From the sequence record PZ502447.1: a stretch of 46,837 nt of DNA; one strand, 5' to 3'. The position numbers and the translations under genes were made by a program. This document shows, piece by piece, positions 1 to 46,837 of the stretch. The stretch comes from a phage. A model generated the notes under the pieces. The model worked only from the letters and a program-made list of their open reading frames with translations, was not told where the DNA came from and did not search any database. Numbering within the stretch: the stretch's first letter is position 1; every line of letters starts with the position of its first letter.

Positions 1-12
1 AGTGCTATCAAT

Positions 13-32
13 AAAAAACCCTCCGAAGAGGG
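13..32 (-). terminator. intrinsic terminator after major tail protein gene
   Basis: Minus-strand hairpin CCCUC-UUCG-GAGGG (19-32) followed by a U6 run (A-run 13-18 on plus strand), directly 3' of the ORF stop at 40-42. Confidence 0.6.
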
Positions 33-39
33 TTTATAT

Positions 40-717
40 TTATGCCAGTTCAGAAGCTACAGAACTCAACCTACCACGGATAGATACCGCGATGGATACC
101 GTTTCGATTTCGTTAACACCAATGCTTGGGGTGTCGTTGAAAGCGATAGTGCCAGACTGGAGACGCATCTCGCTAGCTCGAGGTACGAACAGACGAATAG
201 CAACAACAGTACCAGCTTCGTCATAGTTACGCAGAATCGGATATACCGGGTTGGTGTATTCGTGCGCAAACGTGTAGGTGTTGGTTACCGCAGACTTATA
301 AGTTGGAATCTGCTGCTCACGATCATCAGATAAACACTGGAAGTTAACGAACTGCTGTTCGCCGCCATCAGTGGATACGTCCTGAACACAAGGAACTTCA
401 AACCAAGTAAGAATCTTAACAACTTCACCAGTTAAGCCAGCTGGGAACTTAGTGGTGTTGGAGGTGTCAATACCTTCAACAGTTACGGTTGAACCAGATA
501 CCTCGGTAACGCGAACTTGCTTATCAGCCAGCAGGGTCGAAGCTGAGCTGGTAAATAGCAGGTAATCACCGCGTGCAATATCAGCAACGCTGGACAAAGT
601 TAAAACAGGAGTAACAGCATTGGAAATTGCAGTTACGTCGATAGCAGCTCCCCTAGTGCCTTCTACGAAGACCTGAGTGCCGTTTGATAAATGAGCAATA
701 ATACACCTCCAAATCAA
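40..717 (-). CDS. major tail protein (lambda V-like, assigned by position)
   Basis: 225 aa ORF immediately upstream (wrapping across the window ends) of the G/GT chaperone pair and tape measure gene; followed by a strong terminator. No diagnostic motif recognised. Confidence 0.5.
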   Translation of the reverse strand: MIWRCIIAHLSNGTQVFVEGTRGAAIDVTAISNAVTPVLTLSSVADIARGDYLLFTSSASTLLADKQVRVTEVSGSTVTVEGIDTSNTTKFPAGLTGEVVKILTWFEVPCVQDVSTDGGEQQFVNFQCLSDDREQQIPTYKSAVTNTYTFAHEYTNPVYPILRNYDEAGTVVAIRLFVPRASEMRLQSGTIAFNDTPSIGVNEIETVSIAVSIRGRLSSVASELA

Positions 718-721
718 TGAC

Positions 722-1204
722 TTAAGATACGTGCCTTTCTCGGCTTGCGTGATTTATGTGATAACCAAGTGATACCTCAGCAACAATTCTTGCTTCGCAT
801 GCGGATATGAAACTCTTATAGTGACCAAGACTAATTTTCTTGCCATTATCTGATATCATCGCATGCCAAAGGTTATCACGATTATTGTAGTTTACACCAT
901 TAACGCCTGGGAATGAACGTTTTCTAGTGCCTTGATTCCTTCTATTTTCAGTTGCAGTAACACACCTTAAATTCTCAATGCGATTATCACTTCGATTTCC
1001 GTTTAAGTGATCAATTTGCATGCCTTCAGGAATATCTCCATTATGCATCGTCCAAACAATCCTGTGGATATACATCTTACCAGTCTTTGATACGTAAGTC
1101 TTTACGTATCCGTTACTAGAACCATAACCAGCAGGATTGCCTTTTCCTTTTTTAAAGATTTGACCATCACGATAATCGTAAAGAGAATTCAAGAACTCTT
1201 TCAT
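722..1204 (-). CDS. HNH homing endonuclease (AP2-HNH type)
   Basis: HNH core IDHLNGNRSDNRIENLR; start moved to ATG MKEFL with SD AAGG because the ORF-track start overlaps the upstream gene. AT-rich relative to flanking structural genes. Confidence 0.8.
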   Translation of the reverse strand: MKEFLNSLYDYRDGQIFKKGKGNPAGYGSSNGYVKTYVSKTGKMYIHRIVWTMHNGDIPEGMQIDHLNGNRSDNRIENLRCVTATENRRNQGTRKRSFPGVNGVNYNNRDNLWHAMISDNGKKISLGHYKSFISACEARIVAEVSLGYHINHASRERHVS

Positions 1205-1214
1205 TTGCAACCTT

Positions 1215-1613
1215 TTAGTCAAGACGAACATAGAAACGAACTGGAATAAACCAGCCAGATTTTGACTTCACGACTGGGTGAACTACTCCGCCCTTATAAA
1301 TGTAGCCTGTGTCAAGCATTGTACCATCAAGCATTGATTCTGCCAATTGATTCGCTAATCTCCTTGCGCCATCAACACCATCACCTGGCGAGAAAAAGAC
1401 AGATACCTGAACCATGCCAACATAGTACTTACACTTACGACTTAAGCTGTAGGTTACGGTATCTGCCTCTGTGTAATCGTATTTCAGCCACATACCACCA
1501 TTATTGGGAGGAGAGAAGGCTACGTTTTCATAGGAAATTGGATACCTGACTGGAAACGTTTTAACCAAATCAGTCACAAACCTCCTTGCTGCTAAGGATA
1601 GCTCATACTGCAT
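1215..1613 (-). CDS. tail terminator / tail completion protein (by position)
   Basis: 132 aa ORF between neck proteins and major tail gene; start overlaps the stop of the upstream gene. Confidence 0.4.
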   Translation of the reverse strand: MQYELSLAARRFVTDLVKTFPVRYPISYENVAFSPPNNGGMWLKYDYTEADTVTYSLSRKCKYYVGMVQVSVFFSPGDGVDGARRLANQLAESMLDGTMLDTGYIYKGGVVHPVVKSKSGWFIPVRFYVRLD

Positions 1614-2059
1614 TATCTTTTACTCCTTGCTTCGGCAACTGCCTCTTCGAAGTATCTTCCTAACCTGATATTCACAACGCCAAGGACACCTGCTGGAGCT
1701 TGTCGTGACGCTCCATACTCAAGGTCAGAGGCGTAATCAAGCCTGTTAGTTATGTAGATAACCTTTGTCGCTGGTGAATTAGCCACAGCTCGAGCTTGCC
1801 TTGCCAGATACCTTTTTGTATCTCCACCTGTTTTGTCGTAATCATTCAGAGACTGGGCGGCTGGGGAGTTCGCTGTAATCTGCCAGTTAGCCTTAAACCT
1901 ACCAGTATCAACAGGCGATAAATCAACGATGGCGTTAGCAGCCTTAATTACAGTGCCAGAAACAATATCAGAGAAGTTATCATCAGCTCTATCAATCCAA
2001 TCAGCAATACTATTCGTAAATGTAGCCAACCCACCAATATTTCTAGCCATAGGTAGCAA
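1613..2059 (-). CDS. neck / tail completion protein (HK97 gp10-like, by position and size)
   Basis: 148 aa ORF in the head-tail joining block, translationally coupled to neighbours. Confidence 0.4.
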   Translation of the reverse strand: MLPMARNIGGLATFTNSIADWIDRADDNFSDIVSGTVIKAANAIVDLSPVDTGRFKANWQITANSPAAQSLNDYDKTGGDTKRYLARQARAVANSPATKVIYITNRLDYASDLEYGASRQAPAGVLGVVNIRLGRYFEEAVAEARSKR

Positions 2060-2426
2060 CCCTCCTTAGAATTGGTCTGTAAGCCACTATAGTTCCTGTT
2101 GGTTTGACTGGCCTCGGGTCGACTACAGTGTAAGTTTCATCGTCAACTATAATCCTGTAGCCCTGCAAGATTGGGACTTCAGAAGTGAAAATTCCACGCT
2201 TGTCACCAAACTGGATATATTCGCCATCAATATCTCTGGTTTTAATCTCCCTCACCAGCCCCTTGATTAATGCAGTGCCGCCAGCTACAGGAACCTCAAC
2301 GCCGTCAACAATTTCGACACCACCTTTACCAGTATTCATCGTGAATGTACCATCGCCATCACTAAAGATATTGATGCCCGTGCGCATTAATGATTCTACT
2401 TGGGAGTAATTCATTGGCAACCGCAC
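2043..2426 (-). CDS. head closure / head-tail joining protein (by position)
   Basis: 127 aa ORF in the connector block downstream of the major capsid gene. Confidence 0.4.
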   Translation of the reverse strand: MRLPMNYSQVESLMRTGINIFSDGDGTFTMNTGKGGVEIVDGVEVPVAGGTALIKGLVREIKTRDIDGEYIQFGDKRGIFTSEVPILQGYRIIVDDETYTVVDPRPVKPTGTIVAYRPILRRVATYG

Positions 2427-2821
2427 TCACGCCCAGCGGACGTAATCAAGCCAAATCCGCCGCCTTTCTTGCGCAGGAGATTCCAGTAAAGTCGGCCCCA
2501 CGGCGTAGCTGTCAATGATGATTGAGTTTGCGAGGTGGATTCATAGCTGATAGAAAATTCACCGCTCAGGGAGTAACTTGCCACCTTCTTGCCATAATCA
2601 TCCAGCGACTCATTCTGCTTAAGCGCGCCATCAAGAAAGGCAATGTGCAGAGTGTATAGCGACAGCGCTTTATAAGCATCATCACCAAACTTACCGGTGC
2701 AGATGTATAGCTTAGCTAACTCAAGCCATACGTCCAGCGTTTCATCTGGAATATTCTTAAGAGCAGGAACCAGCGACTTCATAAAGGCTAATGCTTGTTC
2801 GTTCATAAAACCTCCATACAA
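2411..2821 (-). CDS. head-tail adaptor protein (by position)
   Basis: 136 aa ORF, first connector-sized gene after the capsid gene. Confidence 0.4.
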   Translation of the reverse strand: MYGGFMNEQALAFMKSLVPALKNIPDETLDVWLELAKLYICTGKFGDDAYKALSLYTLHIAFLDGALKQNESLDDYGKKVASYSLSGEFSISYESTSQTQSSLTATPWGRLYWNLLRKKGGGFGLITSAGRECGCQ

Positions 2822-2847
2822 AAACGGACGCCTAAGCGCCCATTTGG

Positions 2848-3093
2848 TTATTTATATTCCTGACCAGTCTGAGCTTCGTCAATGGTCTTCGGTTCTTTGC
2901 GTTTTTTCTTACTGTTGATTTCCTGCGCCACTTCTTTAGTTGCCTTGTAGTCACCTTCAATAGTGAGCTTGCCTTCAGCAATCAGGCGCTTAAGTCCATC
3001 ACAAAGTTCATTTGCTTCAATTGTGTCGCCTGGTAAGTATTTGGCACCCTTATAAACGATAAGGCAAGCGCCAGTGTGTTCTAAACGAATCAT
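2848..3093 (-). CDS. hypothetical protein
   Basis: 81 aa ORF with ATG start and GGAG SD, Lys-rich C-terminus; sits between the capsid terminator and connector genes. Confidence 0.5.
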   Translation of the reverse strand: MIRLEHTGACLIVYKGAKYLPGDTIEANELCDGLKRLIAEGKLTIEGDYKATKEVAQEINSKKKRKEPKTIDEAQTGQEYK

Positions 3094-3157
3094 TTTTGTC
3101 TCCTTTGTTTATCTGATTGAGTGATTATAACTCAACAAATCCATTTGGTACAGACGT

Positions 3158-3179
3158 AAAAAAGCCCTCAGAAGAGGGC
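3158..3179 (-). terminator. intrinsic terminator after major capsid gene
   Basis: Minus-strand hairpin GCCCUC-UUCU-GAGGGC followed by a U run (plus-strand A-run 3158-3163), directly 3' of the capsid ORF stop. Confidence 0.6.
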
Positions 3180-3188
3180 CATTTATTA

Positions 3189-4127
3189 CTAGTAGGTAAT
3201 GCCTTTCATTACTGCCATCGTCAGAGGACGATATAAAATCAAACCTGTAGCCTTAGAGGTTACGGGGTACTTAAAGTGCAAGTCCTTAGGTTGACCAGGA
3301 AGCACATTGGTAGCCTCTGGAATCTCGATAGACATATTGAGCGGGTTCTTCTCAAATGCCATGGCAGCCTTACCACCTGCGCCATCGTAGTTATCCAGGA
3401 ACTGAAGATAACGCAGATTGATACCAGAGTTGTTGGTAGCGAACAGCTGAGCGTAACTGATAGAGGTGTTGGGAACCAGCTCTTGCATCAGGCGGCGAGC
3501 GGAAGCAGGCAGCAAAATATCAGTTGCGGTGTGAGTGCCATTAGTCGAAGTCTCGATTGCGTCAATAAGTGCTGTGATATCGGTCATGGCGGCAGCTGCG
3601 GAGTTCCACGTACCAGCAACAACGTTGTTGATGTTAGGATGGTTGAATACGCTAGGAATTCCGTGCGGAGCGGAACCAGACCAAACCAGTTTATCCAGCA
3701 GGTTGTCGTGCGCCTCGAAAGCCAGAGCCTGTTTTCGAGTTGACAGTGATTGACCAGTAGCAGCGCCAGCCTTGATTTCGTCAGTAGAAATCAGGAATGC
3801 GTTACCGAAACGGAACACTTTACCCTGTTTCTCAGTCATGAAAGCATCAACCAGCGGCAGGTCGTCAGAGTAATCAGCGATAATCTGAGCAATACCAACG
3901 CCATTAAATTCTGGATATTCGAAATACTTCGCGTGACCAGGAATTTCATTGGTTACAGGGAAGATATTAACAACGGAGTTGTCCGCATATTCTTTTTCGT
4001 AAGCGCGATTCAGAGTAGCCGCAAGCTGCTTAACGGTCCAGATACCAGCGGCATCAGCTTTCTCTACGCCCATTTGCTCGAGGTGAGCGGTGATTTTTGC
4101 TTGTTCTGCATCAAATTTAATGGCCAT
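3189..4127 (-). CDS. major capsid protein
   Basis: 312 aa ORF with ATG start and AAGGAA SD, flanked by terminators (as expected for a highly expressed gene), downstream of the scaffold gene; composition typical of HK97-fold capsid proteins. Confidence 0.8.
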   Translation of the reverse strand: MAIKFDAEQAKITAHLEQMGVEKADAAGIWTVKQLAATLNRAYEKEYADNSVVNIFPVTNEIPGHAKYFEYPEFNGVGIAQIIADYSDDLPLVDAFMTEKQGKVFRFGNAFLISTDEIKAGAATGQSLSTRKQALAFEAHDNLLDKLVWSGSAPHGIPSVFNHPNINNVVAGTWNSAAAAMTDITALIDAIETSTNGTHTATDILLPASARRLMQELVPNTSISYAQLFATNNSGINLRYLQFLDNYDGAGGKAAMAFEKNPLNMSIEIPEATNVLPGQPKDLHFKYPVTSKATGLILYRPLTMAVMKGITY

Positions 4128-4212
4128 TCTTTATTGTTCCTTTTCAGTTAGGTGTCTACGGATTCATTATACACGAGTTTTTAGCCCACGCAATGGTGTG
4201 GTGGATAGCAAT

Positions 4213-4234
4213 AAAAAAACCTCCCGAAGGAGGC
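4213..4234 (-). terminator. intrinsic terminator
   Basis: Minus-strand hairpin CCUCC-UUCG-GGAGG followed by a U7 run (plus-strand A-run 4213-4219), 3' of ORF 4254..4727. Confidence 0.55.
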
Positions 4235-4253
4235 TTTAATTTAGCTTTGTGAT

Positions 4254-4727
4254 TTACTTCTGTTTAACCTGAACTTCAACCAGGGCGCCATCAACGCTAA
4301 GGTTTTGTGGGTCTGTACCAGTGTTTGCGATGAAACCACCAGCAAAGGCCCAGCCGGTTGCCACGCCATCGGTTGTCACCACACCGTCTGAACTCACTAA
4401 AACAGCAGTGCCAAAGTTAGGCGACGCAGTAAGAGTGGTTCGCATCCAGATTCGTCCGGAGGTGAGAACATTTACCGCTGCTTTCGCTCGGGCTGTGCCA
4501 TCAGGAGTCTCGTAAGAGGATCGAACTACGACACCGAGCGCTGCGTTTGCAGCAATGCCACTTGCAACAACTGATTTATGGCCATCAATCAAAGGTTCAA
4601 GCGTTGAAACTCGAACAGCCGTTCCAACGGGGATTGCCGCTGCGCCGCCAACTACGCAAGCGCCGTCGATGTTGTACAGAGAAGTATCAGAAACCATACC
4701 AGCCAGTGCTGCGGAACGAATTGCCAT
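4254..4727 (-). CDS. putative head decoration / structural protein
   Basis: 157 aa Gly/Ala/Val/Thr-rich ORF between scaffold and major capsid genes; position-based call. Confidence 0.35.
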   Translation of the reverse strand: MAIRSAALAGMVSDTSLYNIDGACVVGGAAAIPVGTAVRVSTLEPLIDGHKSVVASGIAANAALGVVVRSSYETPDGTARAKAAVNVLTSGRIWMRTTLTASPNFGTAVLVSSDGVVTTDGVATGWAFAGGFIANTGTDPQNLSVDGALVEVQVKQK

Positions 4728-4739
4728 GTTTATAACTCC

Positions 4740-5864
4740 TTATTTCTTAATTTTAGCTAAACGAGCACGTGGGTCTAATTTCTTAGGCTCATCGGCGCTG
4801 TCAGATTTGTCGGAAGCAGTAGTTGCTTTACGTACTTCAGCCATTTTATCAGATTCTTTGGCAATGTCGAATGCCGCGTCGATGTATGCGTCAGACTTCT
4901 CACTAACATCAAGACCGGAGACTTCTTTAACGTAAGCAACTTTAATGCCTTTAGCATCCAGGCCATCAGTCTTAACACCAGCTTCAGTGGCTACAGTAAC
5001 CAGAGCGGCAAGTGCTTCAGCGTCAGCTTTGGCAGCTTTGACTGCTTTCTCGATTTCAGCGGGCATTGCGTCTACTTTGGCTTTCAGTGCGTCACGCTCA
5101 GCTTCAATGGTATCAGCTTTAGCTTTGGCGTCATCTGCGTCTTTCTTGATAGTTGCAATGTGTGCGGCAACTTCTGGAGCGATTTCGAACTCCTGAGCGC
5201 CATCCAGTTTAATCTTAACCATTTCTTTAACATCCTCTTTAATAGAATCAACGTTGTCAGTATACGGGTTTTCTTGCTGCCCGTCCATATTTAGCTTAGC
5301 AATTCCAGCCCTACCCCTGAACACCATGGCTAAGTGGTTTACCTTAATGTCTCGCTGGATTGCGTCGAACTCTTGCCAGTCAGGAGGTATGTCGAGCCCC
5401 TGTGTATTGTCACTTCTAAGGACATAATTACCAGTTGCAGGATCACCCCAACCTGGTGTCTCGTCAAGGACTGCCGAGTAACCTACAGATAATTCCTTAG
5501 CGTTACCTGAGCGAGCCTCGTCAATAGCTTCTTGAGAGTATACGACAATTGGCGCAATTACCGTACTTCCTAGAGCCTCAGCTTTACCAGTTACCGAGCC
5601 GACCACCACGTCTTTAGCGTTATCGGAGTTTACAAAGACGTGGTCAAGAGTCATTGGCTTACCCTGGTAACTGCCTAGCGACTCCTCTTTGAAGACTTCT
5701 TCTGCTGGCCTGAACTCTCGAACAGTCGAACCGTCCTCTGTGAAATAAACCTGCACACCAACCCTTGCTACTACTGGCGTATCGACGAGAAAACCATTCT
5801 CGTCAATGGTGGCTTTGAATGTTGCTGTATCAAAGCGATTCTTATACATCCCAATTCTCCTCAC
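4740..5864 (-). CDS. head scaffolding protein (possibly scaffold/protease-like)
   Basis: 374 aa ORF with a long Ala/Lys/Asp/Glu-rich predicted coiled-coil C-terminal half (KAKADTIEAERDALKAKVDA...), between head morphogenesis and capsid genes. Confidence 0.55.
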   Translation of the reverse strand: MRRIGMYKNRFDTATFKATIDENGFLVDTPVVARVGVQVYFTEDGSTVREFRPAEEVFKEESLGSYQGKPMTLDHVFVNSDNAKDVVVGSVTGKAEALGSTVIAPIVVYSQEAIDEARSGNAKELSVGYSAVLDETPGWGDPATGNYVLRSDNTQGLDIPPDWQEFDAIQRDIKVNHLAMVFRGRAGIAKLNMDGQQENPYTDNVDSIKEDVKEMVKIKLDGAQEFEIAPEVAAHIATIKKDADDAKAKADTIEAERDALKAKVDAMPAEIEKAVKAAKADAEALAALVTVATEAGVKTDGLDAKGIKVAYVKEVSGLDVSEKSDAYIDAAFDIAKESDKMAEVRKATTASDKSDSADEPKKLDPRARLAKIKK

Positions 5865-5897
5865 TAAAATCCATCGAATTCATCTTTCATCCTCATG

Positions 5898-6626
5898 TTA
5901 TGACTCCCAATCCGGCACAGCCCAACAACGACAGCCGTATTCCTGACCAGGGAAGAGATCGTTACCGCCCAACCTGAAGCTTAGGCTCTCTTTCTTGAAA
6001 TGGGTCATTCGCTCCCTTTCATCAAGCATGCCGTGCCAAATGTAATGGGTAACACCAGCATCCTCTAGCCTCCTGCGCATGAACGTAGAGTTAATACTGG
6101 ACGTGATGCCTGAGGCTATATTAGCAGTTCTCTTGCGGTAAATCTTGTACCTTTCGTTAATCTTAAGGTAGTCACCACTCTGTATGATTGATGCAGACTG
6201 AATAAAGTCGTCCTTGATATTGTTGAGTAACTTTTCAACGGACTTATTTGATGTGTAAAGCCACTGGTTTAAATCCGGCTGATACCAATCTTCATCTCCA
6301 TTTATACCGTTAAGTCTCAAGTCCATAACTGACTGGACCGAGCCGCCACCAGTCTTGATTGCCAGCACAAGAAACTGCGATGAATTATACCTGTATATTG
6401 ACGCTCCAATTGCCGGAAGTGTAGCTACAACAGAAGCTATAAGCGCTGCTATGATTGCGTCGAGATAATTATCTTCCTGCTCTAGCTCCTCGGCAGTGTC
6501 AATCTTAAGCCGCGTAGCTGATTCTTTCATTGCAGATATTAGCTCAGTTACCGCAACGCTAAGGTTGCGGTTTACCTGATTCTCAATTGTCTGCGGGTAC
6601 TTCCAGCGGGTCTTCACTGGTTTCAT
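5898..6626 (-). CDS. head morphogenesis protein (Mu F-like / SPP1 gp7-like)
   Basis: 242 aa ORF immediately downstream of portal; C-terminal Cys pair GCRCW typical of F-like minor head proteins. The ORF-track start overlaps the portal 3' end, so the true start may be internal. Confidence 0.55.
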   Translation of the reverse strand: MKPVKTRWKYPQTIENQVNRNLSVAVTELISAMKESATRLKIDTAEELEQEDNYLDAIIAALIASVVATLPAIGASIYRYNSSQFLVLAIKTGGGSVQSVMDLRLNGINGDEDWYQPDLNQWLYTSNKSVEKLLNNIKDDFIQSASIIQSGDYLKINERYKIYRKRTANIASGITSSINSTFMRRRLEDAGVTHYIWHGMLDERERMTHFKKESLSFRLGGNDLFPGQEYGCRCWAVPDWES

Positions 6627-7860
6627 TGATTGTTACCTCTGTCTCAATTGAACCTTCACCAATCTTAACCTCAGGGGCTAATGCGCGCAAGGTATCTCGT
6701 GCTTCGTCTGCATCCATCACGCCGTTAGTGATAAGAGCAGTAATTGAATCAACGTTATTCTTCAGTATTTCAGCGCGGTCTTTCTTCGATTCCTGAGCTA
6801 GAGGGTTAAACTCAACTGACCATTCTTGCTCGGTTGTGACGAACGGGATTAAGAACCCAAGAACTGGAAGTAGCTCTTCGTTACGCTTGCGGTCAATCAA
6901 CTTATGGAATGTCTCTAGCGCTGTGTTTTGGCTTGATGACAACCCGCCAACGTTACGACCTTTGAGAATGATTTCATGGATACCGCTCAGAGCAACAATT
7001 CTGTCGAACTTCTTATCGAGGAATCCATCAATCCCACCAATATCCGAGTTAAGAACGCTGTACTCTTCAGCTTCAGCGTCGATACCAATCGCGCGACCAA
7101 CGCCAGAGTTATCATCAACCTGGGCAAGCCTCAACCTGGCCGCACCAAAACCTTCCGCGTCGTCACACAGTTCAGCAAGGCCTTTAGCCTTCCACACCGC
7201 CTGCTGCTTGCGGCGCAATAACTGAGTTGCCAGTTTCTCACACGTCTGATAATCCTTGATTGATTCAAGCAGGTCAGGAACCAGAACGCTAGCACCCCAC
7301 CCGTCATTACCGCGACGCAATGAACTAGGAATCTTCTCGCCATCCATAATGTGAACTCGCGAGTAGTGCACATCATAAAACATGGCGCCACCTTCTGGCG
7401 TGATGCGGTACGTTAATGGCTTACCGAATCGCACATTGCGAGGGTTTTCCTCCTTAGTCTGAACTCTTACCTGGCTACGCTCATAAACGCGAAGTGATTC
7501 AAGTTCCGCGCCTTCACGTACCGGGCTAGTTAGCGCACGATTGTCCTTAACGATAGCCACAATTGCAGAGCCGCCAAATAACCTCGCCCATGACCATGCG
7601 TCAGAGATTGACTCGTTAACCTTCAGGTAATCCCACCTGGACCAGAATTCACCTTCGTCATCAATACCATCGATATGGAAACCTGCGGCGATTGCTGTCT
7701 CCGGTATGGTGTCGACGATGCGGCGTACAATTGAGTTTGATGCGTACAGTGAATCAGCGAAAGGAGGTGTAAGATACGTGTTGCCAAAGTGCCCGTAAAT
7801 CTCGCTACCATCACTGGAGCCACCAAGAAATTGCGTGGCGTATGAATCTGCTTTTACCAT
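6583..7860 (-). CDS. portal protein
   Basis: About 425 aa ORF downstream of the terminase large subunit; start moved to ATG MVKADSY (GGAG SD) because the ORF-track start lies inside the upstream terminator hairpin. Confidence 0.75.
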   Translation of the reverse strand: MVKADSYATQFLGGSSDGSEIYGHFGNTYLTPPFADSLYASNSIVRRIVDTIPETAIAAGFHIDGIDDEGEFWSRWDYLKVNESISDAWSWARLFGGSAIVAIVKDNRALTSPVREGAELESLRVYERSQVRVQTKEENPRNVRFGKPLTYRITPEGGAMFYDVHYSRVHIMDGEKIPSSLRRGNDGWGASVLVPDLLESIKDYQTCEKLATQLLRRKQQAVWKAKGLAELCDDAEGFGAARLRLAQVDDNSGVGRAIGIDAEAEEYSVLNSDIGGIDGFLDKKFDRIVALSGIHEIILKGRNVGGLSSSQNTALETFHKLIDRKRNEELLPVLGFLIPFVTTEQEWSVEFNPLAQESKKDRAEILKNNVDSITALITNGVMDADEARDTLRALAPEVKIGEGSIETEVTINETSEDPLEVPADN

Positions 7861-7872
7861 TTTATTTGCTCC

Positions 7873-7896
7873 AATAAAAAGCCCCATTTAGGGGCT
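7873..7896 (-). terminator. intrinsic terminator after inserted gene
   Basis: Minus-strand hairpin GCCCC-UAAAU-GGGGC followed by a U5 run, 3' of ORF 7919..8272. Confidence 0.55.
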
Positions 7897-7918
7897 TAGT
7901 TTAGCATAGCTTTTATGG

Positions 7919-8272
7919 TTACTCGAATTTTACTTCGAACTTGATTGATGATGTTTTCACTCCATTAAGTGTTAACTGGCGAACCTCCCTTCTGACTTCA
8001 TAAAATGCCTCTTTAGTTACTATGTCTTTGTTGATGAAGTATTTAATCCCAGCCTTTTCAACTTTAAAATTATCACCTTTAACGACAAAATCGGTAGGCT
8101 CTATAACTTCGAAATCATAAACACTAAGATTAATTACGCCCAAATAGCCTTTATCATCCTTAACTTTGACGTATTCATTATTACTTCCAGGCGTTCTTGA
8201 TAAGTCATAAATCTTACCAACGGTAAAATCAAAATAACCAGCTTTTTTATACCCTTTAAATACTGCTTTCAT
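7919..8272 (-). CDS. hypothetical protein (moron-like insert between terminase and portal)
   Basis: 117 aa AT-rich ORF with its own upstream promoter module and downstream terminator; Lys/Val/Phe-rich, predicted beta-rich. Confidence 0.6.
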   Translation of the reverse strand: MKAVFKGYKKAGYFDFTVGKIYDLSRTPGSNNEYVKVKDDKGYLGVINLSVYDFEVIEPTDFVVKGDNFKVEKAGIKYFINKDIVTKEAFYEVRREVRQLTLNGVKTSSIKFEVKFE

Positions 8273-8300
8273 TTTTTACTCCTCTCGTTTTCGTGAAGTA

Positions 8301-8347
8301 ACTATAAGCCATCCTTGGCGGCGCGTCTTTAGCAAAACGTGCTATTT
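8301..8347 (-). promoter_or_regulatory. conserved promoter module (inverted-repeat motif plus -10-like TATAGT)
   Basis: Minus-strand AATAGCACGTTTTGCTAAAGAC, then about 22 nt, then TTATAGT, then leader ACGAAAACGAGAGG, then ATG of 7919..8272; overlaps the terminase large subunit stop. Confidence 0.5.
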
Positions 8348-9913
8348 GATGCCAGCGAGGCGCATCATCCTCGATTTAGGGTCTTCTGCAATGTTCAGTA
8401 CCAGGTTGACAGCCATTGTCAAACAGTCTATCTGGTCATCGTGAACATGTGAATCATCTGCCGTGAATGCCGCAATCTCCGTTAGCAAGCCATTAAGCCA
8501 AGTAGCAGACTCCGGAAGGATTACGTTACCAGCTTTAATCTGCGGCAATGCACTCATTACGCGAGTCAGCTTATCGTTATCCGGAACGTACGGCTCGATA
8601 GGCGTTCGCATAACCCTTCCGGCTGATTGAATCAGGCCAATACCAGAGGCTTTCTTCTCGATGATGATTTTACGAAGGATGCCATCTATCTGATTGGATG
8701 CCCTAGCCATCTTCTCGAAATCCAATAACTCAGCCTCTAGCTCAGGCGCTTCCCATTTACCACGGCGCTGGTCCAACAGGTAAATTTTACCATCCTTATA
8801 GCCCCAGAGTTGCAATACGCTAAAGTCACTGTATGACTTTGTTGTCATTGCGGTATCAAGTGTCATGAATCTGTAGTCGTATTTAGCTGGCGGTCGCAGG
8901 GTGTCACTAATGCGCTGGAACCAGTCTACGTTAATCAGGTTGCCGCCTAGGGCTATTGGCTGTTGAAGGTATTGACTAAGAAACGTGTATGGGTCGGCGT
9001 CCTTCATTGCCATCAAGTCGTGAACTGATTCCTTTGCTGGGAAGTAGCTGTAATACTTCACGCCGTCACGCTCAATGTATTCGCTTGATAGAACGTCATC
9101 AATGAATTGCTGCTTAATCCAGTCAGGAAGAGTGTCGACATAATCCTCAGTAACGAGTGCTGGAACCTTAACTACGTCAAACTTAATCCCCATACCGCCG
9201 GATTCCATAAAATTGCTGGTATCAAGAACGTGCAACCTCTGCTGAACGGCGATAATTGGTGTTTCATGCCCCTTAACGGAACTTGCTCTACGTGAGCGAA
9301 TCGTGTTCTTTAGAAGCATATTAACAGCCTCCCTCCTTACATTACTAAGCGCATCATCTGGCTTCAGCGGGTCATCAAGCATTATGCATCCACTGTAATC
9401 ATCGGTCATGTAACCACCACGTGAACCAGTCACCTGGCCAGCCATTGCCTTAGATATCGATTCAAACCTCACCTTTCCATCTTCATCTAGAACCTGAATT
9501 TCGTCATCCCTACATGTGCCAAACTTGCAAGGCCATAACTCCTGAAACTCCTTTGACTTAATGAGGTCGCGTACTCTCTTTGAGTTTCGCTTAACCAATG
9601 AGTCAGAGAACGACAAACTAAGGTTTCTAACCTTCTTAATCTTGATCATGCTATATACAGGGAAATGTATGCTAAAGAGTTCGGTTTTGGCTGATCCAGG
9701 AGCTACGTTTATGATGGTATCCTTTCTCTTACCCTCAAGAATCTCATCTATGACACGACAAAGGTATTTAGCATGCCAATTCATTTTGAATCTCTCGCCT
9801 TGCGTTATCTGAAAGAAGCACCGCAAGAACCCTTCGAAACTATGCTCAGCGATTGCCTTTATAGCCATCTTTTCAGCGTGAGTTAGTTCATCCCAGACTA
9901 TTAATTCACTCAT
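8342..9913 (-). CDS. terL: terminase large subunit
   Basis: 523 aa; Walker A-like VAPGSAKT near the N-terminus; ATG start 2 nt after the upstream HNH stop; followed by the portal block. Confidence 0.85.
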   Translation of the reverse strand: MSELIVWDELTHAEKMAIKAIAEHSFEGFLRCFFQITQGERFKMNWHAKYLCRVIDEILEGKRKDTIINVAPGSAKTELFSIHFPVYSMIKIKKVRNLSLSFSDSLVKRNSKRVRDLIKSKEFQELWPCKFGTCRDDEIQVLDEDGKVRFESISKAMAGQVTGSRGGYMTDDYSGCIMLDDPLKPDDALSNVRREAVNMLLKNTIRSRRASSVKGHETPIIAVQQRLHVLDTSNFMESGGMGIKFDVVKVPALVTEDYVDTLPDWIKQQFIDDVLSSEYIERDGVKYYSYFPAKESVHDLMAMKDADPYTFLSQYLQQPIALGGNLINVDWFQRISDTLRPPAKYDYRFMTLDTAMTTKSYSDFSVLQLWGYKDGKIYLLDQRRGKWEAPELEAELLDFEKMARASNQIDGILRKIIIEKKASGIGLIQSAGRVMRTPIEPYVPDNDKLTRVMSALPQIKAGNVILPESATWLNGLLTEIAAFTADDSHVHDDQIDCLTMAVNLVLNIAEDPKSRMMRLAGIK

Positions 9914-9915
9914 TG

Positions 9916-10422
9916 TTACGCTCTCGTATTTGGGTAGCCTTTATTTTCAGAGCCATGATTTTCATGATATCCGTTCAATTTGTCATACTGTGACCTTGCC
10001 AATGCAGCCTCCTCTATAGTGTCCTTGTAGCATATGAAGACTGTTTTACCAAACTCCATAGCCTGAACAAGCCATCTATTCTCTCTTTTGCACCAGCTTA
10101 CACCGTTTATTCCGCTTTTATTTCTTGATGATAGTGATCTGTTATTTGAGTTCTCTTTATTGCTTACTAACCTTAGGTTCTCTATTCTATTGTCACTTCT
10201 ATTTTGGTTTATGTGATCTATGTACATGCCTTTAGGGATTGATCCATTGTGCATCTCCCACACCACCCTGTGACACCTGTATGCTTTTTGTCTATACTTT
10301 AGTATCACATAGCCAAATTTATCAACTCTTCCAGCCACCTCTCCAACCTTTGATACATTTGCTACTTTTACCTTTCTTATTAAAAGCCCGTCTCTATATT
10401 CAAAAATATCATGCCAATTCAT
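9916..10422 (-). CDS. HNH homing endonuclease (AP2-HNH type)
   Basis: 168 aa; HNH core IDHINQNRSDNRIENLR; N-terminus MNWHDIFEYRDG shared with the HNH at 28006; strongly AT-rich; inserted between the terminase subunit genes. Confidence 0.85.
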   Translation of the reverse strand: MNWHDIFEYRDGLLIRKVKVANVSKVGEVAGRVDKFGYVILKYRQKAYRCHRVVWEMHNGSIPKGMYIDHINQNRSDNRIENLRLVSNKENSNNRSLSSRNKSGINGVSWCKRENRWLVQAMEFGKTVFICYKDTIEEAALARSQYDKLNGYHENHGSENKGYPNTRA

Positions 10423-10618
10423 ATCGTCACCTCGTTAAGTTAGTGCCAATTATCTCATTGATTGGGCCGATTCCTTTAACAAAAAGTGCTAAATTAGCCA
10501 TAATTTCACCAATCCAACCATCACGCCAATTAAGAATCCAGTTGTGAAGCACATTGACGCTATCATGTAATATCCCAATAAAGCCTTAATAACTTTTATC
10601 ATACCGACCCCTATGTTC

Positions 10619-11143
10619 TTACAGCTTACCAATCACAGACTCAAGCGCTTCCTTCATCGTATCTACGTCGTTAGCTGAAGAGTTGTTGCTGATAGTAATC
10701 TCCTGCGGCTTGTCGATTCCAAGCTCTTTGGAAATCATGCCCGGGTTAACGATGCCAGATGCAGCCAACTGATATTTCTGCTCACGAATCACTGAATCAA
10801 TGAACGCAATCACCTCATCATAACCAGCAGACTTTCGCCATTTCTCGATGGCGCCATGGGTAACACCGCAGTAAAGGCAGAAACCTGTTAGCGTGAAGAC
10901 TCGCGGCTTATGCACCAGGCTCTCGGTCACTACACCCTGGAAGCTAGCCGTCTCAATTGCCTTGATCGCCTGACTCTCTGCCCATGAGAAGTATTTCACA
11001 GCCAGGTCAAATAGCTGCTCTGGTGTCATGATTCGGTTTTTGGCTAGCGTTGTAATGTCTGAGTACTTTTTATTGTACATGGCTTTAAAGTTGCCAGAGC
11101 GGACCTTTTCTTGCGCCTGACTGGTGAAGTTTTCGTCTTTCAT
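10619..11143 (-). CDS. terS: terminase small subunit
   Basis: 174 aa, ATG with GGAGG SD; helix-turn-helix-like segment FTLTGFCLYCGVTHGAIEKW resembling small-terminase DNA-binding domains; located upstream of the terminase large subunit. Confidence 0.6.
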   Translation of the reverse strand: MKDENFTSQAQEKVRSGNFKAMYNKKYSDITTLAKNRIMTPEQLFDLAVKYFSWAESQAIKAIETASFQGVVTESLVHKPRVFTLTGFCLYCGVTHGAIEKWRKSAGYDEVIAFIDSVIREQKYQLAASGIVNPGMISKELGIDKPQEITISNNSSANDVDTMKEALESVIGKL

Positions 11144-11190
11144 TTTGTTACCTCCTTTGTTTAGAGATGCATTATATCATATAGCAAACG

Positions 11191-11214
11191 AAAAAAAGCC
11201 CTCAAGAAGAGGGC
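11191..11214 (-). terminator. intrinsic terminator separating early small-gene block from packaging genes
   Basis: Minus-strand hairpin GCCCUC-loop-GAGGGC followed by a U7 run (plus-strand A-run 11191-11197). Confidence 0.55.
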
Positions 11215-11267
11215 GAAGTATCGAACAACAACGAGAGATATGAAACAAACAGAGAGTAGAACTTCTT

Positions 11268-11456
11268 TTACTTTCGCTCACGAACGTAAGCTACTAGGAA
11301 TTTGTGGTAATCCGGGTCGGCACCAGACATTACCTTAACTTTCGCTACTGCTTCCTCTGAGGACTTAGCAGTAACCGACGCGATAAATTCTTGAGTGCAA
11401 CTTTTGCAACTACGACCCATTAATCGGATTGAAAGCTTAACATCCCAGAGCTGCAT
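11268..11456 (-). CDS. hypothetical protein
   Basis: 62 aa ORF overlapping the stop of the upstream gene; Cys-containing. Confidence 0.4.
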   Translation of the reverse strand: MQLWDVKLSIRLMGRSCKSCTQEFIASVTAKSSEEAVAKVKVMSGADPDYHKFLVAYVRERK

Positions 11457-11649
11457 TTTTTATCTTCCCGCTCTGATTGCTATAGTTTTGAGTTTCTCTT
11501 TCAAGCTCGAGATAACCTTTAATATCCGCGCTAACTGAAACCCCGCCAATCACACCCTTTAAGCATTTATGTTCACGGTCAAGTGTTGCGTTGAATTTTT
11601 GGGAAGTGCCGCTTTCAATATCTTTTACGATGATTGTTACTTTTTTCAT
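11437..11649 (-). CDS. hypothetical protein
   Basis: 70 aa ORF, ATG with GGGGGA SD, immediately downstream of the tRNA. Confidence 0.5.
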   Translation of the reverse strand: MKKVTIIVKDIESGTSQKFNATLDREHKCLKGVIGGVSVSADIKGYLELERETQNYSNQSGKIKNAALGC

Positions 11650-11680
11650 TTAATCCCCCAGGATTATTGGTTTCTTAATT

Positions 11681-11756
11681 TGGTGTTCCGCACTGGACTC
11701 GAACCAGTAACTAAGACTTAGGAGGTCTTTGCGTTATCCTGTTACGCCAGCAGAAC
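11681..11756 (-). tRNA. tRNA-Arg (anticodon CCU)
   Basis: 76 nt on minus strand folds as a cloverleaf: acceptor GUUCUGC/GCGGAAC (one G-U), U8, D-stem GCGU/ACGC with GG in the D-loop, anticodon stem AAGAC/GUCUU, loop CUCCUAA (U33, CCU, A37), T-arm ACUGG-UUCGAGU-CCAGU, discriminator A, encoded CCA. Confidence 0.8.
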
Positions 11757-11944
11757 AAATCCTTGAGTAGCGATTGCGCTATTGAAGGATTGCTGGTTAC
11801 GCTTCCAGCGTCGAGTTTCTCGACCGATTTCGCCATATACGCTGCTTAGTGAGCTATGGACTTTGTGTTGCGCTCCGTGCGCCGTTGCCACTTGGTGGCC
11901 TCGTCTGTCTACAGTTGTTAATGTACCAGCCAGGGTTAGATGTG

Positions 11945-12145
11945 TCAACTTACTCTTTCGAATTTCCCATAATTCTGGTCATACGGGTAGTCAATGCTCA
12001 CCAATTCGCCATTATCGCTGTAGCAGAATACGTGGCCAGTCTTCGATACCTTTTCGACCTGGTAATCGCATCCATCCATGAAGTCATCCGATGCCGCCTT
12101 TGTGCACTTGATAGCATCGCCTTTCTTAATAATTTTATTCATCAA
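11945..12145 (-). CDS. hypothetical protein
   Basis: 66 aa ORF; start overlaps the upstream stop (ATGA). Confidence 0.45.
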   Translation of the reverse strand: MMNKIIKKGDAIKCTKAASDDFMDGCDYQVEKVSKTGHVFCYSDNGELVSIDYPYDQNYGKFERVS

Positions 12146-12348
12146 AACTCCTCAGTTATAAGCATCTTGCCACAATCTTTGCACTCGTAGAACGCACATG
12201 TTTCACCTATTGATACAATTGGTTTTGTTGACTCGTGGTATGCAGAGCTTATCGCCTTAATGTCAAAATCGTTAATGATTGATGTGAACACGTAAATGTA
12301 ATGATGTTTGTGATTATTGTCGTTATCACTCATAAAGGCTATTCCCAT
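12142..12348 (-). CDS. hypothetical protein
   Basis: 68 aa ORF, Cys-rich C-terminus (CAFYECKDCGK); its first 8 codons and RBS are duplicated at 12454-12485. Confidence 0.45.
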   Translation of the reverse strand: MGIAFMSDNDNNHKHHYIYVFTSIINDFDIKAISSAYHESTKPIVSIGETCAFYECKDCGKMLITEEF

Positions 12349-12357
12349 TCTCTAACC

Positions 12358-12473
12358 TAATTCAATGTAAATATGAAGAAAATCATCCCAATTGCCGTAG
12401 CCATAGCCAATCCGATGGCGATCAGAGTTAGTACTAAATCAATGATAATATCACTCATAAAGGCTATTCCCAT
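12358..12473 (-). CDS. small hydrophobic protein (38 aa, predicted membrane)
   Basis: Hand-translated ORF MGIAFMSDIIIDLVLTLIAIGLAMATAIGMIFFIFTLN, below the ORF-track size cutoff; shares its start module with 12142..12348. Confidence 0.35.
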
Positions 12474-12687
12474 TCTCATCATGACCCACACGCCCTCGAC
12501 GATAGCCCGCTATCCACACAAACTTATCACGTGCGATTATCGTGGATACCGGCCCCCATATCTGAGTGATAAGCGCCGCAACAACCTTATCATCTTTCTT
12601 TTTTGCGCCCAATTTGCCGTATTCGTCATTCAGCTTGTCAGCCTGTCGCTTAACTGCGTTAAAGTATGCGTCGTCTAACCCGAACAT
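12451..12687 (-). CDS. hypothetical protein
   Basis: 78 aa ORF, ATG with GAGAGG SD located in a conserved leader downstream of a promoter module. Confidence 0.5.
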   Translation of the reverse strand: MFGLDDAYFNAVKRQADKLNDEYGKLGAKKKDDKVVAALITQIWGPVSTIIARDKFVWIAGYRRGRVGHDENGNSLYE

Positions 12688-12743
12688 TTTCTAACCTCTC
12701 GCTGTTTGATATATAAATTATATGGCATCCATGCCTTTGGTGT

Positions 12744-12884
12744 TTAGCTATTCGTGCTGTTTATTTTATCTTCACGCTCCTTCCATAGATTCATCAGCTC
12801 GAAGTACATCATGGCAACCTCGCCAGTCTTAGCCTCATCCATCATCCGTTTAGCCCACTGGCTTGGTGTTTCGTAGTTATCCAT
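12744..12884 (-). CDS. hypothetical small protein (46 aa)
   Basis: Hand-translated ORF MDNYETPSQWAKRMMDEAKTGEVAMMYFELMNLWKEREDKINSTNS; start overlaps the upstream stop (TAATG). Confidence 0.35.
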   Translation of the reverse strand: MDNYETPSQWAKRMMDEAKTGEVAMMYFELMNLWKEREDKINSTNS

Positions 12885-13045
12885 TAGTAAACAAGAGCCT
12901 CGTGGTTTGCTATGTAAAGCTCCTCATCGTGCTTGTTTTTAATGAAGTACCCATTGCCATCTTCGCTAGGCTCTGCATAGAATACGTCGCCATGCTTTAA
13001 GCGCGCCATATAATCATCCTCACCAATATATACGATCTTAATCAT
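12884..13045 (-). CDS. hypothetical small protein (about 53 aa)
   Basis: Hand-translated ORF MIKIVYIGEDDYMARLKHGDVFYAEPSEDGNGYF...; coupled to the downstream gene. Confidence 0.35.
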   Translation of the reverse strand: MIKIVYIGEDDYMARLKHGDVFYAEPSEDGNGYFIKNKHDEELYIANHEALVY

Positions 13046-13063
13046 GCAATCACCTCACTTAAA

Positions 13064-13198
13064 TTATAGTTCGTTAGAATCGCTTTTAGCGTCATCTACG
13101 GCTGCTGAAATCATGTAAATAATCATGAAGCCCAATAACCAGAGTAACCATGGCAATGCTTCAACCAGAACTTCATCCATCATTAACCCAGTATTCAT
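13064..13198 (-). CDS. small membrane protein (44 aa)
   Basis: Start moved to ATG MNTGL with GAGGA SD downstream of the HNH stop; hydrophobic segment ALPWLLWLLGFMIIYMISAAV. Confidence 0.45.
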   Translation of the reverse strand: MNTGLMMDEVLVEALPWLLWLLGFMIIYMISAAVDDAKSDSNEL

Positions 13199-13208
13199 TT
13201 CTCTATCC

Positions 13209-13631
13209 TCAGATTTTGTTAATTTGCTCAAACTTCTCAAACCAGAAAACAACTGGATCCTCCACTATGGAGATGAGGCCGAACCGCTCTGCCGTGCGAA
13301 AATTCATGCTGCTCTTACGCCCGCGAGCGACTTGAAGAGACACCTGTTCCCTGAACATTTCAAGGGAATAGCAAGTTTTCATGAGGTTGCATGGAGCACA
13401 TGCAGGGTAAAGGTTTTCCATTCGATCAGCTTGTGGTCGATTAAACTCACCTGTCGCCTTCAGCTTGAAAGTTCCTTTCTCCGCTGCCTTCATGCATACC
13501 TCAGATTTACGTAGCACCGGTTCAACATGGTCAGCATGCCAGCCTTTCTCAGGTAGTTCACACCCACAATAAGCGCAGCGACCACCGAACTTGCCCTTCA
13601 ACTCTTCCCTTTGAGATTTGCTTAATTTCAT
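13209..13631 (-). CDS. HNH endonuclease (classic zinc-finger HNH)
   Basis: 140 aa; CAYCGC...HADHVEP...CAPCN motif arrangement of the HNH fold. Confidence 0.75.
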   Translation of the reverse strand: MKLSKSQREELKGKFGGRCAYCGCELPEKGWHADHVEPVLRKSEVCMKAAEKGTFKLKATGEFNRPQADRMENLYPACAPCNLMKTCYSLEMFREQVSLQVARGRKSSMNFRTAERFGLISIVEDPVVFWFEKFEQINKI

Positions 13632-13641
13632 TTTATAAACC

Positions 13642-13821
13642 TTAAATTTTATTCAATTGATCAAGAATCTCGAAAGCCAGTTCTCGAGCTTGCTCTTCAT
13701 TTAAGTGGATAGTATGAACCTTAGGTTCATCATGCAAACCGAAAGCCTGGGCTATGATAAATGTTGTGTAACCATCGAAGTTGTTAGCCTGGAGCTTGGC
13801 GGCTGATTGTCTAAAACGCAT
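13642..13821 (-). CDS. hypothetical protein
   Basis: ORF-track start is TTG; an ATG 2 codons in has a GAGGAA SD and is used here (59 aa). Confidence 0.45.
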   Translation of the reverse strand: MRFRQSAAKLQANNFDGYTTFIIAQAFGLHDEPKVHTIHLNEEQARELAFEILDQLNKI

Positions 13822-13896
13822 CGTCAATTCCTCATCTCGTTTTGATGGGATAAGTATAACAACCTATCCCAATTCATGTTTATCAATTCGTGCTAT

Positions 13897-14040
13897 TTAT
13901 AATTCTTCAACTACTTCGCATCGATGCACGGCACCACCAAGAACATCCATCTGAGCTTTTGCTTCCTTGTAGGATTCATAAACTCGCACGTGCTTAACGC
14001 TGTTAAACTTACCTGTATAGTACGTGTGAACGTAAATCAT
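13897..14040 (-). CDS. hypothetical small protein (47 aa)
   Basis: Hand-translated ORF MIYVHTYYTGKFNSVKHVRVYESYKEAKAQMDVLGGAVHRCEVVEEL; start overlaps the upstream stop. Confidence 0.35.
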   Translation of the reverse strand: MIYVHTYYTGKFNSVKHVRVYESYKEAKAQMDVLGGAVHRCEVVEEL

Positions 14041-14216
14041 TTCTTCACCATGACATGTCTAAAGCTCTCTTTAATGTCATGCATGTAGTAGCATCTAGTT
14101 TCATCATACTTGCCATCAATACTTTTCAGGATGACGCAATTTCCATCAGTGTATTCAATGATGAATCTGTTCAATGTGTGCTTGCTGTAAATCTCATCTC
14201 CTTTTTTATAAATCAT
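14037..14216 (-). CDS. hypothetical small protein (about 58 aa)
   Basis: Hand-translated ORF MIYKKGDEIYSKHTLNRFIIEYTDGNCVILKSIDGKYDETRCYYMHDIKESFRHVMVKK; ATGA overlaps at both ends. Confidence 0.4.
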   Translation of the reverse strand: MIYKKGDEIYSKHTLNRFIIEYTDGNCVILKSIDGKYDETRCYYMHDIKESFRHVMVKK

Positions 14217-14446
14217 TTCTTTGTCGCCTTATCCCAGTTAGTGAGGTAGCCAGCATTCTGGATGCTTAGAGCTTCGTACTGGCGAGATGACTCGAAGTCT
14301 GATACGTCGAATTGCTGGTTGTTGATTTGTGCTCCAGTCTCTTTTACGACACGCATCTGCTCAAAGGTCAGCGTTGAATGCATTTGCTTCATGATGATTG
14401 ATTTAAGGATTGCTGCATCTTTCTCTGACAGGTTAATTGTAATCAT
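14213..14446 (-). CDS. hypothetical protein
   Basis: 77 aa ORF, ATG overlapping the upstream stop (ATGA). Confidence 0.45.
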   Translation of the reverse strand: MITINLSEKDAAILKSIIMKQMHSTLTFEQMRVVKETGAQINNQQFDVSDFESSRQYEALSIQNAGYLTNWDKATKK

Positions 14447-14673
14447 TTCGTTTGTTCCAGGTAAGTTTTCATCTTGTTCAGTGAGTCTATTGCGTCATCA
14501 AGGTCTGTGATAACATCCTTGTGACCTCGTAAACCCATGCAGAGCAGCTTTTTGATTGCATGCTGACATGCTGGGTCTGTAACGTTGAACGCTGATAGCG
14601 TGCGATACACATCAACAACAGCCCGCTCGCCATTAAGCCCAGTAATCTCTCTTTCATATTTGTTCCTATCCAT
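14443..14673 (-). CDS. hypothetical protein
   Basis: 76 aa ORF downstream of a promoter module at 14731-14751. Confidence 0.45.
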   Translation of the reverse strand: MDRNKYEREITGLNGERAVVDVYRTLSAFNVTDPACQHAIKKLLCMGLRGHKDVITDLDDAIDSLNKMKTYLEQTK

Positions 14674-14749
14674 CCCACCCTCTCTTGCTTTGCTTTAATA
14701 AGGCCACTATATCAAATTGCCTTGCGGAAGGTTTAACAATTTGTGCTAT

Positions 14750-14935
14750 TCAAAACTTAACATCAATTATGACTTCAACCATCTCCTGCCCAAGCCGGTA
14801 GGAGTCGCCCCAAAGAAGTAGTCCCATAAACTCATCCTTACTAAAAGTGTTGGCATTTACAGTTCTAAGATAGCCACGATGGATAACAGTATCGCCAATC
14901 TTAACTTCGCTCTTATGTACCATTTTAGTTTTCAT
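14750..14935 (-). CDS. hypothetical protein
   Basis: 61 aa ORF in the leftward early block. Confidence 0.4.
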   Translation of the reverse strand: MKTKMVHKSEVKIGDTVIHRGYLRTVNANTFSKDEFMGLLLWGDSYRLGQEMVEVIIDVKF

Positions 14936-14990
14936 GCTGTTTCTCCAGTTGTCTTATTGAGGCACCCCGCGAGATGCCTTGTAAGATAAC

Positions 14991-15179
14991 TCAGTAGCAG
15001 GTAGCCAGGAAGTCGGCGATACCTTTTGAGGTTGCTTCCGGCATACTACGTACTGCAACATCGTAACCAGCCTCAACCTTTGCAATCGCTGACTCTTCGT
15101 TGTATCCGAACATTGTCAGGATGGTGATTACGTTTTCTTTATTCAGGACTTTAAGTTCTTTAGTGATGCGCTTAGCCAT
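14991..15179 (-). CDS. hypothetical protein
   Basis: 62 aa ORF downstream of a promoter module at 15247-15265. Confidence 0.45.
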   Translation of the reverse strand: MAKRITKELKVLNKENVITILTMFGYNEESAIAKVEAGYDVAVRSMPEATSKGIADFLATCY

Positions 15180-15362
15180 TTTCGTTTTCCTTTGTGCCTC
15201 TCGTTTCGATGAGGTAATTATGCCATCCTTGGCGTCATATCGTTAGGCAAAAAGTGCTATTTCCCACTCAGTAGTAATTTAGCTTTCCGATATAAATCCA
15301 TAGCCACCTCAACCTCATCCTCACTGTACCGCGGATGGTATGGTAGTCTACTACCATACCCA

Positions 15363-15884
15363 CTATTTAGTCTCCTTAATCATTTCTTGGTATGCGTTAA
15401 TCATTGATACTGCACCATTAAGTTCATCACCTTCAAGACCAGCGACGCTTGGTGATAGTTTTAACAATCGAGCCTTGAACCTTTCAATGGTAGCCGCCTC
15501 CTTCTCTTGCTCTGCTTTGCTTCTTGAGCCGGATTTTACAGCGCCAGGAACCAGGCTAAGTGATGCGCAGTATGTCTCACTCTCGCCCTCAAAGTCGGTA
15601 AAACTAAGTGAGAACCTTGAGCGCACGTCAGCCGCCTTAATCTCAGGCATTCGGCTTACGGTGTTTGAAACGTATGACGCTTTTAGTTTTGGCATGTGGT
15701 ATTCACCACCAGGTAGAACCTCCTCACCACTTAGCGATACGAACGTCTCACGACTCATGCCGAAGTATTGACGAGCAATCATGGTCACAGGGACTGTGCA
15801 CACTTTGTCTTCTGACTTGAGCGCCTGACTCGCCATGTATCGAATGATTTCACCCAAACTTACTGCTTCTTTATGTTCTGACAT
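15363..15884 (-). CDS. hypothetical protein (first leftward early gene)
   Basis: 173 aa ORF, ATG with AGGAG SD, first gene transcribed leftward from the large control region. Confidence 0.55.
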   Translation of the reverse strand: MSEHKEAVSLGEIIRYMASQALKSEDKVCTVPVTMIARQYFGMSRETFVSLSGEEVLPGGEYHMPKLKASYVSNTVSRMPEIKAADVRSRFSLSFTDFEGESETYCASLSLVPGAVKSGSRSKAEQEKEAATIERFKARLLKLSPSVAGLEGDELNGAVSMINAYQEMIKETK

Positions 15885-15974
15885 ATTCGTTACTCCTGAT
15901 TGGTTGCTCTTCGTTAAGATGAAACCATGGTATCATGAATATACGCGTTATCAAGTGTTATGTTGTGTTTATAT

Positions 15975-16030
15975 CTGCATTGGTTACGCTTTTTGACCTC
16001 TCAGCCCAGCTATAGCTGGTGTAATTACCC
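15975..16030. repeat. duplicated control-region block 1 (copy A) with perfect palindrome CCAGCTATAGCTGG
   Basis: ATTGGTTACGCTTTTTGAC...GCCCAGCTATAGCTGG; near-identical block at 35223-35280. The 14 bp perfect palindrome is at 16006-16019. Confidence 0.6.
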
Positions 16031-16145
16031 TGTGTAAGATTTTACGCGGATTCGCCGGGGGTATGCATATGTATCTATATAGATAAAATTAGTAGTTTTC
16101 ATAGAAAAACTATCGACCCATCCATACGACCAATCTACACCATAT

Positions 16146-16212
16146 ACATACATATATATAATAATAATAATAATATAGTAAAAGGTTGATATATATAGAT
16201 ATTATTATGTAA
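16146..16212. repeat. duplicated control-region block 2 (copy A) with (TAA)n microsatellite
   Basis: ATATATATAATAATAATAATA...AGTAAAAGGTTGATATATATAGATATT..ATGTAAC; near-identical block at 35404-35468, at the same roughly 120 bp spacing from block 1. Confidence 0.6.
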
Positions 16213-16483
16213 CCATTGCGTAATCTCGCGTGGTAGGCGTGTATGATTCTTCGGAAGCGCACCTCATATACACACCATAACTTCGATAACGTGTATATCC
16301 AAATTGGCTCAGCAAGAATCAAAATCAACTTGTATGGTAGTTCATCCACCATTCATTCACCCCACATCAATCATTGCAAATTCTGCAACAATCAAAAACA
16401 TCATTGCATTCCATGCAATATTGCTATATGTGCAATAATCATGATAATCATTGCAATAGCTGCAACAATAGATAAATCCAACG

Positions 16484-16556
16484 AATAGCACTTTTTGCTA
16501 ATGACAAAAACTGGCGACGAGGCCATAATGAATCCATCAACAACGAGGAGAGAGAT
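16484..16556 (+). promoter_or_regulatory. conserved promoter module for rightward early operon
   Basis: AATAGCACTTTTTGCTAATGAC, then CATAAT, then leader CCATCAACAACGAGGAGAGAG, then ATG at 16557. Confidence 0.55.
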
Positions 16557-16742
16557 ATGAAACTTAAAGACGAAGCATTTGAGCAATTAAAGCAGGAATG
16601 TGCGCTGATTGGATTGAACAGTGACTATACTGATATGGTTTTACGCGGACGCATCGATATCGACCTTGCTAAGCAATTCCAGTCAGATGATGAATATCTG
16701 TGCTGCGATGGCCTCGGCTGCGACGAATGTTTACCATGGTAA
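16557..16742 (+). CDS. hypothetical protein (Cys-rich C-terminus)
   Basis: 61 aa, ATG with GGAGAGAG SD; C-terminal CCDGLGCDEC cluster suggests a metal-binding mini-domain. Confidence 0.5.
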   Translation: MKLKDEAFEQLKQECALIGLNSDYTDMVLRGRIDIDLAKQFQSDDEYLCCDGLGCDECLPW

Positions 16743-16946
16743 GGAGCCGAATAATGAAAGTTAAGTGCTTAAATAATCTTAATGATGGAACCTGGGAATT
16801 CAGTAGTTGAAAGCATTACAGTTATGATGAAATTTATGGTTACGTAGTTGGTGATAACTTCAAGCCAGTTTACTGCTACATTGAAAATGGCCTTGTTATT
16901 GCCGCTGTTAAGCGTCGATTGATTTTTGAAATTTTAGAGGATTAAC

Positions 16947-17150
16947 ATGAAACTTCTTTGCACTAACATAATTAAAGACTTTAACGACGCCTTCAATAAG
17001 GGCTCTGAATACAACGCTACCGAGTTTAAAAATGATATGTGCCTTGTTACCGGCGAACGTCCACACAAGCATCACGACACGTTCCAGGCGCTTAAATGCC
17101 TTGATTACGTAATCATCCACGGCATCGCAACTTTTAAGGTGATTGAATAA
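16947..17150 (+). CDS. hypothetical protein
   Basis: 67 aa ORF with GAGGA SD; stop overlaps the next start (TAATG). Confidence 0.45.
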   Translation: MKLLCTNIIKDFNDAFNKGSEYNATEFKNDMCLVTGERPHKHHDTFQALKCLDYVIIHGIATFKVIE

Positions 17151-17314
17151 TGCTTTTACCATCTGAGATAAACTATTTCGATCTGGAAATAATTAGTGCT
17201 TACAGCGGAAAGGGTTGGCCTTGCGGGGACTGGTTTAACGAGGACCTGCTTGAGTCTCACGAGATTATGTTGAAGGCAATTGAGAAGGCCAGAAAAAATA
17301 GCACTAATTGCTAA
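17150..17314 (+). CDS. hypothetical small protein (54 aa)
   Basis: Hand-translated ORF MLLPSEINYFDLEIISAYSGKGWPCGDWFNEDLLESHEIMLKAIEKARKNSTNC; its stop lies inside the promoter motif. Confidence 0.35.
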   Translation: MLLPSEINYFDLEIISAYSGKGWPCGDWFNEDLLESHEIMLKAIEKARKNSTNC

Positions 17315-17373
17315 AACTCACCGCCACGGATGGCGTATATTTACTCCATCGAAACGAAAGAGAGCAAGAGATC
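17297..17373 (+). promoter_or_regulatory. conserved promoter module
   Basis: AATAGCACTAATTGCTAAAAC, 22 nt, TATATT, then leader CCATCGAAACGAAAGAGAG, then ATG at 17374. Confidence 0.55.
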
Positions 17374-17535
17374 ATGTTCGACAACTTTTATGACGAGATG
17401 GAAGAGGCGGTTCTCAGGGCGTCGCTAGATGGTAAGATTTACGGTTTAGTTCAGAAGTTTGATAAGATTGTTGTGCGTATTGTGCGCAAATCAGTACCAA
17501 ACAAATTCATGTGGACAACTAAGAGATTAAAATAA
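17374..17535 (+). CDS. hypothetical protein
   Basis: 53 aa; the ORF-track start at 17308 is a TTG inside the promoter motif, so start moved to the first ATG after the conserved leader. Confidence 0.45.
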   Translation: MFDNFYDEMEEAVLRASLDGKIYGLVQKFDKIVVRIVRKSVPNKFMWTTKRLK

Positions 17536-17924
17536 TGACTACTACGATAACCAAAAATTTCATTAGCAACGACAACAAGCTATTTAAAGCTCGCGTTAAA
17601 AAGATTCACCAGTGGGTTAACGGTGTCGCTGAGGAAGTTGAATTTGAGCAAATCAAAAAAGACGGCAAATGGATCAACCTGGAAGAACGTGGAAAATACA
17701 TTAAAACCAAAACTCTTTACTGCACAAAGGTTAACCATAAGTCTGGCGTTAAGAAAGACTTCAAAGAAGGTAAGCGATACCAGGTCAACATGCATAGCGG
17801 ACTTGGTCAGTCAGCTGGATACATTTACGATGAAGATGGCAACGCCTGGCAGCTATATCGCAGCGAAGATGTTGGCTTTTATACGTTGTGTGAAACTTAC
17901 CACTTTGAGGCTCAATACAAATGA
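17535..17924 (+). CDS. hypothetical protein
   Basis: 129 aa ORF, ATG overlapping the upstream stop. Confidence 0.5.
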   Translation: MTTTITKNFISNDNKLFKARVKKIHQWVNGVAEEVEFEQIKKDGKWINLEERGKYIKTKTLYCTKVNHKSGVKKDFKEGKRYQVNMHSGLGQSAGYIYDEDGNAWQLYRSEDVGFYTLCETYHFEAQYK

Positions 17925-18091
17925 AATTATACATTGTAAGTGGTTGCACACACTATGATGGAAGCGAAGTGATTGCCGCTTTCGATGAAGAATTCAAAGC
18001 ACAGGAGTTTAAATATAACAAAGAAATATCTTCAGAAAATCACTTTGACTACTACAAGATAGATTGCATCTTACTAAATAGCACTAATTGA
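17921..18091 (+). CDS. hypothetical small protein (56 aa)
   Basis: Hand-translated ORF MKLYIVSGCTHYDGSEVIAAFDEEFKAQEFKYNKEISSENHFDYYKIDCILLNSTN; stop lies inside the promoter motif. Confidence 0.35.
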   Translation: MKLYIVSGCTHYDGSEVIAAFDEEFKAQEFKYNKEISSENHFDYYKIDCILLNSTN

Positions 18092-18150
18092 TAATGCATT
18101 ATAAGCGGCTATTGATATAATGGCCGCTCATAACAACACGGAGAGAAGTA
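18077..18150 (+). promoter_or_regulatory. conserved promoter module
   Basis: AATAGCACTAATTGATAATGC, then TATAAT, then leader CTCATAACAACACGGAGAGAAG, then ATG at 18151. Confidence 0.55.
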
Positions 18151-19734
18151 ATGTTTGATTTCAACGAAGATAAACTATCTGTTGAGCAGGTTATGGCAAT
18201 CGCTGCCAATGACAACCTACCACCGCTTCGCGTGGCTATTAATGCCAATGGCTATCGACAGTCTCAATCGTTCTGGAAAGCACCTGTCGAGATTGATACA
18301 GGTAATGATAAGTATCCAGTAATCTCACTCGGTAATGATATTGATGTTGTTGGTAAGCTATCGGCTAATATCGCTCGCTCGGTTCAGTTCCCTGAGTCGT
18401 CAGCTTACATGCACTTTCTTGGTTGTGTTTCTGCTGCAATGCTTGGGCGTTTTACTGTCGAGTATCATGGAACCCAACAGCCAACATCTTTGTACGTGGT
18501 AACAAGTCAGCCGCCTTCAACTGGTAAATCAGCCATTAACTCGCTATCAATCGCGCCGATGATTGCTGAGACTGAGCGGTTGAATGAAGTACGTAAACGT
18601 GATCGAAAAAAGATTATGGCTAAACTGTCCGCTCTGGCTAAAGAGATGAAGCAGGAGAAATCACCTTCTGAAATGGCTTCACTTTTTGAGGAGAAGGATG
18701 ATTTAGAGGAGAAGCTCGAGAAGCTATGCGATATAGTATTCCCGGTTTCCGATACTACTCCGGAAGGTCTTGCGCGAATCAACAATCGCCAGGGTAATTT
18801 TGCGGTAATCTCTGATGAGGCTACTAGCGTCAACTCACTGTTAGGCATGACTTACGGTGATGGCTCGAAGAAAACGAACAGCGAGCTCGTGCTGAAAGCA
18901 TGGGATGCAGGTAATGTGTCAATTGCCCGTGCGAACGCAGAAAATAACATGAGCTTTGTGGCTATGGGATGCATCTCCGTAATTGCTCAGGATGAAACAA
19001 TCAATGCCATTATGAATGCTGGTGCGCGTGGTATTGGTGTATCTGAGCGTTTCCTTCTGGTGCGCGAAAAGTCATTCCTTGGCGACCGCGTATTTGTTGA
19101 TGCTAATGGTGATTCAACATACGAGGCTATTGATGGCGGCCTGAAAGCGGACTACTTCCGTCTTGTTCATGAGATTATGAATGAAGTAGAGGTTAAGCTA
19201 ACAGTAAGCGCATCATCAATGCGTTACCTTAACCGAGCACGTCAGGAGATGGAGCCTCATCTTGGTGATGGTGGCAAGTATTCTCACACAATGTTGCGCG
19301 GTGCTCTTGGTAAGTTTGATAAGCAAGCAATCCGCATCGCTTCCGTACTTCACGTTATTCGTAACTGGTCCTCACAAACTGGCTCTAGCCCGCAGAAGTC
19401 CAGAGAGATTGAACTGGAGACAATGCAGGAGGCAGTTATGATTTTCAACGAGCTAAGCAAGACGTATTTGTCATCAGCTAGTGCTGCTGGTCATGCTGGT
19501 GACAATGCCGAGATGAACAAGCTGGTTGATATCCTGATTAAGCAGGGCAAGAATGGTAAAGGTGTTGTTGGTGTTCGCTCGTTGTATGAGGCTGCACGCA
19601 AGGTTAAACCTTTTGAAGCTCAGGCTGGAATTATGACTCGCATTAAGGACCACTTGATTCCTATGCTTGATGAGAAAAACTACACATGCCTGATTGGTGA
19701 TAAAATTTACATTAATCCACGATTGCTGGGGTAA
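18151..19734 (+). CDS. P-loop NTPase, possibly replication-associated
   Basis: 527 aa; Walker A-like PPSTGKSA and Walker B-like FAVISDE; largest gene of the rightward early operon. Exact family not recognised. Confidence 0.45.
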   Translation: MFDFNEDKLSVEQVMAIAANDNLPPLRVAINANGYRQSQSFWKAPVEIDTGNDKYPVISLGNDIDVVGKLSANIARSVQFPESSAYMHFLGCVSAAMLGRFTVEYHGTQQPTSLYVVTSQPPSTGKSAINSLSIAPMIAETERLNEVRKRDRKKIMAKLSALAKEMKQEKSPSEMASLFEEKDDLEEKLEKLCDIVFPVSDTTPEGLARINNRQGNFAVISDEATSVNSLLGMTYGDGSKKTNSELVLKAWDAGNVSIARANAENNMSFVAMGCISVIAQDETINAIMNAGARGIGVSERFLLVREKSFLGDRVFVDANGDSTYEAIDGGLKADYFRLVHEIMNEVEVKLTVSASSMRYLNRARQEMEPHLGDGGKYSHTMLRGALGKFDKQAIRIASVLHVIRNWSSQTGSSPQKSREIELETMQEAVMIFNELSKTYLSSASAAGHAGDNAEMNKLVDILIKQGKNGKGVVGVRSLYEAARKVKPFEAQAGIMTRIKDHLIPMLDEKNYTCLIGDKIYINPRLLG

Positions 19735-19737
19735 TTT

Positions 19738-20073
19738 ATGTACCTGCTCGACCTGTATAATTTCTGCGAAGGATACAAGAACTTCAACCGCCAGCACCTG
19801 GCAAGATTCATCTATAAGCACAAGGATTGCGCAAGGATGGCCAAGGCTGCCGGGGTTGATGAAAGGTATTTTGCCTCAAGTTGCTCGAAGGAGTTTATGG
19901 CGAGAATGCTTACGGCTGGGTATCTTGATGGAGTTAATGGAGTGTACTGGTGTAAGGGTTCAATTAAGCGACCATTTCAGTTTGAATTCATGAGCCTTGA
20001 AGGTAGGTCCAGTGATTACGTCAGTGAGATGATGAACATAGCCAACATGAGTGATGACGAATTGTTTGCATAA
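19738..20073 (+). CDS. hypothetical protein
   Basis: 111 aa ORF, last gene of the rightward early operon, followed by a terminator. Confidence 0.5.
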   Translation: MYLLDLYNFCEGYKNFNRQHLARFIYKHKDCARMAKAAGVDERYFASSCSKEFMARMLTAGYLDGVNGVYWCKGSIKRPFQFEFMSLEGRSSDYVSEMMNIANMSDDELFA

Positions 20074-20078
20074 AAATA

Positions 20079-20099
20079 GCCCCATTACGGGGCTTTTTT
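20079..20099. terminator. bidirectional intrinsic terminator between convergent operons
   Basis: Hairpin GCCCC-AUUAC-GGGGC with a T6 run on the plus side and an A-run on the other side; sits between the plus-strand stop at 20073 and the minus-strand stop at 20085. Confidence 0.65.
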
Positions 20100-20471
20100 G
20101 TTTTTCCTGAATATCATTAAGAGCAGAATGATGATGACGCAAAACATGATTCCACTCCCAATCCACGGGATTGCAGACGAATCATTGTTGGTGATTTCAA
20201 TCTTCTCAGCCGTGATTGTTGATGCCTTGATTGAGTTATCAGAAGTCTTTTTACCGCTTGAACTATCAAGAGTGTCAACCTTAGAGTTCTTCACTTCAGC
20301 CTTTGCGCTGGAACTTGAATCAACCTTATTAGTTAGCCCTACTCCAACCTTGTTATTCTCCGCACCTGCTTGAGCGCTAATCTCTGGCTTACTACCAATC
20401 AACCCGGTCAGCGCAGATGTTGCCGAGCAACCAGAAAGTATAATTACCGCAGCAATTAACGCAGCCTTCAT
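20085..20471 (-). CDS. unimolecular spanin (u-spanin, T1 gp11-like)
   Basis: 128 aa; N-terminal lipoprotein signal with lipobox LSGC and a single C-terminal transmembrane helix (IMFCVIIILLLMIF), the architecture described for the T1 u-spanin; last gene of the lysis cassette. Confidence 0.7.
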   Translation of the reverse strand: MKAALIAAVIILSGCSATSALTGLIGSKPEISAQAGAENNKVGVGLTNKVDSSSSAKAEVKNSKVDTLDSSSGKKTSDNSIKASTITAEKIEITNNDSSAIPWIGSGIMFCVIIILLLMIFRKNKKAP

Positions 20472-20953
20472 TTACCCACCCCACTTAAGCATAATTTAAT
20501 CTCCTCGTTGCGCCTGTTAACGAGGCCTTTAACAACTTTTAGCTTGCCATTTACTCGAGCTTTATTCCAGGAGGCGAGAGCATTACAACCCTCTTCAATC
20601 TTGCCCTGATTAATCAGCCTTACTGCCGTTGACTTCCTCATTGCAGCGCCACCAACGTTGTAGCTAAAGCTGATTAACGCCGCCCTTGTCTGTGGAGAGA
20701 TTGGGTAAGTTACTGCATCCTGCACATACTTTCCATGAATCTGGATGTGTTTCTCCAGTAAGTTCCTGCACTCCCTTGCACTGTACTTTTTACCCCACAC
20801 CACATCAGGACCAGTGATACCTGAACAAACCGTAGGAATGCCTGCAATGTCCATGTAAGGCTTGTATTCCACACCTTCTACTAGCTCAATAATCGGAGCT
20901 GCGATGTATATTGCTGCTGCCGTCGCTGCACTAATTACCAGCTTCTGCTTCAT
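20468..20953 (-). CDS. SAR-endolysin (lysozyme, phage 21 R-like)
   Basis: 161 aa; N-terminal Gly/Ala-rich signal-anchor-release helix, then LEGVEYKPYMDIAGIPTVCSG and YNVG motifs matching lambdoid R-type lysozymes. Confidence 0.85.
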   Translation of the reverse strand: MKQKLVISAATAAAIYIAAPIIELVEGVEYKPYMDIAGIPTVCSGITGPDVVWGKKYSARECRNLLEKHIQIHGKYVQDAVTYPISPQTRAALISFSYNVGGAAMRKSTAVRLINQGKIEEGCNALASWNKARVNGKLKVVKGLVNRRNEEIKLCLSGVGK

Positions 20954-21216
20954 TACTTACTCCTAATATTGATAGCTGTTTTTAAATCTCCTAACTCTAG
21001 CGCTTTCCTGATTGCCTGGCTGTCCTTAAACTTCCAATAAGCCCCCCACAAACCGAAAACGATTAGAGCTATAAGACTGATTATTGCGATTGTCATTTGA
21101 CCCGTTGCAGCGCCAGTTACAGCAGCGCCGCCAGTTGATGCCGTAGCGGCGTTAATTACTTCCCTCATTTGATCACCTTTAAATGCTAATTTGTCAATAG
21201 ATAGTGCAAATATCAT
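20953..21216 (-). CDS. holin (pinholin candidate)
   Basis: 87 aa; hydrophobic helix MTIAIISLIALIVFGLWGAYW followed by a charged C-terminus; directly upstream of the SAR-endolysin gene. Confidence 0.6.
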   Translation of the reverse strand: MIFALSIDKLAFKGDQMREVINAATASTGGAAVTGAATGQMTIAIISLIALIVFGLWGAYWKFKDSQAIRKALELGDLKTAINIRSK

Positions 21217-21240
21217 ACATTAGGCGGTGGCAAATTATAA

Positions 21241-21268
21241 GCAAAAAAAGGGGAGCCAAAAGGCCCCC
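21241..21268 (-). terminator. intrinsic terminator
   Basis: Minus-strand GC-rich bulged hairpin GGGGAGCC-AAAA-GGCCCC followed by a U7 run (plus-strand A-run), 3' of the small ORF at 21299..21469. Confidence 0.45.
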
Positions 21269-21298
21269 CGCATGCAAATCTATGTTTTTGATGTGTTA

Positions 21299-21469
21299 AT
21301 CTGCGATAATAAATTCCACCAAAGAGCCATCAATCGGCGCAAGGATGTGAGTCATATCGTCACCGTAAACTTTGTAGTAACCGTCACCTAGAGACTCTGC
21401 GCTGTACGGCTGGTTTTCGGTGAACGGCAGTGTCTTTGAGTTGTTTTTAACGCAGTATAATTTAGTCAT
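21299..21469 (-). CDS. hypothetical small protein (57 aa)
   Basis: Hand-translated ORF MTKLYCVKNNSKTLPFTENQPYSAESLGDGYYKVYGDDMTHILAPIDGSLVEFIIAD with AGAGGA SD; lies between a promoter module and a terminator. Confidence 0.45.
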
Positions 21470-21540
21470 TTTTGAATCCTCTGTTGTTTTCGATGTAGTA
21501 ATTATGCCGGATTACTCCGGCGATTGTTTAGCAATTCGTG
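21470..21540 (-). promoter_or_regulatory. conserved promoter module
   Basis: Minus-strand AATAGCACGAATTGCTAAAC, then CATAAT, then leader CATCGAAAACAACAGAGGA, then ATG of 21299..21469. Confidence 0.55.
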
Positions 21541-22088
21541 CTATTTATTACGTGCATTACCAAAGCAGAGGTTCCATCAATATCACCATCTACAACATGA
21601 ACGTCAATTTCTCTTGCGCAGACACCGCGAATGTAGGAGCGGCTATCTCCATCAAAAGTATAGCCAGGCCTAAAAAGTCTAATCAAAGTAACTTCAACCC
21701 CTGAATCAATGAGAGTATTAATCTCGCTAGCGAAGCCACCATCAGCACAGATATAGCAACCATCACCAAGTGATTGCGCTAGCCTTTTACCGAAAACATC
21801 ATCACCAAAGACTGGCTTCATAACTGACTCACTAATCCAAATCATAAATTCACGAACCGTCATTCCACCAAGAAATTCATGTGGTGATTCTTTGTACTCT
21901 CGGTCATCGTAATTCTTAATAAATTCATCAAACTCATCGCTTGATAGTATTCCTTTTGCAACATTAAACATTGGTGACTTGAATGAAACCTTATCCTTGC
22001 AAATTCCAAGATTAACAATGATATCTGCAACTGTATCTTTTCCAGCACCAGGGGGTGCATTAAGGATGATTAACTTTTTCATTTTCAC
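21528..22088 (-). CDS. deoxynucleoside monophosphate kinase-like P-loop kinase
   Basis: 186 aa; P-loop NAPPGAGKDT and overall resemblance to T4 gp1 dNMP kinase (GKDT..AD, RPG motifs). Could alternatively be a polynucleotide kinase domain. Confidence 0.55.
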   Translation of the reverse strand: MKMKKLIILNAPPGAGKDTVADIIVNLGICKDKVSFKSPMFNVAKGILSSDEFDEFIKNYDDREYKESPHEFLGGMTVREFMIWISESVMKPVFGDDVFGKRLAQSLGDGCYICADGGFASEINTLIDSGVEVTLIRLFRPGYTFDGDSRSYIRGVCAREIDVHVVDGDIDGTSALVMHVINSTNC

Positions 22089-22558
22089 TCTCCGTGAGAT
22101 TCGCAGTCTTTAGGTGGTACTTTATATTCACAAACTGACATTACAGTATATCCGCAATTCCTTAGGTGACTGATAACATTTGGATTATCCTCAAAGATTA
22201 TTACATTTTTCTTATCACCTTTACATAAATCATTTAACCACTTTTCTTTAATTATGTAGTCTTTGCTATTGTCAAATCGACTCCTCATATATATTCCATC
22301 ATACTCAATATCATTACACTGAAGCCATTCAAGCGTCATACATTCGACTTCGTCACTTCTTGAAGTCATGATGTAAACTGGCGATAACTCAGCTAACGCA
22401 TTCATCATGTTTATCATTGGAATTATCGGTGAATCTCCAGAACAGGCTCTATTGTAATCACTCCAACTTGAAGTCAAGTGAAGGTCACTAGATGGTAAGA
22501 GGTGGCTTCTATGTTCATTGTTAGCAATAGTTCCATCAATATCAAACACGTAAATCAT
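22085..22558 (-). CDS. HAD-superfamily phosphatase
   Basis: 157 aa; N-terminal FDIDGT motif (DxDGT, HAD motif I); start overlaps the kinase gene. Confidence 0.6.
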   Translation of the reverse strand: MIYVFDIDGTIANNEHRSHLLPSSDLHLTSSWSDYNRACSGDSPIIPMINMMNALAELSPVYIMTSRSDEVECMTLEWLQCNDIEYDGIYMRSRFDNSKDYIIKEKWLNDLCKGDKKNVIIFEDNPNVISHLRNCGYTVMSVCEYKVPPKDCESHGE

Positions 22559-22632
22559 TACAACTCCTCATCTCGTTATCGTTTATTCATTTTGCCTCAA
22601 TCCTTTGAGGCTTTATTAACAAAAAGTGCTAC

Positions 22633-23769
22633 TTAGAACATCTCAGGGCGACAAATAAATCGACCAACCTCACCAAAACGCTTATGGTAAACGATTACCG
22701 CTGCTTGACGCATTGAGCGCCATCCTCCATTAGCTGAATAGGCATCTGGCGCGCCAAGCTGACCATGAACTTCATCGATACCCAGGTTTGTTTCTGTAAT
22801 TTTCTGACTATGCCAGTGGCCCGAGTGTGTATAGACATATTCGCTGTTACCGAATAGTTTACGAAAGTCTGTAGCCATTACTGTAAGTCGAGTTTCAGCT
22901 TTTCGCATCTGGTGACCATGAGTATAACCAATCAATGTTGAGCCGAAGCTTGTCATCAGCATTGCTGCTGGGCTTACGTCGACAGTAATTCGCTCCTCGT
23001 CTTCATAGAATGCCGCCAATGCTGCACGCAACCAAACCATCCCAGCTTCGTCGTGATTTCCACTTATTACTTTAATATCAATGATTTGGTGCTTCTCAAG
23101 CATCCTTGAAACCGCACGACGCACTGAGCGGATTGCTACGTAAACCAATTTAGCATAGCGACTGTCGCTGTCTAAGATATGTCCTGATGCTGGTGTTTTA
23201 GCCTCTAGAGAGTCGTAATGCAGAAAATCACCCCCCAAAACTAATGTCGCATTTCTTGATTTAGGAGCCTTATCTACAGCATAATCAAAGAAGCTATTCA
23301 TTACCTTCTCTGCTGTTGCAGTGTCGTAGTTTTCACCGCACTCATGCTTATGAGCCATTGCGCCAATGTGAAGGTCGAAAACCGGATACATAGCCATCGT
23401 GTCATCATCAAAATCAATGTCTGGGCACTCACTGGCAACTGCCTTTGGTAAGTCAGAACAAAATGCCTCTCGTGCTTGCTCAAGCAGAATCTCAAGGCGC
23501 TCATTATCAATTGAAGTCTTAACCCAACGCAGCTTCTCATTCCCATCCGCATCAATCATGGTCGAAGTGCCTTTTACCAAGTATCCGTCCGGTACTAGCT
23601 TCTTAATGCCTTCGTTACCATGCCCGAACAAACCACTCTTAGCCAACTTACTGCGACGAATCTCAACGTTACGAATGTTCATACCATACTTCTCTGCAAT
23701 CGCCTTGTTAGTAAGGCCGTTTTTCAGTTCTTCGATCAATTGCTCGTTGGTAATCTTTGCTGCTGCCAT
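22633..23769 (-). CDS. calcineurin-like metallophosphoesterase with N-terminal HTH domain
   Basis: 378 aa; GDFLHYD, GNHDE and GHWH metallophosphoesterase motifs; N-terminal 50 aa resemble a sigma region-4/LuxR-type HTH (LTNKAIAEKYGMNIRNVEIRR). Confidence 0.6.
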   Translation of the reverse strand: MAAAKITNEQLIEELKNGLTNKAIAEKYGMNIRNVEIRRSKLAKSGLFGHGNEGIKKLVPDGYLVKGTSTMIDADGNEKLRWVKTSIDNERLEILLEQAREAFCSDLPKAVASECPDIDFDDDTMAMYPVFDLHIGAMAHKHECGENYDTATAEKVMNSFFDYAVDKAPKSRNATLVLGGDFLHYDSLEAKTPASGHILDSDSRYAKLVYVAIRSVRRAVSRMLEKHQIIDIKVISGNHDEAGMVWLRAALAAFYEDEERITVDVSPAAMLMTSFGSTLIGYTHGHQMRKAETRLTVMATDFRKLFGNSEYVYTHSGHWHSQKITETNLGIDEVHGQLGAPDAYSANGGWRSMRQAAVIVYHKRFGEVGRFICRPEMF

Positions 23770-23850
23770 TTTTAAGTCCTTAGTTCATCACGATAAAATA
23801 TAAGATAGTAAAGCTAACCAGTGGTGCTAATGCTACTAGGGCTACGTACC

Positions 23851-24102
23851 TCATTCAACCTCTTTTAACCAGAAATCCAACAAATCAGCACTAATTGCTA
23901 ATTTTTGGTCCATGTCTGTCATGCACAGATTACCGCACGCTGGAGAGTAGTAAATCTGTACCCATTTACCGTCCTTCGTCTTCGCGTTAACATCCACATA
24001 GTCAGGTGGAAACCAGTCATCAATAGGTATCGCTCTAAACCTGGCTCCGCTACTACCATGCACTAAATCATAATGCTTTGGCTGGAAATCTAATCCAAAC
24101 AT
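23851..24102 (-). CDS. hypothetical protein
   Basis: 83 aa ORF in the leftward middle operon. Confidence 0.4.
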   Translation of the reverse strand: MFGLDFQPKHYDLVHGSSGARFRAIPIDDWFPPDYVDVNAKTKDGKWVQIYYSPACGNLCMTDMDQKLAISADLLDFWLKEVE

Positions 24103-24104
24103 AA

Positions 24105-24347
24105 TTAACCCTTCGTTATCTTAAATTTGAATCCCTTCTCTTTCAGGAACTCATTCGTGTTTATCGTGACGCCAGGTTTAACCCTGAGATACTTGCGCGG
24201 CATTTCATCCATGTACGTAAACTTACCGTTGAAGATGACACTGATATCTTTTATATCGAAGTACTTAGATATCATCTTAATGTCGTCCTGAATGCCAGCC
24301 TCTGCGCAGTGGGCCCAGACTGCGGCCCGTCCTGTTTCAACTATCAT
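24105..24347 (-). CDS. hypothetical protein
   Basis: 80 aa ORF in the leftward middle operon. Confidence 0.4.
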   Translation of the reverse strand: MIVETGRAAVWAHCAEAGIQDDIKMISKYFDIKDISVIFNGKFTYMDEMPRKYLRVKPGVTINTNEFLKEKGFKFKITKG

Positions 24348-24468
24348 AAGCCGTATGCCAATTTCAGATATTCACGAGCGCACATCCATGACCACTCTGA
24401 TTTATTCTTAACCGCATCAATCGCATAAACTTGCGCAATCTCGAACATCTCCTTATCTACGATTTTCA

Positions 24469-24690
24469 TTATTCAAAATCCTCCGGGCAATCTTTTTTCA
24501 TATCTGCGATATCTGCAACCATGCGGTCGCGCCACGTTTCGATATCGGTTCGCAAGTAATCTTCCTCAAAACTGTAATCAAGGCACCAGGCCAAATCCCA
24601 AACATCACCTTTATATCCAGCCTTGTGTAATTCCTGGGCCGCCATCGCCTGAAAGAGTTCCCATTGCTTGTCAAAAGTTAAAATTGCCAT
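24469..24690 (-). CDS. hypothetical protein
   Basis: 73 aa acidic, Trp-rich ORF. Confidence 0.4.
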   Translation of the reverse strand: MAILTFDKQWELFQAMAAQELHKAGYKGDVWDLAWCLDYSFEEDYLRTDIETWRDRMVADIADMKKDCPEDFE

Positions 24691-24695
24691 TACTC

Positions 24696-24890
24696 TTATA
24701 CCTCATCAAATTTTTCGCCGAATTCGTTTTTAACAGTTTCCAGATCATATTTGTAAGTTGGGCTAACTTCGAATGCATATGTGCAGTCTTCAATGTCAAC
24801 CAAAACATAACCATCTTCAGTTACTTGCATCTCGTAGATGTAGCCAGTCTTGCGTGATTCGTAGAATTTACCAGTATAGATAGTAGCCAT
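24696..24890 (-). CDS. hypothetical protein
   Basis: 64 aa ORF directly downstream of a full promoter module and conserved leader. Confidence 0.5.
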   Translation of the reverse strand: MATIYTGKFYESRKTGYIYEMQVTEDGYVLVDIEDCTYAFEVSPTYKYDLETVKNEFGEKFDEV

Positions 24891-24974
24891 TTTCTTTCTC
24901 TCTTTGTGTGTTTCGTTTCGATGAGTTTATAATACACCAACTCACCAATTCGTCTTTAGCAATTCGTGCTATTT
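24891..24974 (-). promoter_or_regulatory. conserved promoter module
   Basis: Minus-strand AATAGCACGAATTGCTAAAGAC, 22 nt, TATTAT, then leader CATCGAAACGAAACACACAAAGAGAG, then ATG at 24890. Confidence 0.55.
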
Positions 24975-25388
24975 TCTTATCATCTCTGCGAATGCCGCAA
25001 GAAAACCCTCTCTTCCATAAGCCACCGCTGCGAAACCGCCTGATTCCCTTACGCTTTTTAGGAATGACTTTTGCTCATTGCTAACTGGGCTTGCTTGCGT
25101 TTTACCAGCCCTCTTTAACTCTATGGCGCCAAATGGATAACCGCCACGCAATGACTCAGGTATCAGAAATAAGCAGTCTGACACACCTTTGAGAAGCCCC
25201 TTGGCTTGGTCTTTTCTTGCTTGACCAATGCTCTTTTTATTTTCGTTAATCGTGTGCCAGTAAACAATCTGCGGATAGTTGTATTTCACCCAATCAGAGC
25301 AGAAGATTTGTTCATCGTCTTCCTTTGGGCATGACTTCACCGGTCCGCCATAGAACTCGAGGTAATCACCTTTGTCTGTGATTTTCAT
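24969..25388 (-). CDS. VRR-NUC domain nuclease
   Basis: 139 aa; PD-(D/E)XK-like core DCLFLIP...GAIELKRAGK...Q typical of VRR-NUC proteins; immediately downstream of the helicase gene, a common phage pairing. Confidence 0.55.
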   Translation of the reverse strand: MKITDKGDYLEFYGGPVKSCPKEDDEQIFCSDWVKYNYPQIVYWHTINENKKSIGQARKDQAKGLLKGVSDCLFLIPESLRGGYPFGAIELKRAGKTQASPVSNEQKSFLKSVRESGGFAAVAYGREGFLAAFAEMIRK

Positions 25389-25389
25389 A

Positions 25390-27384
25390 TCAATCCTCCA
25401 TCGTAAATGATTTGTTGGCGATAATATCTTGCGACTTCTGATTCTTGCGGTGCGTAATCCTTAGCGGCGCACGGAAAAGATGTGCATTTGTCATAATCAT
25501 TTTAGCATTACGCAATCTGCCAATCCTAAAAGCCTCAGTACTGTTCTCGATGTGAGTTGAGCAAAACGCCTTCCATTTGACAGAACAAACACGATGGTCT
25601 GACTCCGGGAAGAATGTTTCATAAGCTCGGAACTTATCTCCACTATGAGCCATTACCTCATATGAAGCAACGATCCCTGACTGGTTTTTTGTCAACCCAA
25701 TCTTGAAGTCATAAACTCTCAACCAGTCCCCTTTCCGATACATTTTTCCAGATAGCTTTGCATTTGGGTCTATCAGCATCTCTCCGCAGCAGCGGCAGTT
25801 CTTTGCTGCAACGTCATTTTTCTCTCCGCAACCTTTCTTAATGATAACTTTCGTCTGCGGGTCCTCAATATCTTCGCAAAGACGGAACTGAAAAAAATGC
25901 TCGCATCGTTTACCGTCAATCACATTATTACAGCGCCGTGCGAAAGGAGAATTCTCATAAGAACATGCTGGGCAAATTCTTGGTTCATCACCCCCTTTCC
26001 TGGATGACTTAAACTTCTGGTCCTGAACCTCTTCTATAATTGGGTCGAAGTAGAGTTCTGCCATATCGTCAAGCGTCCCGGCAAAATCAAGAACAACGTG
26101 GTCCTCTTTTATCATTCCAGCTTCTTTGTGCTTCTTCTTAAGAATTCGCATACCGCGACCAAGCAACTGAATGAGCAACGTTATGCTGCCAACCTTCCTT
26201 AGGATAATGCTTGTATCCCACGGCGGCACGTTGACGCCCGTTGTGAGGCAACCAATCTGAAATATGAATTTATATTCTCCATTTGCCGCCTTATCAAGTA
26301 TCTCTCTGCGTTTTTTTTCACCAGTGGAGTCAGTAACTATCGCCCACGTCACACCATCTGGTAGCGCTGCCGCCGCCTCTTCACAATGCTGCTTTCCGGC
26401 GCAGGTTACCAATGCCGCATTCCTTGTTTCCATGAATTTAGCAGCAAAGCCCATTATCTTTTGGGTCATGGTCTGGTTTTCATGAATCTTCGCAGCCATA
26501 GCGTCCATTTCTTTTTTACTGAAGTCTTTAACTCCATCACTTCCATCTGGAGCAAACTCGCTAAGGTCATAACCCAAATCACCAACCTCGCCGTAAACGG
26601 TCGGAACCACGAACCCCAAGTCAACCAGGTAACTGGTTGGTACTTGCATTACCGTTTTACGCCAGAAACCACGAACATTCGGATTGCTAACTACAATGTG
26701 GTCATTGTTCCGGTAAGGGCTACCAGTTAAACCGAAGATGCGTAGCTCTCGACCATACTTCTCTTTGCAGCGTCTCTTCATCTCAGTAATGATTAGCGTG
26801 TACTGCGCACGACCAGTTCCGAGCAATCCGGTATTCACTCCATCCTTGAAAACCATCTCACCCTTCTTCGTGCTCATCTGCTCGAATGTTTCCTCGTTCT
26901 CTTCAGCTTCTACGATATCCATATGGTCAACCATATGACATTCATCTATCGCAATAACGGCAGGAACATAGTCACCAAGGCCCTTAAACAAGCCGTTAGC
27001 AGCTGTGCCCTCACTAGCCACTATGGTTGGGTAGTAAACTGATTTAACGTTAAGGCCAGCGCAATAGACGCTATTACGGATGCCGAAGTTACGAAGCTCT
27101 TCAGCGTTCTGGCTGATAATTTCTGACTGGCGAGAAAGCACCATGTAAGGAAGCCCAAGCTGTTCCATTCGTTTCCCAATCATGGCGAGTATAATTGTCT
27201 TACCAGCAGACACCGACAGGTCTGCGATGAATGGTGCTTCATACTTGCCAATGGCCTTGCCAATAGCGTCAAATGTCACGCACTGGAATTCGTAAGGCGT
27301 TATGTCTCCAAACTGGTAATCTTTCTGAATCTGTTTAATTTTCTCTTTATCAAAGTTGGCTACTAAGCGCTCTACTGGAAGCAT
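25390..27384 (-). CDS. ATP-dependent SF2 helicase (DExH box) with C-terminal Cys-rich zinc-ribbon region
   Basis: 664 aa; Walker A SVSAGKT, DExH box AIDECH, C-terminal CPAC...C..C and C.CCG clusters. Confidence 0.75.
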   Translation of the reverse strand: MLPVERLVANFDKEKIKQIQKDYQFGDITPYEFQCVTFDAIGKAIGKYEAPFIADLSVSAGKTIILAMIGKRMEQLGLPYMVLSRQSEIISQNAEELRNFGIRNSVYCAGLNVKSVYYPTIVASEGTAANGLFKGLGDYVPAVIAIDECHMVDHMDIVEAEENEETFEQMSTKKGEMVFKDGVNTGLLGTGRAQYTLIITEMKRRCKEKYGRELRIFGLTGSPYRNNDHIVVSNPNVRGFWRKTVMQVPTSYLVDLGFVVPTVYGEVGDLGYDLSEFAPDGSDGVKDFSKKEMDAMAAKIHENQTMTQKIMGFAAKFMETRNAALVTCAGKQHCEEAAAALPDGVTWAIVTDSTGEKKRREILDKAANGEYKFIFQIGCLTTGVNVPPWDTSIILRKVGSITLLIQLLGRGMRILKKKHKEAGMIKEDHVVLDFAGTLDDMAELYFDPIIEEVQDQKFKSSRKGGDEPRICPACSYENSPFARRCNNVIDGKRCEHFFQFRLCEDIEDPQTKVIIKKGCGEKNDVAAKNCRCCGEMLIDPNAKLSGKMYRKGDWLRVYDFKIGLTKNQSGIVASYEVMAHSGDKFRAYETFFPESDHRVCSVKWKAFCSTHIENSTEAFRIGRLRNAKMIMTNAHLFRAPLRITHRKNQKSQDIIANKSFTMED

Positions 27385-27473
27385 TTTAAATATCCCGACA
27401 GTTTGTTAGTTCGTTGCATTGCTGTATAATAACAATTATCGAACCTATTGTTTAACAAAAAATGCTATTGAGG
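27385..27473 (-). promoter_or_regulatory. variant promoter module in divergent region
   Basis: Minus-strand AATAGCATTTTTTGTTAAAC, about 21 nt, TATTATAC, then leader to helicase ATG at 27384; the plus-strand gene at 27481 starts 8 nt beyond the motif. Confidence 0.4.
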
Positions 27474-27480
27474 TAATGAG

Positions 27481-27954
27481 ATGTGTGAAATTGACAAGCG
27501 AACTATCAACGGCAATAACGGAACCATCCGCACGCAAGACAAGAAACAGCGCAAACGACCGTCAGGCTACTACGTATTGAAAGATGAAGTAAAGGCTGGG
27601 CTACGAGCTCGTCTGGAGATGGTTCTTGATTTCTACGGCACGAAGGCCAATATCGCCAAGCAGTTAAATGTATCTCACCAGACTGTAGAGCAATGGTTTG
27701 ATCGCGGGATGATTTCGGCTCGAGGTGCCCAGAGGGCTCACAATGCATACAAGCGAAATAAGGAAGGCTTTAGAGCTACGTTCTGCCGACCAGACCTGCA
27801 ATTCGACGGAAACGGTAAGCCATTAACGCTTAGATGCAAGAAACGCCATATGCTGCGGGTTGTTACAGAAGCTGAACTAGCAACAAAGCCACCATGTCGA
27901 CCATGGCGCAAGAATAAGATTGCCAACGAAGCAGCACGAAAAGCTAAAGATTAA
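27481..27954 (+). CDS. HTH DNA-binding protein (putative transcriptional regulator)
   Basis: 157 aa, ATG with GAGGTAA SD; helix-turn-helix-like segment TKANIAKQLNVSHQTVEQWFDRG; basic N- and C-termini. Confidence 0.5.
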   Translation: MCEIDKRTINGNNGTIRTQDKKQRKRPSGYYVLKDEVKAGLRARLEMVLDFYGTKANIAKQLNVSHQTVEQWFDRGMISARGAQRAHNAYKRNKEGFRATFCRPDLQFDGNGKPLTLRCKKRHMLRVVTEAELATKPPCRPWRKNKIANEAARKAKD

Positions 27955-28005
27955 ATAATTGGATGTGCCATAATCGGTACATCCTTTTTTATTGGGGAGA
28001 AGAAA

Positions 28006-28485
28006 ATGAACTGGCATGATTATTTTTACTATGTAGATGGCAAATTGCATTGGAAGATTAGCACTGCAAGACGTGTTAAGGTTGGCGATGAGTGCAACTC
28101 ACTATCTACATCTGGCTATTACAAAGTGTCTGTTAATGGCTTTAGGACTTATGTACATAGAGTTGTGTGGGAGATGTTTAATGGAGAACTTCAAAATGGC
28201 GACTACATTGATCATATAAACCATAACAAATTAGATAACAGAATAGAAAACCTAAGAGTAACAACAAATCAAGGTAACTCAAGAAATTGCAAGCTTAGCG
28301 TTTTATCAACAACTGGTTATTGTGGAGTAGCAAAGCTAAATCACGGAAAATTTAAGGCTCACATCAAGGTTGACGGTAAGCAGCTACACCTTGGGAACTT
28401 CGATACTCCAGAGCAGGCGTATAAAGTAAGAATTGAAGCAGAGAGAAAATGCAACTTTCACGAAAATCACGGGTTAAGCAAATGA
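28006..28485 (+). CDS. HNH homing endonuclease (AP2-HNH type)
   Basis: 159 aa; IDHINHNKLDNRIENLR HNH core; N-terminus MNWHDYFYYVDGKLHWK paralogous to the HNH at 9916; inserted directly upstream of primase with an ATGA overlap. Confidence 0.85.
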   Translation: MNWHDYFYYVDGKLHWKISTARRVKVGDECNSLSTSGYYKVSVNGFRTYVHRVVWEMFNGELQNGDYIDHINHNKLDNRIENLRVTTNQGNSRNCKLSVLSTTGYCGVAKLNHGKFKAHIKVDGKQLHLGNFDTPEQAYKVRIEAERKCNFHENHGLSK

Positions 28486-29405
28486 ATTACGATAAGAATG
28501 AAGTTATACCTAAGATGGCCGGATTGTGGAAATCATTTTATGCAAAGGAACTTGGTTGGAATGATAGACACCTAAGTAAGAAGCACGGACCATGCCCATA
28601 CTGCTTTGGCACTGACAGATTCAGATTTACCGACGAAATAGGCAGTGAAAAAGGGAATGGCGCGGCAGTTTGTTCGAAATGCGGAAGTGACTCCGGTATA
28701 GGATGGGTCATGAAGTGCACTGGATCGTCCTTCGCAGATTCAGTAAATTTGCTTGGTGACTGGCTGAACTTAACACCAATTGAGGTTATAGTTAAAGCAA
28801 ACAAGCAAGCATCAAGAACCCAGCTCTACAAAATGGGCGCCCAGATTGACCACGAAAGATGTTTAGAGATTATGGAAAGAACAGAAAGAGTAGAATCAAC
28901 TCCACTCAGTATATACGAGGGTATCTATAGCGAATTTGGTTTTGATGTTGGCAGGACGAAATCAGGCGAACTAATACACGCAGTACCGTGCTTTATGGCT
29001 TATAGTGACGGCATATCAGATGATATGTGCAATGTAATGTTTATCAATGAAGATGGAGATGTTAGCTATGCTGCAAAAGATTATACTCGCCAGTCTGTTT
29101 CTATTATTGGCACCTTTAAAGATGATGAGTACGCTTATCTGGTCGATAATTGGATTGATGGTGTTCGCGTTCATCTTGCTACTGGAAATCGCTGCGTGCT
29201 TGTTTGCCACTCCAGCTACAACATGGAAATGGTTGCTTATGCGCTTATGAACTACAAGTTACGCGTCGCTTGTACTCGCAACTCTTTTGATTTACTTGCC
29301 GTTGCTGACGATCGCAATCTTGATATTGTAATTCCAAATGATGGTAATTTTTTCAAGTCAGGCATAAGAAAGAGAATATACAAGGCAAACGAATTACTAG
29401 ACTAA
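28482..29405 (+). CDS. DNA primase (zinc-finger type)
   Basis: CxxC...CxxC zinc-binding motif (CPYCFG...CSKCGS) near the N-terminus. Start placed at ATG MNYDKNEV overlapping the HNH stop; the ORF track starts it 33 nt earlier. Confidence 0.55.
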   Translation: MNYDKNEVIPKMAGLWKSFYAKELGWNDRHLSKKHGPCPYCFGTDRFRFTDEIGSEKGNGAAVCSKCGSDSGIGWVMKCTGSSFADSVNLLGDWLNLTPIEVIVKANKQASRTQLYKMGAQIDHERCLEIMERTERVESTPLSIYEGIYSEFGFDVGRTKSGELIHAVPCFMAYSDGISDDMCNVMFINEDGDVSYAAKDYTRQSVSIIGTFKDDEYAYLVDNWIDGVRVHLATGNRCVLVCHSSYNMEMVAYALMNYKLRVACTRNSFDLLAVADDRNLDIVIPNDGNFFKSGIRKRIYKANELLD

Positions 29406-29426
29406 CCTCCTTCGGGAGGTTTTTTT
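29406..29426 (+). terminator. intrinsic terminator after primase
   Basis: Hairpin CCUCC-UUCG-GGAGG followed by a U7 run, immediately after the primase stop. Confidence 0.65.
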
Positions 29427-29492
29427 ATACCTGAAAGATGATACAATCCACTTTAGCAATTAGTGCTACTTTACAAATGGAGACTTTACACA

Positions 29493-32021
29493 ATGGCAAT
29501 TTATGACTTAGGAACAGCGTCGCTAGCCGCAAATGGCGAGGTTACTGGCGTCGGGACAACATGGAAAGCACCACTTACACTGATTCGTGTAGGTGCAACC
29601 ATTATTTTTAAAACCAGTCCACTTAAAATTTATACCATCTCTGAAATCATCAGCGACACTCAGATTAATGTTTACAACCCTAATTCTGAAACTGTTCCTG
29701 CCGGAACTGGTTACGCGATTCTTGCTCACGATGGCATTACCGTTCAGGGTTTAGCTCAGGATGTTGCTGAGACTCTGCGTTACTATCAGTCAAAGGAGAC
29801 TTCTATTGAAAGTTTGCTGCAATTTATCGGGCAAGATAATTTCGATTGGCCTCGCTTCGAGCAATTAGCAAACCAATCAGTAACAGGGGCTGCCGAGTCT
29901 TTAGCTAGCCAGATTGCTGCCGCAGAGAGCGCCGCTACTGCCGTTAGCGCAAGGGATACAACCACATCAGCGAGAGATGCTACTATTGAGGCAATTAATA
30001 GTGCTGGTGATGCTGGCACAATGGTAACTCTTGCCAATATGGGTATCGGTGGCTCGCTTACACCTCAGTTGACAGAACTTGACTGGAATACGTTTGATTT
30101 CAAATCAGGAGCTAGATACCTATGCCAAAAGTCAGCAATGATCAACGCTCCAGAGGTGATAAATATAACCTACTCCGATAGCACGCTTTGTGCGATTGAG
30201 GTTAAGTCAGCAAGGGGGATTACTGGTGTTAAGAACATACAAGTGTCAGCATCAACCGGATCCGATAATACGTACAGGGTGATTGATTTAACTCAGACTG
30301 GCACGGCACCAAACAAAACTTACTATTCAAGAGAGGCTCTTTATGTCGCATCAGGAAGTCAGGTTGGCGGCGCTAGCGCCCAGCGAGTAAGAGGCTTGCT
30401 TGATGTTTACTCAAAAAATGAGACTTTTCAAAAATCATTGAATTTATCTGATGTTGCAGATAAAGGATTGGCAAGAACCAACCTTGATGTTTACTCAAAG
30501 GGTGAGGTGTCATCAATTTTAAATACAGATTCAAAAAGCACATCAAGCTATAACGGATCAATACCTTCAGCAATAGAGGCTGCTGGTAATGGTGGCTCAG
30601 TAGTTATAAGCCCAGGAACTTATGAGAGTAATAACTACTATTTTGCTGGCAGGAACATATCAGGCTCTGGATACAATACTGTAATAAGTGTTAAACCTTT
30701 TGAAACCGGACTCACCTCAACGCTATCGGTTCCGCACTGGAGGCAAAAGCATTTATCCGATTTACAGTTTACAGGGACGACAATACAAGCAAATAACGGT
30801 TTTCAATTCCCAGATGACCCTTATGCCGGTAGGGTTGTTATGGATAGGTTGTACTTTAATGACCTGGATGTTGGCATAAGGAAAAATGCTGGCAACATTG
30901 GAAATACCTACAGAAACGTAAGTATTAGAAATGCGAATTACGGGTATCGAGCCAAAGCTCATGACGAAATGCATATAGGAGCGGACACTTTATACGGGTA
31001 CCACTCAGATACAATCTCTCAATATTCAGTAATGCTAGATGCGACAAGCACAAGTAGCGCAAAGAACCCTGGCGCTGGAGGAATTGGTGGGTGGTGGATT
31101 AGGGATTCAATAATGGAGGCCTCTGCTGGCGGCGGTATAAGGTTAAAGAATAAACCTGGAGATTGCCCAACATCACCTTGCGGATTGTCTAACGTATGGT
31201 TTGAAGCGATAGCAACTGGGGGGGCAATTAACGTAGGTGATGGAGCTGAGCTACCAAGGGTTTTGAAGCTTATTGATACGTCTGTTTTCTTTGCTGAGCA
31301 CTCCTACATTAATAACATTGAGTTGTCTAACTCAAGCCTTGTTACTTACGGTTGCAGGTTTGATAACGCTGATGGGCATCAAGATTTCTCTCTTGATTCG
31401 AACAGTATTATTTTTGCTAAGGATGCATACCTGAATGGCTCTTCAACATCAAACGTTATAGTTGAGTCACTGGTATCACAGACAGCCAAGATAACGGGTA
31501 CATCTGACTTATCTGTTAGAGGATATGTTACTAAGGGTCGAGTTTTTAATCCCGATTCCGGAACTGTTTTAGTCAGGAGGCCTTTTGGTACTGGTGGGAA
31601 CAACTTTGGTGGAACAGGGTCGGCAAGTGAAGGTTCTGATACAAGGGGTATACACTCGCAATCATCTGGATACTACGAATTGGCTGGTGCGGCTAATTAC
31701 GAATTGATAAATGGTGGCTTTAATATAACTTCCGGCAAATGGTATGCTTGGGGTATTTCTGCAAACAGGATTCAAGGCGGTGCTGATGGTATTATAAACA
31801 TTTTTGGTAGCGCATCATTAGGCCGTGTGTTTACTGAGGGTGGTAAGTGGGTTCATACATTTGGAGTTGGTCAGGCTTCGGTTTCTGGCGTTGCAAACCT
31901 TAACATTAACCTCAATGGATTAACTGGTATGGTATTAAGCCTTGCTGATTATTTTGTTGTAGAATTTGATAATCAAAGGGACGCCTTGATATTTGCAAAC
32001 TCAAGAGTTTCTCTTGCATAA
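29493..32021 (+). CDS. tail fibre / tailspike protein with probable beta-helix domain
   Basis: About 842 aa from ATG MAIYDLG (GGAGAC SD); Gly/Asn/Ser/Thr-rich with repetitive N-x-x-I/V segments typical of right-handed beta-helix fibres; Ala-rich coiled segment near the N-terminus. Confidence 0.6.
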   Translation: MAIYDLGTASLAANGEVTGVGTTWKAPLTLIRVGATIIFKTSPLKIYTISEIISDTQINVYNPNSETVPAGTGYAILAHDGITVQGLAQDVAETLRYYQSKETSIESLLQFIGQDNFDWPRFEQLANQSVTGAAESLASQIAAAESAATAVSARDTTTSARDATIEAINSAGDAGTMVTLANMGIGGSLTPQLTELDWNTFDFKSGARYLCQKSAMINAPEVINITYSDSTLCAIEVKSARGITGVKNIQVSASTGSDNTYRVIDLTQTGTAPNKTYYSREALYVASGSQVGGASAQRVRGLLDVYSKNETFQKSLNLSDVADKGLARTNLDVYSKGEVSSILNTDSKSTSSYNGSIPSAIEAAGNGGSVVISPGTYESNNYYFAGRNISGSGYNTVISVKPFETGLTSTLSVPHWRQKHLSDLQFTGTTIQANNGFQFPDDPYAGRVVMDRLYFNDLDVGIRKNAGNIGNTYRNVSIRNANYGYRAKAHDEMHIGADTLYGYHSDTISQYSVMLDATSTSSAKNPGAGGIGGWWIRDSIMEASAGGGIRLKNKPGDCPTSPCGLSNVWFEAIATGGAINVGDGAELPRVLKLIDTSVFFAEHSYINNIELSNSSLVTYGCRFDNADGHQDFSLDSNSIIFAKDAYLNGSSTSNVIVESLVSQTAKITGTSDLSVRGYVTKGRVFNPDSGTVLVRRPFGTGGNNFGGTGSASEGSDTRGIHSQSSGYYELAGAANYELINGGFNITSGKWYAWGISANRIQGGADGIINIFGSASLGRVFTEGGKWVHTFGVGQASVSGVANLNINLNGLTGMVLSLADYFVVEFDNQRDALIFANSRVSLA

Positions 32022-32026
32022 AAAAA

Positions 32027-32050
32027 GCCCCGAAAGGGGCTTTATCTTTT
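32027..32050. terminator. bidirectional intrinsic terminator
   Basis: Hairpin GCCCC-GAAA-GGGGC flanked by an A-run upstream and a T-run downstream; between the plus-strand stop at 32021 and the minus-strand stop at 32052. Confidence 0.65.
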
Positions 32051-32051
32051 A

Positions 32052-32537
32052 TCAGTAGTAAAGATGTTCCGCTTGCTTTCTTGCCTTTAATGCGGACTCA
32101 AACGTTTCGAATCGTCCTAGATGTATTTTTCTACCGTTTACAGTTATGGACGCATCGTATTTTCCCTTATTAAAATGTACACCACCGCACCCCGTCTTAT
32201 TGTTTACTCTTACACCTAAATTGTGCATGTTGCCTGTTCTGTTGGTTTTCAGTAGGTTTGCGTAGGCATTATTTGCTCTATTCCTGTCAATATGGTCAAT
32301 TTCAATATCACCACTCAAAGAACCTTCAACGAAGGCAACCGCAAGCCTGTGAGCTTGGAATCGCTCTCCGTTGATGTTTATGCCTATGTATCCATTCCTA
32401 AGCGAACCTGAATTCGAACCTACATCTACACGCCGCGATGTGGGAATAATCCATGAAAAGATCCCTGATTCTGTACCGTAGGATAGGTGACGCATTGCTG
32501 CGTCAACCACATCTTTTGTTATGTCTTTGTATTTCAT
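32052..32537 (-). CDS. HNH homing endonuclease
   Basis: 161 aa; IDHIDRNRANN HNH core and NKTGCGGVHFNKGKYDASITVNGRKIHLGRFETFESA AP2-like tail. Confidence 0.8.
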   Translation of the reverse strand: MKYKDITKDVVDAAMRHLSYGTESGIFSWIIPTSRRVDVGSNSGSLRNGYIGININGERFQAHRLAVAFVEGSLSGDIEIDHIDRNRANNAYANLLKTNRTGNMHNLGVRVNNKTGCGGVHFNKGKYDASITVNGRKIHLGRFETFESALKARKQAEHLYY

Positions 32538-32540
32538 GCG

Positions 32541-32969
<429 letters not shown>

Positions 32970-32981
32970 ATTATTTCTCTC

Positions 32982-32996
32982 TTAATGCTGGGGCCG
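32982..32996 (-). other. intercistronic UUCG-tetraloop hairpin
   Basis: Minus-strand GGGGC-UUCG-GCCCC between the Erf stop and the SSB start, with no U tract; the same hairpin with the same TAATT(T)AA context recurs at 42825-42839. Confidence 0.55.
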
Positions 32997-33009
32997 AAGC
33001 CCCGTTAAA

Positions 33010-33660
33010 TTAGAATGTATCGATTTCTTGAGATTGCACTTCAACTTTTTCTTCTTGAACAGACTTTTGTGCAACCTGCTTAGGTTTTGCTGGGTTAAAG
33101 CCATTAGTTGCATTGGCCTGAATCTCTGCCTTGCGCTCGATAATGTGAGGCTCAAGCACTAACCAGCCGGCTGAATCAAGTGACTGCTTCGCCTCTTTGT
33201 AAACATCACGGAGGTCATCAAGAGTACTGCACTTAGCCAAGTCTTTCTTGAATGAGTTGATGCCTTTAACTGCTAACTGACCATCATCATCTGCCTGGCT
33301 TAAACCTAACGCCGCTGTGATTGCGTAACGGCGAGCGTATGTAAGTGATGACCCATAACCTTGAGCATCTTGCTTACTGATTGGGACTATGGTCAGGAAA
33401 CTAACCCACTCTCCAGATTCTGCATGGTAAACTGTTGTTTCAACCTTAATACGAGTGCTTACATCATCATCAATCATCGACTGAAACATCACCAGTCCGC
33501 TATCAGCCAATCCTGGCTCTACAGCTGCTAAAACATCATCTAAAGTAGCGTACTTATTCTTGAGGTGTGAGTTCTGCTTAGACTTTTCAGCCTTAGCAAA
33601 CTTTGATTTAGCCTCGAATAACGCCTTCAATACTTGCTTGTTTTGCTCAGAAGTTTTCAT
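33010..33660 (-). CDS. erf: Erf-family single-strand annealing protein
   Basis: About 216 aa from ATG MKTSEQ (GGGGA SD; the ORF-track start is a GTG inside the promoter -10). Erf-like core ATLDDVLAAVEPGLADSGL. Confidence 0.7.
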   Translation of the reverse strand: MKTSEQNKQVLKALFEAKSKFAKAEKSKQNSHLKNKYATLDDVLAAVEPGLADSGLVMFQSMIDDDVSTRIKVETTVYHAESGEWVSFLTIVPISKQDAQGYGSSLTYARRYAITAALGLSQADDDGQLAVKGINSFKKDLAKCSTLDDLRDVYKEAKQSLDSAGWLVLEPHIIERKAEIQANATNGFNPAKPKQVAQKSVQEEKVEVQSQEIDTF

Positions 33661-33737
33661 TCCCCATCTCTCTTTCGTTTCGATGGGGTAATGATACCCC
33701 ACCTGTTAATTTTGTCTTTAGCAATTAGTGCTATTTT
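33661..33737 (-). promoter_or_regulatory. conserved promoter module for recombination genes
   Basis: Minus-strand AATAGCACTAATTGCTAAAGAC, 22 nt, TATCAT, then leader CCCATCGAAACGAAAGAGAG, then ATG of erf; overlaps the exonuclease 3' end. Confidence 0.55.
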
Positions 33738-34702
33738 AGAAGTTCTTGATACTGCTTACTTACCCACTCAGGAATCATCAAATCTTGCTCTGTAATCCCA
33801 TTACTATATCCAGGCCAAACATCAAGCTCCTTACACTGCTTGTATGTTGCCAGCGCCTCACAATATTGTAAGCGCCCAATGCGAAGTTGCTCATCTGTAA
33901 GCGTGTAGCACATAGGTAAGTATGGCTCAGTTTTCTCCTGCGCCAGGAGTCGAACCACAACCTTACGCTTCTCGCTAAATGCCTTCACGAACAAGTCACG
34001 CTGAAGGCTCATTTTGCACAGGTATCCATGGTCATAAGCTGACTTGCCAAATCCTCTCGGGCTTGCGTCCGCCGTCGTCTTGTAGTCAGTAATGAAAACC
34101 ACGCCATCAACAACATCCACGTGATCAAGCCTAACCTTAACACCACACCCAAGAATCTCACCAAAGATTGATAGCTCTTTCTGTGCTGTTGGTGAGTTAA
34201 TAATCGCATCGTAAGCTGGGATATTAGTCAGAACCTCGCGCATTGAGATTACCTTATCGTAATCTTTCGCAGTAACGAGCTCTTTGCCACTAATCAACGC
34301 CTCAGCGCTCTCCTGCTGCTCAATTAACCATTTAACAGGCCAATCCTCACCACACTTATACATCATCTCTACAAGCTCGTTATAACCCTTCCCTGACGTG
34401 CCTGAAACTCCAACTTTTTTAAGCGCTGCGGATAAAGCCGTTTGGCTAGTAATCAATCCTTCCACTTCGTCAAAGTCAGTAGCTCGCATGTATGTTGAGT
34501 CAAACACCTCGCGCTCTAGCATCATGCAGTGACTTAGTGTGCCAAACTTAAGTGCTGCGCTAGAGTTATTGCGCTGCTTAAACTTCCATTTAGCTGGTGA
34601 GGTAGCAAGAATCTCAGCCAGTGAAGAGCCAGAGATATGGTCTTGCTCTTCGTGATAGGATTCATTTGTTAGCTCGTCGTTCGTATAAACTTTAAATGTC
34701 AT
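33731..34702 (-). CDS. PD-(D/E)XK exonuclease (recombination exonuclease)
   Basis: 323 aa; nuclease core around VVFITDYKT (D..DYK); upstream partner of erf and ssb in one leftward operon. Confidence 0.65.
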   Translation of the reverse strand: MTFKVYTNDELTNESYHEEQDHISGSSLAEILATSPAKWKFKQRNNSSAALKFGTLSHCMMLEREVFDSTYMRATDFDEVEGLITSQTALSAALKKVGVSGTSGKGYNELVEMMYKCGEDWPVKWLIEQQESAEALISGKELVTAKDYDKVISMREVLTNIPAYDAIINSPTAQKELSIFGEILGCGVKVRLDHVDVVDGVVFITDYKTTADASPRGFGKSAYDHGYLCKMSLQRDLFVKAFSEKRKVVVRLLAQEKTEPYLPMCYTLTDEQLRIGRLQYCEALATYKQCKELDVWPGYSNGITEQDLMIPEWVSKQYQELLK

Positions 34703-34705
34703 GGT

Positions 34706-34900
34706 TCAATCCTTAATTTTAACAATCTTAATAGCTTTCAAATCTTCTTCAGTGAAGTATCCTGTCAGCAACTCCTTGGCCTCTTCCTTTGTCTCGAATT
34801 GGTCGGCTTCAGATTTGTTGGTAGTGTATCCGGCTGGGCCACCAAAGTAGCAATCGCCGAACAGTGCGTTGTTTTTCTCTTTAATTATGAAGTATGGCAT
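34706..34900 (-). CDS. hypothetical protein
   Basis: 64 aa ORF upstream of the exonuclease gene. Confidence 0.4.
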   Translation of the reverse strand: MPYFIIKEKNNALFGDCYFGGPAGYTTNKSEADQFETKEEAKELLTGYFTEEDLKAIKIVKIKD

Positions 34901-34904
34901 GATT

Positions 34905-35090
34905 TTATCCCTTAATGACTTTGATGTGTTCTGATGTTGTCTTTTCTATCCTTGCGCCAGTTTTCTCCCATTGTTTACCGTATGATAATTCGCAAAATCT
35001 AAAAGCCATGTCATACGTAAGGAATATAGCGATAGGTGAATACGTTGGTAGTATTACTGTATGCGCTTTCAATTTATCAGGCATTTTCAT
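34905..35090 (-). CDS. hypothetical protein
   Basis: 61 aa ORF, first gene leftward from control region B; upstream CATCATT plus leader GCATCGAAAGAAAAC. Confidence 0.45.
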   Translation of the reverse strand: MKMPDKLKAHTVILPTYSPIAIFLTYDMAFRFCELSYGKQWEKTGARIEKTTSEHIKVIKG

Positions 35091-35222
35091 TACTCTATCT
35101 CTCTACGGTTGTTTTCTTTCGATGCGTTAATGATGCCGCACGCAAGACACACAGTCCAATTGGTATCACCGATTAATTAATCAAGTATACGCGTATAAAT
35201 CCGTAACTACGTGTAGACATTT

Positions 35223-35280
35223 CTATTGGTTACGTTTTTCACTGCCTTAGCCCAGCTATAGCTCAATGTAAATGGTGCGT
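35223..35280. repeat. duplicated control-region block 1 (copy B)
   Basis: ATTGGTTACGTTTTTCAC...GCCCAGCTATAGCT, matching 15975-16030 (the palindrome is partly degenerate here). Confidence 0.6.
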
Positions 35281-35403
35281 ATATCGTGTATACCGATCTT
35301 GGCGGATGGTGCATAGGTATGGGTGCCGCGCAATACTGTATAAAATCACATGATATAAAAATTATAACCGGAACACTCAAGAACAGTAGTTACATGATAT
35401 ACA

Positions 35404-35468
35404 CAGTAATATATATAATAATAATAATAAGAGTAAAAGGTTGATATATATAGATATTTTAATGTAAC
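35404..35468. repeat. duplicated control-region block 2 (copy B) with (TAA)n microsatellite
   Basis: ATATATAATAATAATAATAAGAGTAAAAGGTTGATATATATAGATATTTTAATGTAAC, matching 16146-16212. Confidence 0.6.
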
Positions 35469-35554
35469 TATGGCGTATCAAGGCGTAACTAGGCGTATAC
35501 GATTTCCCGCGGATGCATATGGTATACATCGAGTTACATCGGTTACGTGTAACC

Positions 35555-35640
35555 AATAGCACGAATAGCTAAAGACAAAGATTATAGATGATGTATGATT
35601 ACTCCATCGAAACGAAATGCTCATTATAAGGAACAAGAAA
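35555..35640 (+). promoter_or_regulatory. conserved promoter module for rightward lipoprotein operon
   Basis: AATAGCACGAATAGCTAAAGAC, 22 nt, TATGAT, then leader CCATCGAAACGAAA, then AAGGAA SD and ATG at 35641. Confidence 0.55.
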
Positions 35641-35886
35641 ATGACTAACTTAATCAAACTTTCAATCATCGCCGCAGCAGCAATCATGATGGTAGGTTGT
35701 TCTTCTGCTCCGCGACCAGACGGATGGTGTGCAACGCAAGCAAACGGCGTGTGCGTGGCTAAATGGGAAAATGGTGTGGTTGTACCGTCTGGTGAAGTTG
35801 ATGTGCGATACGCTGGTATTGAGAGCAAGGCTGGCGGCGGTTACGGTGGCTCTGTTGCTGACCATGGGTCTAAGGAGTGGAAATAA
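35641..35886 (+). CDS. small lipoprotein, candidate Cor-like superinfection exclusion protein
   Basis: 81 aa from ATG MTNLIK (AAGGAA SD); signal peptide ending in lipobox-like MVGC; Gly-rich mature part; located beside the J/receptor-recognition region as cor genes are in related phages. Confidence 0.5.
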
Positions 35887-36848
35887 TGCCTCAAGGAATA
35901 TTGATTGACCTTAATGATGGAAGGCCACCTATGGAAATAACGGCAGGATTAAGAGCGCCCGCTGTGACTGGCTCAATAAATACAAATGGACTTTCGACGC
36001 CAGCATCATCATGGGATTTTGGTTTAACCATGTCCCCAGGCTCAACAGCATTCTGCCTTCCAACAAAGGCTGTGCACGTTGACGCTTATGATGTTGTACC
36101 TGAAGTTTATTATATGAACGGGTTCCAGAAGGTAAATGACGGAACTGGCAGGATAAAACTTAGTAACTTCAATGGCGCAAGAGGTCGTATAATTGACTTT
36201 GCTGGCAATTGCTTTGAGATACTAGCTGCTTCATCCTCTTCAAGCCCGGGCATACTTGTTGAGAACTCAACTGACTTCCTGGCAATTTCAAGTAATTCGC
36301 GGTTAATGTCTGCGGCGTGGGTTGGTGGAATACAGGTTAACGGCGCCGCCTCACTACCAGTCAGTGGGATTCCATTTGGTAAATGGGATAACCCAAACGT
36401 TTCTCTGGAGAGCGACGGTAATACAATTTGGTGCCGCAACATAAACTACAGCGGCATAGATGACGTTGCAGCAAGTACTTACGTACAGTTAGTGATATTC
36501 AGGAATGACCCTCCAGTAGCTGGCCCAGGACTCACAATGTCTAATAGTTCTGGACAGATTGTTTTTTCAAGCGTCAGGCGACCGTTCGTGCTTGGTGGCT
36601 TTATACAAATAACCAATGGTTTCCAGTCAATAAATGGAGGGTTCTTCCCACTGCTCAGGTGCGGCGCTACAACAAGAGTTACTGGAGGGTATAACAACTT
36701 AAGGTACAAGGGAATATGCATGTCTGGTGGTGCCGTAAGGGCAGTTCCAGGCACTGTGATAGGGAACTACTCAACGCAGACGGGAGCCCAATTCCCATTC
36801 GACACAAACATATCAATGGCTCTACCATTCATACCAAACTTCTACTAA
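35877..36848 (+). CDS. hypothetical protein, candidate receptor-binding / tail-tip accessory protein
   Basis: 323 aa Gly/Asn/Ser-rich ORF translationally coupled to the lipoprotein gene and convergent with J. The function is inferred from position only. Confidence 0.35.
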
Positions 36849-36855
36849 AAGAAAA

Positions 36856-36871
36856 GGCCCCGAAAGGGGCC
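36856..36871. terminator. bidirectional terminator hairpin between convergent genes
   Basis: GGCCCC-GAAA-GGGGCC; the minus-strand side is followed by UUUUCUUUU (3' of J); the plus side has a weaker T tract. Confidence 0.55.
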
Positions 36872-36878
36872 TAATCAT

Positions 36879-39800
36879 TTACCACACTCCAACTACAACC
36901 CTTCCACCATTCGGTAAATTAACTGTAATTCCATTATTGTTAATCTGAACAGTGTTGTTGGTTCCGTTAAACGCAAAGTTGCCGTTACTTGCGTACAGAC
37001 TACCCCTTACAGTTGCATTGTTAAGTTCCGCACTGCCTGACTTATCAATGGCCCAACCCTGAGAACCAGCCACGTAGTTATTAGATTGAATCCGGTTACC
37101 AATCTTCGCGTTAGTGATTGAACCATCCTGAATCACTGCGCTTTGAATGAATACCTGATTACCTTCAACTACGAAAGGCAATGACCACTGACCGGATCCA
37201 GAGCTAATGCCGTTACTGATTGCGAACCTGTTAGCATCGAAAATGAACTGACTACGAACGTTGCCACCAGATCCGGTTAGTTCCATGCTCATCCCTGAAT
37301 TGTACTCAACCCCATTGTAAGTAAGACCCAGCTTAATGCCGTACTGCGCACCAATTGAATCAGCTGTAACGTAAGTATCCAGCTTCTCATTTAAAGCAGC
37401 TTCATTCTCACCGAGCCTTGCAGATAAAGCAGTGTCCGCAGTGGTCCTTGCTTGCGTTTCTTCCGCTAGCGCCGTATCAATCCTTGTCAACGAAGCCACA
37501 ATCTCATCATCAATCTGCGCTTTAAGCTGCGTCAGAGCCTCTACGCGAGCCATTTCTTCGTCGGCGATAAGATTCACAGCCTGAACAAATTCGGCCTTCC
37601 TCTTGCCGTTTTCCTTCGTCATTCTACGCACGTCACCATCATTAGCCAGGGCGTTCTCAATTATTGATTCCGCTTGCGCCTGAATAGCTCCGTTTGACTC
37701 AATGGCATTCTGTTGGAGATACTTGAACCCATCTGAGTTTTCTATATCAACCTTAATATCACCAATGATTGACGACACATCATCGCTTGCCATACCCCTT
37801 ACAAAATCAGTCCATGGTGAGACGTTACCAATCTTGTCAATCAGTCGCGCCCTGTACCAGATAACCTTTCCTGCCGGTAATGTAGTGTGCCAATACTCGT
37901 AACCCGGGTAAGGAACTAGCGTTAACAAACTGGCGTTCTCTGGTGAGTAAGTACCATCACCATTGTCGGCTACTTGCTGCAATTCAGTGTATGACGTATC
38001 GGCTGAGTTTTCAGGGAAACCCCACTTAACCCTAATGCCAAATATTTCATCATCTGAAGCTGTGATTACCGTAGGCTCAGACGGCGTTCCAATTTTACCA
38101 GTTAGGCTTGCTGAAACAATGTCAGACCATGCGGATACGTTTTCAGTATCAGAAACAGCCCTCACGCGAACCTGATAAATACCAGCATAAATACCTTCAA
38201 TATCAACTTCTGTGTTTGCTGTGCGCGGTACGTTAATCCAGTTTCCGTTCTCCTTACGCCACTGTACCGTGTAAGTCTTGGCGTACTGAACTTTGTCCCA
38301 GGTGATTACCATTGTTTCAACTGATAAACCCTGCACAACCTTGCTGTAGCTGCTCACCTGAACATTTTCTGGGGCAAGTAGCGTGTCAGGTTCAACGATT
38401 GACGATGGCCTATCCTGAATGTTTACGCCGTAATCAATTTCGTCGTATTTATTCGGGTCGTACTCGACTGCCGTAATGCTGTAACCGAACGCATCGTCTC
38501 CATCGCTGTCTGCTTTTTGAATCCCGGTCACAACATATTGCTGAAGAGCAAGATTTTCCTTATCAATCGCAAATACTGTGTCAGGCTGAGGAGTAAAGCT
38601 AAACGCTGTATTAAGTTGCAGCGTCATACCATCTTCAGATACAGATGCAATGGTCCTGTACTCTGGCATTCCATCAGGCTTGTTTATTAGAATCCTGTCG
38701 CCAGCAGTAGCATCAATCTTAAATGGCACAAAAACTTGCAACCCACTTACTGACTCGATACGACCAGAAAGGTTAAGGGTGTAGTTGCTAGACCATGCCT
38801 GGTCATTAACTGCAATAACCTCACCAATCATTGGAATCATACCTTCCAGACCAGTAGTGAAACTAATAGTCTCGCTGCGAATGTTCGTCTTTAATAACCA
38901 GCGCCCGCGGCGGTTTGCCTCACTCCTGCGAGTACATCCAATAGCTGTAAGGTCGACCGGGTTGTAACCAAAACGCCTTGTTGCCTCTAACTCGAATACT
39001 GGCTCAACATCCTGTTGGTATGAGTTTTCAACGTCATCAAACTGAACGTTGGCAACCGTGTAAAGTGACTTATCGCTACCAAATGTACGGTTGAACAATC
39101 CATCAACAACGTTGTCATTGGTGAATACGTACGATGGTTGACGCGGCTTATCGACAACAATCCCTATCTGCTCGCCGTCATAGAATGTCAGCCCACGGAA
39201 GATAGAGCAAATATCACGGATTACCTGATATGCTTCAACTTTCTGCTGAATGACAACATCACACAGGTAGCGCGGCTCAACTCCACCCTTACCATCTGGA
39301 ACCATCTGGTCACAGAATTGCGCCGCCTCATACAGACCCCACTTATCAATAGTAATGCCAAGCTCTCGCTGGTCAAGTCCGTAACGCTGATTCGTCACCA
39401 AGTCGTAAAGAACCCACGCCGGGTTATTGGAATACGCCATCTTAAAGGTGCCGTTCCAGGTTCCGCTGTAAGTCCTTGTCTCTGGGTTGTAGTTAGTTGG
39501 AACGCGAATCAACTTCCACTTCTTCTTGATTGAAATCGTCGGGATTCCGTTAGGGAAGAGGTCAGAACTGAACTCAACGTAAACCAGCGCTGTAAGTGGG
39601 TAGCGGAATTTAGCATCAATTACTTCCTGATAGGTCGTAATTTGCATGTCGTTAACCAGCGTCGAACTTTCTGAATCTGCCGTGATCTTACGAACCCTCA
39701 CCAACGCACTCGAGAACTCAGCAGGAAGGTTAACCCTGATACTTCTGTCGTACCCGCTAGTTGTCTTGCCATTAGCTACTCCGCGCGTGTACTCAGTGTA

Positions 39801-40304
39801 TGTAGCGCCATCAACGGACAGGTCAATCGCATACTCGCAAGTGGTACCGTTAAGATCTCCGTTACTTTCCTGATTAATCAGACGAGGCCAAAACAGCTTA
39901 ACCCTAATTGCTGATAGCTGGGTGTTATTAACAGCAATGATGTAAGGAGTTGAGTTTTTAATCTCCCTGTTCACTTGCACTTCCGAGTTAGCACCCTCTA
40001 GCCCGGCAATGTAATCCTGACTCTGTGTGCCAGGGCGAAACTCTGCCGTTACACCCTCGTAGTTGTATGTGCCATTCTGGTTCTGTACAGGAACGTCAGC
40101 AAGGTAAAGGTCCTTTAGGGAGAATGAGCTATCAACCTCACCATCAGAAACAGCTAGCAAAACCTTAACCTTGTTTACGGATATCAGGTTATCAGGCTGC
40201 TCTACAGGTTGGTGCTGCTTTGGCTGTCCGCCCTTACTTCCATAAATCTTAATTTCTTCCGCCATATCACATAGCTCCGCATTTGTTTTGACCATTTGTG
40301 CCAT
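36879..40304 (-). CDS. central tail fibre / host specificity protein (lambda J-like)
   Basis: 1141 aa; segment NYNPETRTYSGTWNGTFKMAYSNNPAWVLYDLVTNQRYGL...DKWGLYEAAQFCDQMVPDGKGGVEPRY closely parallels the conserved region of lambda J. The first ATG lacks an SD, so the true start may be the internal ATG MAEEIK (40265) with a GGAG SD. Confidence 0.85.
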   Translation of the reverse strand: MAQMVKTNAELCDMAEEIKIYGSKGGQPKQHQPVEQPDNLISVNKVKVLLAVSDGEVDSSFSLKDLYLADVPVQNQNGTYNYEGVTAEFRPGTQSQDYIAGLEGANSEVQVNREIKNSTPYIIAVNNTQLSAIRVKLFWPRLINQESNGDLNGTTCEYAIDLSVDGATYTEYTRGVANGKTTSGYDRSIRVNLPAEFSSALVRVRKITADSESSTLVNDMQITTYQEVIDAKFRYPLTALVYVEFSSDLFPNGIPTISIKKKWKLIRVPTNYNPETRTYSGTWNGTFKMAYSNNPAWVLYDLVTNQRYGLDQRELGITIDKWGLYEAAQFCDQMVPDGKGGVEPRYLCDVVIQQKVEAYQVIRDICSIFRGLTFYDGEQIGIVVDKPRQPSYVFTNDNVVDGLFNRTFGSDKSLYTVANVQFDDVENSYQQDVEPVFELEATRRFGYNPVDLTAIGCTRRSEANRRGRWLLKTNIRSETISFTTGLEGMIPMIGEVIAVNDQAWSSNYTLNLSGRIESVSGLQVFVPFKIDATAGDRILINKPDGMPEYRTIASVSEDGMTLQLNTAFSFTPQPDTVFAIDKENLALQQYVVTGIQKADSDGDDAFGYSITAVEYDPNKYDEIDYGVNIQDRPSSIVEPDTLLAPENVQVSSYSKVVQGLSVETMVITWDKVQYAKTYTVQWRKENGNWINVPRTANTEVDIEGIYAGIYQVRVRAVSDTENVSAWSDIVSASLTGKIGTPSEPTVITASDDEIFGIRVKWGFPENSADTSYTELQQVADNGDGTYSPENASLLTLVPYPGYEYWHTTLPAGKVIWYRARLIDKIGNVSPWTDFVRGMASDDVSSIIGDIKVDIENSDGFKYLQQNAIESNGAIQAQAESIIENALANDGDVRRMTKENGKRKAEFVQAVNLIADEEMARVEALTQLKAQIDDEIVASLTRIDTALAEETQARTTADTALSARLGENEAALNEKLDTYVTADSIGAQYGIKLGLTYNGVEYNSGMSMELTGSGGNVRSQFIFDANRFAISNGISSGSGQWSLPFVVEGNQVFIQSAVIQDGSITNAKIGNRIQSNNYVAGSQGWAIDKSGSAELNNATVRGSLYASNGNFAFNGTNNTVQINNNGITVNLPNGGRVVVGVW

Positions 40305-40314
40305 TCTACACTAA

Positions 40315-40338
40315 ATAAAAAACCCGCACTAGGCGGGT
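40315..40338 (-). terminator. terminator-like hairpin between I and J
   Basis: Minus-strand hairpin CCCGC-loop-GCGGG followed by a U-rich run (plus-strand A-run 40315-40322); likely partial, since I and J are normally co-transcribed. Confidence 0.4.
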
Positions 40339-40344
40339 CTTAAT

Positions 40345-40920
40345 TTAAGCGATATCTTCTGAGTAACTCCCAGCACTAAATACAGAGCCGCCAACACTTC
40401 GATAACCGTATGGCAAACATATTGGGTATCCAGCAGCTACAGTGTTAACAGCCGACCCGAATGCGTATGAAGCCCTGTTTTGCGCAGACTCCTGCGTCTT
40501 TAATCCAGTTGCTTGTGGGGAAAGTAACTGAGCTACACCGCCAGCAGCCAGTGAGATACCAGCACCAAGAACAGCGGTTGCAATACCACCAGTAAGGAAG
40601 AAGCTAGCACCAATGAGCGCCGCACCTAGTACTGTCTGGAATAACCCTCCGCTTTTTCTTCCTTGAGGTATTGGCATAATACGAATCTCACCAACTGCCT
40701 TAAAATCCTTGATACGATGTTCATTAAGGTTCTTCCCGTCAGCAAATATTGCGAACCTAGTCCTTTGTCCAGCATGGCTTTGCATGAACTCTTTAAATGC
40801 TGGAATGTTTACCGATAATGCTCGAAGTGCTTCCGGTACAGACTCCACGCACAACTCATGGACTTTCCCGTACCTTCTGCCAAGTGACAAGCCCAGCTTA
40901 ACCTTAATCAGTCTCTGCAT
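40345..40920 (-). CDS. tail assembly protein (lambda I-like)
   Basis: Ubiquitin-like N-terminal half and Gly/Ala-rich hydrophobic C-terminal half; start moved to the internal ATG MQRLIK to remove a long overlap with K. Confidence 0.6.
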   Translation of the reverse strand: MQRLIKVKLGLSLGRRYGKVHELCVESVPEALRALSVNIPAFKEFMQSHAGQRTRFAIFADGKNLNEHRIKDFKAVGEIRIMPIPQGRKSGGLFQTVLGAALIGASFFLTGGIATAVLGAGISLAAGGVAQLLSPQATGLKTQESAQNRASYAFGSAVNTVAAGYPICLPYGYRSVGGSVFSAGSYSEDIA

Positions 40921-41662
40921 TGTAATTTGCTCCTTCTGGTAAATCTTTGTGGCGAACGATTCGAACGGTACGCTCACGCCAGTAATCACTATAGGTATCC
41001 ACTTTACTCATCTTGCCGTAAAGATGGTGCAAGAACTTATTGTCTCCAATGTAGATTCCTGCGTGGTTTGTGGCCTCACTTTGAATCTGCATCATAATCA
41101 TGGAGCCAACTGGAATATCATCAGTTTCGACTAGCTCAAATCCTTCCTTAATCCAGTTGTCATCATAGATATTTTCTCCATACTCCTTGTTCCACCATGG
41201 GTAATTAACGCGGTAGTCAGCCAGTTTGACGCCGTGCTTTGCGTGGAATGACATTATCAATCCCCAGCAATCGAAGCTACCCAAACCCCACGGTCTTCCT
41301 GCTAGCGGCATATCAACTGGTTCAAGGATTCGCAGATCTCCTTCCGGGTAACTAACGATGACATATGGAATCTCGCACTCATTGCAACTGCATATGTCTG
41401 CCGGGCTAGGCCTTGTAGTTGCACCATCTCCAGTGTGTGAGTGAGCTACGTAAACAATTGACTCGCTGTAGCCAAGATTAAAGACAATATTCATGTACTC
41501 ACTGGCGTCAAGAATGAACTCATTTTCAGGGTCTTTCGATGCGTTGGTGATTCTATGGTATTTTTGTGCCATGCCTTTTTGGGTGACTACGCCGCAGCAC
41601 TCGTTTGGGTAATCCTCTTTTGCGTGGCGCATGATTTCTAGTTTAACTTTTGGTGTAAGCAT
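40904..41662 (-). CDS. tail tip assembly protein (lambda K-like, MPN/JAMM plus NlpC/P60 domains)
   Basis: JAMM-like motif HSHTGDGATTRPSPAD in the N-terminal half and a Cys/His NlpC/P60-like half; start moved to ATG MLTPKVK to remove the overlap with L. Confidence 0.75.
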   Translation of the reverse strand: MLTPKVKLEIMRHAKEDYPNECCGVVTQKGMAQKYHRITNASKDPENEFILDASEYMNIVFNLGYSESIVYVAHSHTGDGATTRPSPADICSCNECEIPYVIVSYPEGDLRILEPVDMPLAGRPWGLGSFDCWGLIMSFHAKHGVKLADYRVNYPWWNKEYGENIYDDNWIKEGFELVETDDIPVGSMIMMQIQSEATNHAGIYIGDNKFLHHLYGKMSKVDTYSDYWRERTVRIVRHKDLPEGANYNAETD

Positions 41663-41672
41663 TTTAGACTCC

Positions 41673-42428
41673 TTAGTTCTGGTTATTCTTGGCTTGCAAG
41701 CTAGCGGAGGCACAACCTCCAAATGATAGCTGGTTGTTTTCACCAAACCTTAACTTACATGCATCAACAGTTCCGGCGCAGAAATCCAGGCCAGGGTCAT
41801 CAACCGGATTATTGTCTTTATCAAAGTATCGATTCCCGGCATAATCACAACCGTTACCACTACGATACCAGCCACGAGAAGCCCAATGGCATACTGACTG
41901 GACTAACCTCGCAGGAATATAAATACCATCCATGTCAATTGGACTAGATAGCTCAAAAGAAGCAGTTTTGTAGTCAACCTGCTTTGGTCGCTCAATAAAG
42001 TAAACCATCTTACGATAATCGCCATCTGCAATGCTGCCATCCTCATTGATATTATCCTTGATGGTAACCCAGATTGTCACCTTAGCCTGAACCATACCAT
42101 TATACTGACGGATTAGCGCTGAAACAGCCTGGTCAACGTTTGATAGAATTAGCGTGAGTTTGTTTGCTTTGCCGTCAGAAGTTAGGTTAATTCCGCTAAT
42201 ACCGAATGGCCTTGCTCCATATTCTTCACCACGAAATGTAATTGTCTTGGCTGGCAGTGGCTGGCCAGAGGATTGTGATTGCATGATTTCTTCAGGCGTG
42301 TATGAGATGTTCTCACCATGGAACCTGTAAACCCTTGCGCCAAACTTACTGCCGTCAACCTCAATAAGCGTAACCACCTCACCAGGGAAAAGTGATTGAA
42401 GCTGGTTCTCAAACTTTACACTTGCCAT
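41673..42428 (-). CDS. minor tail protein (lambda L-like)
   Basis: 251 aa; C-terminal Cys cluster (C..C...C...C) as in L-family tail tip proteins; sits between M and K. Confidence 0.65.
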   Translation of the reverse strand: MASVKFENQLQSLFPGEVVTLIEVDGSKFGARVYRFHGENISYTPEEIMQSQSSGQPLPAKTITFRGEEYGARPFGISGINLTSDGKANKLTLILSNVDQAVSALIRQYNGMVQAKVTIWVTIKDNINEDGSIADGDYRKMVYFIERPKQVDYKTASFELSSPIDMDGIYIPARLVQSVCHWASRGWYRSGNGCDYAGNRYFDKDNNPVDDPGLDFCAGTVDACKLRFGENNQLSFGGCASASLQAKNNQN

Positions 42429-42466
42429 ATTCTCTCCAATAAAAAAAGGCCCACATGAGCCTTAGT

Positions 42467-42814
42467 TTAACTCATTGACGTGAAAACTTCAGTAAATTGC
42501 ATACTAACAGTCTGAACTTCTTTTGTGCTCGGAGAGACGCTAATGCTATCCTGCTGAATAACAAAAAGTTTTAGCTCACCCTGCGGCGTAGTCCATGCGA
42601 AAGGTTTTACGATATGGTCAAAGCAGAAGTTCATTACTGCCTCCCACTCACGACCAACGTAGCTAACCGTGTAAGTCCTTTTGTTTGTCCTGTACCCACC
42701 AGTTCCACGCTGCTGGAATCCATTCCCAAATGATACAACTCTGACGTTATTCTGGTTTGAGAATGATAATCCAGCCTGAACGTTCAAGCACCAATTAAAA
42801 GTTTGCAATGCCAT
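42467..42814 (-). CDS. minor tail protein (lambda M-like)
   Basis: 115 aa ORF immediately downstream of the tape measure gene. Confidence 0.6.
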   Translation of the reverse strand: MALQTFNWCLNVQAGLSFSNQNNVRVVSFGNGFQQRGTGGYRTNKRTYTVSYVGREWEAVMNFCFDHIVKPFAWTTPQGELKLFVIQQDSISVSPSTKEVQTVSMQFTEVFTSMS

Positions 42815-42824
42815 TTAAAATCCT

Positions 42825-42839
42825 TAGGGGCCGAAGCCC
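42825..42839 (-). other. intercistronic UUCG-tetraloop hairpin
   Basis: Minus-strand GGGGC-UUCG-GCCCC between the tape measure stop and the M start; duplicate of the element at 32982-32996. Confidence 0.55.
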
Positions 42840-42845
42840 CATTAA

Positions 42846-45818
42846 TTAGTTGTAACCGCGCAAGAACTGATACGCTCTGCCACCCTGTTGGAATGATTTG
42901 CTGATTTCCTCAGCCACGATAACCTTAACTCCAGATTCTATCGCCTTAGCATCATTTCCGCCACCGATTCCAGAGTTTACGTTAACCGTCACACCACCAA
43001 CACTGACATTAGTACCGCCGACAACCCCACCATTAGCATAACCAGATGGCCCACCAACAGCACCTCCATTTGCATAACCGCGCATCAGCTTGTACAGATT
43101 CTTAACACCAATCCTGCTTGTAGCCTCTTTTGTGAATACAAACTCACCACGGTGAACAGTCCCAGCAGGTTGATATTTCCCGCCATCACCAGTATAACCT
43201 CCGCCAGCAAAACCAAGCGCACTACCAATTGAACCAATAGCGCCGCCAGTACCACCAAAACTACTCAGACTTGACTCAATGGCCTTAACAATTAAGAGTT
43301 GAGTCGCAATCCTGGCAATCTGTTTCAGGATCTCAACGGTAAAACTCCTGAAGTCTGCCGTGCCAGTTGTTACAAGGCTGGTGATCTGCTCGGTAATTCC
43401 GGTAAAGACGGAAGTGGTCAATTCACCAGCGATAGAGAATGCATCTGTCGCGCTCTCTGCCCAATTAGCGAAGGATGATTGCACACCAGCAAGCCAGTTT
43501 TCACGTAGCGCATCCTCTTGAGCATAGAAATTACGCCTGGCTTCTAGTAATGCCTGAAAATCAGTATCATCTACAGAACCACCTTTGTTTACCTGATTGG
43601 ATTGAAGTGCCTGAAGCTCTTTTGCTCTTTGCTTCTCCCTGTCAGATAAATTAGCAGCAAGTGAAAAATTATTTGCTTCATTTGTAATCTGCACAGTCTT
43701 CTTAAGGTTGTCATCAAGTAACTTGTTTGACCTCTCCTGAAGCACAATCTGGTCACCAAGTTCAGCCTTCTGTTTAGCCTGTTCAAGAATGATATTCTTC
43801 TGCGCAAGTAGCTTAGCCTGTGATTTTGTAAGCGTACCATCCGCTTGTCTTTGTTCAAGTATTGCAAACTTCGCTTCTTCCTGGAATAACTGCTTTCTTT
43901 CATTGCTTATTACATCATTTATCGTTCTGTGCTCTTGTAAGACCTTTAACTGAGCCTGAAGTGCAAGAACGCCAGATTCATAAGATAAAGTTAAATCCCT
44001 TTCTTCTTTTACAGCCTTTTTCCTCTCACTCCTTGCTTTCTTTATCGCATCATACTCATCGGCAAGAGCCTTCTTCCTTGCTGCAAACTCCTTATCGGTT
44101 GATGCATTATTGCCGCTAAGGTTGGTGTTATTGTTGTTCTCGACATAACCAAGCTCACCCTTCCTGATTCTCGCATCTCGCTCAGCTATGCTTTTTGCTA
44201 ACTCCTCATTTTGCTTCTTAGCTGCATCAACAATCTTTTGCTGCTCAGCGATTGCTTCATTGCCTAAATCGCCAAGTCCAGGTATTGACTGAAGTGTCTT
44301 GGTTGCTGCTATTGCAAACTCGCCCAATAGGATATCGCCGGAGTTTATTAACGACCTTATCTGCTCAATAGTCCCAGCAACAACGTCAGTTATTAAGTTA
44401 AGCGCCCCAAGCGTCCTTTTGCTTATATCATCCCAAATCTCACTTACAAACTTCCTGAAGCTATTCCATGCGCTCTCAAGAGGGTTAAGGCTTAGTGCTA
44501 CGTCTGCTAGCCTGTTTTCCATAACGTTAGCGAATAGCTCAGTAGCTGCGGTTACAGCCTCTGTTTCTCCAGCCGTCTTCCTGATATTCTCAATGTATTT
44601 CAATTGCCCAGACTGAAGGAAGTTGAACTGCTTATCGAGTGCAATCAGACCTTGAATTGGGTCATTTGTAATCTGATCAAAGTATCCAAGAATAGTTTTC
44701 GAGTCTGTTGATGTTACAGTTGCCCATTGTGCTGTCGCCTTGGTTATCTTATCTATCTGCGTAAGAGTCAGATTACCGTTTGCTACCAGGCTGTTAGCTA
44801 TCTCCTGGATAAGTCCGCGCGTGGCTAGTGTTGAACTCTCAATTCCATCAACAACCTGATTTATCTGCGCTGTCGACGTGATAGTTGAGTTGCCAACCAA
44901 TGTTATCGTTGATGCTAGTCCGCGAGTGTTCTTGTCAGCCTGATAAGCAGCAACACCAAGAGCGCCGAGGGCCAAGCCCAAAGTCCCAACAACTGCCGTT
45001 AATGGGTTAATGGCTGCCAGTGCGAACCTTGCGGTGTTAGCAATACCACCAAAGCTATCCTTAATCTGCCCACCCTGCTGAATTGCAATGAGCCAGATTG
45101 GGATGCCGCCAGCAAGAGATGTTCCGATATCTGTAATCTGAGCTGGTAGCTGTCGTATTGCTTGCTTGTACTGACCGGCGCTTAAACCTGACTTAACAAA
45201 AGCGGAGCTTTGCTTCTGTAACTGAACAGCAGATGCCTCGGCGGCCTTGCCAATCCTGTCGATAATCGGTGCCGCTTGGTCACTAACTCCGAGTTGAGCA
45301 GCCTTAAGTTGAAGTAGTTCAGTCCTTGTAAGGCTTGCTGCATTCGCCTCGTTCTCAAGAGATTGAATGAACTTTTGCGCGGCTGCTGTTGCCTTTTCTT
45401 TATCTATTGATGCCTGTAGTGCAGCTCGCCCTTCCTCGCTAAGAGCTGCTTTAGACCTGTTTAGCTTATTTATTTGAGTTTCAATAACAGAGCCAAGCCG
45501 GAAGAACTCATCATCAGGAACTATTCCAGATTCAAACGCCTTGTCTAATTCAGTTGCTGCTTTCTGAAGCTTCTGGAATTTAGCGGCAGTTGGGTCTATG
45601 ACTTGTTGAAGTGATGCGAAAGATTTGCGCTGCTCCTCAAGCTGCCTTGCGGTGTCCCTTGCTTGAGTCTTGGCTACAAGTTCGGCGTTGACGAAGCTAT
45701 TAATGCCTGTTGCAGCTTGCTCGTTTGCTTGCCTGAATTTCTGTAAGGATTGCGTACCCTTATCGACCTGAGCTACGTCGACGGCTAGCGTGATACCAGC
45801 AATTTCGTTAGTTGCCAT
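42846..45818 (-). CDS. tail tape measure protein
   Basis: 990 aa, largely alpha-helical/coiled-coil composition (Ala/Gln/Leu/Lys/Glu-rich) with a Gly-rich C-terminal region; preceded by the G/GT chaperone pair. Confidence 0.85.
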   Translation of the reverse strand: MATNEIAGITLAVDVAQVDKGTQSLQKFRQANEQAATGINSFVNAELVAKTQARDTARQLEEQRKSFASLQQVIDPTAAKFQKLQKAATELDKAFESGIVPDDEFFRLGSVIETQINKLNRSKAALSEEGRAALQASIDKEKATAAAQKFIQSLENEANAASLTRTELLQLKAAQLGVSDQAAPIIDRIGKAAEASAVQLQKQSSAFVKSGLSAGQYKQAIRQLPAQITDIGTSLAGGIPIWLIAIQQGGQIKDSFGGIANTARFALAAINPLTAVVGTLGLALGALGVAAYQADKNTRGLASTITLVGNSTITSTAQINQVVDGIESSTLATRGLIQEIANSLVANGNLTLTQIDKITKATAQWATVTSTDSKTILGYFDQITNDPIQGLIALDKQFNFLQSGQLKYIENIRKTAGETEAVTAATELFANVMENRLADVALSLNPLESAWNSFRKFVSEIWDDISKRTLGALNLITDVVAGTIEQIRSLINSGDILLGEFAIAATKTLQSIPGLGDLGNEAIAEQQKIVDAAKKQNEELAKSIAERDARIRKGELGYVENNNNTNLSGNNASTDKEFAARKKALADEYDAIKKARSERKKAVKEERDLTLSYESGVLALQAQLKVLQEHRTINDVISNERKQLFQEEAKFAILEQRQADGTLTKSQAKLLAQKNIILEQAKQKAELGDQIVLQERSNKLLDDNLKKTVQITNEANNFSLAANLSDREKQRAKELQALQSNQVNKGGSVDDTDFQALLEARRNFYAQEDALRENWLAGVQSSFANWAESATDAFSIAGELTTSVFTGITEQITSLVTTGTADFRSFTVEILKQIARIATQLLIVKAIESSLSSFGGTGGAIGSIGSALGFAGGGYTGDGGKYQPAGTVHRGEFVFTKEATSRIGVKNLYKLMRGYANGGAVGGPSGYANGGVVGGTNVSVGGVTVNVNSGIGGGNDAKAIESGVKVIVAEEISKSFQQGGRAYQFLRGYN

Positions 45819-45832
45819 GTTGTCTCCATAAT

Positions 45833-45856
45833 AAAAAAGCCACCCCGAAGGATGGC
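45833..45856 (-). terminator. terminator-like hairpin upstream of tape measure start
   Basis: Minus-strand GCCAUCC-UUCG-GGGUGGC (one G-U) followed by a U6 run; overlaps the GT stop codon. Confidence 0.45.
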
Positions 45857-46107
45857 TATTTCTTGGCGTTCATCATATCTAAGGCTTTAGCCTCAAGTAT
45901 TCTGATGTCGTTAAGTACCATTTCGTCATCATCTATTTTATAGACTTTGAACAAGAATGGAAGGCAATTATAATCAAGGCCTGTGGCACCGCAAGCCCCT
46001 ACTCGCCATTGAGTTGACATGGCACAGTACACATCCCAGCTTTGCATCATTGTTTCATCGAAGTATAACTCTTCAGGCTCATCACCTTCATAATCGGAAC
46101 GTTTCAT
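45856..46107 (-). CDS. tail assembly chaperone, T segment (expressed as G-T fusion by -1 frameshift)
   Basis: 83 aa ORF in the -1 frame relative to G; the frame entered after slippage at 46173-46179 runs without a stop into this ORF. Confidence 0.65.
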   Translation of the reverse strand: MKRSDYEGDEPEELYFDETMMQSWDVYCAMSTQWRVGACGATGLDYNCLPFLFKVYKIDDDEMVLNDIRILEAKALDMMNAKK

Positions 46108-46169
46108 TCCGATAGCTTCGAGTTCAGCATCCGTTGGCGGTGACTGGTATTGTAAGTATACTGCGCGTT

Positions 46170-46484
46170 TTAGTTTTTTACTCGCTGACCTGCTAGCGCT
46201 TTCATGTAGCTATCCATCAGTGATGGAACGGCACCAGGGAAAAGGTTGGCAAACTCATCTACGTTCTCATCGGTAAATGGTTCTTCTAAATCCCAGTCAG
46301 AGCAGATTTCGTTAATCAATTCTTTAGTGCTGAAGTTTTCACGATTAAGAATCTCCTGAAGTTCAGATGATTTCTTGTGCTTAACTGTTAGTACCACCTC
46401 TGCATCTTCACCATTCGCTAACTGAAACTTAACCGGAAGTTTAAAGTCAGGCAGCGCCTTAAGTGAAAGTTTAAATTTTGCCAT
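46170..46484 (-). CDS. tail assembly chaperone (lambda G-like)
   Basis: 104 aa acidic protein immediately upstream of the tape measure region; ends ...GQRVKN with slippery heptamer A_AAA_AAC spanning the last two codons. Confidence 0.7.
   Translation of the reverse strand: MAKFKLSLKALPDFKLPVKFQLANGEDAEVVLTVKHKKSSELQEILNRENFSTKELINEICSDWDLEEPFTDENVDEFANLFPGAVPSLMDSYMKALAGQRVKN
46173..46179 (-). other. programmed -1 ribosomal frameshift slippery site (A_AAA_AAC)
   Basis: Heptamer AAAAAAC in X_XXY_YYZ register at codons K-N just before the G stop; the -1 frame continues ...KKLKRAVYLQYQSPPTDAELEAIG and merges with ORF 45856..46107. Confidence 0.7.
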
Positions 46485-46519
46485 CTCGTTATCTCCTTTG
46501 TTTGTGTTGAATGATTATA

Positions 46520-46768
46520 TTACTTTGATTCGTTTTTTACAATGTTGTGAGCAACTTCGGTGCACACTTCACGACCATAGTGCAGAATCTGGTTTGTCTT
46601 ATCGCCAGCTACTTTTTCACAATGCGAGTATGCACTATTAAATTCATGTTCATACTTTATTGCATCAGAGTTTGCGGTTTCGCCACCAGTTGGGTTAACA
46701 ATCTGAATTGCCAGGTAGAAAGCACCAAGAGCAGCAGCAAGTTTGATGATGTTTTTAACGTTGTTCAT
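46520..46768 (-). CDS. hypothetical small membrane/secreted protein
   Basis: 82 aa with N-terminal hydrophobic helix IIKLAAALGAFYLAIQIV; has its own promoter module and sits between the major tail and chaperone genes. Confidence 0.5.
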   Translation of the reverse strand: MNNVKNIIKLAAALGAFYLAIQIVNPTGGETANSDAIKYEHEFNSAYSHCEKVAGDKTNQILHYGREVCTEVAHNIVKNESK

Positions 46769-46783
46769 TTCACTAATATCTCA

Positions 46784-46837
46784 TTTCGTTTCGATGAATG
46801 AACTATACAGCAATCCGCGATTTGGTCTTTAACAAAA
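46784..46837 (-). promoter_or_regulatory. conserved promoter module spanning the window junction
   Basis: Leader CATCGAAACGAAATGAGA at 46784-46800 and TATAGT at 46801-46807; the upstream motif GTCTTTAACAAAAAGTGCTATCAAT is split between 46825-46837 and 1-12. Confidence 0.5.

Follow-up and report, generated by a model that had tools for sequence, protein, structure and literature searches.

Two identical copies of a small UUCG hairpin, GGGGC-UUCG-GCCCC, lie between genes of PZ502447.1, a complete T1-like siphophage genome (Drexlerviridae, closest to the Braunvirinae) whose entire stretch of 46,837 nt is referred to here as the window. Comparison with related phages supports the view that these hairpins are structures of the mRNA that have been selected for pairing. 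They are not intrinsic terminators, and their likeliest role, to which we give a probability of about 0.5, would be that of a barrier to 3'-to-5' exonucleases that protects the mRNA end of the upstream gene. The hairpins are real but ordinary, i.e., they are unannotated members of a long-known kind and do not represent a new class of mechanism.

Two identical hairpins at minus-strand gene junctions

The top nucleotide matches of the window are phages phiA2-1 (88%), ES, and TR2. All genes at both hairpin regions are encoded on the minus strand, and their names are confirmed by PHROG profiles; the gene calling used for the context of the transcription units was a crude greedy ORF pick, with errors in places. 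The features of the two regions are the following, in the direction of transcription.

Site 1, erf-ssb junction
33675-33733, minus strand: promoter-like element upstream of erf, with TAGCAC-N3-TTGCTAA, AAGACA-16-TATCAT, then CATCGAAACGA
33010-33702, minus strand: erf (Erf-like annealing protein), upstream gene (PHROG 155, E = 2.5e-48)
33004-33012, minus strand: erf stop codon UAA (33010-33012) and a 6-nt AU-rich spacer, UUUAAC, before the stem
32990-33003, minus strand: hairpin 1, GGGGC-UUCG-GCCCC, with a 5-bp all-G/C stem and a C(UUCG)G tetraloop, in the erf-ssb gap (exact match and folding)
32967-32989, minus strand: 3' flank AGCAUUAAGAGAGAAAUAAU, without a U tract
About 32977-32983, minus strand: SD-like AAGAGAG, followed by the ssb AUG (32967-32969)
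32541-32969, minus strand: ssb, downstream gene (PHROG 44 and PHROG 99 are cited for the ssb and HNH pair)
32052-32537, minus strand: HNH endonuclease gene, next after ssb (PHROG profile)
32024-32043, both strands: bidirectional terminator closing the erf-ssb-HNH unit

Site 2, tape-measure/M junction
45838-45857, minus strand: canonical terminator just upstream of the tape measure gene, CUUCGG loop and UUUUUU
42846-45818, minus strand: tape measure gene, upstream gene (PHROG 24, E = 1e-241)
42841-42848, minus strand: tape-measure stop codon UAA (42846-42848) and a 5-nt spacer, UUAAU
42827-42840, minus strand: hairpin 2, identical GGGGC-UUCG-GCCCC, in the tape-measure/M gap (exact match and folding)
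42812-42826, minus strand: SD UAAGGA (42821-42826) right against the stem, a UUUUAA spacer, and the M-like gene's AUG (42812-42814)
42467-42814, minus strand: M-like minor tail protein gene, downstream gene (PHROG 14)
42446-42463, minus strand: canonical terminator AAGGCUC-AUGU-GGGCCUU followed by UUUUUAUU, right after the M-like gene
41673-42428, minus strand: L-like protein gene (PHROG profile)

The true start of erf is probably at about 33660, and the erf homologues of relatives are annotated at 651 nt.

The exact 14-mer GGGGCTTCGGCCCC is found twice in the window, both times on the minus strand; when up to two mismatches are allowed, 0.11 matches are expected, and at least two copies occurred in 1 of 100 shuffles. 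As sense DNA, site 1 reads TTC-TAA-TTTAAC-GGGGCTTCGGCCCC-AGCATTAAGAGAGAAATAAT-ATG and site 2 AAC-TAA-TTAAT-GGGGCTTCGGCCCC-TAAGGATTTTAA-ATG, the corresponding RNAs being UAA-UUUAAC-GGGGCUUCGGCCCC-AGCAUUAAGAGAGAAAUAAU-AUG and UAA-UUAAU-GGGGCUUCGGCCCC-UAAGGAUUUUAA-AUG, so that the stem of both window copies starts 5-6 nt past the upstream UAA. A four-base UNCG loop, a closing C-G pair, and a Watson-Crick stem, which together define the UNCG tetraloop C(UUCG)G, are present at both sites. Folded alone, the 14-mer has a predicted energy of -9.6 kcal/mol and an ensemble frequency of 97%, and its helix is kept in the MFE and centroid structures of every context folded (56-121 nt, both sites); beyond an internal loop, the stem is predicted to extend by 3-4 weak A-U/G-U pairs.

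An earlier note on this DNA had reported a stable UUCG hairpin in the erf/ssb and tape-measure/M gaps and had proposed the folding of both; this observation is confirmed by the exact 14-mer, by the PHROG assignments of the flanking genes and by the predicted helix. The positions that it gave need correction, the offset being 8 nt for site 1 and 1-2 nt for site 2. Its interval 32982-32996 spans just half of the first hairpin; together with the stop codon, this element occupies 32990-33012. The note was also silent on the strand, which is the minus strand. It had called the hairpin duplicated, a misleading label, each copy being old at its own locus. The likeness between the sites stops at the stem: 3' of it, similarity between sites 1 and 2 is absent, and the common 5' flank amounts to the stop codon and 5-6 AT-rich bases only. 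The two sites are thus not a recent duplication, and a mobile repeat was rejected on the same grounds.

Other hairpins are present in the window. A third intercistronic hairpin that lacks a U tract, GCCGGA-GUAA-UCCGGC followed by AUAAUUAC, lies at 21506-21521 on the minus strand, between ORFs 21528-22088 and 21296-21469; its loop is of the GNRA type, which suggests that the class of putative read-through hairpins is not limited in this genome to the two UUCG copies. In a scan for perfect stems (5 bp or more, including 4 or more G/C pairs, with loops of 3-6 nt), the longest perfect stem was that of a 10-bp hairpin, GGTATGGTAG-TAGA-CTACCATACC, which is located at 15337-15360, just downstream of ORF 15363-15884 (minus strand), and has no U tract. 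When the window was scanned against Rfam, the sole match at the gathering threshold was a tRNA gene on the minus strand (11684-11756; RF00005, 58.9 bits), and neither hairpin was matched; in relatives, the matching early region has an annotated tRNA-Arg.

Conservation of the two hairpins in relatives

The comparison set consisted of 17 retrieved Drexlerviridae genomes or large segments, in which both gaps were located by tblastn, and of IMG/VR and metagenome contigs found via anchors in the flanking coding sequence. The metagenome scan, anchored on the erf C-terminus, provided 5 usable contigs; IMG/VR contains few Drexlerviridae, and a search of it with the SSB protein gave no matches. Three records entered in GenBank as "Campylobacter phage", namely E6 and A14a (Tempevirinae) and A110b (Braunvirinae), are ordinary Drexlerviridae genomes of the coliphage type, and their Campylobacter jejuni host labels look doubtful. 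The hairpins were annotated in none of the GenBank records examined.

At the erf-ssb junction, a hairpin follows the erf stop codon in 18 of the 18 genomes compared, as well as in further metagenomic contigs. These genomes span four subfamilies (Braunvirinae, Rogunavirinae, Tunavirinae, and Tempevirinae), and the hairpin is still there in the most distant of them, where Erf identity is down to 36-52%. The stem is GGGGC/GCCCC in Braunvirinae and Rogunavirinae, with UUCG, UGCG, UACG, UUAG, UUCU, UCAG, or UUAU as the loop. Elsewhere the sequence differs: T1 has GGGCGGC-UUAG-GUCGCCC, with C-G and G.U substitutions, TLS has CGGGGC-GUAAU-GCCCCG, and E6/A14a have GGGGCG-CUUG-CGCCCC, which indicates that the structure is kept at this site while its sequence changes. 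The GUGGC/GCCAC stem of metagenome contig L105 is another variant, which also arose independently at the second locus (see below). The stem begins at a fixed distance from the stop codon, 5-7 nt overall and 6-7 nt in every relative at the erf-ssb site, while its distance to the AUG varies at this site from 13 to 26 nt; this combination argues that the hairpin goes with the upstream gene, as part of its 3' end. In IME542, for instance, it is retained after erf with an HNH gene, not ssb, downstream. Judged from these sequences, the hairpin appears to behave as an end-piece of the upstream gene, with the placement of a terminator and without its release signal.

The tape-measure/M junction has a narrower distribution. 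GGGGC-UUCG-GCCCC directly followed by UAAGGAUU is kept in those Braunvirinae and Rogunavirinae in which the two genes are adjacent. Variants include a compensatory GUGGC/GCCAC in TR2, one G.U pair in Sd1, and one mismatch in SU57, and UAAGGAUU shows no variation among the aligned relatives with this junction (13 sequences; pairwise identity 1.00 over 12 genomes). Both the gap and the hairpin are absent from T1, TLS, E6, and A14a, and in phiA2-1, IME253, IME542, and ACG-M12 an HNH gene occupies the junction and the hairpin is gone; the hairpin is therefore dispensable at this site. The inserted HNH gene, a free-standing endonuclease gene, lies for instance at 10595-11142 of the phiA2-1 record and at 5150-5703 of that of ACG-M12. 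In the four relatives with this insertion, GGGGCUUCGGCCCC is replaced by a TAGCAC-like motif and another hairpin, AAGCCAAA-AGGA-UUUGGCUU, and the M gene starts within or just past the 3' end of the HNH gene.

The formal pair count, which omits E6/A14a and TLS as their stems are in a different register, gave 94.5% of cells paired at the erf-ssb site, with three cells in two pairs changed on both sides, a result that 2 of 500 column shuffles equalled. At the tape-measure/M site, 98.5% of cells were paired, with one compensatory change and one G.U pair (41 of 500 shuffles). Covariation support is only moderate, since the stem rarely varies. Mean pairwise identity at the erf-ssb site is 97% in the stem arms and 75% in the loop, with 59% in the upstream erf coding sequence, an underestimate as a 1-nt indel shifts some rows; at the tape-measure/M site it is 93% in the hairpin, 100% in the SD (UAAGGAUU), and 78% at the end of the tape measure gene. 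The earlier note had named conservation in relatives as a check on its idea, and the element proves strongly conserved, with compensatory changes, G-C having become U-A, at both loci.

Several observations point to the RNA, and not the DNA, as the level at which the hairpins function. Loops of relatives at both sites are mostly UUCG, UGCG, and UACG, more rarely UUAG, UUUG, UUCU, UCAG, and UUAU, and they are asymmetric: the loop is of the UNCG type on the sense strand only, the antisense loops being CGAA and CGCA. Moreover, all CUUCGG hairpins of the window (6/6) lie in the sense orientation. Sense-only UNCG loops, sense-only CUUCGG orientation and the compensatory changes thus argue together for a function in mRNA.

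Transcriptional context and possible roles

For intrinsic termination, a U-rich tract directly behind the stem is required. At both sites the GC-rich stem-loop is present (five G/C pairs) and the U-rich tract 3' of it is absent: a terminator scan of the window, which called at least 5 T in 8 bases beginning 0-2 bases past the stem, reported neither hairpin, their tails being AGCAUUAAGA and UAAGGAUUUU. The lack of a U tract, which the earlier note had pointed out, is thereby borne out at both sites, the UUUU run found 6 nt past the stem at site 2 being the SD-to-AUG spacer and not a terminator tail. No U tract was found at either locus in any of the Braunvirinae or Rogunavirinae relatives compared, and E6/A14a alone have a U-rich tail (UUUCUU) after the erf-ssb hairpin. 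Similarly, the ARNold-based annotation of CEB_EC3a and SU57 calls no terminators at the hairpin sites, and in the T1 record terminators are annotated ahead of the tape measure gene and behind gp37, with none at the hairpin-equivalent positions. Three features argue jointly that the hairpins are not intrinsic terminators, as had been suggested from the first inspection: the absence of a U tract is conserved, as is an A-rich 3' flank, and the hairpins lie inside units that are bounded by canonical terminators. An antisense terminator was rejected as well: in each of the tails GUUAAAUU and AUUAAUUA 4 of 8 bases are U, the loops are not stable tetraloops, and the scan did not call them.

About 15 canonical sense-strand terminators, i.e., a hairpin and a U run, are present in the genome. 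Four have a CUUCGG loop (16-35, 4220-4233, 29404-29421, and 45838-45857) and two, at convergent sites, have a GAAA/UUUC loop (32024-32043 and 36855-36872); by this count of about 6 out of about 15, the earlier statement that most terminators use UUCG or GAAA loops was too strong. The first hairpin unit is ordered as promoter-like element (33733-33675), erf, hairpin, ssb, HNH gene, and bidirectional terminator (32024-32043), and the second as terminator (45838-45857), tape measure gene, hairpin, M-like gene, and terminator (42446-42463), the last at a site whose equivalent is annotated as a terminator in T1. With such borders, these units fit the published picture of T1, whose late region is described as a set of modules with Rho-independent terminators on their flanks (PMC11447400).

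The promoter-like element upstream of erf has counterparts in the genome. The TAGCAC-N3-TTGNTAA motif is found in 15 copies in the window, versus 0.31 expected, mostly directly past stop codons in gaps (e.g., 33718-33733, 24956-24971, 21528-21543, and 8329-8344 on the minus strand and 17299-17314 on the plus strand). Several of these copies are followed by an inverted repeat whose loop contains a -10-like hexamer, and then by CATCGAAACGA, a sequence that itself occurs 8 times, versus 0.72 expected. From its sequence, the motif resembles a family of phage promoters that share a conserved upstream element, and it is possibly the counterpart of the "direct repeats" of TLS (PMC11447400).

If the hairpins are decay barriers within read-through transcripts, the stem-loop would form in the phage mRNA 5-7 nt past the stop codon of erf or of the tape measure gene, and E. 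coli RNA polymerase would mostly read through it, because no U tract follows the stem, the ssb or M-like gene being then co-transcribed. Once the transcript is cut downstream of the hairpin, PNPase and RNase II would be halted at the stem; the erf or tape-measure segment would thereby gain a protected 3' end and outlive the rest, so that the two halves of the gene pair would differ in lifetime. The rigid structure beside the downstream SD may in addition keep translation of the two genes independent. The REP element in malE-malF and the puf example are classical intercistronic stabilisers. Stable stem-loops without U tracts have furthermore been shown to mark steady-state 3' ends in E. coli and to protect from PNPase and RNase II (Dar and Sorek, 2018, PMC6061677). 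The anatomy of such stabilisers, i.e., a stable stem-loop inside a transcription unit and with no following uridines, is found at both sites, and it is from this anatomy and precedent that we infer read-through, the barrier function, and the gene that would benefit. A 5-bp stem is a modest barrier when compared to REP elements or terminator hairpins. In a mirror version of the same idea, RNase E may cut the AU-rich 5' spacer (UAAUUUAAC, UAAUUAAU), with the resulting hairpin-capped 5' end protecting the downstream gene; the anatomy fits protection of an upstream 3' end and of a downstream 5' end alike. Processing by RNase III was rejected, as it needs about 20 bp or more of dsRNA and the stem has 5 bp. 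Our literature search found no transcript-end, half-life, TSS, or expression study for any T1-like phage. The roles that the earlier note had put forward, in RNA processing, RNA stability, or differential translation, are accordingly putative.

Rather than RNA decay, the hairpins might serve translation. As an insulator or as a presenter of the RBS, each would block the sliding of post-termination ribosomes or free the SD from upstream pairing, and downstream output would be set by fresh initiation at the gene's own SD. Such a role would agree with site 2, where the stem abuts the invariant UAAGGAUU and where hairpin, SD, and AUG are conserved as one block, and with the recurrence in unrelated T-even phages of the order "stop, 2-4 nt, tetraloop hairpin, U/AAAGGAUUU, AUG"; general ribosome footprints add that a ribosome halted at a codon 5-6 nt upstream should need to melt the stem. 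However, when the accessibility of the SD/AUG region was modelled from partition functions, as its unpaired probability in three context sizes, no consistent direction emerged at either site between the wild type and deletion, arm-mutant, or A-U-stem versions. Since the SD distance is variable at the erf-ssb site, and since M is expressed without such a hairpin in T1, TLS, and the HNH-insertion relatives, we see in this role a minor possibility. That the hairpins are leaky intrinsic terminators or pause sites, which would stop a fraction of the polymerases and lower downstream transcription, seems distinctly unlikely. They do share with the real terminators of the genome a GC-rich hairpin just past a stop codon (and with four of these the CUUCGG loop), the UUUU run lies 6 nt past the site 2 stem, and the UUUCUU tail of the Tempevirinae E6 and A14a means that terminator-like and U-less versions coexist at the erf-ssb locus. 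Yet the first 6-8 nt past the window stems are AGCAUUAA and UAAGGA, below the threshold of the scan and passed over by ARNold, and the A-rich 3' flank is itself conserved in Braunvirinae and Rogunavirinae, which argues against a decaying terminator.

A function at the DNA level, be it as a protein-binding palindrome, as a hotspot for recombination or homing insertion, or as a shuffling cassette resembling the PeSL elements of T4-type phages, is extremely unlikely. The HNH gene that sits exactly at the tape-measure/M junction of phiA2-1, IME253, IME542, and ACG-M12, with loss of the hairpin, would be in line with it, as would the near-identity of 40-nt junctions in T1-like and T-even phages and the near-invariance of the stem. 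However, stable tetraloops are restricted to the sense strand, compensatory changes preserve pairing and not sequence, the HNH genes of these phages are found at many different intergenic sites, and the promoter that is the defining part of a PeSL is not attached (PMC4122927); no minus-strand promoter-like site was present next to either hairpin in our scan, and the PeSL cassette was consequently rejected as a candidate. More room is left for the sequence itself. GGGGC-UNCG-GCCCC is almost unchanged at two unrelated loci, in two subfamilies and in a T-even cassette, from which one could think of a sequence-specific signal, read by an RNA-binding factor of host or phage, or of a portable junction module that unrelated coliphages have exchanged; we regard both as very unlikely. 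A portable module, if real, could for example tune the stoichiometry of tail genes or seed recombination and HNH insertion. Since the stem hardly varies, with few compensatory events among the roughly 25 distinct sequences, sequence as well as pairing might in any case matter, and the constancy of the stem at two unrelated loci and in the T-even junction is the one feature that could raise the importance of these hairpins.

With the decay barrier as the preferred reading, T1-like phages would use two grades of hairpin punctuation, true terminators and conserved read-through hairpins that predictors miss. For annotators and phage engineers, this implies that such gaps are not neutral spacers, and that they should be neither deleted nor mistaken for terminators. 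The erf-ssb hairpin, present in the four subfamilies sampled, moreover provides a testable handle on relative expression in the short operons of a small virulent phage.

Comparison with known systems

Among the structures with which the hairpins can be compared, the intrinsic terminators of this genome and of T1 are the nearest at hand. Both are GC-rich hairpins directly past a stop codon, and four terminators of the window share the CUUCGG loop; terminators, however, have a U tract and stand at the end of a gene pair, whereas the hairpins are internal and have none. The polarity of the arms is also different, GGGGC...GCCCC in the hairpins versus GCCCC...GGGGC in several terminators. The PeSL of T4-type phages are likewise conserved intergenic stem-loops, found at sites of gene insertion or replacement (PMC2839356, PMC4122927), but they consist of a stem-loop joined to an early sigma-70-type promoter (PMC4122927), which the hairpins lack; the TAGCAC-N3-TTGNTAA family is a closer analogue of PeSL in this genome.

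The protective 3' stem-loops of E. coli that lack U residues (PMC6061677) resemble the hairpins in being stable, in having no following uridines, and in lying within a transcription unit or at its end. For these stem-loops and for REP elements, 3' ends have been mapped and nuclease dependence has been tested, while the present hairpins are known from their sequence. REP elements are, in addition, imperfect palindromes of about 35-40 nt with a consensus of their own, versus a 5-bp stem here.

The strongest likeness is with the mRNAs of T-even phages, for which Tuerk and colleagues, in 1988, reportedly described intercistronic hairpins with C(UUCG)G and GNRA tetraloops. The UUCG tetraloop was in fact first noticed in phage T4 mRNA through this class of hairpins (PMC4371310). 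As here, the T-even hairpins have a G/C stem with a UUCG loop closed by C-G, are in the sense strand without a U tract, and start a few nt past a stop codon, with a U/AAAGGA SD following at once and then the next AUG. They differ in their setting, which is that of Straboviridae there and of a Drexlerviridae siphovirus here, and in their flanking genes. Site 2 matches the T-even order of stop, hairpin, SD, and AUG in full, the SD being 6 nt further downstream at site 1. A review of post-transcriptional control in T4 does not treat the hairpins of late-gene junctions and, to our knowledge, T1-like instances have not been described before.

A 41-nt query taken from site 2 matches 649 phage records, of which roughly 170 look to be Drexlerviridae, a figure deduced from a separate search, in which the tape-measure/M region had 173 matching records, and most of the rest, among the matches listed, look T4-like. 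In Enterobacter phage vB_EluP_RZH (Karamvirus), the junction of the tail-fibre genes 37 and 38 (1203-1241) reads TAATTAAGGGGCTTCGGCCCCTAAGGATTTAATATG / TAATTAAGGGGCTTCGGCCCCTAAGGATTTAATATGGCA; its stem is identical, and the junction as a whole differs from site 2 of the window at few positions. The same junction in T2 has GAGGGC-UUCG-GCCCUC followed by UAAGGAUUUUUAAUG, and that of wac and gene 13 in RB14 has GGGGCC-GCAA-GGCCCC, thus with a GCAA loop, followed by AAAGGAUUUUAAAUG. The near-identical T-even junctions, 37/38 and wac/13, read "stop, hairpin, UAAGGAUUU, AUG GCA". The likeness between T1-like and T-even junctions reflects either convergence on an optimal design or horizontal exchange, and the near-identical T-even junction accordingly points to a shared design rule, or to such exchange, for the gene junctions of coliphages. 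As the same succession of stop codon, hairpin, UAAGGA, and AUG is common in T-even phages, the two hairpins described here are of a known kind.

Follow-up and report, generated by a model that had tools for sequence, protein, structure and literature searches.

A conserved AT-rich repeat block upstream of recE as a candidate replication origin, one of two paralogous copies, in an Rtp-like coliphage

Block B, a non-coding segment of about 370 nt between two divergent promoters, is best read as a cis-acting DNA element of the iteron-plus-unwinding-element type and, at a moderate level of confidence, most likely as one of two paralogous replication origins of its phage. The phage is an Rtp-like member of the Drexlerviridae (Rtp/T1-like coliphages), and its genome of 46.8 kb is the whole stretch of DNA that was analysed, hereafter the window. 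A sequence-only reading had pointed to the region as an origin candidate. That claim is now supported by the conservation of the block, by its duplex stability, by the lineage-specific repeats around it, by the linkage of similar elements to a helicase-primase module in distant phages and by the predicted MCM-like winged-helix fold of the phage helicase, but the origin function itself is something that we infer. No origin was found in the recent genome papers on the T1-like phages TLS and SU57 (PMC11447400, PMC7718038), and a literature search returned neither a mapped origin nor mapped transcription start sites for a T1-like phage. The features of the block, of its paralogue (block A) and of the associated genes are collected in Table 1.

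Table 1. Positions in the window of the features of blocks A and B, their flanks and the associated replication genes
Feature	Position	Strand	Remarks
Block A, paralogue of block B	about 15935..16300	.	
Block A AT core	16141-16206		87.9% AT
Block A (ATA)6	16158-16175		
Block A IHF-like site	16179-16191		
Block A GCGT	16218, 16228, 16237		spacings 10 and 9 bp
DUF3987 protein, predicted MCM-like AAA+ helicase with C-terminal winged helix	18151..19734	+	fold model
Small helix-turn-helix (HTH) protein upstream of primase	27481..27954	+	weak Cro/MerR-like HTH matches
DNA primase, Zn-ribbon of primase-helicase, helicase partner	28449..29405	+	Pfam PF08273; PHROG 510
Putative leftward leader and promoter-like segment of small genes and recE-erf-ssb operon	35091..35175	-	
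Block B, non-coding	35183..35555	.	paralogous to block A
TATACGCGTATA palindrome, left edge	35186..35197	.	core TACGCGT conserved; mirrored by ACGTGTA at right edge
CTATTGGTTAC, left arm of bracketing inverted repeat	35223..35233	+	relatives keep GTTACG only
Left-arm repeats GCGTATATC, GTGTATAC	35277..35293	+	9-bp period; GTGTATATCGTGTATA invariant in 11 phages
GTTACAT	35389..35395	+	inverted partner of ATGTAAC (35462-35468); pair flanks AT core; invariant in B copies
AT-rich core, candidate DNA-unwinding element	35396..35461	.	84.8% A+T vs 56.1% genome
Trinucleotide repeat (ATA)5.3 = (TAA)5	35415..35430	.	TRF
IHF core consensus WATCAANNNNTTR, perfect match (TATCAACCTTTTA)	35434..35446	-	centre of AT core
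Right-arm array 1: ATGTAAC, GCGTATC, GCGTAAC, GCGTATA	35462..35499	+	includes GGCGTA triplet
Array 1 GTAWH units	35464, 35475, 35485, 35495		
Right-arm array 2: GTATACATCGA, GTTACATCG, GTTACGTGTAACC	35524..35554	+	9-10-bp GTTAC array
21-nt T1-family repeat (AATAGCACGAATAGCTAAAGA), -10-like sequence and ATCGAAACGAAA leader	35555..35617	+	repeat families D1, D5, I2-I4

Block B is supported by the alignment of A against B and by the repeat families D4 and D9, and in an alignment of 11 phages the block shows 76-96% identity around an invariant core. The core holds (TA)4, (TAA)5 and TATATATAG and belongs to the two least stable duplex windows of the genome, both at 60 bp (35407, z 5.2) and at 100 bp (35371, z 4.7). 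Its 66 nt, (TAA)5 included, are 100% identical in 11 relatives, in which the flanking DNA is 76-80% identical; it is the longest exact stretch common to five genomes, and the copy number of (TAA)5 is unchanged in all 11 B copies. The IHF consensus is matched five times in the window, twice at the centres of cores A and B. The match in the core is present in Rtp, EC3a and JeanPiccard and absent from T1, TLS, Rogue1 and KP36.

The low stability extends across the family. In nine of nine Drexlerviridae genomes from five lineages (the window, Rtp, ES, EC3a, JeanPiccard, T1, TLS, Rogue1 and KP36), the two cores rank lowest in duplex stability among all windows of 60 and 100 bp, with z-scores of 4.2-6.0; the third-best window reaches at most 3.8 in eight of these genomes and 4.8 in KP36. 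One core adjoins the left end of the genome and the other lies upstream of recE in all nine. The corresponding cores of KP36, Rogue1 and TLS contain triplet repeats as well. Around the cores each lineage carries short repeats of its own, such as TGTAACA in T1 and CCGCGGA in Rtp (each 6 inside the loci and 0 outside), ATCTTAC in KP36 (13 inside the two loci, 6 outside) and GGCGTAATTT, found twice beside the core of T1; KP36 has two 10-bp-phased triplets. ACGCGTA is likewise exclusive to the blocks, with 3 copies inside and 0 outside in Rtp and 4 and 0 in Rogue1.

In the window these repeats include the three copies of GGCGTA that the sequence-only reading had described at 10-bp periodicity, and they are indeed present at 35472, 35482 and 35492 with exact spacing. 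GGCGTA occurs 12 times on the + strand of the window, three of them at exact 10-bp spacing, and Tandem Repeats Finder (TRF) reports a 10-bp array at 35472-35498. The pattern GCGTA-N5-GCGTA-N5-GCGTA has a single match in the window and none in 100 dinucleotide shuffles with one mismatch allowed. Loss of the phasing in related genomes had been named as evidence against the proposal; in 11 related phages neither the three GCGTA units nor their 10-bp phase changes, whereas the spacers between the units vary, and to judge from this alignment the phased triplet is under strong selection. A scan of IMG/VR with the triplet pattern gave no useful information, as it matched over 120 unrelated contigs.

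The repeat system goes beyond GGCGTA, which forms one part of it; the GTTAC/GTAAC units and a second period-10 array at 35525-35546 (TRF) matter at least equally. Block B contains eight GTTAC/GTAAC units against 0.91 expected (P = 5e-6). Three of them lie to the left of the core, at 35203(-), 35229(+) and 35389(+), and five to the right, at 35464(-), 35485(-), 35533(+), 35542(+) and 35549(-), where the three GCGTA units are added. The GTTAC units of array 2 are oriented opposite to array 1, and within array 2 GTATACATCGAGTTACATCGGTTACG.GTA is nearly invariant in the 11-phage alignment. GCGTATA has five copies in the blocks and three elsewhere in the window, and the 12-mer GTATATCGTGTA of the left-arm repeats is also found in element B of T1.

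The inverted repeats that were thought to bracket the region fared less well. CTATTGGTTAC (35223-35233) and GTAACCAATAG (35549-35559) do pair perfectly as an inverted repeat of 11 bp, and the GGTTAC repeats form a local palindrome, GGTTACGTGTAACC, at 35541-35554, but neither is conserved as such; the 11-bp bracket is lineage-specific, being confined to the window phage and its closest relative ES. The right arm of the bracket (AATAG) overlaps the start of the 21-nt T1-family repeat AATAGCACnnnTTGnTAAA at 35555-35575, a known promoter-associated sequence. The consensus of this repeat is given as aaATAGCACnnnTTGnTAAAA in the TLS paper, and a match to it about 76 nt upstream of a start codon was taken as diagnostic. 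The copy at 35555-35575 matches the consensus, is oriented with transcription and lies 86 nt upstream of the ATG at 35641; no copy was found within the block itself (35183-35554). The 21-nt repeat abuts the block and supplies the AATAG of the right arm, but it is found at many promoters, always pointing with transcription, whereas the motifs of the block are essentially confined to two loci.

The second of these loci is block A, and the duplication that the sequence-only reading had noticed is real. Two segments align, 16136-16222 with 35391-35477 (87 nt, 76%) and 15965-16017 with 35211-35263 (53 nt, 74%). The greater degeneracy ascribed to the repeats of copy A is also borne out, as copy A varies more across relatives and copy B is better conserved. 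Copy A holds far fewer GTTAC/GTAAC units than copy B and is located about 200 bp from an ATTGCA-repeat region, within which genome position 1 falls in the records of T1 and Rtp.

Each copy coincides exactly with a region of divergent promoters. At block B, 35555..35617 is the rightward promoter unit of a cor-like lipoprotein gene (35641-35886; Pfam Phage_lipoprotein), and the putative leftward leader carries a shared motif, ATCGAAAG, with a GAGAGA ribosome-binding site (family D7); the corresponding place in T1 is taken by TTGACT-N16-TATAAT. AT-richness and regulator sites are expected in such regions anyway, which counts against an origin. The same holds for the fixed orientation of the element relative to the operon that it heads, retained in KP36, where the element moved along and was inverted together with recE: a cis-regulatory element needs such an orientation and an origin does not. 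Block B could therefore be a transcriptional control hub only, a reading to which we assign a minor but appreciable probability. A regulator of the phage, such as the HTH protein, would then use the repeats as operators and would switch the divergent early promoters on or off at both loci (those of the recE operon and cor at B, and of the rtp1-like and helicase operons at A), with the flexible AT core serving for bending or looping and IHF acting as an architectural factor. The IHF-consensus site in the centre of the AT core, the 16-bp palindrome GTAAGATTCATCTTAC in the arrays of KP36, which is typical of dimeric operators, and the conservation of the HTH gene beside the primase all agree with this. 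However, the flanking promoters are outside the block, some 230 bp separate the AT core from the leftward promoter, and a third divergent region, the HTH gene's own promoter (27384-27481), was searched and contains no copy of the block motifs. A promoter within the core was considered and rejected, since the candidates match only 9-10 of 12 consensus positions and no well-placed sigma-70 promoter is conserved in position in the cores across lineages. Operators would furthermore leave unexplained the genome-wide stability minima in nine genomes and the conserved trinucleotide repeat.

More distant phages give the origin reading further support. In four phages whose DUF3987 helicase is 36-39% identical to that of the window, a matching architecture lies beside the helicase-primase module, namely an AT core with a trinucleotide repeat, (AAC)11 in L136, (TAA)6 in L137, (TAG)4 in L139 and (TAA)9 in L140, flanked by private short repeats. 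In L139 the element sits directly downstream of the helicase gene, which also counts against a control hub. Searches of 72,556 plasmids and 5,426 E. coli genomes gave no match to the block.

A structured non-coding or leader RNA (nut/put-like antitermination), duplicated at two early operons, would also be consistent with two paralogous copies in fixed orientation to the downstream operons, and copy A contains a hairpin-forming palindrome, CCAGCTATAGCTGG, in place of which IME542 has a different hairpin. This reading is very unlikely and was rejected. Folding gives no signal on either strand (z-scores of -0.42 for the + strand and -0.70 for the - strand), nor does RNAalifold, with a covariation term of -2.45 kcal/mol and compensatory changes in 5 of 104 pairs. 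At the gathering threshold Rfam returns only a tRNA in the window and no match to the block, whose most conserved part is 85% A+T and for which an internal promoter is not supported.

Hardly any credence is due to the ideas that the block is a small gene for a protein, a mobile insertion like a MITE or a repeat that arose by chance. The annotations of Rtp rtp46 and EC3a gp44 reach into the block, but these extensions are probably over-calls: the stop-free frames in the block are not conserved in 11 orthologues, where they differ in frame and extent, and the nucleotide invariance covers would-be wobble positions, so that a small ORF was rejected. The 8-bp imperfect terminal inverted repeats, TACGCGT and ACGTGTA, recall a MITE, which was likewise rejected because no target-site duplication is present and the element occupies the same two positions in five lineages. 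The lack of matches in the plasmids and E. coli genomes searched speaks against these readings too, and the triplet appears in no shuffle.

The replication proteins identified in the window comprise a DUF3987/MCM-like helicase, a helicase of the SNF2-like type, a Zn-ribbon primase and the small HTH protein; among the proteins scanned, which represent part of the window's ORFs, there is no DnaB-type helicase or loader. DUF3987 is reported to be an SF6 helicase that works with a primase (PMC11724360). The DUF3987 protein of the window, whose C-terminal domain covers about residues 450-527, models as an MCM-like AAA+ protein with a C-terminal winged helix, as do the SaPI Rep initiators, and is, on the basis of this predicted fold, a candidate origin-binding, self-loading helicase. 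By fold analogy its winged helix is a candidate binder of the repeats, for which the HTH protein is an alternative candidate; the pairing of HTH and primase genes also occurs in the distant phage L139. Sequence searches of the PDB with the helicase, primase, HTH and DUF7174 proteins gave nothing significant, fold comparison alone being informative. With regard to the host, no perfect DnaA box (TTWTNCACA) lies within 260 bp of either core in eight genomes, and boxes with one mismatch are near expectation in seven of the eight, the window having 6 against 1.5 expected. A DnaA-dependent origin was rejected for this lack of DnaA boxes, and dependence on the host initiator is not supported.

We infer that replication starts at block B in the following way. 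A phage DNA-binding protein would recognise the GTAAC/GCGTA-type units, which lie in arrays phased at 10 bp, and so on a single face of the helix, to the left and right of the 85%-AT core. The first choice for this protein would be the C-terminal winged helix of the DUF3987 helicase and the second the HTH protein upstream of the primase. Binding, perhaps with IHF bending at the central TATCAACCTTTTA site, would melt the TA/TAA-rich core, upon which the helicase would load itself, the phage primase (28449-29405) would prime and a host polymerase would elongate.

Similar components are combined in several known systems. The satellite phage P4 reportedly has two separated cis regions, ori and crr, with short repeated octamers that are bound by the C-terminal winged helix of the alpha primase-helicase. 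Annotation likens the T1-family primase to alpha proteins of the P4 type, and the GTTCAC repeats of TLS may resemble P4 TGTTCACC, which is a lead only. Unlike the separate proteins of the window phage, alpha of P4 is one polypeptide and has an SF3 helicase.

The origins of SaPIs (staphylococcal pathogenicity islands) offer a closer parallel. The iterons bound by SaPI Reps of the MCM-like class are penta- or hexanucleotides that flank a central AT-rich region on either side (PMC9371898). For the comparison, a Rep-type origin was defined by 6-12 iterons of 5-6 nt on both sides, with at least two per side in opposite directions, by a central AT-rich region, by an AAA+ helicase with a C-terminal winged helix plus a primase, and by a position immediately downstream of the rep gene. 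The layout of block B is compatible with such iterons (eight GTTAC/GTAAC units as candidates, three left and five right, with far fewer in copy A), the segment 35396-35461 is a central AT-rich region, and the predicted DUF3987 helicase and the primase correspond to the protein pair. The position differs, however. In SaPIs, whose origins work with Pri and Rep, the element is directly downstream of the helicase gene, as it is in L139, whereas in the window the gene for the candidate initiator lies at a distance of about 2 kb from copy A and of about 16 kb from copy B, which counts against an origin. So does the shortness of the repeat units, only 5-7 bp, whose number and orientation differ between A and B and among lineages, and so does the scant similarity of the A and B cores in TLS. 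Further differences from the SaPI origins are the two copies per genome, the E. coli host, the virulent phage as carrier and the conserved trinucleotide repeat in the core.

Two copies have a precedent in the Bacillus phage SPP1, a virulent pac-type siphophage with similarly organised origins, oriL and oriR, that consist of direct repeats together with an unwinding element rich in AT and are kilobases apart (PMC6316719). One of them is in an intergenic region with transcription signals, and genes for an exonuclease, an annealing protein and an SSB are nearby (PMC6316719). Blocks A and B share this organisation, but SPP1 is without sequence similarity to the window phage and uses the origin-binding protein gp38, the loader gp39 and a DnaB-type helicase, in contrast to the MCM-like DUF3987 helicase and own primase of the latter. 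In the SPP1 model the initiator-bound second origin (oriR) stalls forks (PMC6316719), and the element could similarly act in another DNA transaction tied to the recE-erf-ssb genes or to pac, as a programmed fork barrier or break site for recombination-dependent (sigma) replication or as an accessory site in the processing of concatemers. At the head of the recE-erf-ssb operon there is always copy B, and copy A is close to the ATTGCA-repeat region. This is improbable, for the architecture also lies beside helicase-primase genes where recE-like genes are several kb off, and copy B is 19 kb from pac.

If block B is an origin as favoured here, a broader proposal can be put forward tentatively, with the odds against it. 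T1-like phages and the wider group of phages with a DUF3987 helicase and primase would share an origin design new to the literature, made up of a trinucleotide-repeat unwinding core and helically phased private iterons; in the Drexlerviridae, copy B beside recE would fire theta replication and copy A beside pac would be a second origin or fork barrier. The AAA+ helicase that loads there, or an initiator, may read the trinucleotide tract in triplet register, in analogy to the DnaA-trios of bacteria, and a fork barrier at copy A might trigger the switch to concatemer synthesis, as proposed for SPP1.

T1 is one of the founding Delbrück phages, and its relatives are common contaminants of laboratories and fermentations as well as candidates for therapy. 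Blocks A and B give this family a coordinate-level pair of candidate origins, where an origin had never been mapped, and nominate a DUF3987 helicase as an initiator of a virulent coliphage that would load itself. Since unrelated metagenomic phages share the architecture beside their helicase-primase module, a simple rule suggests itself by which origins might be located in many phages of a large group: the origin would be sought where the stability minimum of the genome coincides with a triplet repeat between private repeats. Such a rule would also aid the design of minimal replicons or of replication-targeted countermeasures.

The window is the whole, or nearly the whole, genome of an Rtp-like phage in the Drexlerviridae (T1-like siphophages), with nucleotide identities of 93% to phage ES and about 78% to Rtp in BLAST comparisons with phage records. 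Block B lies in a 550-nt gap between a leftward operon and a rightward cor-like lipoprotein gene. It is best read as an origin-type element, with an unwinding core between helically phased short iterons, and as one of two paralogous copies of such an element. The duplication proposed in the sequence-only reading is real, with ~370 nt of block B being paralogous to block A. A precedent for two similar origins is given by oriL and oriR of SPP1 (PMC6316719).

Block B is flanked by two divergent promoter units, one on each side. The left flank (35091-35175) carries the common leader of the leftward genes, ATCGAAAG, followed by GAGAGA and ATG. The right flank (35555-35617) is a copy of a ~65-nt unit that is present upstream of many window genes and begins with the 21-nt repeat aaATAGCACnnnTTGnTAAAA, reported without explanation for T1-like phages in the TLS genome paper, where its function is an open question. 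Each unit consists of the palindromic TAGCAnnnnnTGCTA (21-nt T1-family repeat), a -10-like box and the leader ATCGAAACGAAA. The 61-aa ORF that directly adjoins block B is missing from EC3a and Rtp and matched nothing in Pfam or PHROG. The ORFs rtp46 (Rtp) and gp44 (EC3a), annotated as running into the non-coding block, are probably annotation over-calls.

Features of the window and of distant metagenomic phage loci (L136, L137, L139 and L140)
Feature	Position	Strand	Remarks
Block B	35183-35555
Block A	~15935-16300
Left arm of block B			TATACGCGTATA, GTTACG, CCCAGCTATAGC, GCGTATATC-GTGTATAC
AT core of block B (core B)	35396-35461		66 nt, 84.8% A+T; (TA)4, (TAA)5, TATATATAG; GTTACAT and ATGTAAC bracket both sides
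IHF core consensus, perfect match	in core B	-	TATCAACCTTTTA
Right-arm array 1	35464, 35475, 35485, 35495		GTAWH x4, three being the GGCGTA triplet
Right-arm array 2	35524-35547		period 10, opposite orientation to array 1; GTATACATCGA-GTTACATCG-GTTACG
61-aa ORF, leftward operon	34905-35090	-	small gene left of gap
Small gene, leftward operon	34706-34900	-	then recE, erf, ssb
cor-like lipoprotein gene	35641-35886	+	right of gap
~65-nt promoter-type units	12699, 13835, 21483, 24911, 33673, 46784	-
~65-nt promoter-type units	17295, 18068, 29451, 35555	+
DUF7174 ORF	15363-15884	-	directly beside element A
Repeat cluster	16340-16480		dense CATTGCA, TGCAA, GCAAC
DUF3987 protein	18151-19734		operon starts at element A
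SNF2-like helicase	25390-27384
Small HTH protein	27481-27954
Zn-ribbon primase	28449-29405
tRNA-Arg(CCT) gene	11681-11756	-
Trinucleotide repeat, L136	9390-9425		(AAC)11, origin-like gap
Trinucleotide repeat, L137	2335-2352		(TAA)6, origin-like gap
Trinucleotide repeat, L139	11382-11394		(TAG)4, origin-like gap
Trinucleotide repeat, L140	1-27		(TAA)9, origin-like gap

The GGCGTA triplet was recovered at an exact 10-bp period (35472, 35482 and 35492), where TRF also finds a period-10 array, and the AT-rich microsatellite is (ATA)5.3. GGCGTA occurs 12 times in the window and is not over-represented overall, yet 0/100 dinucleotide-preserving shuffles produced three copies spaced exactly 10 bp apart. 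The 11-bp inverted repeat CTATTGGTTAC / GTAACCAATAG, said to bracket the region, and the GGTTACGTGTAACC palindrome are both present as described, AATAG in the right arm of the inverted repeat being part of the 21-nt T1-family repeat. However, relatives differ in the CTATTGGTTAC arm and in the right half of the GGTTAC palindrome, and the bracketing repeat is therefore lineage-specific and not a conserved component of the element. Two further repeats occur elsewhere in the window. An exact 29-nt direct repeat, TATCACTCATAAAGGCTATTCCCATTCTC, is found in the small early-gene region (12324-12352 and 12449-12477, 125 nt apart), and the arms of a 127-nt inverted repeat (10146-10272 and 28156-28282, 72% complementary) lie inside ORFs 9916-10422 (-) and 28006-28485 (+), which are probably paralogous genes for HNH homing endonucleases.

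An alignment of copy B covered 11 Rtp-like phages from several genera, at an overall identity of 76-96%. The proposed GGCGTA phasing is conserved in these relatives, as GCGTA x3 and its spacing are invariant while the intervening bases vary, the pattern left by selection acting on a phased motif, not on a block of sequence. Furthermore, the number of TAA units is constant, and the only changes in the GTAGTTACATGATATACACAGTAATATATATAATAATAATAATAAGAGTAAAAGGTTGATATATATAGATATTTTAATGTAAC stretch are scattered substitutions, each in a single phage, and a 1-nt insertion in IME542. No exact stretch shared by the window, Rtp, EC3a, JeanPiccard and ES is longer than the core. Copy A, compared in eight phages, is more variable than copy B, and retains the AT core, (ATA)4-6 and GCGT x3 spaced 10 and 9 bp. 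Neither an RNA gene nor a leader finds support (folding z-scores of -0.42 and -0.70, covariation term of -2.45 kcal/mol). Rfam gave no match in block B, and the tRNA-Arg(CCT) gene is the sole Rfam or ARAGORN match in the window. A small ORF in the block is not conserved, and a MITE-like insertion is unlikely, with no target duplication and with positions fixed across lineages. DnaA boxes are absent.

Duplex stability was scanned by the nearest-neighbour method in 60- and 100-bp windows of nine genomes: the Braunvirinae (the window, Rtp, ES, EC3a and JeanPiccard), T1 (Tunavirinae), TLS (Tempevirinae), Rogue1 (Rogunavirinae) and KP36 (Webervirus). In all nine, the two least stable windows of either size are the equivalents of cores A and B, the AT-rich segments of the two blocks, with z-scores of 4.2-6.0 and a clear gap to the third-best window. 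Core A constantly occupies the gap between divergent early operons, ~200 bp from the left genome end as placed in the T1 record (repeat_region 1..2800), and core B always lies immediately upstream of recE. KP36 has its recE module inverted and at another location; element B has moved along and reads as the reverse complement of the KP36 A element, the core sequence being near-identical over ~50 nt. This co-inversion also agrees with a purely regulatory hub serving divergent early promoters, the main rival reading, as do the unchanging orientation of the element with respect to its downstream operon, the palindromes in the repeat arrays of KP36 and the core IHF site; the promoters, however, fall outside the block, no sigma-70 promoter is consistently placed in the cores across lineages, and operators leave the genome-wide stability minima and conserved triplet repeats unexplained. 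The origin and regulatory readings are compatible, as phage origins are often associated with promoters.

The cores of each lineage are surrounded by their own short words, near-absent elsewhere in the genome: GCGTATA and ATGTAAC in the window, CCGCGGA in Rtp (6 inside versus 0 outside), TGTAACA in T1 (6 versus 0), ACGCGTA in Rogue1 (4 versus 0) and ATCTTAC in KP36 (13 versus 6). In T1, GGCGTAATTT x2 adjoins core A. KP36 carries two triplets phased at 10 bp. The 10-bp-phased triplets are thus a recurrent design, not peculiar to the window genome, and the restriction of private repeats to two loci points to a putative site-specific DNA-binding protein co-evolving with its sites.

Eight relatives show very high conservation of the repeat cluster that separates block A from the next 21-nt promoter repeat. 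Position 1 of the Rtp record and the T1 segment at T1 position 1 (left end, annotated terminal repeat) both fall inside its equivalent, and the cluster is therefore probably the pac or terminase recognition region. The element could possibly act as a fork barrier, or as a site where recombination starts, in connection with recE and pac. Within the cluster, at 16433-16456, AATCATGATAATCATTGCA agrees by hand count at ~14/19 positions with the E. coli Fur-box consensus, GATAATGATAATCATTATC, which could be a chance resemblance in AT-rich repeat DNA. The ORF beside element A encodes a DUF7174 protein without a PDB sequence match. The ORFs at the same position, first after the element A gap, are T1 ST77, TLS gp01, KP36 gp02 and Rogue1 gp03, and of these Rogue1 gp03 alone carries an annotation of similarity to rtp1.

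The origin reading also draws on the replication genes of the window (see table). DUF3987 is classed as an SF6 helicase and as a primase partner in mobile-element replication (PMC11724360). The SaPI Reps, which combine initiator and self-loading helicase, use their C-terminal winged helix to recognise penta- or hexanucleotide iterons that flank a central AT-rich region on either side (PMC9371898). As an independent test, four distant homologues of the DUF3987 helicase (36-39% identity) were inspected in their genomic setting, and all four loci have a long non-coding gap of like design adjoining the helicase-primase genes. The L137 core, (TA)7 and (TAA)6, is the stability minimum of its locus (z 4.6-4.9), with CGCCCAC/GTGGGCG on both sides and 7/7 occurrences in the 19.6-kb locus within the gap. 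CTTACA/TGTAAG flanks the (AAC)11 core of L136, with 10/21 copies in the gap versus 0.55 expected. In L139, the (TAG)4 core is again the stability minimum, flanked by ACCCCAG/CTGGGGT, and the element lies immediately downstream of the helicase gene, as does the SaPI origin. L140 combines a (TAA)9 core with CTTAC repeats upstream of the helicase. A submotif common to L136, L137 and Rogue1, AAGGGTTTA, resembles AAAGGTTGATA in the window.

From this we infer a repeat binder, core melting and replication initiation at block B. The predicted winged helix of the MCM-like DUF3987 helicase, or alternatively the HTH protein encoded with the primase, would bind the GTAAC/GCGTA units; the TA/TAA core would then melt, possibly aided by IHF bending, after which the helicase would self-load and the phage primase start synthesis. 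According to two recent papers, the origin could not be identified in TLS or SU57, and we found no paper mapping an origin in T1-like phages. The origin interpretation is plausible and, with the anatomy, conservation, stability and linkage of the element observed directly, considerably strengthened by comparative evidence, though unproven. In a family without a defined origin, block B would plausibly represent a self-loading-helicase origin of the iteron-plus-unwinding-element kind, two unusual features being its duplication and its conserved trinucleotide-repeat core.

Follow-up and report, generated by a model that had tools for sequence, protein, structure and literature searches.

A predicted host-recognition and exclusion cassette facing the tail-tip gene of an Rtp-like coliphage

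Two small plus-strand genes face the gene of the tail-tip protein in sequence record PZ502447.1, and their position raises the question of whether they unite host recognition with the exclusion of competing phages. The stretch analysed, hereafter the window, comprises 46,837 nucleotides. A reading of the sequence alone had proposed that the pair encodes either a receptor-binding protein (RBP) together with a superinfection-exclusion lipoprotein, or a novel exclusion system. The first of these proposals is supported by the homologues RBPOeko (PDB 9RPT) and Rtp45 (PDB 9RPS). By analogy with these systems, the locus very probably serves an Rtp-like coliphage of the T1 family as its cassette for host recognition and exclusion, with the LPS translocon LptD as the terminal receptor.

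Genome setting and organisation of the cassette

The window belongs to a T1-like coliphage (Drexlerviridae, Rtp-like). Escherichia phage ES (Drexlerviridae, Braunvirinae) is the nearest relative on record: the 17 kb tested align with it over 93% of their length at a nucleotide identity of 92%. The gene order is that of phage Rtp: homologues of the tape measure, M, L, K, I and J genes are followed by the convergent pair and then by a group of small genes, beyond which exonuclease VIII, Erf, SSB and lateral fibre genes also stand in the Rtp-like order. The J-like protein is presumed to be the carrier of the RBP, in keeping with the RBP-on-J arrangement known from the literature (PMC8594841). An apparent difference between the C-termini of the J proteins of this phage and ES proved not to be real, the last 140 residues being 98% identical and the tip identical; tblastn had aligned only residues 1-264 of 301, probably an effect of the low-complexity filter. 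The NCBIfam profile search gave no informative match. The features of the locus are listed in Table 1.

Table 1. Features of the two-gene cassette and the adjoining tail-tip gene (positions in the window)
Feature	Position	Strand	Evidence or remarks
Conserved upstream block of the cassette	35555-35640	+	Alignment with relatives; sigma-70-like hexamers, leader, Shine-Dalgarno
Candidate -35 hexamer, AAGACA	35572-35577	+	Promoter scan; 16-nt spacer to -10
Candidate -10 hexamer, TATGAT	35594-35599	+	Promoter scan
Shine-Dalgarno AAGGAA of the lipoprotein gene	35628-35633	+	7 nt before ATG
Superinfection-exclusion lipoprotein (predicted function), Rtp45 family, 81 aa precursor	35641-35886	+	PF24052, PDB 9RPS
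Coupling junction: Shine-Dalgarno AAGGAG 35872-35877; stop TAA 35884-35886; ATG 35886-35888	35872-35888	+	Sequence read directly
RBP, DUF6453 / Rtp44 / RBPOeko family, 320 aa, 33.8 kDa; predicted LptD binding	35886-36848	+	PF20051, PDB 9RPT
G+C-rich hairpin AGGCCCC-GAAA-GGGGCCT, 7-bp stem	36855-36872		Terminator scan and folding; in the 30-nt gap
J-like central tail fibre / tail-tip protein, 1141 aa	36879-40304	-	PF24801, PF13550, PF09327; 83% identity to Rtp43

The stop codon of the lipoprotein gene overlaps the start codon of the RBP gene by one base (TAATG), and the same overlap is found in rtp45/rtp44 and OzMSK_039/038. The second gene had been described as an overlapping reading frame of 323 aa; the overlap stands, and the length is corrected to 320 aa. 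The longer version would begin with GTG at 35877, which was rejected in favour of the ATG at 35886, because this GTG falls within the Shine-Dalgarno sequence AAGGAG and the homologues of the RBP all begin with M-[PAG]-x-G-I.

The RBP gene ends 30 nt from the stop codon of J. The 3′ ends of the two genes face each other, so that the pair was rightly called convergent with J; the accompanying term "head-to-head" is to be replaced by tail-to-tail, since the J gene lies on the minus strand and the two 3′ ends are separated by this 30-nt gap. The hairpin that had been assigned to both genes lies in the gap and is real: the folding energies are -16.9 and -18.1 kcal/mol (z -5.1 and -4.4), and none of the 200 shuffled sequences fold as well. 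A T-run, however, adjoins the hairpin on the J (minus) strand only. On these features, the hairpin is predicted to be an intrinsic terminator for J and probably ends the plus-strand operon as well, though less effectively.

The two genes had also been credited with a promoter module of their own. A block of about 85 nt, which extends from 35555, the very position at which the sequence-only reading began the locus, to the ATG of the lipoprotein gene, is kept in the alignment with Rtp, OzMSK and the IMG/VR loci L002, L003, L005 and L007, and includes the conserved leader TTACTCCATCGAAACGAAA. The DNA further upstream varies among these relatives, and the block is kept regardless. In OzMSK, the cassette is directly preceded by a DNA methylase gene, whereas in the present phage a 550-nt AT-rich intergenic region takes its place; tblastn found no remnant of an OzMSK-type methylase in this region (35091-35640), the best match (E 1.9) being located elsewhere. 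The conservation of the block whatever lies upstream speaks for a promoter module, but the hexamers are weak (the pair AAGACA-16-TATGAT at 35572-35599 matches in 9 of 12 positions) and shuffled sequences yield promoter-like sites at a comparable frequency (8 in the region vs 5.7 ± 2.7). Judged by the sequence features, a promoter belonging to the two-gene cassette is plausible.

The order of lipoprotein gene and then RBP gene, convergent with J, is common to Rtp, Oekolampad, OzMSK, ES and the IMG/VR loci L002-L008, and the operon was found in this arrangement in all eight Drexlerviridae-type loci compared (L001-L008). OzMSK (vB_EcoS_OzMSK) carries the same lipoprotein/RBP operon as this phage, as do MSK, Rogue1 and ACG-M12. 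Searches with tblastn detected homologues of the RBP in 360 phage records and homologues of the lipoprotein in 379; among the matches listed, the two genes are adjacent in each of the eight records common to both sets. The genes also occur apart. In the podophages of the genus Kuravirus, the lipoprotein homologue is located in the early region, uncoupled from the RBP gene. In lambdoid prophages, the gene of the RBP homologue lies immediately after J and before the side-fibre gene; in 73 prophage-like loci, the sequence flanking the RBP gene, covered over at most 3 kb, holds no lipoprotein homologue.

The lipoprotein and its receptor-binding partner

Both reading frames are true genes, their matches to Pfam families being far beyond chance. 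The first product has the signal peptide, MVGC lipobox and Gly-rich body that had been noted for it. It conforms to the PROSITE rule PS51257, with the lipobox MMVGC, Cys20 and Lys6 in the n-region. The signal peptide comprises aa 1-19, the lipidated residue is Cys20 (codon 35698-35700), and Ser occupies both positions +2 and +3. The mature part of 62 aa (~6.3 kDa) contains 17.7% Gly and holds Cys30 and Cys38. The residue at +2 is not Asp, as is expected of Rtp45-type lipoproteins sorted to the outer membrane.

Over its full length, the lipoprotein matches the Pfam family PF24052 "Phage_lipoprotein" (E 2.8e-40, 136.6 bits with a cut-off of 27); it also matches phrog_4281 (E 4e-36) and, in the PDB, chain D of 9RPS, which is Rtp45 (E 7.7e-38). 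The identity to Rtp45 (UniProt Q333D9) is 81% over the full length, and that to the OzMSK homologue, OzMSK_039, is 85%. Since the lipoprotein is 81% identical to Rtp45, the proposal of a novel exclusion system is excluded. Cysteines C20, C30 and C38 are invariant in eight members of the family (36% to 90% identity), as are G28, G36, G45, V48, P49, G51, D54 and R56. The present lipoprotein and Rtp45 have an identical signal peptide and lipobox and share Cys30 and Cys38, the gene position and the one-base overlap with the RBP gene, and five of the six residues of strand 30-35 are kept (CATQAN here, CATQAS in Rtp45). The present lipoprotein differs in about 10 substitutions and a 5-residue insertion (SKAGG) in the Gly-rich C-terminal part, and Rtp45 is paired with an RBP allele very different from that of this phage.

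The second product is rich in Gly, Ser and Asn (11.9%, 10% and 7.8%, respectively), as had been observed. It matches Pfam PF20051 "DUF6453" over its full length (E 2.3e-137, 457.6 bits with a cut-off of 25) and is also a member of phrog_1265. In the PDB, the RBP of Oekolampad (chain C of 9RPT, 9RPW and 9RQI) is aligned almost end to end (E 4.3e-65, residues 2-320 vs 2-321). The nearest experimentally studied RBP is OzMSK_038, with an identity of 92.8%; protein identity is 40% to Rtp44 and about 42-45% to RBPOeko. From the end-to-end homology to the solved chain and the published models of the 93% identical relative, we infer a double beta-sandwich fold with tip loops.

Conservation is distributed unevenly along the RBP. 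Residues 1-23 (M..GI.ID.NDGR..M.IT.G.R) are almost invariant in nine diverse members, down to 40% identity, and residues 24-110 are highly variable. The positions invariant in all nine are M1, G4, I5, I7, D8, N10, D11, G12, R13, M16, I18, T19, G21, R23, P317 and Y320. This pattern agrees with the published model in which the RBP is fixed to the tail by its conserved end and touches LptD with its variable loops (PMC13035648), and residues 1-23 are presumed to be the docking element for the J tip. RBPOeko (bas18_0025) and Rtp44 belong to the same PF20051 family and length class as the present RBP and share with it residues 1-23, the C-terminal P..Y and the gene position convergent with J. They differ from it strongly in residues 24-110 and in several loops, so that the contacts with LptD may differ in detail.

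Mosaicism of the RBP gene

The upstream block, the lipoprotein gene and the first ~45 nt of the RBP gene are mostly 77-90% identical to Rtp at the nucleotide level, with two lower 60-nt bins (66% and 57%). Over the body of the RBP gene (35930-36889), the identity to Rtp falls to about 45%, most 60-nt bins lying between 38 and 58%, and at the 3′ end of J it is 47-83% (mostly 63-83%). The RBP body is instead related to the Rogue1/OzMSK type, with 77-92% identity in most 60-nt bins and 63% in one. As the body is Rogue1/OzMSK-like and the flanks are Rtp-like, the sequence comparison identifies it as a cassette exchanged within an Rtp-like backbone. The predicted crossover points lie in the region encoding the conserved N-terminus of the RBP and near the J stop codon and the hairpin. 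Horizontal exchange of RBP loci has already been described (PMC8594841; bioRxiv 10.64898/2026.04.02.716166); the present phage adds a further allele combination, in which an Rtp-like backbone carries a lipoprotein of the Rtp type and an RBP of the Rogue1/OzMSK type.

Receptor, proposed mechanism and alternative readings

Maffei et al. (2021) described exchangeable "RBP loci" with cognate exclusion proteins beside gpJ in small siphoviruses, one allele of which goes with LptD in Bas01, Bas02, Bas18 and others, Rtp being predicted to belong here as well (PMC8594841). Exclusion lipoproteins were considered probable for LptD phages by van den Berg et al. (2022), who raised their mode of action as a question (PMC9586334). 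Black et al. (2025) found that two lptD loop (deletion) mutants resist OzMSK and named OzMSK_038 as the LptD-binding RBP (PMC13035648). The association of the DUF6453 family with LptD was confirmed by genome-wide screens in a 2026 preprint (bioRxiv 10.64898/2026.04.02.716166).

The structural basis was provided by Dunbar et al. (2025; PMC12685063). RBPOeko binds LptD in vitro, and in its complex with LptDE (PDB 9RPT) it is inserted in the extracellular face of open LptDE. In the cryo-EM structure of Rtp45 on LptDE-LptM (PDB 9RPS), the lipoprotein is bound on the periplasmic side between LptE and LptM, the latter being partly displaced; the Cys30-Cys38 disulfide is visible, and strand 30-35 pairs with LptD residues 318-323. 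A hairpin of Rtp45 extends upward inside the lumen of LptD and shifts EL4 by as much as 20 angstrom, and RBP binding is thereby blocked. AF3 models of the Rtp45 lipoprotein and of the complex were reported to be wrong. The exclusion role of Rtp45 comes from the cryo-EM complex and steric reasoning; no in vivo exclusion assay was found in the text of PMC12685063, and the phenotype is therefore deduced from structure.

For the present phage, the homologues point to LptD as the receptor. This assignment leans on OzMSK (93%), because the RBP is only 40-45% identical to Rtp44 and RBPOeko. Family membership, conserved key residues and synteny suggest that the two proteins behave as their homologues do. 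The N-terminus of the RBP would dock, by non-covalent contacts, on the tip of the J-like fibre at its C-terminal end, and the distal loops of the RBP would insert into the extracellular face of LptD (EL3-5 and EL11) in the open state of LptDE, leading to commitment to DNA injection. After Sec export and lipidation on Cys20, the 81-aa protein would be directed by the Lol pathway, in keeping with Ser at +2, to the outer membrane and placed in its inner leaflet. From this position it would attach to the LptD barrel on the periplasmic side, in the space between LptE and LptM, and push a beta-hairpin up the lumen, displacing EL4. LptD would thus be kept from the RBP-binding conformation, and infected cells and debris would no longer adsorb LptD-targeting phages. 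The two genes would be co-expressed by translational coupling at the TAATG junction, with transcription probably starting from the conserved promoter-like block of the cassette and ending at the hairpin shared with J.

Several other readings of the locus were weighed. The earlier label "Cor-like" is retained as a functional analogy only. The systems directed at FhuA, namely pb5/Llp of T5 and Cor of T1, phi80 and N15, follow the same logic of a tail-tip RBP with a small outer-membrane lipoprotein, which likewise acts from the periplasmic side on the extracellular loops of the receptor. They have no sequence relationship to the present pair and recognise a different receptor; moreover, Llp works by allostery in a TonB-dependent transporter and Rtp45 by physical displacement of EL4 through the barrel lumen (PMC12685063). 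That the lipoprotein is itself a Cor- or Llp-type FhuA blocker, as in T1, phi80 or T5, is extremely improbable. The homologue does bear the name "Cor superinfection exclusion protein" in some GenBank records (vB_Ec-G8), and there is a weak match to phrog_1119, the sole Cor signal (E 0.0071), but this match is confined to residues 6-34, that is, to the signal peptide and lipobox. Membership of the Cor family (T1, phi80, N15, HK022) was rejected, as no Cor-type Pfam match was obtained, and the strong matches are those to PF24052, phrog_4281 and Rtp45 on LptDE. Nor does the locus show the association of Cor with a FhuA-type RBP, the partner being the LptD-associated DUF6453 protein. An identity with Llp of T5-like phages was likewise rejected: in the PDB, searched with an E limit of 1, Rtp45 was the only phage lipoprotein chain retrieved, although an Llp-FhuA structure exists (PDB 8A60). 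Just as hard to uphold is the view that the 320-aa protein does not belong to the virion and is instead a membrane-protein moron, a view which takes its support from the annotation of phrog_1265 ("membrane protein, moron") and from the many RefSeq records named "membrane protein". A Kyte-Doolittle scan for transmembrane segments in the RBP found none (19-residue maximum 1.1), and the label is misleading because the protein is without a hydrophobic segment. RBPOeko, furthermore, was purified and solved on the extracellular face of LptDE (PMC12685063), and the position of the homologue between J and the side-fibre gene in lambdoid prophages is at odds with a moron.

The remaining alternatives keep the protein families and change the target or the purpose. 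It is very unlikely that this RBP allele, within a cassette of RBP and exclusion protein, is directed at some outer-membrane protein different from LptD or depends on an additional receptor. The RBP body has been swapped and retains only 40% protein and about 45% nucleotide identity to Rtp44, and the Rtp-like phage Bas01 needs NupG besides LptD by way of a J-tip domain, a domain type which is, however, reported for two phages only (both in bioRxiv 10.64898/2026.04.02.716166). Against another receptor stand the block of OzMSK, with its 92.8% identical RBP, by two independent lptD mutations (PMC13035648), the match of the DUF6453 family to LptD without exception so far (PMC8594841; bioRxiv 10.64898/2026.04.02.716166) and the co-encoded lipoprotein of the LptD-binding Rtp45 type. 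We also regard as unlikely that the main task of the lipoprotein is not the exclusion of competitors but the protection of progeny from adsorption to the debris of lysed cells, or the throttling of LPS export in the course of host takeover. The apparent co-transcription and translational coupling of its gene with a late structural gene would fit late expression, and the Rtp45 hairpin in the LptD lumen and the partial displacement of LptM (PMC12685063) would fit an effect on export; the Kuravirus homologue, however, is found among early genes. Such roles are compatible with exclusion, since a single binding event brings about all three. Rtp45 was co-expressed with LptDE without induction and, through leakiness, reached an excess over LptDE, with no toxicity mentioned in the text of PMC12685063; this speaks only weakly against a lethal effect on LPS export. 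LptD-directed recognition combined with exclusion is the reading that we retain.

A cassette of this type is already known (Maffei 2021, van den Berg 2022, Dunbar 2025), with atomic structures for homologues at 81% identity and E 4e-65. As the structure and mechanism of the system were published in 2025, no new biological question arises from the locus, and its sole local twist is the mosaicism of the RBP body. A broader and rather doubtful view is that Rtp45-type lipoproteins are general plugs of the LptD lumen and more than exclusion factors. It is suggested by the 81% identity of the lipoproteins against 40% for the RBPs and by the Kuravirus copy that has no adjacent RBP gene, and it would entail cross-exclusion of all LptD phages and possibly a modulation of LPS export. 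If this view were true, the variant of this phage, with its 5-residue Gly-rich insertion, would be one allele of a host-manipulating factor.

The locus is one more example of the exchange of RBP cassettes. The LptD receptor call for this phage, made from its sequence alone, would be useful for the design of phage cocktails and for resistance engineering (e.g., the lptD EL11 deletion).

Sequence boundary against phage Rtp and the region upstream of the cassette

The comparison of the window with phage Rtp reveals a sharp mosaic boundary enclosing positions 35,930–36,889. Nucleotide identity to Rtp is mostly 77–90% from the upstream block through the lipoprotein gene to about nucleotide 45 of the receptor-binding protein (RBP) gene. 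It falls to about 45% in the body of the RBP gene; at the 3′ end of the J-like gene, it is 47–83%, mostly 63–83%. The RBP body is of the type found in phages Rogue1 and OzMSK, and is placed here inside an Rtp-like (Braunvirinae) backbone.

The cassette is separated from the divergent small genes of the minus strand by an AT-rich intergenic region, and the conserved upstream block begins with a short palindrome-like motif. OzMSK and two IMG/VR relatives differ in that a DNA methylase gene occupies the place of this intergenic region; no remnant of the methylase was detectable there in the window. The coordinates of these features and of the podophage genes discussed below are listed in the table.

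Features of the upstream region and of Kuravirus homologues
Feature	Sequence	Position	Size	Characteristics
AT-rich intergenic region	Window	35091–35640	550 nt	36.5% G+C vs. 43.9% for the window
Palindrome-like short motif TAGCACGAAT(T/A)GCTA	Window	~35557		Beginning of the conserved upstream block
PF24052 lipoprotein phi32_106	phiEco32 (EU330206)	3447–3728		E = 2.4e-36
Distant DUF6453 protein	vB-EcoP-XT18 (OR757434)	2947–3978	343 aa	E = 4.3e-26

The lipoprotein of phage ES, the closest relative (OR466728, 1208–1501), is annotated at 97 aa, with a 16-residue N-terminal extension; the conserved Shine-Dalgarno sequence and the start of Rtp45, the Rtp lipoprotein, indicate the shorter 81 aa form. 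The same record gives the name “capsid maturation protease” to the neighboring exonuclease VIII homologue. In addition, several near-identical genomes of T1-like phages carry unlikely host names. “Pseudomonas phage PsgS01F” coincides with E. coli phage UALMA_PCEc3 in length (44,679 bp) and match statistics, and seven “Campylobacter phage A12x” records belong to the same group, which probably consists of contaminant coliphages or host mislabels.

DUF6453 homologues in prophage-like loci

A second gene architecture was found in 73 of the 80 IMG/VR loci fetched (L009–L081). Their DUF6453 homologues are 42–47% identical, are located at approximately 3001–3945 in each locus and are oriented in the same direction as the J-like gene, starting at most about 15 nt from its end. 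Among nine of these loci inspected, a side-fibre-like gene (MSAGTLTLTNNS...) follows in most, and a DinI-like gene is located further downstream in four; the arrangement looks like that of lambdoid prophages. A tblastn search (E up to 1e-3) of the fetched flanks of the 73 loci (up to 3 kb per side) detected no Rtp45-like lipoprotein, and none of the nine inspected loci contained a credible lipobox ORF downstream. Temperate phage mEp515, unlike these loci, carries adjacent genes for a lipoprotein and a DUF6453 RBP.

Both protein families in Kuravirus podophages

Podophages of Kuravirus (Gordonclarkvirinae) possess both a PF24052 lipoprotein and a DUF6453 protein, encoded by uncoupled genes. The lipoprotein gene of phiEco32 is surrounded by small early genes and adjoins a tRNA-Arg gene. 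The DUF6453 gene is located directly after two tail-fibre genes, ahead of the genes for transglycosylase and ejection proteins. Its product is 25% identical to the window RBP and lacks the conserved N-terminal motif of the RBP family; its sole PDB match is RBPOeko, the LptD-binding RBP of phage Oekolampad (E = 7.6e-11). In the numbering of phage SU10, gp13 is the distal long-fibre protein and gp16 the short fibre; the SU10 virion paper mentions neither of the intervening numbers, gp14 and gp15. The literature searched yielded no link between Kuravirus and LptD. LptD may be the terminal receptor of Kuravirus phages, with exclusion mediated by the Rtp45-like lipoprotein.

Follow-up and report, generated by a model that had tools for sequence, protein, structure and literature searches.

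A predicted G/GT frameshift and terminator ahead of the tape measure gene in a T1-like siphophage

Introduction

Two small overlapping reading frames lie ahead of the tape measure gene in a phage genome related to T1, and they raise a simple question: is the second frame a gene with a start of its own, or is it reached from the first by ribosomes that slip back one base? We examined this question in sequence record PZ502447.1, whose 46,837 nt (the whole stretch of DNA that was analysed, referred to here as the window) represent the genome of a T1-like phage (Drexlerviridae) in a circularly permuted form. A previous sequence-only reading had interpreted the two frames as a tail chaperone pair of the lambda G/GT kind, joined by a -1 shift on the heptamer A_AAA_AAC and followed by a terminator-like hairpin.

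For the wider family, T1-like genome notes report a conserved frameshift in the tape measure chaperones together with abundant rho-independent terminators (PMC4319613, PMC6763657). The frameshift has been reported for phages Stevie and Skenny (PMC4319613, PMC6763657), and the Skenny genome note describes it as analogous to lambda G and GT (PMC6763657). From the analysis presented below, we put the probability at roughly nine in ten that the pair in the window represents the tail assembly chaperones of a T1-like siphophage, with a -1 slip that makes GT and a terminator after it.

Results

Gene order and protein families at the locus

The DNA of the locus is 94.5% identical to that of Escherichia phage ES (Drexlerviridae, Braunvirinae), and a handful of further coliphages show 90-96% DNA identity. 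On the minus strand the genes follow one another in the order tail tube, G, T and tape measure, which is the same order as in phage ES, and homologues of lambda M, L, K, I and J come after the tape measure gene. The tail tube gene lies upstream of G once the window ends are joined; with the window read in this way, as a circular permutation, the G/T pair is flanked by the tail tube and tape measure genes. A small ORF of 82 aa sits between the tube gene and G. The features of the locus are listed in Table 1.

Table 1. Features of the tail chaperone locus, with positions in the window.
Feature	Position	Strand	Details
Tail tube (major tail) protein gene	40..717	-	Pfam PF08813 Phage_tail_3, E = 2.6e-67
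G-like tail assembly chaperone ORF	46170..46484	-	104 codons + TAA stop (46172..46170); ATG at 46484
Slippery heptamer A_AAA_AAC, 0 frame of G	46173..46179	-	X_XXY_YYZ register; TAA (46172..46170) directly after
T segment, -1 frame	45856..46173	-	105 codons + TAG stop (45858..45856)
Inferred GT fusion coding region	complement(join(45856..46173,46173..46484))	-	104 + 105 = 209 aa
Intrinsic-terminator-like element	45828..45857	-	Stem AGCCATCC / GGGTGGCT, UUCG loop, TTTTTATTAT tail
Tape measure protein gene, 990 aa	42846..45818	-	Pfam TMP_2, E = 1e-47; Tape_meas_lam_C, E = 1.8e-19; phrog_24, E = 1e-241

The 3' end of the G ORF reads ...CAG CGA GTA AAA AAC TAA. Its ribosome binding site, AGGAG, is located 8 nt upstream of the ATG and has an anti-SD duplex energy of -7.1 kcal/mol; that of the tape measure gene, GGAG, is located 5 nt upstream of the ATG (45818), with a duplex energy of -6.4 kcal/mol. 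The G protein matches Pfam family PF08748 Phage_TAC_4 with an E-value of 1.2e-32 and 113.2 bits (gathering cut-off 21.1), an alignment in which residues 1-104 of G are set against profile positions 1-124 of 124. The T segment, which reads CTA AAA CGC GCA GTA ... from 46173, matches PF08809 DUF1799 (E = 1.7e-14, 54.2 bits, cut-off 26) over profile positions 2-80 of 80. AlphaFold models of the two proteins were confident, with a pLDDT of 89 (G) and 92.5 (T). The first 22 codons of T precede an ATG at 46107, which heads an 83-aa ORF in phase with the -1 frame, and in the AlphaFold model of T these first 22 residues are helices with a pLDDT of 85-91. The G and T halves were aligned and modelled separately; a joint alignment of the fusion with half-length matches misplaced the halves. 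Solved examples of the tail assembly chaperone fold include that of HK97 (PDB 2ob9), and a sequence search of the PDB with the family profile gave matches at chance level only.

A slippery heptamer directly before the stop codon of G

The heptamer is made up of the final base of GTA and the last two sense codons of G. The description that we started from, in which the final two sense codons of G make A_AAA_AAC at 46173-46179, is essentially exact, given that the last base of GTA is included. The -1 frame is open from 46209, being closed upstream by a TAG at 46212..46210, and overlaps G by 40 nt. The closed frame upstream confines any productive shift to the final 13 codons of G, where A_AAA_AAC is the sole in-frame X_XXY_YYZ heptamer. 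A shift to -1 at this site had been claimed to lead openly into the ORF at 45856-46107. Translation of the -1 frame bore this out: between the slippery site and the TAG at 45858..45856 there are zero stops. When the fusion was compared with phrog_17368, residues 1-208 aligned with profile positions 1-211 of 213 (E = 1.5e-87), and this end-to-end match to PHROG 17368 indicates that full-length fusion products are already present in phage protein collections.

The string AAAAAAC is not enriched in the window, with 10 observed occurrences and 13.6 expected. In-frame heptamers number 47 in 16,617 codon positions, which corresponds to 0.037 expected per 13-codon stretch. Only one of these 47, the site described here, opens into a long clean extension (103 codons) that has no start of its own. 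A second candidate, C_CCA_AAT at 9934 on the minus strand, is located ahead of a 523-aa ORF and was set aside because an ATG 2 nt past the preceding stop gives this ORF a start of its own.

Conservation of the signal across relatives

Judged from sequence comparison, the real significance of the heptamer derives from its conservation across relatives, and this is the decisive argument. A tblastn search with the fusion matched 1131 phage records; in 912 of these, two matches in different reading frames together span 80% or more of the query. We collected 15 annotated and 80 metagenomic viral loci, and 93 loci were analysable, with the window's own copy counted. T lies in the -1 frame in all 93. 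The first ORF ends in X_XXA_AAC and a stop in 69 of the 93 loci, as A_AAA_AAC TAA (46 loci), A_AAA_AAC TGA (21 loci) or G_GGA_AAC TGA (2 loci). It ends in GCA AAA GTY/GCC TAA in the Klebsiella Webervirus clade (21 loci) and in GCA AAG GTC TAA in Rogunavirus (2 loci). The Webervirus and Rogunavirus loci retain merely an A_AAA_G or A_AAG_G quadruplet; the full heptamer is therefore not indispensable for the family.

The heptamer-bearing loci are uniform at the codons that form the motif. Their Lys codon is always AAA and their Asn codon always AAC, whereas the neighbouring Gln and Arg codons vary freely; the codon before AAA AAC is variable (GTA, GCA, GAA, CAA, ACA) and always ends in A. Overall, 43% of the Lys codons of the phage are AAA and 51% of its Asn codons are AAC. 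An AAT codon would keep both frames, with Asn in the 0 frame and TTA/TTG Leu in the -1 frame. That the C is fixed although AAT fits both frames points to selection on the RNA signal itself. Downstream of the signal, the 22 residues from the shift site to the ATG at 46107 are conserved as LKRAVYL..PPTD..LE..G in an alignment of reconstructed fusions, in which L105 and G126 are invariant.

Protein databases hold the two halves mostly as separate entries. A HMMER search of 1.84 billion cluster representatives yielded 528 relatives, and among the best 150 of these all but one match either the G half (residues 1-104, with a length of about 103-108) or the T half; a single-ORF fusion was found once among the same best 150 of 528. 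A word-indexed protein search with the fusion returned no homologues.

Alternative routes to the T product

Classical -1 programmed ribosomal frameshifting is the best-supported reading of these data, and three other accounts have to be weighed against it. T could be an independent gene that starts from its own ATG at 46107, as the 83-aa ORF is annotated in phage ES, in which case the heptamer would be a product of chance. An ATG-initiated ORF of 83 aa is indeed present, many database records annotate G and T separately, and gene callers find T-half ORFs. However, the ATG at 46107 is replaced by a Leu or Phe codon in most relatives, where the annotated starts fall anywhere from 9 to about 160 nt past the G stop, and its anti-SD pairing of -2.6 kcal/mol compares poorly with that of G (-7.1) and of the tape measure gene (-6.4). 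Moreover, the 22 codons that precede this ATG are conserved in protein and modelled as structured, and the heptamer and synonymous positions are conserved as well. We therefore regard an independent T gene as very improbable. An equally slender chance attaches to transcriptional slippage, whereby RNA polymerase and not the ribosome would change frame on the A6 run. Efficient transcriptional slippage in E. coli takes runs longer than six A, so that the six consecutive A at the site, while they invite this account, fall below that length. Bacteria and IS elements are known to show slippage on A/T runs (PMC5009743), yet the -1 frame could be reached in this manner only by a one-base deletion or a two-base insertion. 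Furthermore, the distant relatives with G_GGA_AAC have no homopolymer longer than three and the Webervirus relatives have only A4. It is the codon-phased heptamer that is conserved and not the A run, which argues for ribosomal rather than transcriptional slippage.

The third account concerns the stimulus and would give the same protein product. In a 'shifty stop', a described phenomenon (Weiss et al. 1987, as it is cited in PMC5009743), the P-site tRNA, or the E- and P-site tRNAs, would slip after AAC has been decoded and while UAA occupies the A site; slow termination would be the stimulus, in place of the classical tandem slippage in the A and P sites. A 0-frame stop lies directly 3' of the motif in 69 of 69 heptamer-bearing loci, whereas five sense codons intervene in lambda. 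In addition, no hairpin follows the heptamer in the window to serve as a pausing element, and tandem slippage on A_AAA_AAC is poor in E. coli (PMC5009743). On the other hand, the adjacency of motif and stop may have been frozen by double coding: the stop gives an invariant Leu codon, CUA or CUG, in the -1 frame, so its conservation is no proof of a mechanistic role. Webervirus and Rogunavirus also have one sense codon between the A_AAA/A_AAG quadruplet and the stop. We consider slippage at a slowly terminated stop to be possible, if rather unlikely, and both the slip after decoding and the slow-termination stimulus are to be read at that tentative level. The heptamer with its abutting stop may itself act as the slip stimulator in the lineages that lack a downstream hairpin, this phage included.

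A predicted intrinsic terminator between GT and the tape measure gene

The proposal that a UUCG hairpin with a U-run overlaps the GT stop just before the tape measure start agrees with the fold, with conservation and with the T1 annotation. The hairpin, AGCCAUCC-UUCG-GGGUGGCU at 45857..45838, has 8 pairs, of which 5 are G-C and one is G-U, and folds with -15.5 kcal/mol (z = -3.0 against shuffles). It starts inside the GT stop TAG and is followed by TTTTTATTAT and then by the tape measure ATG at 45818. A terminator scan placed the hairpin among the best sites, with comparable sites after the M-, I- and J-like genes.

A hairpin with a T-run is present at the homologous place in 64 of the 93 loci, which are those of Drexlerviridae type with the exception of one defective record. 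At least six stem sequences occur at this place (AAGCGCC/GGCGCTT, AACCCGC/GCGGGTT, AACCTCC/GGAGGTT, AAGCCGCC/GGCGGTTT, GAGCGCC/GGCGCTC and the window's own), the loops in relatives are mostly UACG or UUCG, and the stem begins within the stop codon in 50 of the 64 terminator-bearing loci. Distant relatives lack the hairpin, and many of these have a tape measure ATG that overlaps or abuts the T stop. The T1 reference record annotates the same element as a rho-independent terminator at 19508-19527, one of many in that record, and a rho-independent terminator is also annotated at this place in phages Sip and Smiley. By these comparisons the element is a conserved intrinsic terminator, predicted as such from a structure that is kept while its sequence changes.

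Such a terminator would end part of the tube-G-T transcripts, so that the tape measure and distal tail genes would be expressed less than the tube and chaperone genes, and it probably does lower tape measure and distal tail transcription relative to tube and chaperone. Since T1-like phages have terminators of this kind after many late genes, the element is not special to the junction of GT and tape measure. The position of the stem also brings to mind a coupling device, in which the rate of GT frameshifting would set the read-through into the tape measure gene. Only frameshifted ribosomes get to the GT stop, where the terminator stem begins. A ribosome in the T frame that trails RNA polymerase would cover the 5' arm of the hairpin and suppress termination, and one that had terminated at the end of G, 314 nt earlier, would not hinder the terminator. 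We think such coupling doubtful, at long odds. Other terminators of this genome are likewise 3-6 nt from their stop codons, and the spacing may thus reflect nothing but a compact genome.

How the shift would work

In the classical frameshifting model, which we favor, most ribosomes would translate G (46484..46173) and terminate at the TAA to give the 104-aa Phage_TAC_4 chaperone. A minority would slip back one base on A_AAA_AAC (46179..46173) and read CUA AAA CGC ... until they meet the TAG at 45858..45856, which would yield a G-T fusion of 209 aa with DUF1799 as its C-terminal domain. If lambda gpG and gpGT are a guide, the tape measure protein would be coated by G and by the G portion of GT. 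The T domain would recruit the tube protein, again on the lambda model, and neither G nor GT would be expected in the finished virion. The gene anatomy, the family memberships and the conservation described above are direct observations, and from them we infer that the fusion is made, that G and GT are kept in some ratio and that the terminator has a quantitative effect. The literature that we searched reports no GT fusion protein for the phage studied here or for T1.

Sites at which the shift might be stimulated were sought on both sides of the heptamer. Downstream, no stimulatory hairpin was found in the window, where the 70 nt that begin with the heptamer (46179..46110) fold with -7.9 kcal/mol and z = -0.13 against shuffles. 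T1 has a hairpin 7 nt downstream of its heptamer (-17.1 kcal/mol, z = -3.2), as do many relatives at 6-7 nt, and in the window this T1-type hairpin has been lost through synonymous changes (CGC GCA GTA versus CGG GCG GTT). Across 30 distinct sequences from relatives, the T1-type hairpin gave no convincing covariation: 70.8% of cells are paired, versus 68.2% in shuffles, and 2 pairs show double changes. Upstream, no Shine-Dalgarno-like stimulator was detected, as the anti-SD pairing of -4.2 kcal/mol is within background. A search of Rfam gave no match to any known RNA family within 45500..46837.

In comparison with A_AAA_AAG, the heptamer A_AAA_AAC shifts E. coli ribosomes weakly (PMC5009743). 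Being far less shift-prone than A_AAA_AAG, the motif suits a low-level shift. Because A_AAA_AAC is weak in E. coli and comes here with no convincing downstream hairpin or upstream SD-like stimulator, a low efficiency is expected: probably the shift amounts to a few per cent and the heptamer, perhaps together with the adjacent stop, is the whole signal.

Discussion

Significance

The interpretation of the pair as G/GT chaperones holds up with regard to protein families, gene position, conservation, the lack of an independent T start and existing records. The G/GT frameshift and the terminator are real and conserved, but they are also ordinary and already known for the T1-like phage family, and our survey of the family leaves current understanding unchanged. 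Its practical value lies in annotation, in that the locus is to be described as one chaperone gene with a frameshift-extended second product. In Klebsiella phage Smiley a homologous joined CDS already bears the label 'frameshift product'. The closest records (ES, TR2 and Rao1) leave the fusion unannotated; these and other near records show G and T as two unrelated small genes, under labels that include 'hypothetical protein', 'minor tail protein' and 'tail length tape measure protein'.

The loci may also serve as a data set on recoding, given a weak shifter, A_AAA_AAC, that abuts a stop and is conserved across very divergent phages. The lineages with and without a downstream hairpin, together with two clades in which a bare A_AAA_G or A_AAG_G has replaced the heptamer, could form a natural series on what sets the G:GT ratio. 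The only additions to knowledge would be the coupling of frameshift and terminator and a role for the abutting stop codon, if these are true.

Comparison with known systems

The closest named system is that of T1, whose ST40/ST39 pair and its homologues (Citrobacter phage Stevie, Klebsiella phages Skenny and Smiley) belong to the same protein families, with 45-56% identity to T1. T1 has the same gene order, the same A_AAA_AAC and TAA at the end of the first ORF, a second frame at -1 and, as here, a rho-independent terminator that separates the GT stop from the tape measure start. In contrast to T1, the window, ES and Guelphvirus-type phages have no hairpin 6-7 nt past the heptamer, and the window and its nearest relatives (ES, Guelphvirus-type) have the additional ORF of 82 aa that separates the tube gene from G.

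The E. coli dnaX signal consists of A_AAA_AAG, an upstream Shine-Dalgarno-like element and a downstream hairpin. It shares with the phage locus an A-rich heptamer of Lys codons used on E. coli ribosomes and a -1 shift that yields a second product from one mRNA. The last codon here is AAC (Asn) and not AAG, which makes the motif much less shift-prone in E. coli (PMC5009743). The window also differs from dnaX in having neither a convincing downstream hairpin nor a distinctive upstream SD-like element.

In lambda, G and GT are likewise encoded by two overlapping ORFs between the major tail and tape measure genes, and there too the second ORF is in the -1 frame without a start of its own, with an X_XXY_YYZ heptamer near the end of the first. 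The programmed -1 frameshift of lambda G / GT is reportedly the subject of work by Levin, Hendrix and Casjens in 1993 and by Xu, Hendrix and Duda in 2004, 2013 and 2014. The sequence-only reading had described the present pair 'as in lambda'. This stands for mechanism and gene position, but a sequence relationship to lambda G or T is undetectable: a search for homology to lambda G (PF06894 Phage_TAC_2) and T (PF06223 Phage_tail_T) gave no Pfam matches, and hhalign returned 0.1% and 0.6%. Lambda's own proteins do match PF06894 and PF06223, whereas those of the phage studied here match PF08748 and PF08809. The lambda heptamer, G_GGA_AAG, is five codons before the stop, whereas A_AAA_AAC here abuts it, and lambda lacks a terminator at the junction of T and the tape measure gene H, where the end of T and H overlap, in contrast to the terminator and 37-nt spacer found here. 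By analogy, the presumed roles in a lambda-like system would be those of a chaperone for G and of an adaptor between chaperone and tube for GT (PMC5009743). It matters for lambda tail assembly that G and GT are made at a ratio of about 30:1, with G binding the tape measure protein and the T domain binding the tube protein (PMC5009743). A recent study of the Avs immune sensors of bacteria notes that Avs17 recognises the N-terminal chaperone core, which is common to the long and short frameshift isoforms (PMC13581612).

Tail chaperone loci that lack the full heptamer

Among the related loci compared with the window, the full slippery heptamer A_AAA_AAC at the end of G, the tail assembly chaperone ORF, is absent from the Klebsiella Webervirus loci L004, L010, L013, L047-L064 and L089 and from the Rogunavirus loci L006 and L038. 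In these loci G ends in GCA AAA GTY TAA or GCA AAG GTC TAA, so that all that remains of the heptamer is an A_AAA_G or A_AAG_G quadruplet, positioned one codon ahead of the stop. The -1 frame of T and the T protein sequence are nevertheless still conserved.

The region 3' of the heptamer also differs between relatives. In phage T1 (L015) a hairpin, GGGCGGUUU...AAACCGCCC, has a folding energy of -17 kcal/mol (z = -3.2), and many Tunavirinae and Tempevirinae loci carry a hairpin at the same spacing. The T1-type hairpin is made up of the codons for RAV and KPP. Synonymous changes account for its absence from the window, from Escherichia phage ES, and from Guelphvirus-type and Rogunavirus loci.

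Several database records depart from the usual arrangement. The relation between the G and T frames is broken in Shigella phage 2019SD1 (L009), where G runs on and T lies in the +1 frame, and the end of G is duplicated in Escherichia phage P-GXEC-L2P5 (L011), whose record of 88.6 kb is approximately twice the usual genome length. Each of these two records seems to contain a sequence or assembly error. A Drexlerviridae-type G/T pair, approximately 60% identical to that of the window coliphage, was also present in 21 records named 'Campylobacter phage', including A14b (H24) and A113 (H28); such a pair is not expected for this host, which suggests that the phages are misassigned or contaminants. 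Among the 150 best of 528 HMMER cluster representatives, the only single-ORF G-T fusion was P0018 (206 aa), in which the segment matching ALAGQRVKN, around the shift site, is missing. Either this in-frame fusion is natural, or the gene was called across a sequencing error.

Other features of the window

Additional features are collected in the table below.

Features of the window and of the phage T1 locus
Feature	Record	Coordinates	Strand	Remarks
HNH_3 endonuclease gene	window	722..1231	-	169 aa
82-aa ORF	window	46520..46768	-	between tube gene and G; phrog_22925
Promoter-like site	window	46514..46542	-	TTGTAA, 17 nt, TATAAT; 10/12 consensus matches
C_CCA_AAT heptamer	window	9928..9934	-	in phase; three codons before stop of 168-aa ORF
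168-aa ORF	window	10422..9916	-	
523-aa ORF	window	9913..8342	-	follows 168-aa ORF
Terminator-like hairpin, T-run	window	36855..36872	-	after J-like tail gene
Terminator-like hairpin, T-run	window	40319..40341	-	after I-like tail gene
Terminator-like hairpin, T-run	window	42446..42463	-	after M-like tail gene
Hairpin	T1 (L015)	19193..19223		6-7 nt 3' of heptamer

From their position and size, the 168-aa and 523-aa ORFs probably encode the small and large terminase subunits, respectively. A -1 shift at C_CCA_AAT would enter the frame of the 523-aa ORF. Since the latter starts at its own ATG, 2 nt past the stop of the 168-aa ORF, the heptamer is most likely a coincidence.

The inserted HNH_3 gene is flanked by the genes for the tail terminator (1613..1215) and the tail tube (717..40); it probably encodes a homing endonuclease and resides in the structural operon. 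The product of the 82-aa ORF has an N-terminal hydrophobic helix and no match in Pfam, and its ribosome-binding site is weak; the ORF may be an accessory gene, inserted in the tail operon, for a small membrane or secreted protein. Phage ES shares this ORF and ECH1 has a similar one, whereas in T1, Sip and vojen the interval consists of a terminator plus a short spacer. The ES label for it, 'exonuclease', looks wrong. The promoter-like site lies within the 3' end of the 82-aa ORF of the window, approximately 25 nt before the ribosome-binding site of G, and is recognized solely by its consensus match in a region where such sites are as numerous as expected by chance.

The terminator-like hairpins after the three tail genes each start 3-6 nt past the stop codon, and T1 has annotated terminators at the matching positions.

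Follow-up and report, generated by a model that had tools for sequence, protein, structure and literature searches.

Among the closest described systems, T1 and TLS package their DNA by the headful mode from a pac site, with terminal redundancy and limited permutation (TLS paper, German et al. 2024, PMC11447400). The same headful picture has been drawn, by digests or PhageTerm, for SU57, KanT1, and the Braunvirinae phage MSK (Rtp-type). T1-like phages in general, including Braunvirinae, are described in the literature as virulent and headful-packaging, with terminally redundant and permuted DNA. The TLS paper also reports a 21-nt direct repeat, aaATAGCACnnnTTGnTAAAA, in 18 intergenic copies that run along transcription and lie about 76 nt before start codons. 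Its authors saw the same repeat in T1, Rtp, and Rogue1, and they considered three options for its function there, namely a stoperator, an enhancer binding site, or an UP element (PMC11447400). That paper is the only description of the motif found in our literature search, and a search of the literature on Drexlerviridae and T1-like phages found no mapped transcription start.

The window analyzed here is the whole stretch of phage DNA, 46,837 nt long. Its relatives are E. coli siphophages of the Drexlerviridae, subfamily Braunvirinae (among them ES, AN_ECEAS, IMM-001, TR2/TR3, CY1, and Rao1), followed at a greater distance by EC3a, IME253, and the Rtp-like phages. The same phage was not found in the phage collection, in which ES was the best match at about 92–94% identity over parts of the sequence. 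ES covers about 90% of the window at 78–98% identity, 87% of ES aligns to it, and the two are collinear round the full circle; EC3a (genus Guelphvirus) covers 75% of the window. Judged by similarity, gene order, and the direct repeat, the window phage belongs to the Drexlerviridae (T1-like), subfamily Braunvirinae. With high confidence, we read the window as a complete genome, one unit in length, from a virulent T1-like coliphage with headful packaging, written out from a closed-circle assembly that was opened at an arbitrary base.

The first-pass annotation had proposed that 13 nt from one end of the window and 12 nt from the other rebuild a copy of a conserved motif, with a −10 box and a leader, ahead of ORF 46520–46768. 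The 3′ end of the window, 46825–46837, reads GTCTTTAACAAAA (13 nt) and its start, 1–12, reads AGTGCTATCAAT (12 nt). On the gene (minus) strand, these last 13 and first 12 nt together give ATTGATAGCACTTTTTGTTAAAGAC. The upstream (5′) half of this split direct repeat is ATTGATAGCACT (1–12, minus strand; conserved core from window 7), and the downstream (3′) half is TTTTGTTAAAGAC (46825–46837, minus strand), whose last six bases, AAAGAC, stand where a −35 box would be. Followed along the minus strand, the major tail stop codon (42–40) is succeeded by a terminator (stem 35–16), then ATTGATAGCACTTTTTGTTAAAGAC, 17 nt, TATAGT (46807–46802), TCATTCATCGAAACGAAATGAGATATTAGTGAA, and the ATG at 46768. The terminator, AAACCCTCTTCGGAGGGTTTTTTAT (10–35, minus strand), is a predicted intrinsic one with a strong hairpin; it closes the major tail gene and immediately precedes the repeat. 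The −10 hexamer, TATAGT (46802–46807, minus strand), is close to TATAAT, and the stretch 3′ of it begins with TCATTCATCGAAACGAAATGAG and runs to ATG 46768. The joint copy is perfect, with TATAGT 17 nt on, and the proposal holds as far as the motif copy is concerned, its core being present in many copies. The 25-nt length quoted for the motif does not hold: the conserved element is about 21 nt, and the outer bases ATTGA lie outside it. Among the ORFs that cross the joint, none exceeds 27 aa.

The genes near the joint lie nearly all on the minus strand. The major tail (tube) protein gene (40–717, minus strand; Pfam Phage_tail_3, tail tube protein family) is listed as a TTG ORF; its true start is probably internal, because relatives have 216–225 aa. 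At the far end of the window, the first gene of the next unit encodes an 82-aa protein (46520–46768, minus strand; phrog_22925) that is found identical in more than 20 public contigs. It is followed by the gene for tail assembly chaperone G (46170–46484, minus strand; Phage_TAC_4), at the end of which a slippery A_AAA_AAC lies at 46179–46173. The T part of the G-T frameshift product occupies 45856–46209 (minus strand; DUF1799, ORF 45856–46107), the −1 frame being open from 46209, and the tape measure gene occupies 42846–45818 (minus strand, 990 aa). This arrangement agrees with the earlier claim that the gene order wraps, from the major tail gene at 40–717 to G/GT and the tape measure at the far end.

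The sequence is continuous over the joint in the relatives. A 614-nt query taken across it matched 167 records, and the joint position is spanned by all records listed; ES, AN_ECEAS, and IMM-001 match in one piece at 100% coverage. The alignment of ES and IMM-001 over the joint is gap-free, and the 21 nt around the joint are identical. In the whole-genome alignment, window 35088–46837 corresponds to ES 23320–11572 and window 1–684 to ES 11571–10888. Because these blocks abut, the last and first bases of the window correspond to adjacent ES bases (11572/11571). The order of terminator, repeat, −10 box, leader, and small ORF is kept in ES, EC3a, and CY1, and the exact 25-mer is unbroken in CY1. 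A search of IMG/VR with the exact 25-mer gave no match; it was later found in CY1 and in public contigs reached via the neighboring protein.

TR2, TR3, CY1, and Rao1 match the joint query in two pieces because of an extra stretch of about 165 nt. In CY1 (about 560–830 of the locus), this additional DNA, relative to the window, lies between the promoter leader and the small gene and holds an ATG-initiated short reading frame.

Independent assemblies show the same continuity. The 82-aa protein and the G protein are unchanged on more than 20 independent contigs of 20–50 kb (Logan, NCBI, ENA), and, where a contig is full length, the major tail gene is located some 108 nt upstream. Joint-spanning matches at 92–98.5% identity were obtained in 15 of the 16 loci fetched from independent contigs in the same three sources, and the exact 25-mer is held by 15/16 of the fetched loci. 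A partial genome, with sequence missing or duplicated at the joint, would be in keeping with the greater length of ES (48,315 bp, 1.5 kb longer). We consider it highly improbable, since positions 46837 and 1 align to ES 11572 and 11571 with no gap across the joint, the length differences fall in accessory genes at other places, namely HNH endonuclease genes and, at ES 6391–7851, an ORF specific to ES, and close relatives with about 98% identity near the joint have 46.38-kb contigs.

Five HNH endonuclease genes are present in the window (722–1231, 9916–10422, 13209–13631, 28006–28485, and 32052–32537), and they look like mobile homing endonucleases. These genes, together with other indels, account for the length differences between relatives. 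The gene at 722–1231, beside that for the major tail protein, is unmatched in both ES and EC3a; a 160–161-aa HNH gene occupies the same position in some public contigs, and a protein look-up found no record of the window protein itself. The gene at 9916–10422 lies between terS and terL.

The point at which the circle is opened differs from record to record. The ends of the ES record map to about window 11426 and those of the EC3a record to about window 16302. In two contigs that are nearly identical (46,381 and 46,380 bp), the 82-aa gene lies about 15 kb and 0.15 kb from a contig end, respectively; because they open about 15 kb apart, assemblers evidently open this circle at arbitrary points. 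With the collinearity of ES round the circle, the adjacent ES bases at the joint, and 15 of 16 loci unbroken, the earlier claim of a full genome linearized at an arbitrary point is borne out.

An independent 46,380-bp contig of a close relative (GCA_029117145.1, JAEFMS010000025.1) opens about 83 nt from the window joint, in the 3′-terminal part of the gene for the major tail protein. With as many contigs as were examined, this nearness is probably a coincidence. An assembly break caused by a repeat at the joint was also considered and is unlikely, the 25-mer being unique in the genome and the neighboring break at 83 nt being compatible with chance.

The packaging genes point in the same direction as the first-pass suggestion that the window fits headful packaging. 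The small terminase TerS (10619–11143, minus strand) belongs to Pfam PF16677, GP3_package, the P22 gp3 family, and is 57% identical to T1 TerS; the large terminase TerL (8342–9913, minus strand; phrog_38), aligned along its whole length, shares 55% identity with T1 TerL. The portal gene lies at 6583–7887 (Phage_portal_3). The terminase pair is, by sequence, of the T1/P22 pac-headful type, and the relatives are reported to be headful phages. In line with a unit bounded by neither cohesive ends nor exact terminal repeats, as expected for this mode, the two window ends share no direct repeat and the joint is continuous in relatives. By analogy, virions would carry linear DNA with terminal redundancy and partial permutation, and the window boundary would mark no fixed end.

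If the window ends were instead true termini, formed by cohesive ends or short direct terminal repeats, the motif match would be incidental. Such an arrangement is very unlikely. No direct repeat of 5–400 nt is common to both window ends; the 25-mer is unbroken in CY1 and in 15 of the 16 loci, and the region is gap-free in ES and IMM-001. Fixed ends at this position would also cut through the predicted promoter, which stands between tail genes of one orientation; the terminases resemble those of the headful phages T1 and P22; and relatives lack fixed termini by PhageTerm or digests.

We propose that TerS and TerL would cut a concatemer at the pac site, predicted near 16337, and then fill heads by the headful mode, which would yield linear, terminally redundant, and partly permuted virion DNA. 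The circular map is an assembly consequence of headful packaging, and the split motif is a by-product of writing the circular assembly from an arbitrary base. The sequence itself shows only a circular map, which would also be given by a replicon that is circular in fact, for example a plasmid-prophage or a replicative form. It is nonetheless very doubtful that the molecule is of this kind. Integrase, partition, and plasmid replication genes were not found among the proteins scanned (part of the ORFs), and none is listed in the annotated relatives; the segments unmatched in ES carry mainly HNH endonucleases; and the literature presents the family as virulent and headful-packaging. Among the other scanned proteins, one is a head morphogenesis protein, and the remaining matches were to a primase zinc ribbon, to a polynucleotide kinase domain, and to domains of unknown function.

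The position of the pac site can be predicted from the relatives. In the T1 reference record, position 1 is the pac end, within a non-coding zone between divergent early gene blocks, and a redundancy of 2800 bp is annotated. The matching zone of the window, at about 16,200–16,470, likewise between divergent early gene blocks, is rich in ATTGCA/TGCAAT repeats and holds an A/T-rich (TATTAT)n tract; it resembles the start of the T1 record weakly. This conserved non-coding zone contains the read-derived terminus of MSK as well as the start of the T1 record and the ends of the EC3a record, and it is probably the pac region and perhaps also an origin. A listed ORF at 16110–16352 that overlaps the zone is probably spurious. 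The PhageTerm terminus of MSK lies at position 36,862 of its record, which is marked UNVERIFIED, and the 27 nt that follow it, CCATACAAGTTGATTTTGATTCTTGCT, match 27/27 at window 16337–16311 on the minus strand. Because of this conserved 27-mer (16311–16337, minus strand), the first pac cut is predicted, by analogy with MSK, at about 16337/16338, some 16.3 kb from the window ends. Packaging would then proceed toward lower window coordinates, in the direction of terS and the structural genes. T1-like phages show limited permutation, which begins at a pac site; the site predicted here lies well away from the window ends.

The arbitrary opening base would fall within an intergenic promoter that consists of the 21-nt repeat, then 17 nt, and then TATAGT. 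The family repeat has the consensus aATAGCACnnnTTGyTAAAgac (21 nt). The full 25-mer gave no other copy at ≤3 mismatches in the linear window; that search was uninformative, as the joint copy is split by the window ends and the outer bases (ATTGA) are unconserved. A search with the 20-nt core, TAGCACTTTTTGTTAAAGAC, worked and gave six further copies at ≤3 mismatches, with none expected from shuffles. The degenerate core TAGCACNNNTTGYTAA / TAGCACnnnTTGyTAA gave 16 copies at ≤1 mismatch in the circularized window, compared with 0–1 in shuffles. At the same threshold, EC3a holds 17 copies, ES 17, and T1 21, again against 0–1 in shuffles. As in T1-like phages, the repeats of the window are intergenic, numerous, and oriented with transcription. 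On its sequence, the window motif is the same 21-nt direct repeat that has been published for T1-like phages.

The window contains 19 repeat sites at ≤2 mismatches, 17 of which share one layout: a −10 candidate 16–18 nt on (17 nt in thirteen) and a start codon 69–84 nt from the start of the repeat. Taking the window, ES, EC3a, and T1 together, a −10-like hexamer lies 16–18 nt past the repeat, mostly at exactly 17 nt, in 62 of 71 copies, against a background of 6%. A −35 box of the sigma-70 type is not found at the joint, where the hexamer 17 nt upstream is AAAGAC (2/6 matches to TTGACA) and that at 16 nt is AAGACC (3/6); in other repeat copies, the −35 position reads TAAACA or TAAAAC. These repeat sites were not called by a consensus promoter scan. 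TTGYTA was tried as the −35 box and rejected, as the spacer would be 22 nt. In the predicted promoters, the repeat spans roughly −52 to −30. Because of the fixed spacing to the −10-like hexamer, the repeat would cover the −35 region, up to about −52, of promoters that lack TTGACA, and we infer from this arrangement that the split element is part of such a promoter.

From the position of the −10 box, transcription is predicted to start near 46795, so that the 5′ UTR would measure about 27 nt. The conserved leader at this promoter, CATCGAAACGAAA, occupies 46784–46796 (minus strand). Its core, CATCGAAACGA, is present in six exact copies, each at a different promoter (46786–46796, 15201–15211, 17347–17357, 24913–24923, 33675–33685, and 35605–35615), and in eight copies when one mismatch is counted, compared with 0.7 expected. 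The first base of the element, which is identical at the six promoters, lies close to where transcription is predicted to start. These 5′ UTRs could thereby share a signal that acts on stability or translation.

Past the major tail terminator, the joint promoter would restart transcription into the 82-aa gene, the G/G-T chaperones, and the tape measure gene. Such a restart is its most likely role, and it matches the 'transcripton' layout proposed for T1 (PMC11447400).

Several individual repeat copies depart from this arrangement or have unusual neighbors. At 29449–29468 (minus strand), between the primase and tail fiber genes, an orphan copy opposes both genes, runs straight into a terminator-like hairpin, and has no −10 box at the usual distance; it is kept in EC3a (about 32079) and T1 (about 34903). 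At the T1 site homologous to the joint (18800–18870, lying between the major tail and G genes), the repeat is inverted and the small 82-aa gene is absent. The copy at 27467–27448 (minus strand), which would drive the helicase gene, lies in a short divergent gap (27385–27481) beside a helix-turn-helix gene at 27481–27954. This divergent layout would suit autoregulation if the helix-turn-helix protein binds the repeat.

How the repeat works may be considered from its position and base composition. An UP element is an A/T-rich tract at about −40 to −60 that is contacted by the RNA polymerase alpha subunit. The repeat fits this description in position (−52 to −36) and in its A/T-rich middle, and its invariant GCAC is atypical. 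The GCAC lies at about −47 to −44, and a partial palindrome, TAGCA-N5-TGCTA, is centered near −42; in sequence terms, both would suit a protein site.

One possibility is that the repeat is a site for a repressor (a silencing or 'stoperator' site) or for a dedicated activator and not a part of the promoter. The TLS authors left the stoperator, enhancer binding site, and UP element all possible (PMC11447400). The most conserved bases, ATAGCAC, are less A/T-rich than an UP element, the core is partly palindromic, and a conserved helix-turn-helix regulator gene (27481–27954) adjoins one copy. We nevertheless regard this reading as unlikely. The fixed 17-nt spacing to a −10-like hexamer (62/71 copies) is promoter geometry, which L5 stoperators do not show; likeness to the consensus of the host protein Lrp is at chance level or below; and a promoter part and an activator site are compatible, so that only the pure silencer reading is disfavored. 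No phage repressor was identified among the proteins scanned. On sequence geometry, the arrangement favors a part of a promoter over a pure silencer.

Returning to the repeat as a promoter part, we tentatively suggest that the split element could be more than a weak sigma-70 promoter, the repeat being bound by a dedicated factor in place of −35 recognition at some 16–20 promoters per genome. Such a factor might be the helix-turn-helix protein encoded at 27481–27954 or a host protein, and the helix-turn-helix gene is our candidate for the repeat reader. If a dedicated factor does act in this way, the whole Drexlerviridae family would run on a single-motif regulon. Host Lrp was tried as the reader and rejected: the TAGCA...TGCTA flanks fit its consensus, yAGhAwATTwTdCTr, but this consensus is loose, and matches at ≥13/15 number 6 in the window compared with a mean of 13.7 in shuffles.

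In practice, the record is best treated as circular for gene calling and comparison. It could be re-opened conventionally at a T1-type start near window 16337 or at terS. The joint promoter should be kept in the annotation, and no biological meaning attaches to the window ends. For this family, headful packaging and the repeat have already been described, and the result is an ordinary one for headful phages. What the window adds is another set of repeats, with very regular spacing to −10 boxes.

Compared with the TLS repeats, as presented in the sections of that paper available to us (PMC11447400), those of the window have the same consensus, the same intergenic placement along transcription, and a similar distance of about 70–84 nt before start codons, and they fall likewise into subgroups by the middle triplet (TTT, GAA/TAA, or AAA). 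The −10-like hexamer at a fixed 17 nt and the conserved leader go beyond the description given in those sections. The repeats also resemble the stoperators of mycobacteriophage L5 in being short and asymmetric, present in many copies, and oriented with transcription. L5 stoperators lie inside transcription units, have no fixed relation to promoters, and are bound by the repressor, whereas the repeats of the window stand at a fixed distance from −10 boxes. Their fixed 17-nt spacing, and their position after terminators and before genes, do not conform to the L5 type, and the window phage, unlike L5, is virulent.

With respect to the genome as a whole, the window phage shares with T1 and the Rtp/MSK-type phages a collinear set of genes, related TerL and TerS proteins with a P22-gp3-like TerS, a conserved zone at about 16.3–16.5 kb, and records that are opened at various points. 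It differs from these relatives in its extra HNH endonuclease genes. The likeness to P22 lies in the gp3-family small terminase and, by analogy, in packaging in series from a pac site. The pac site of P22 lies inside the small terminase gene, whereas that of T1-like phages lies in a non-coding zone upstream of terS, at a distance of about 8.4 kb in T1 and, as we infer, about 5.2 kb here.
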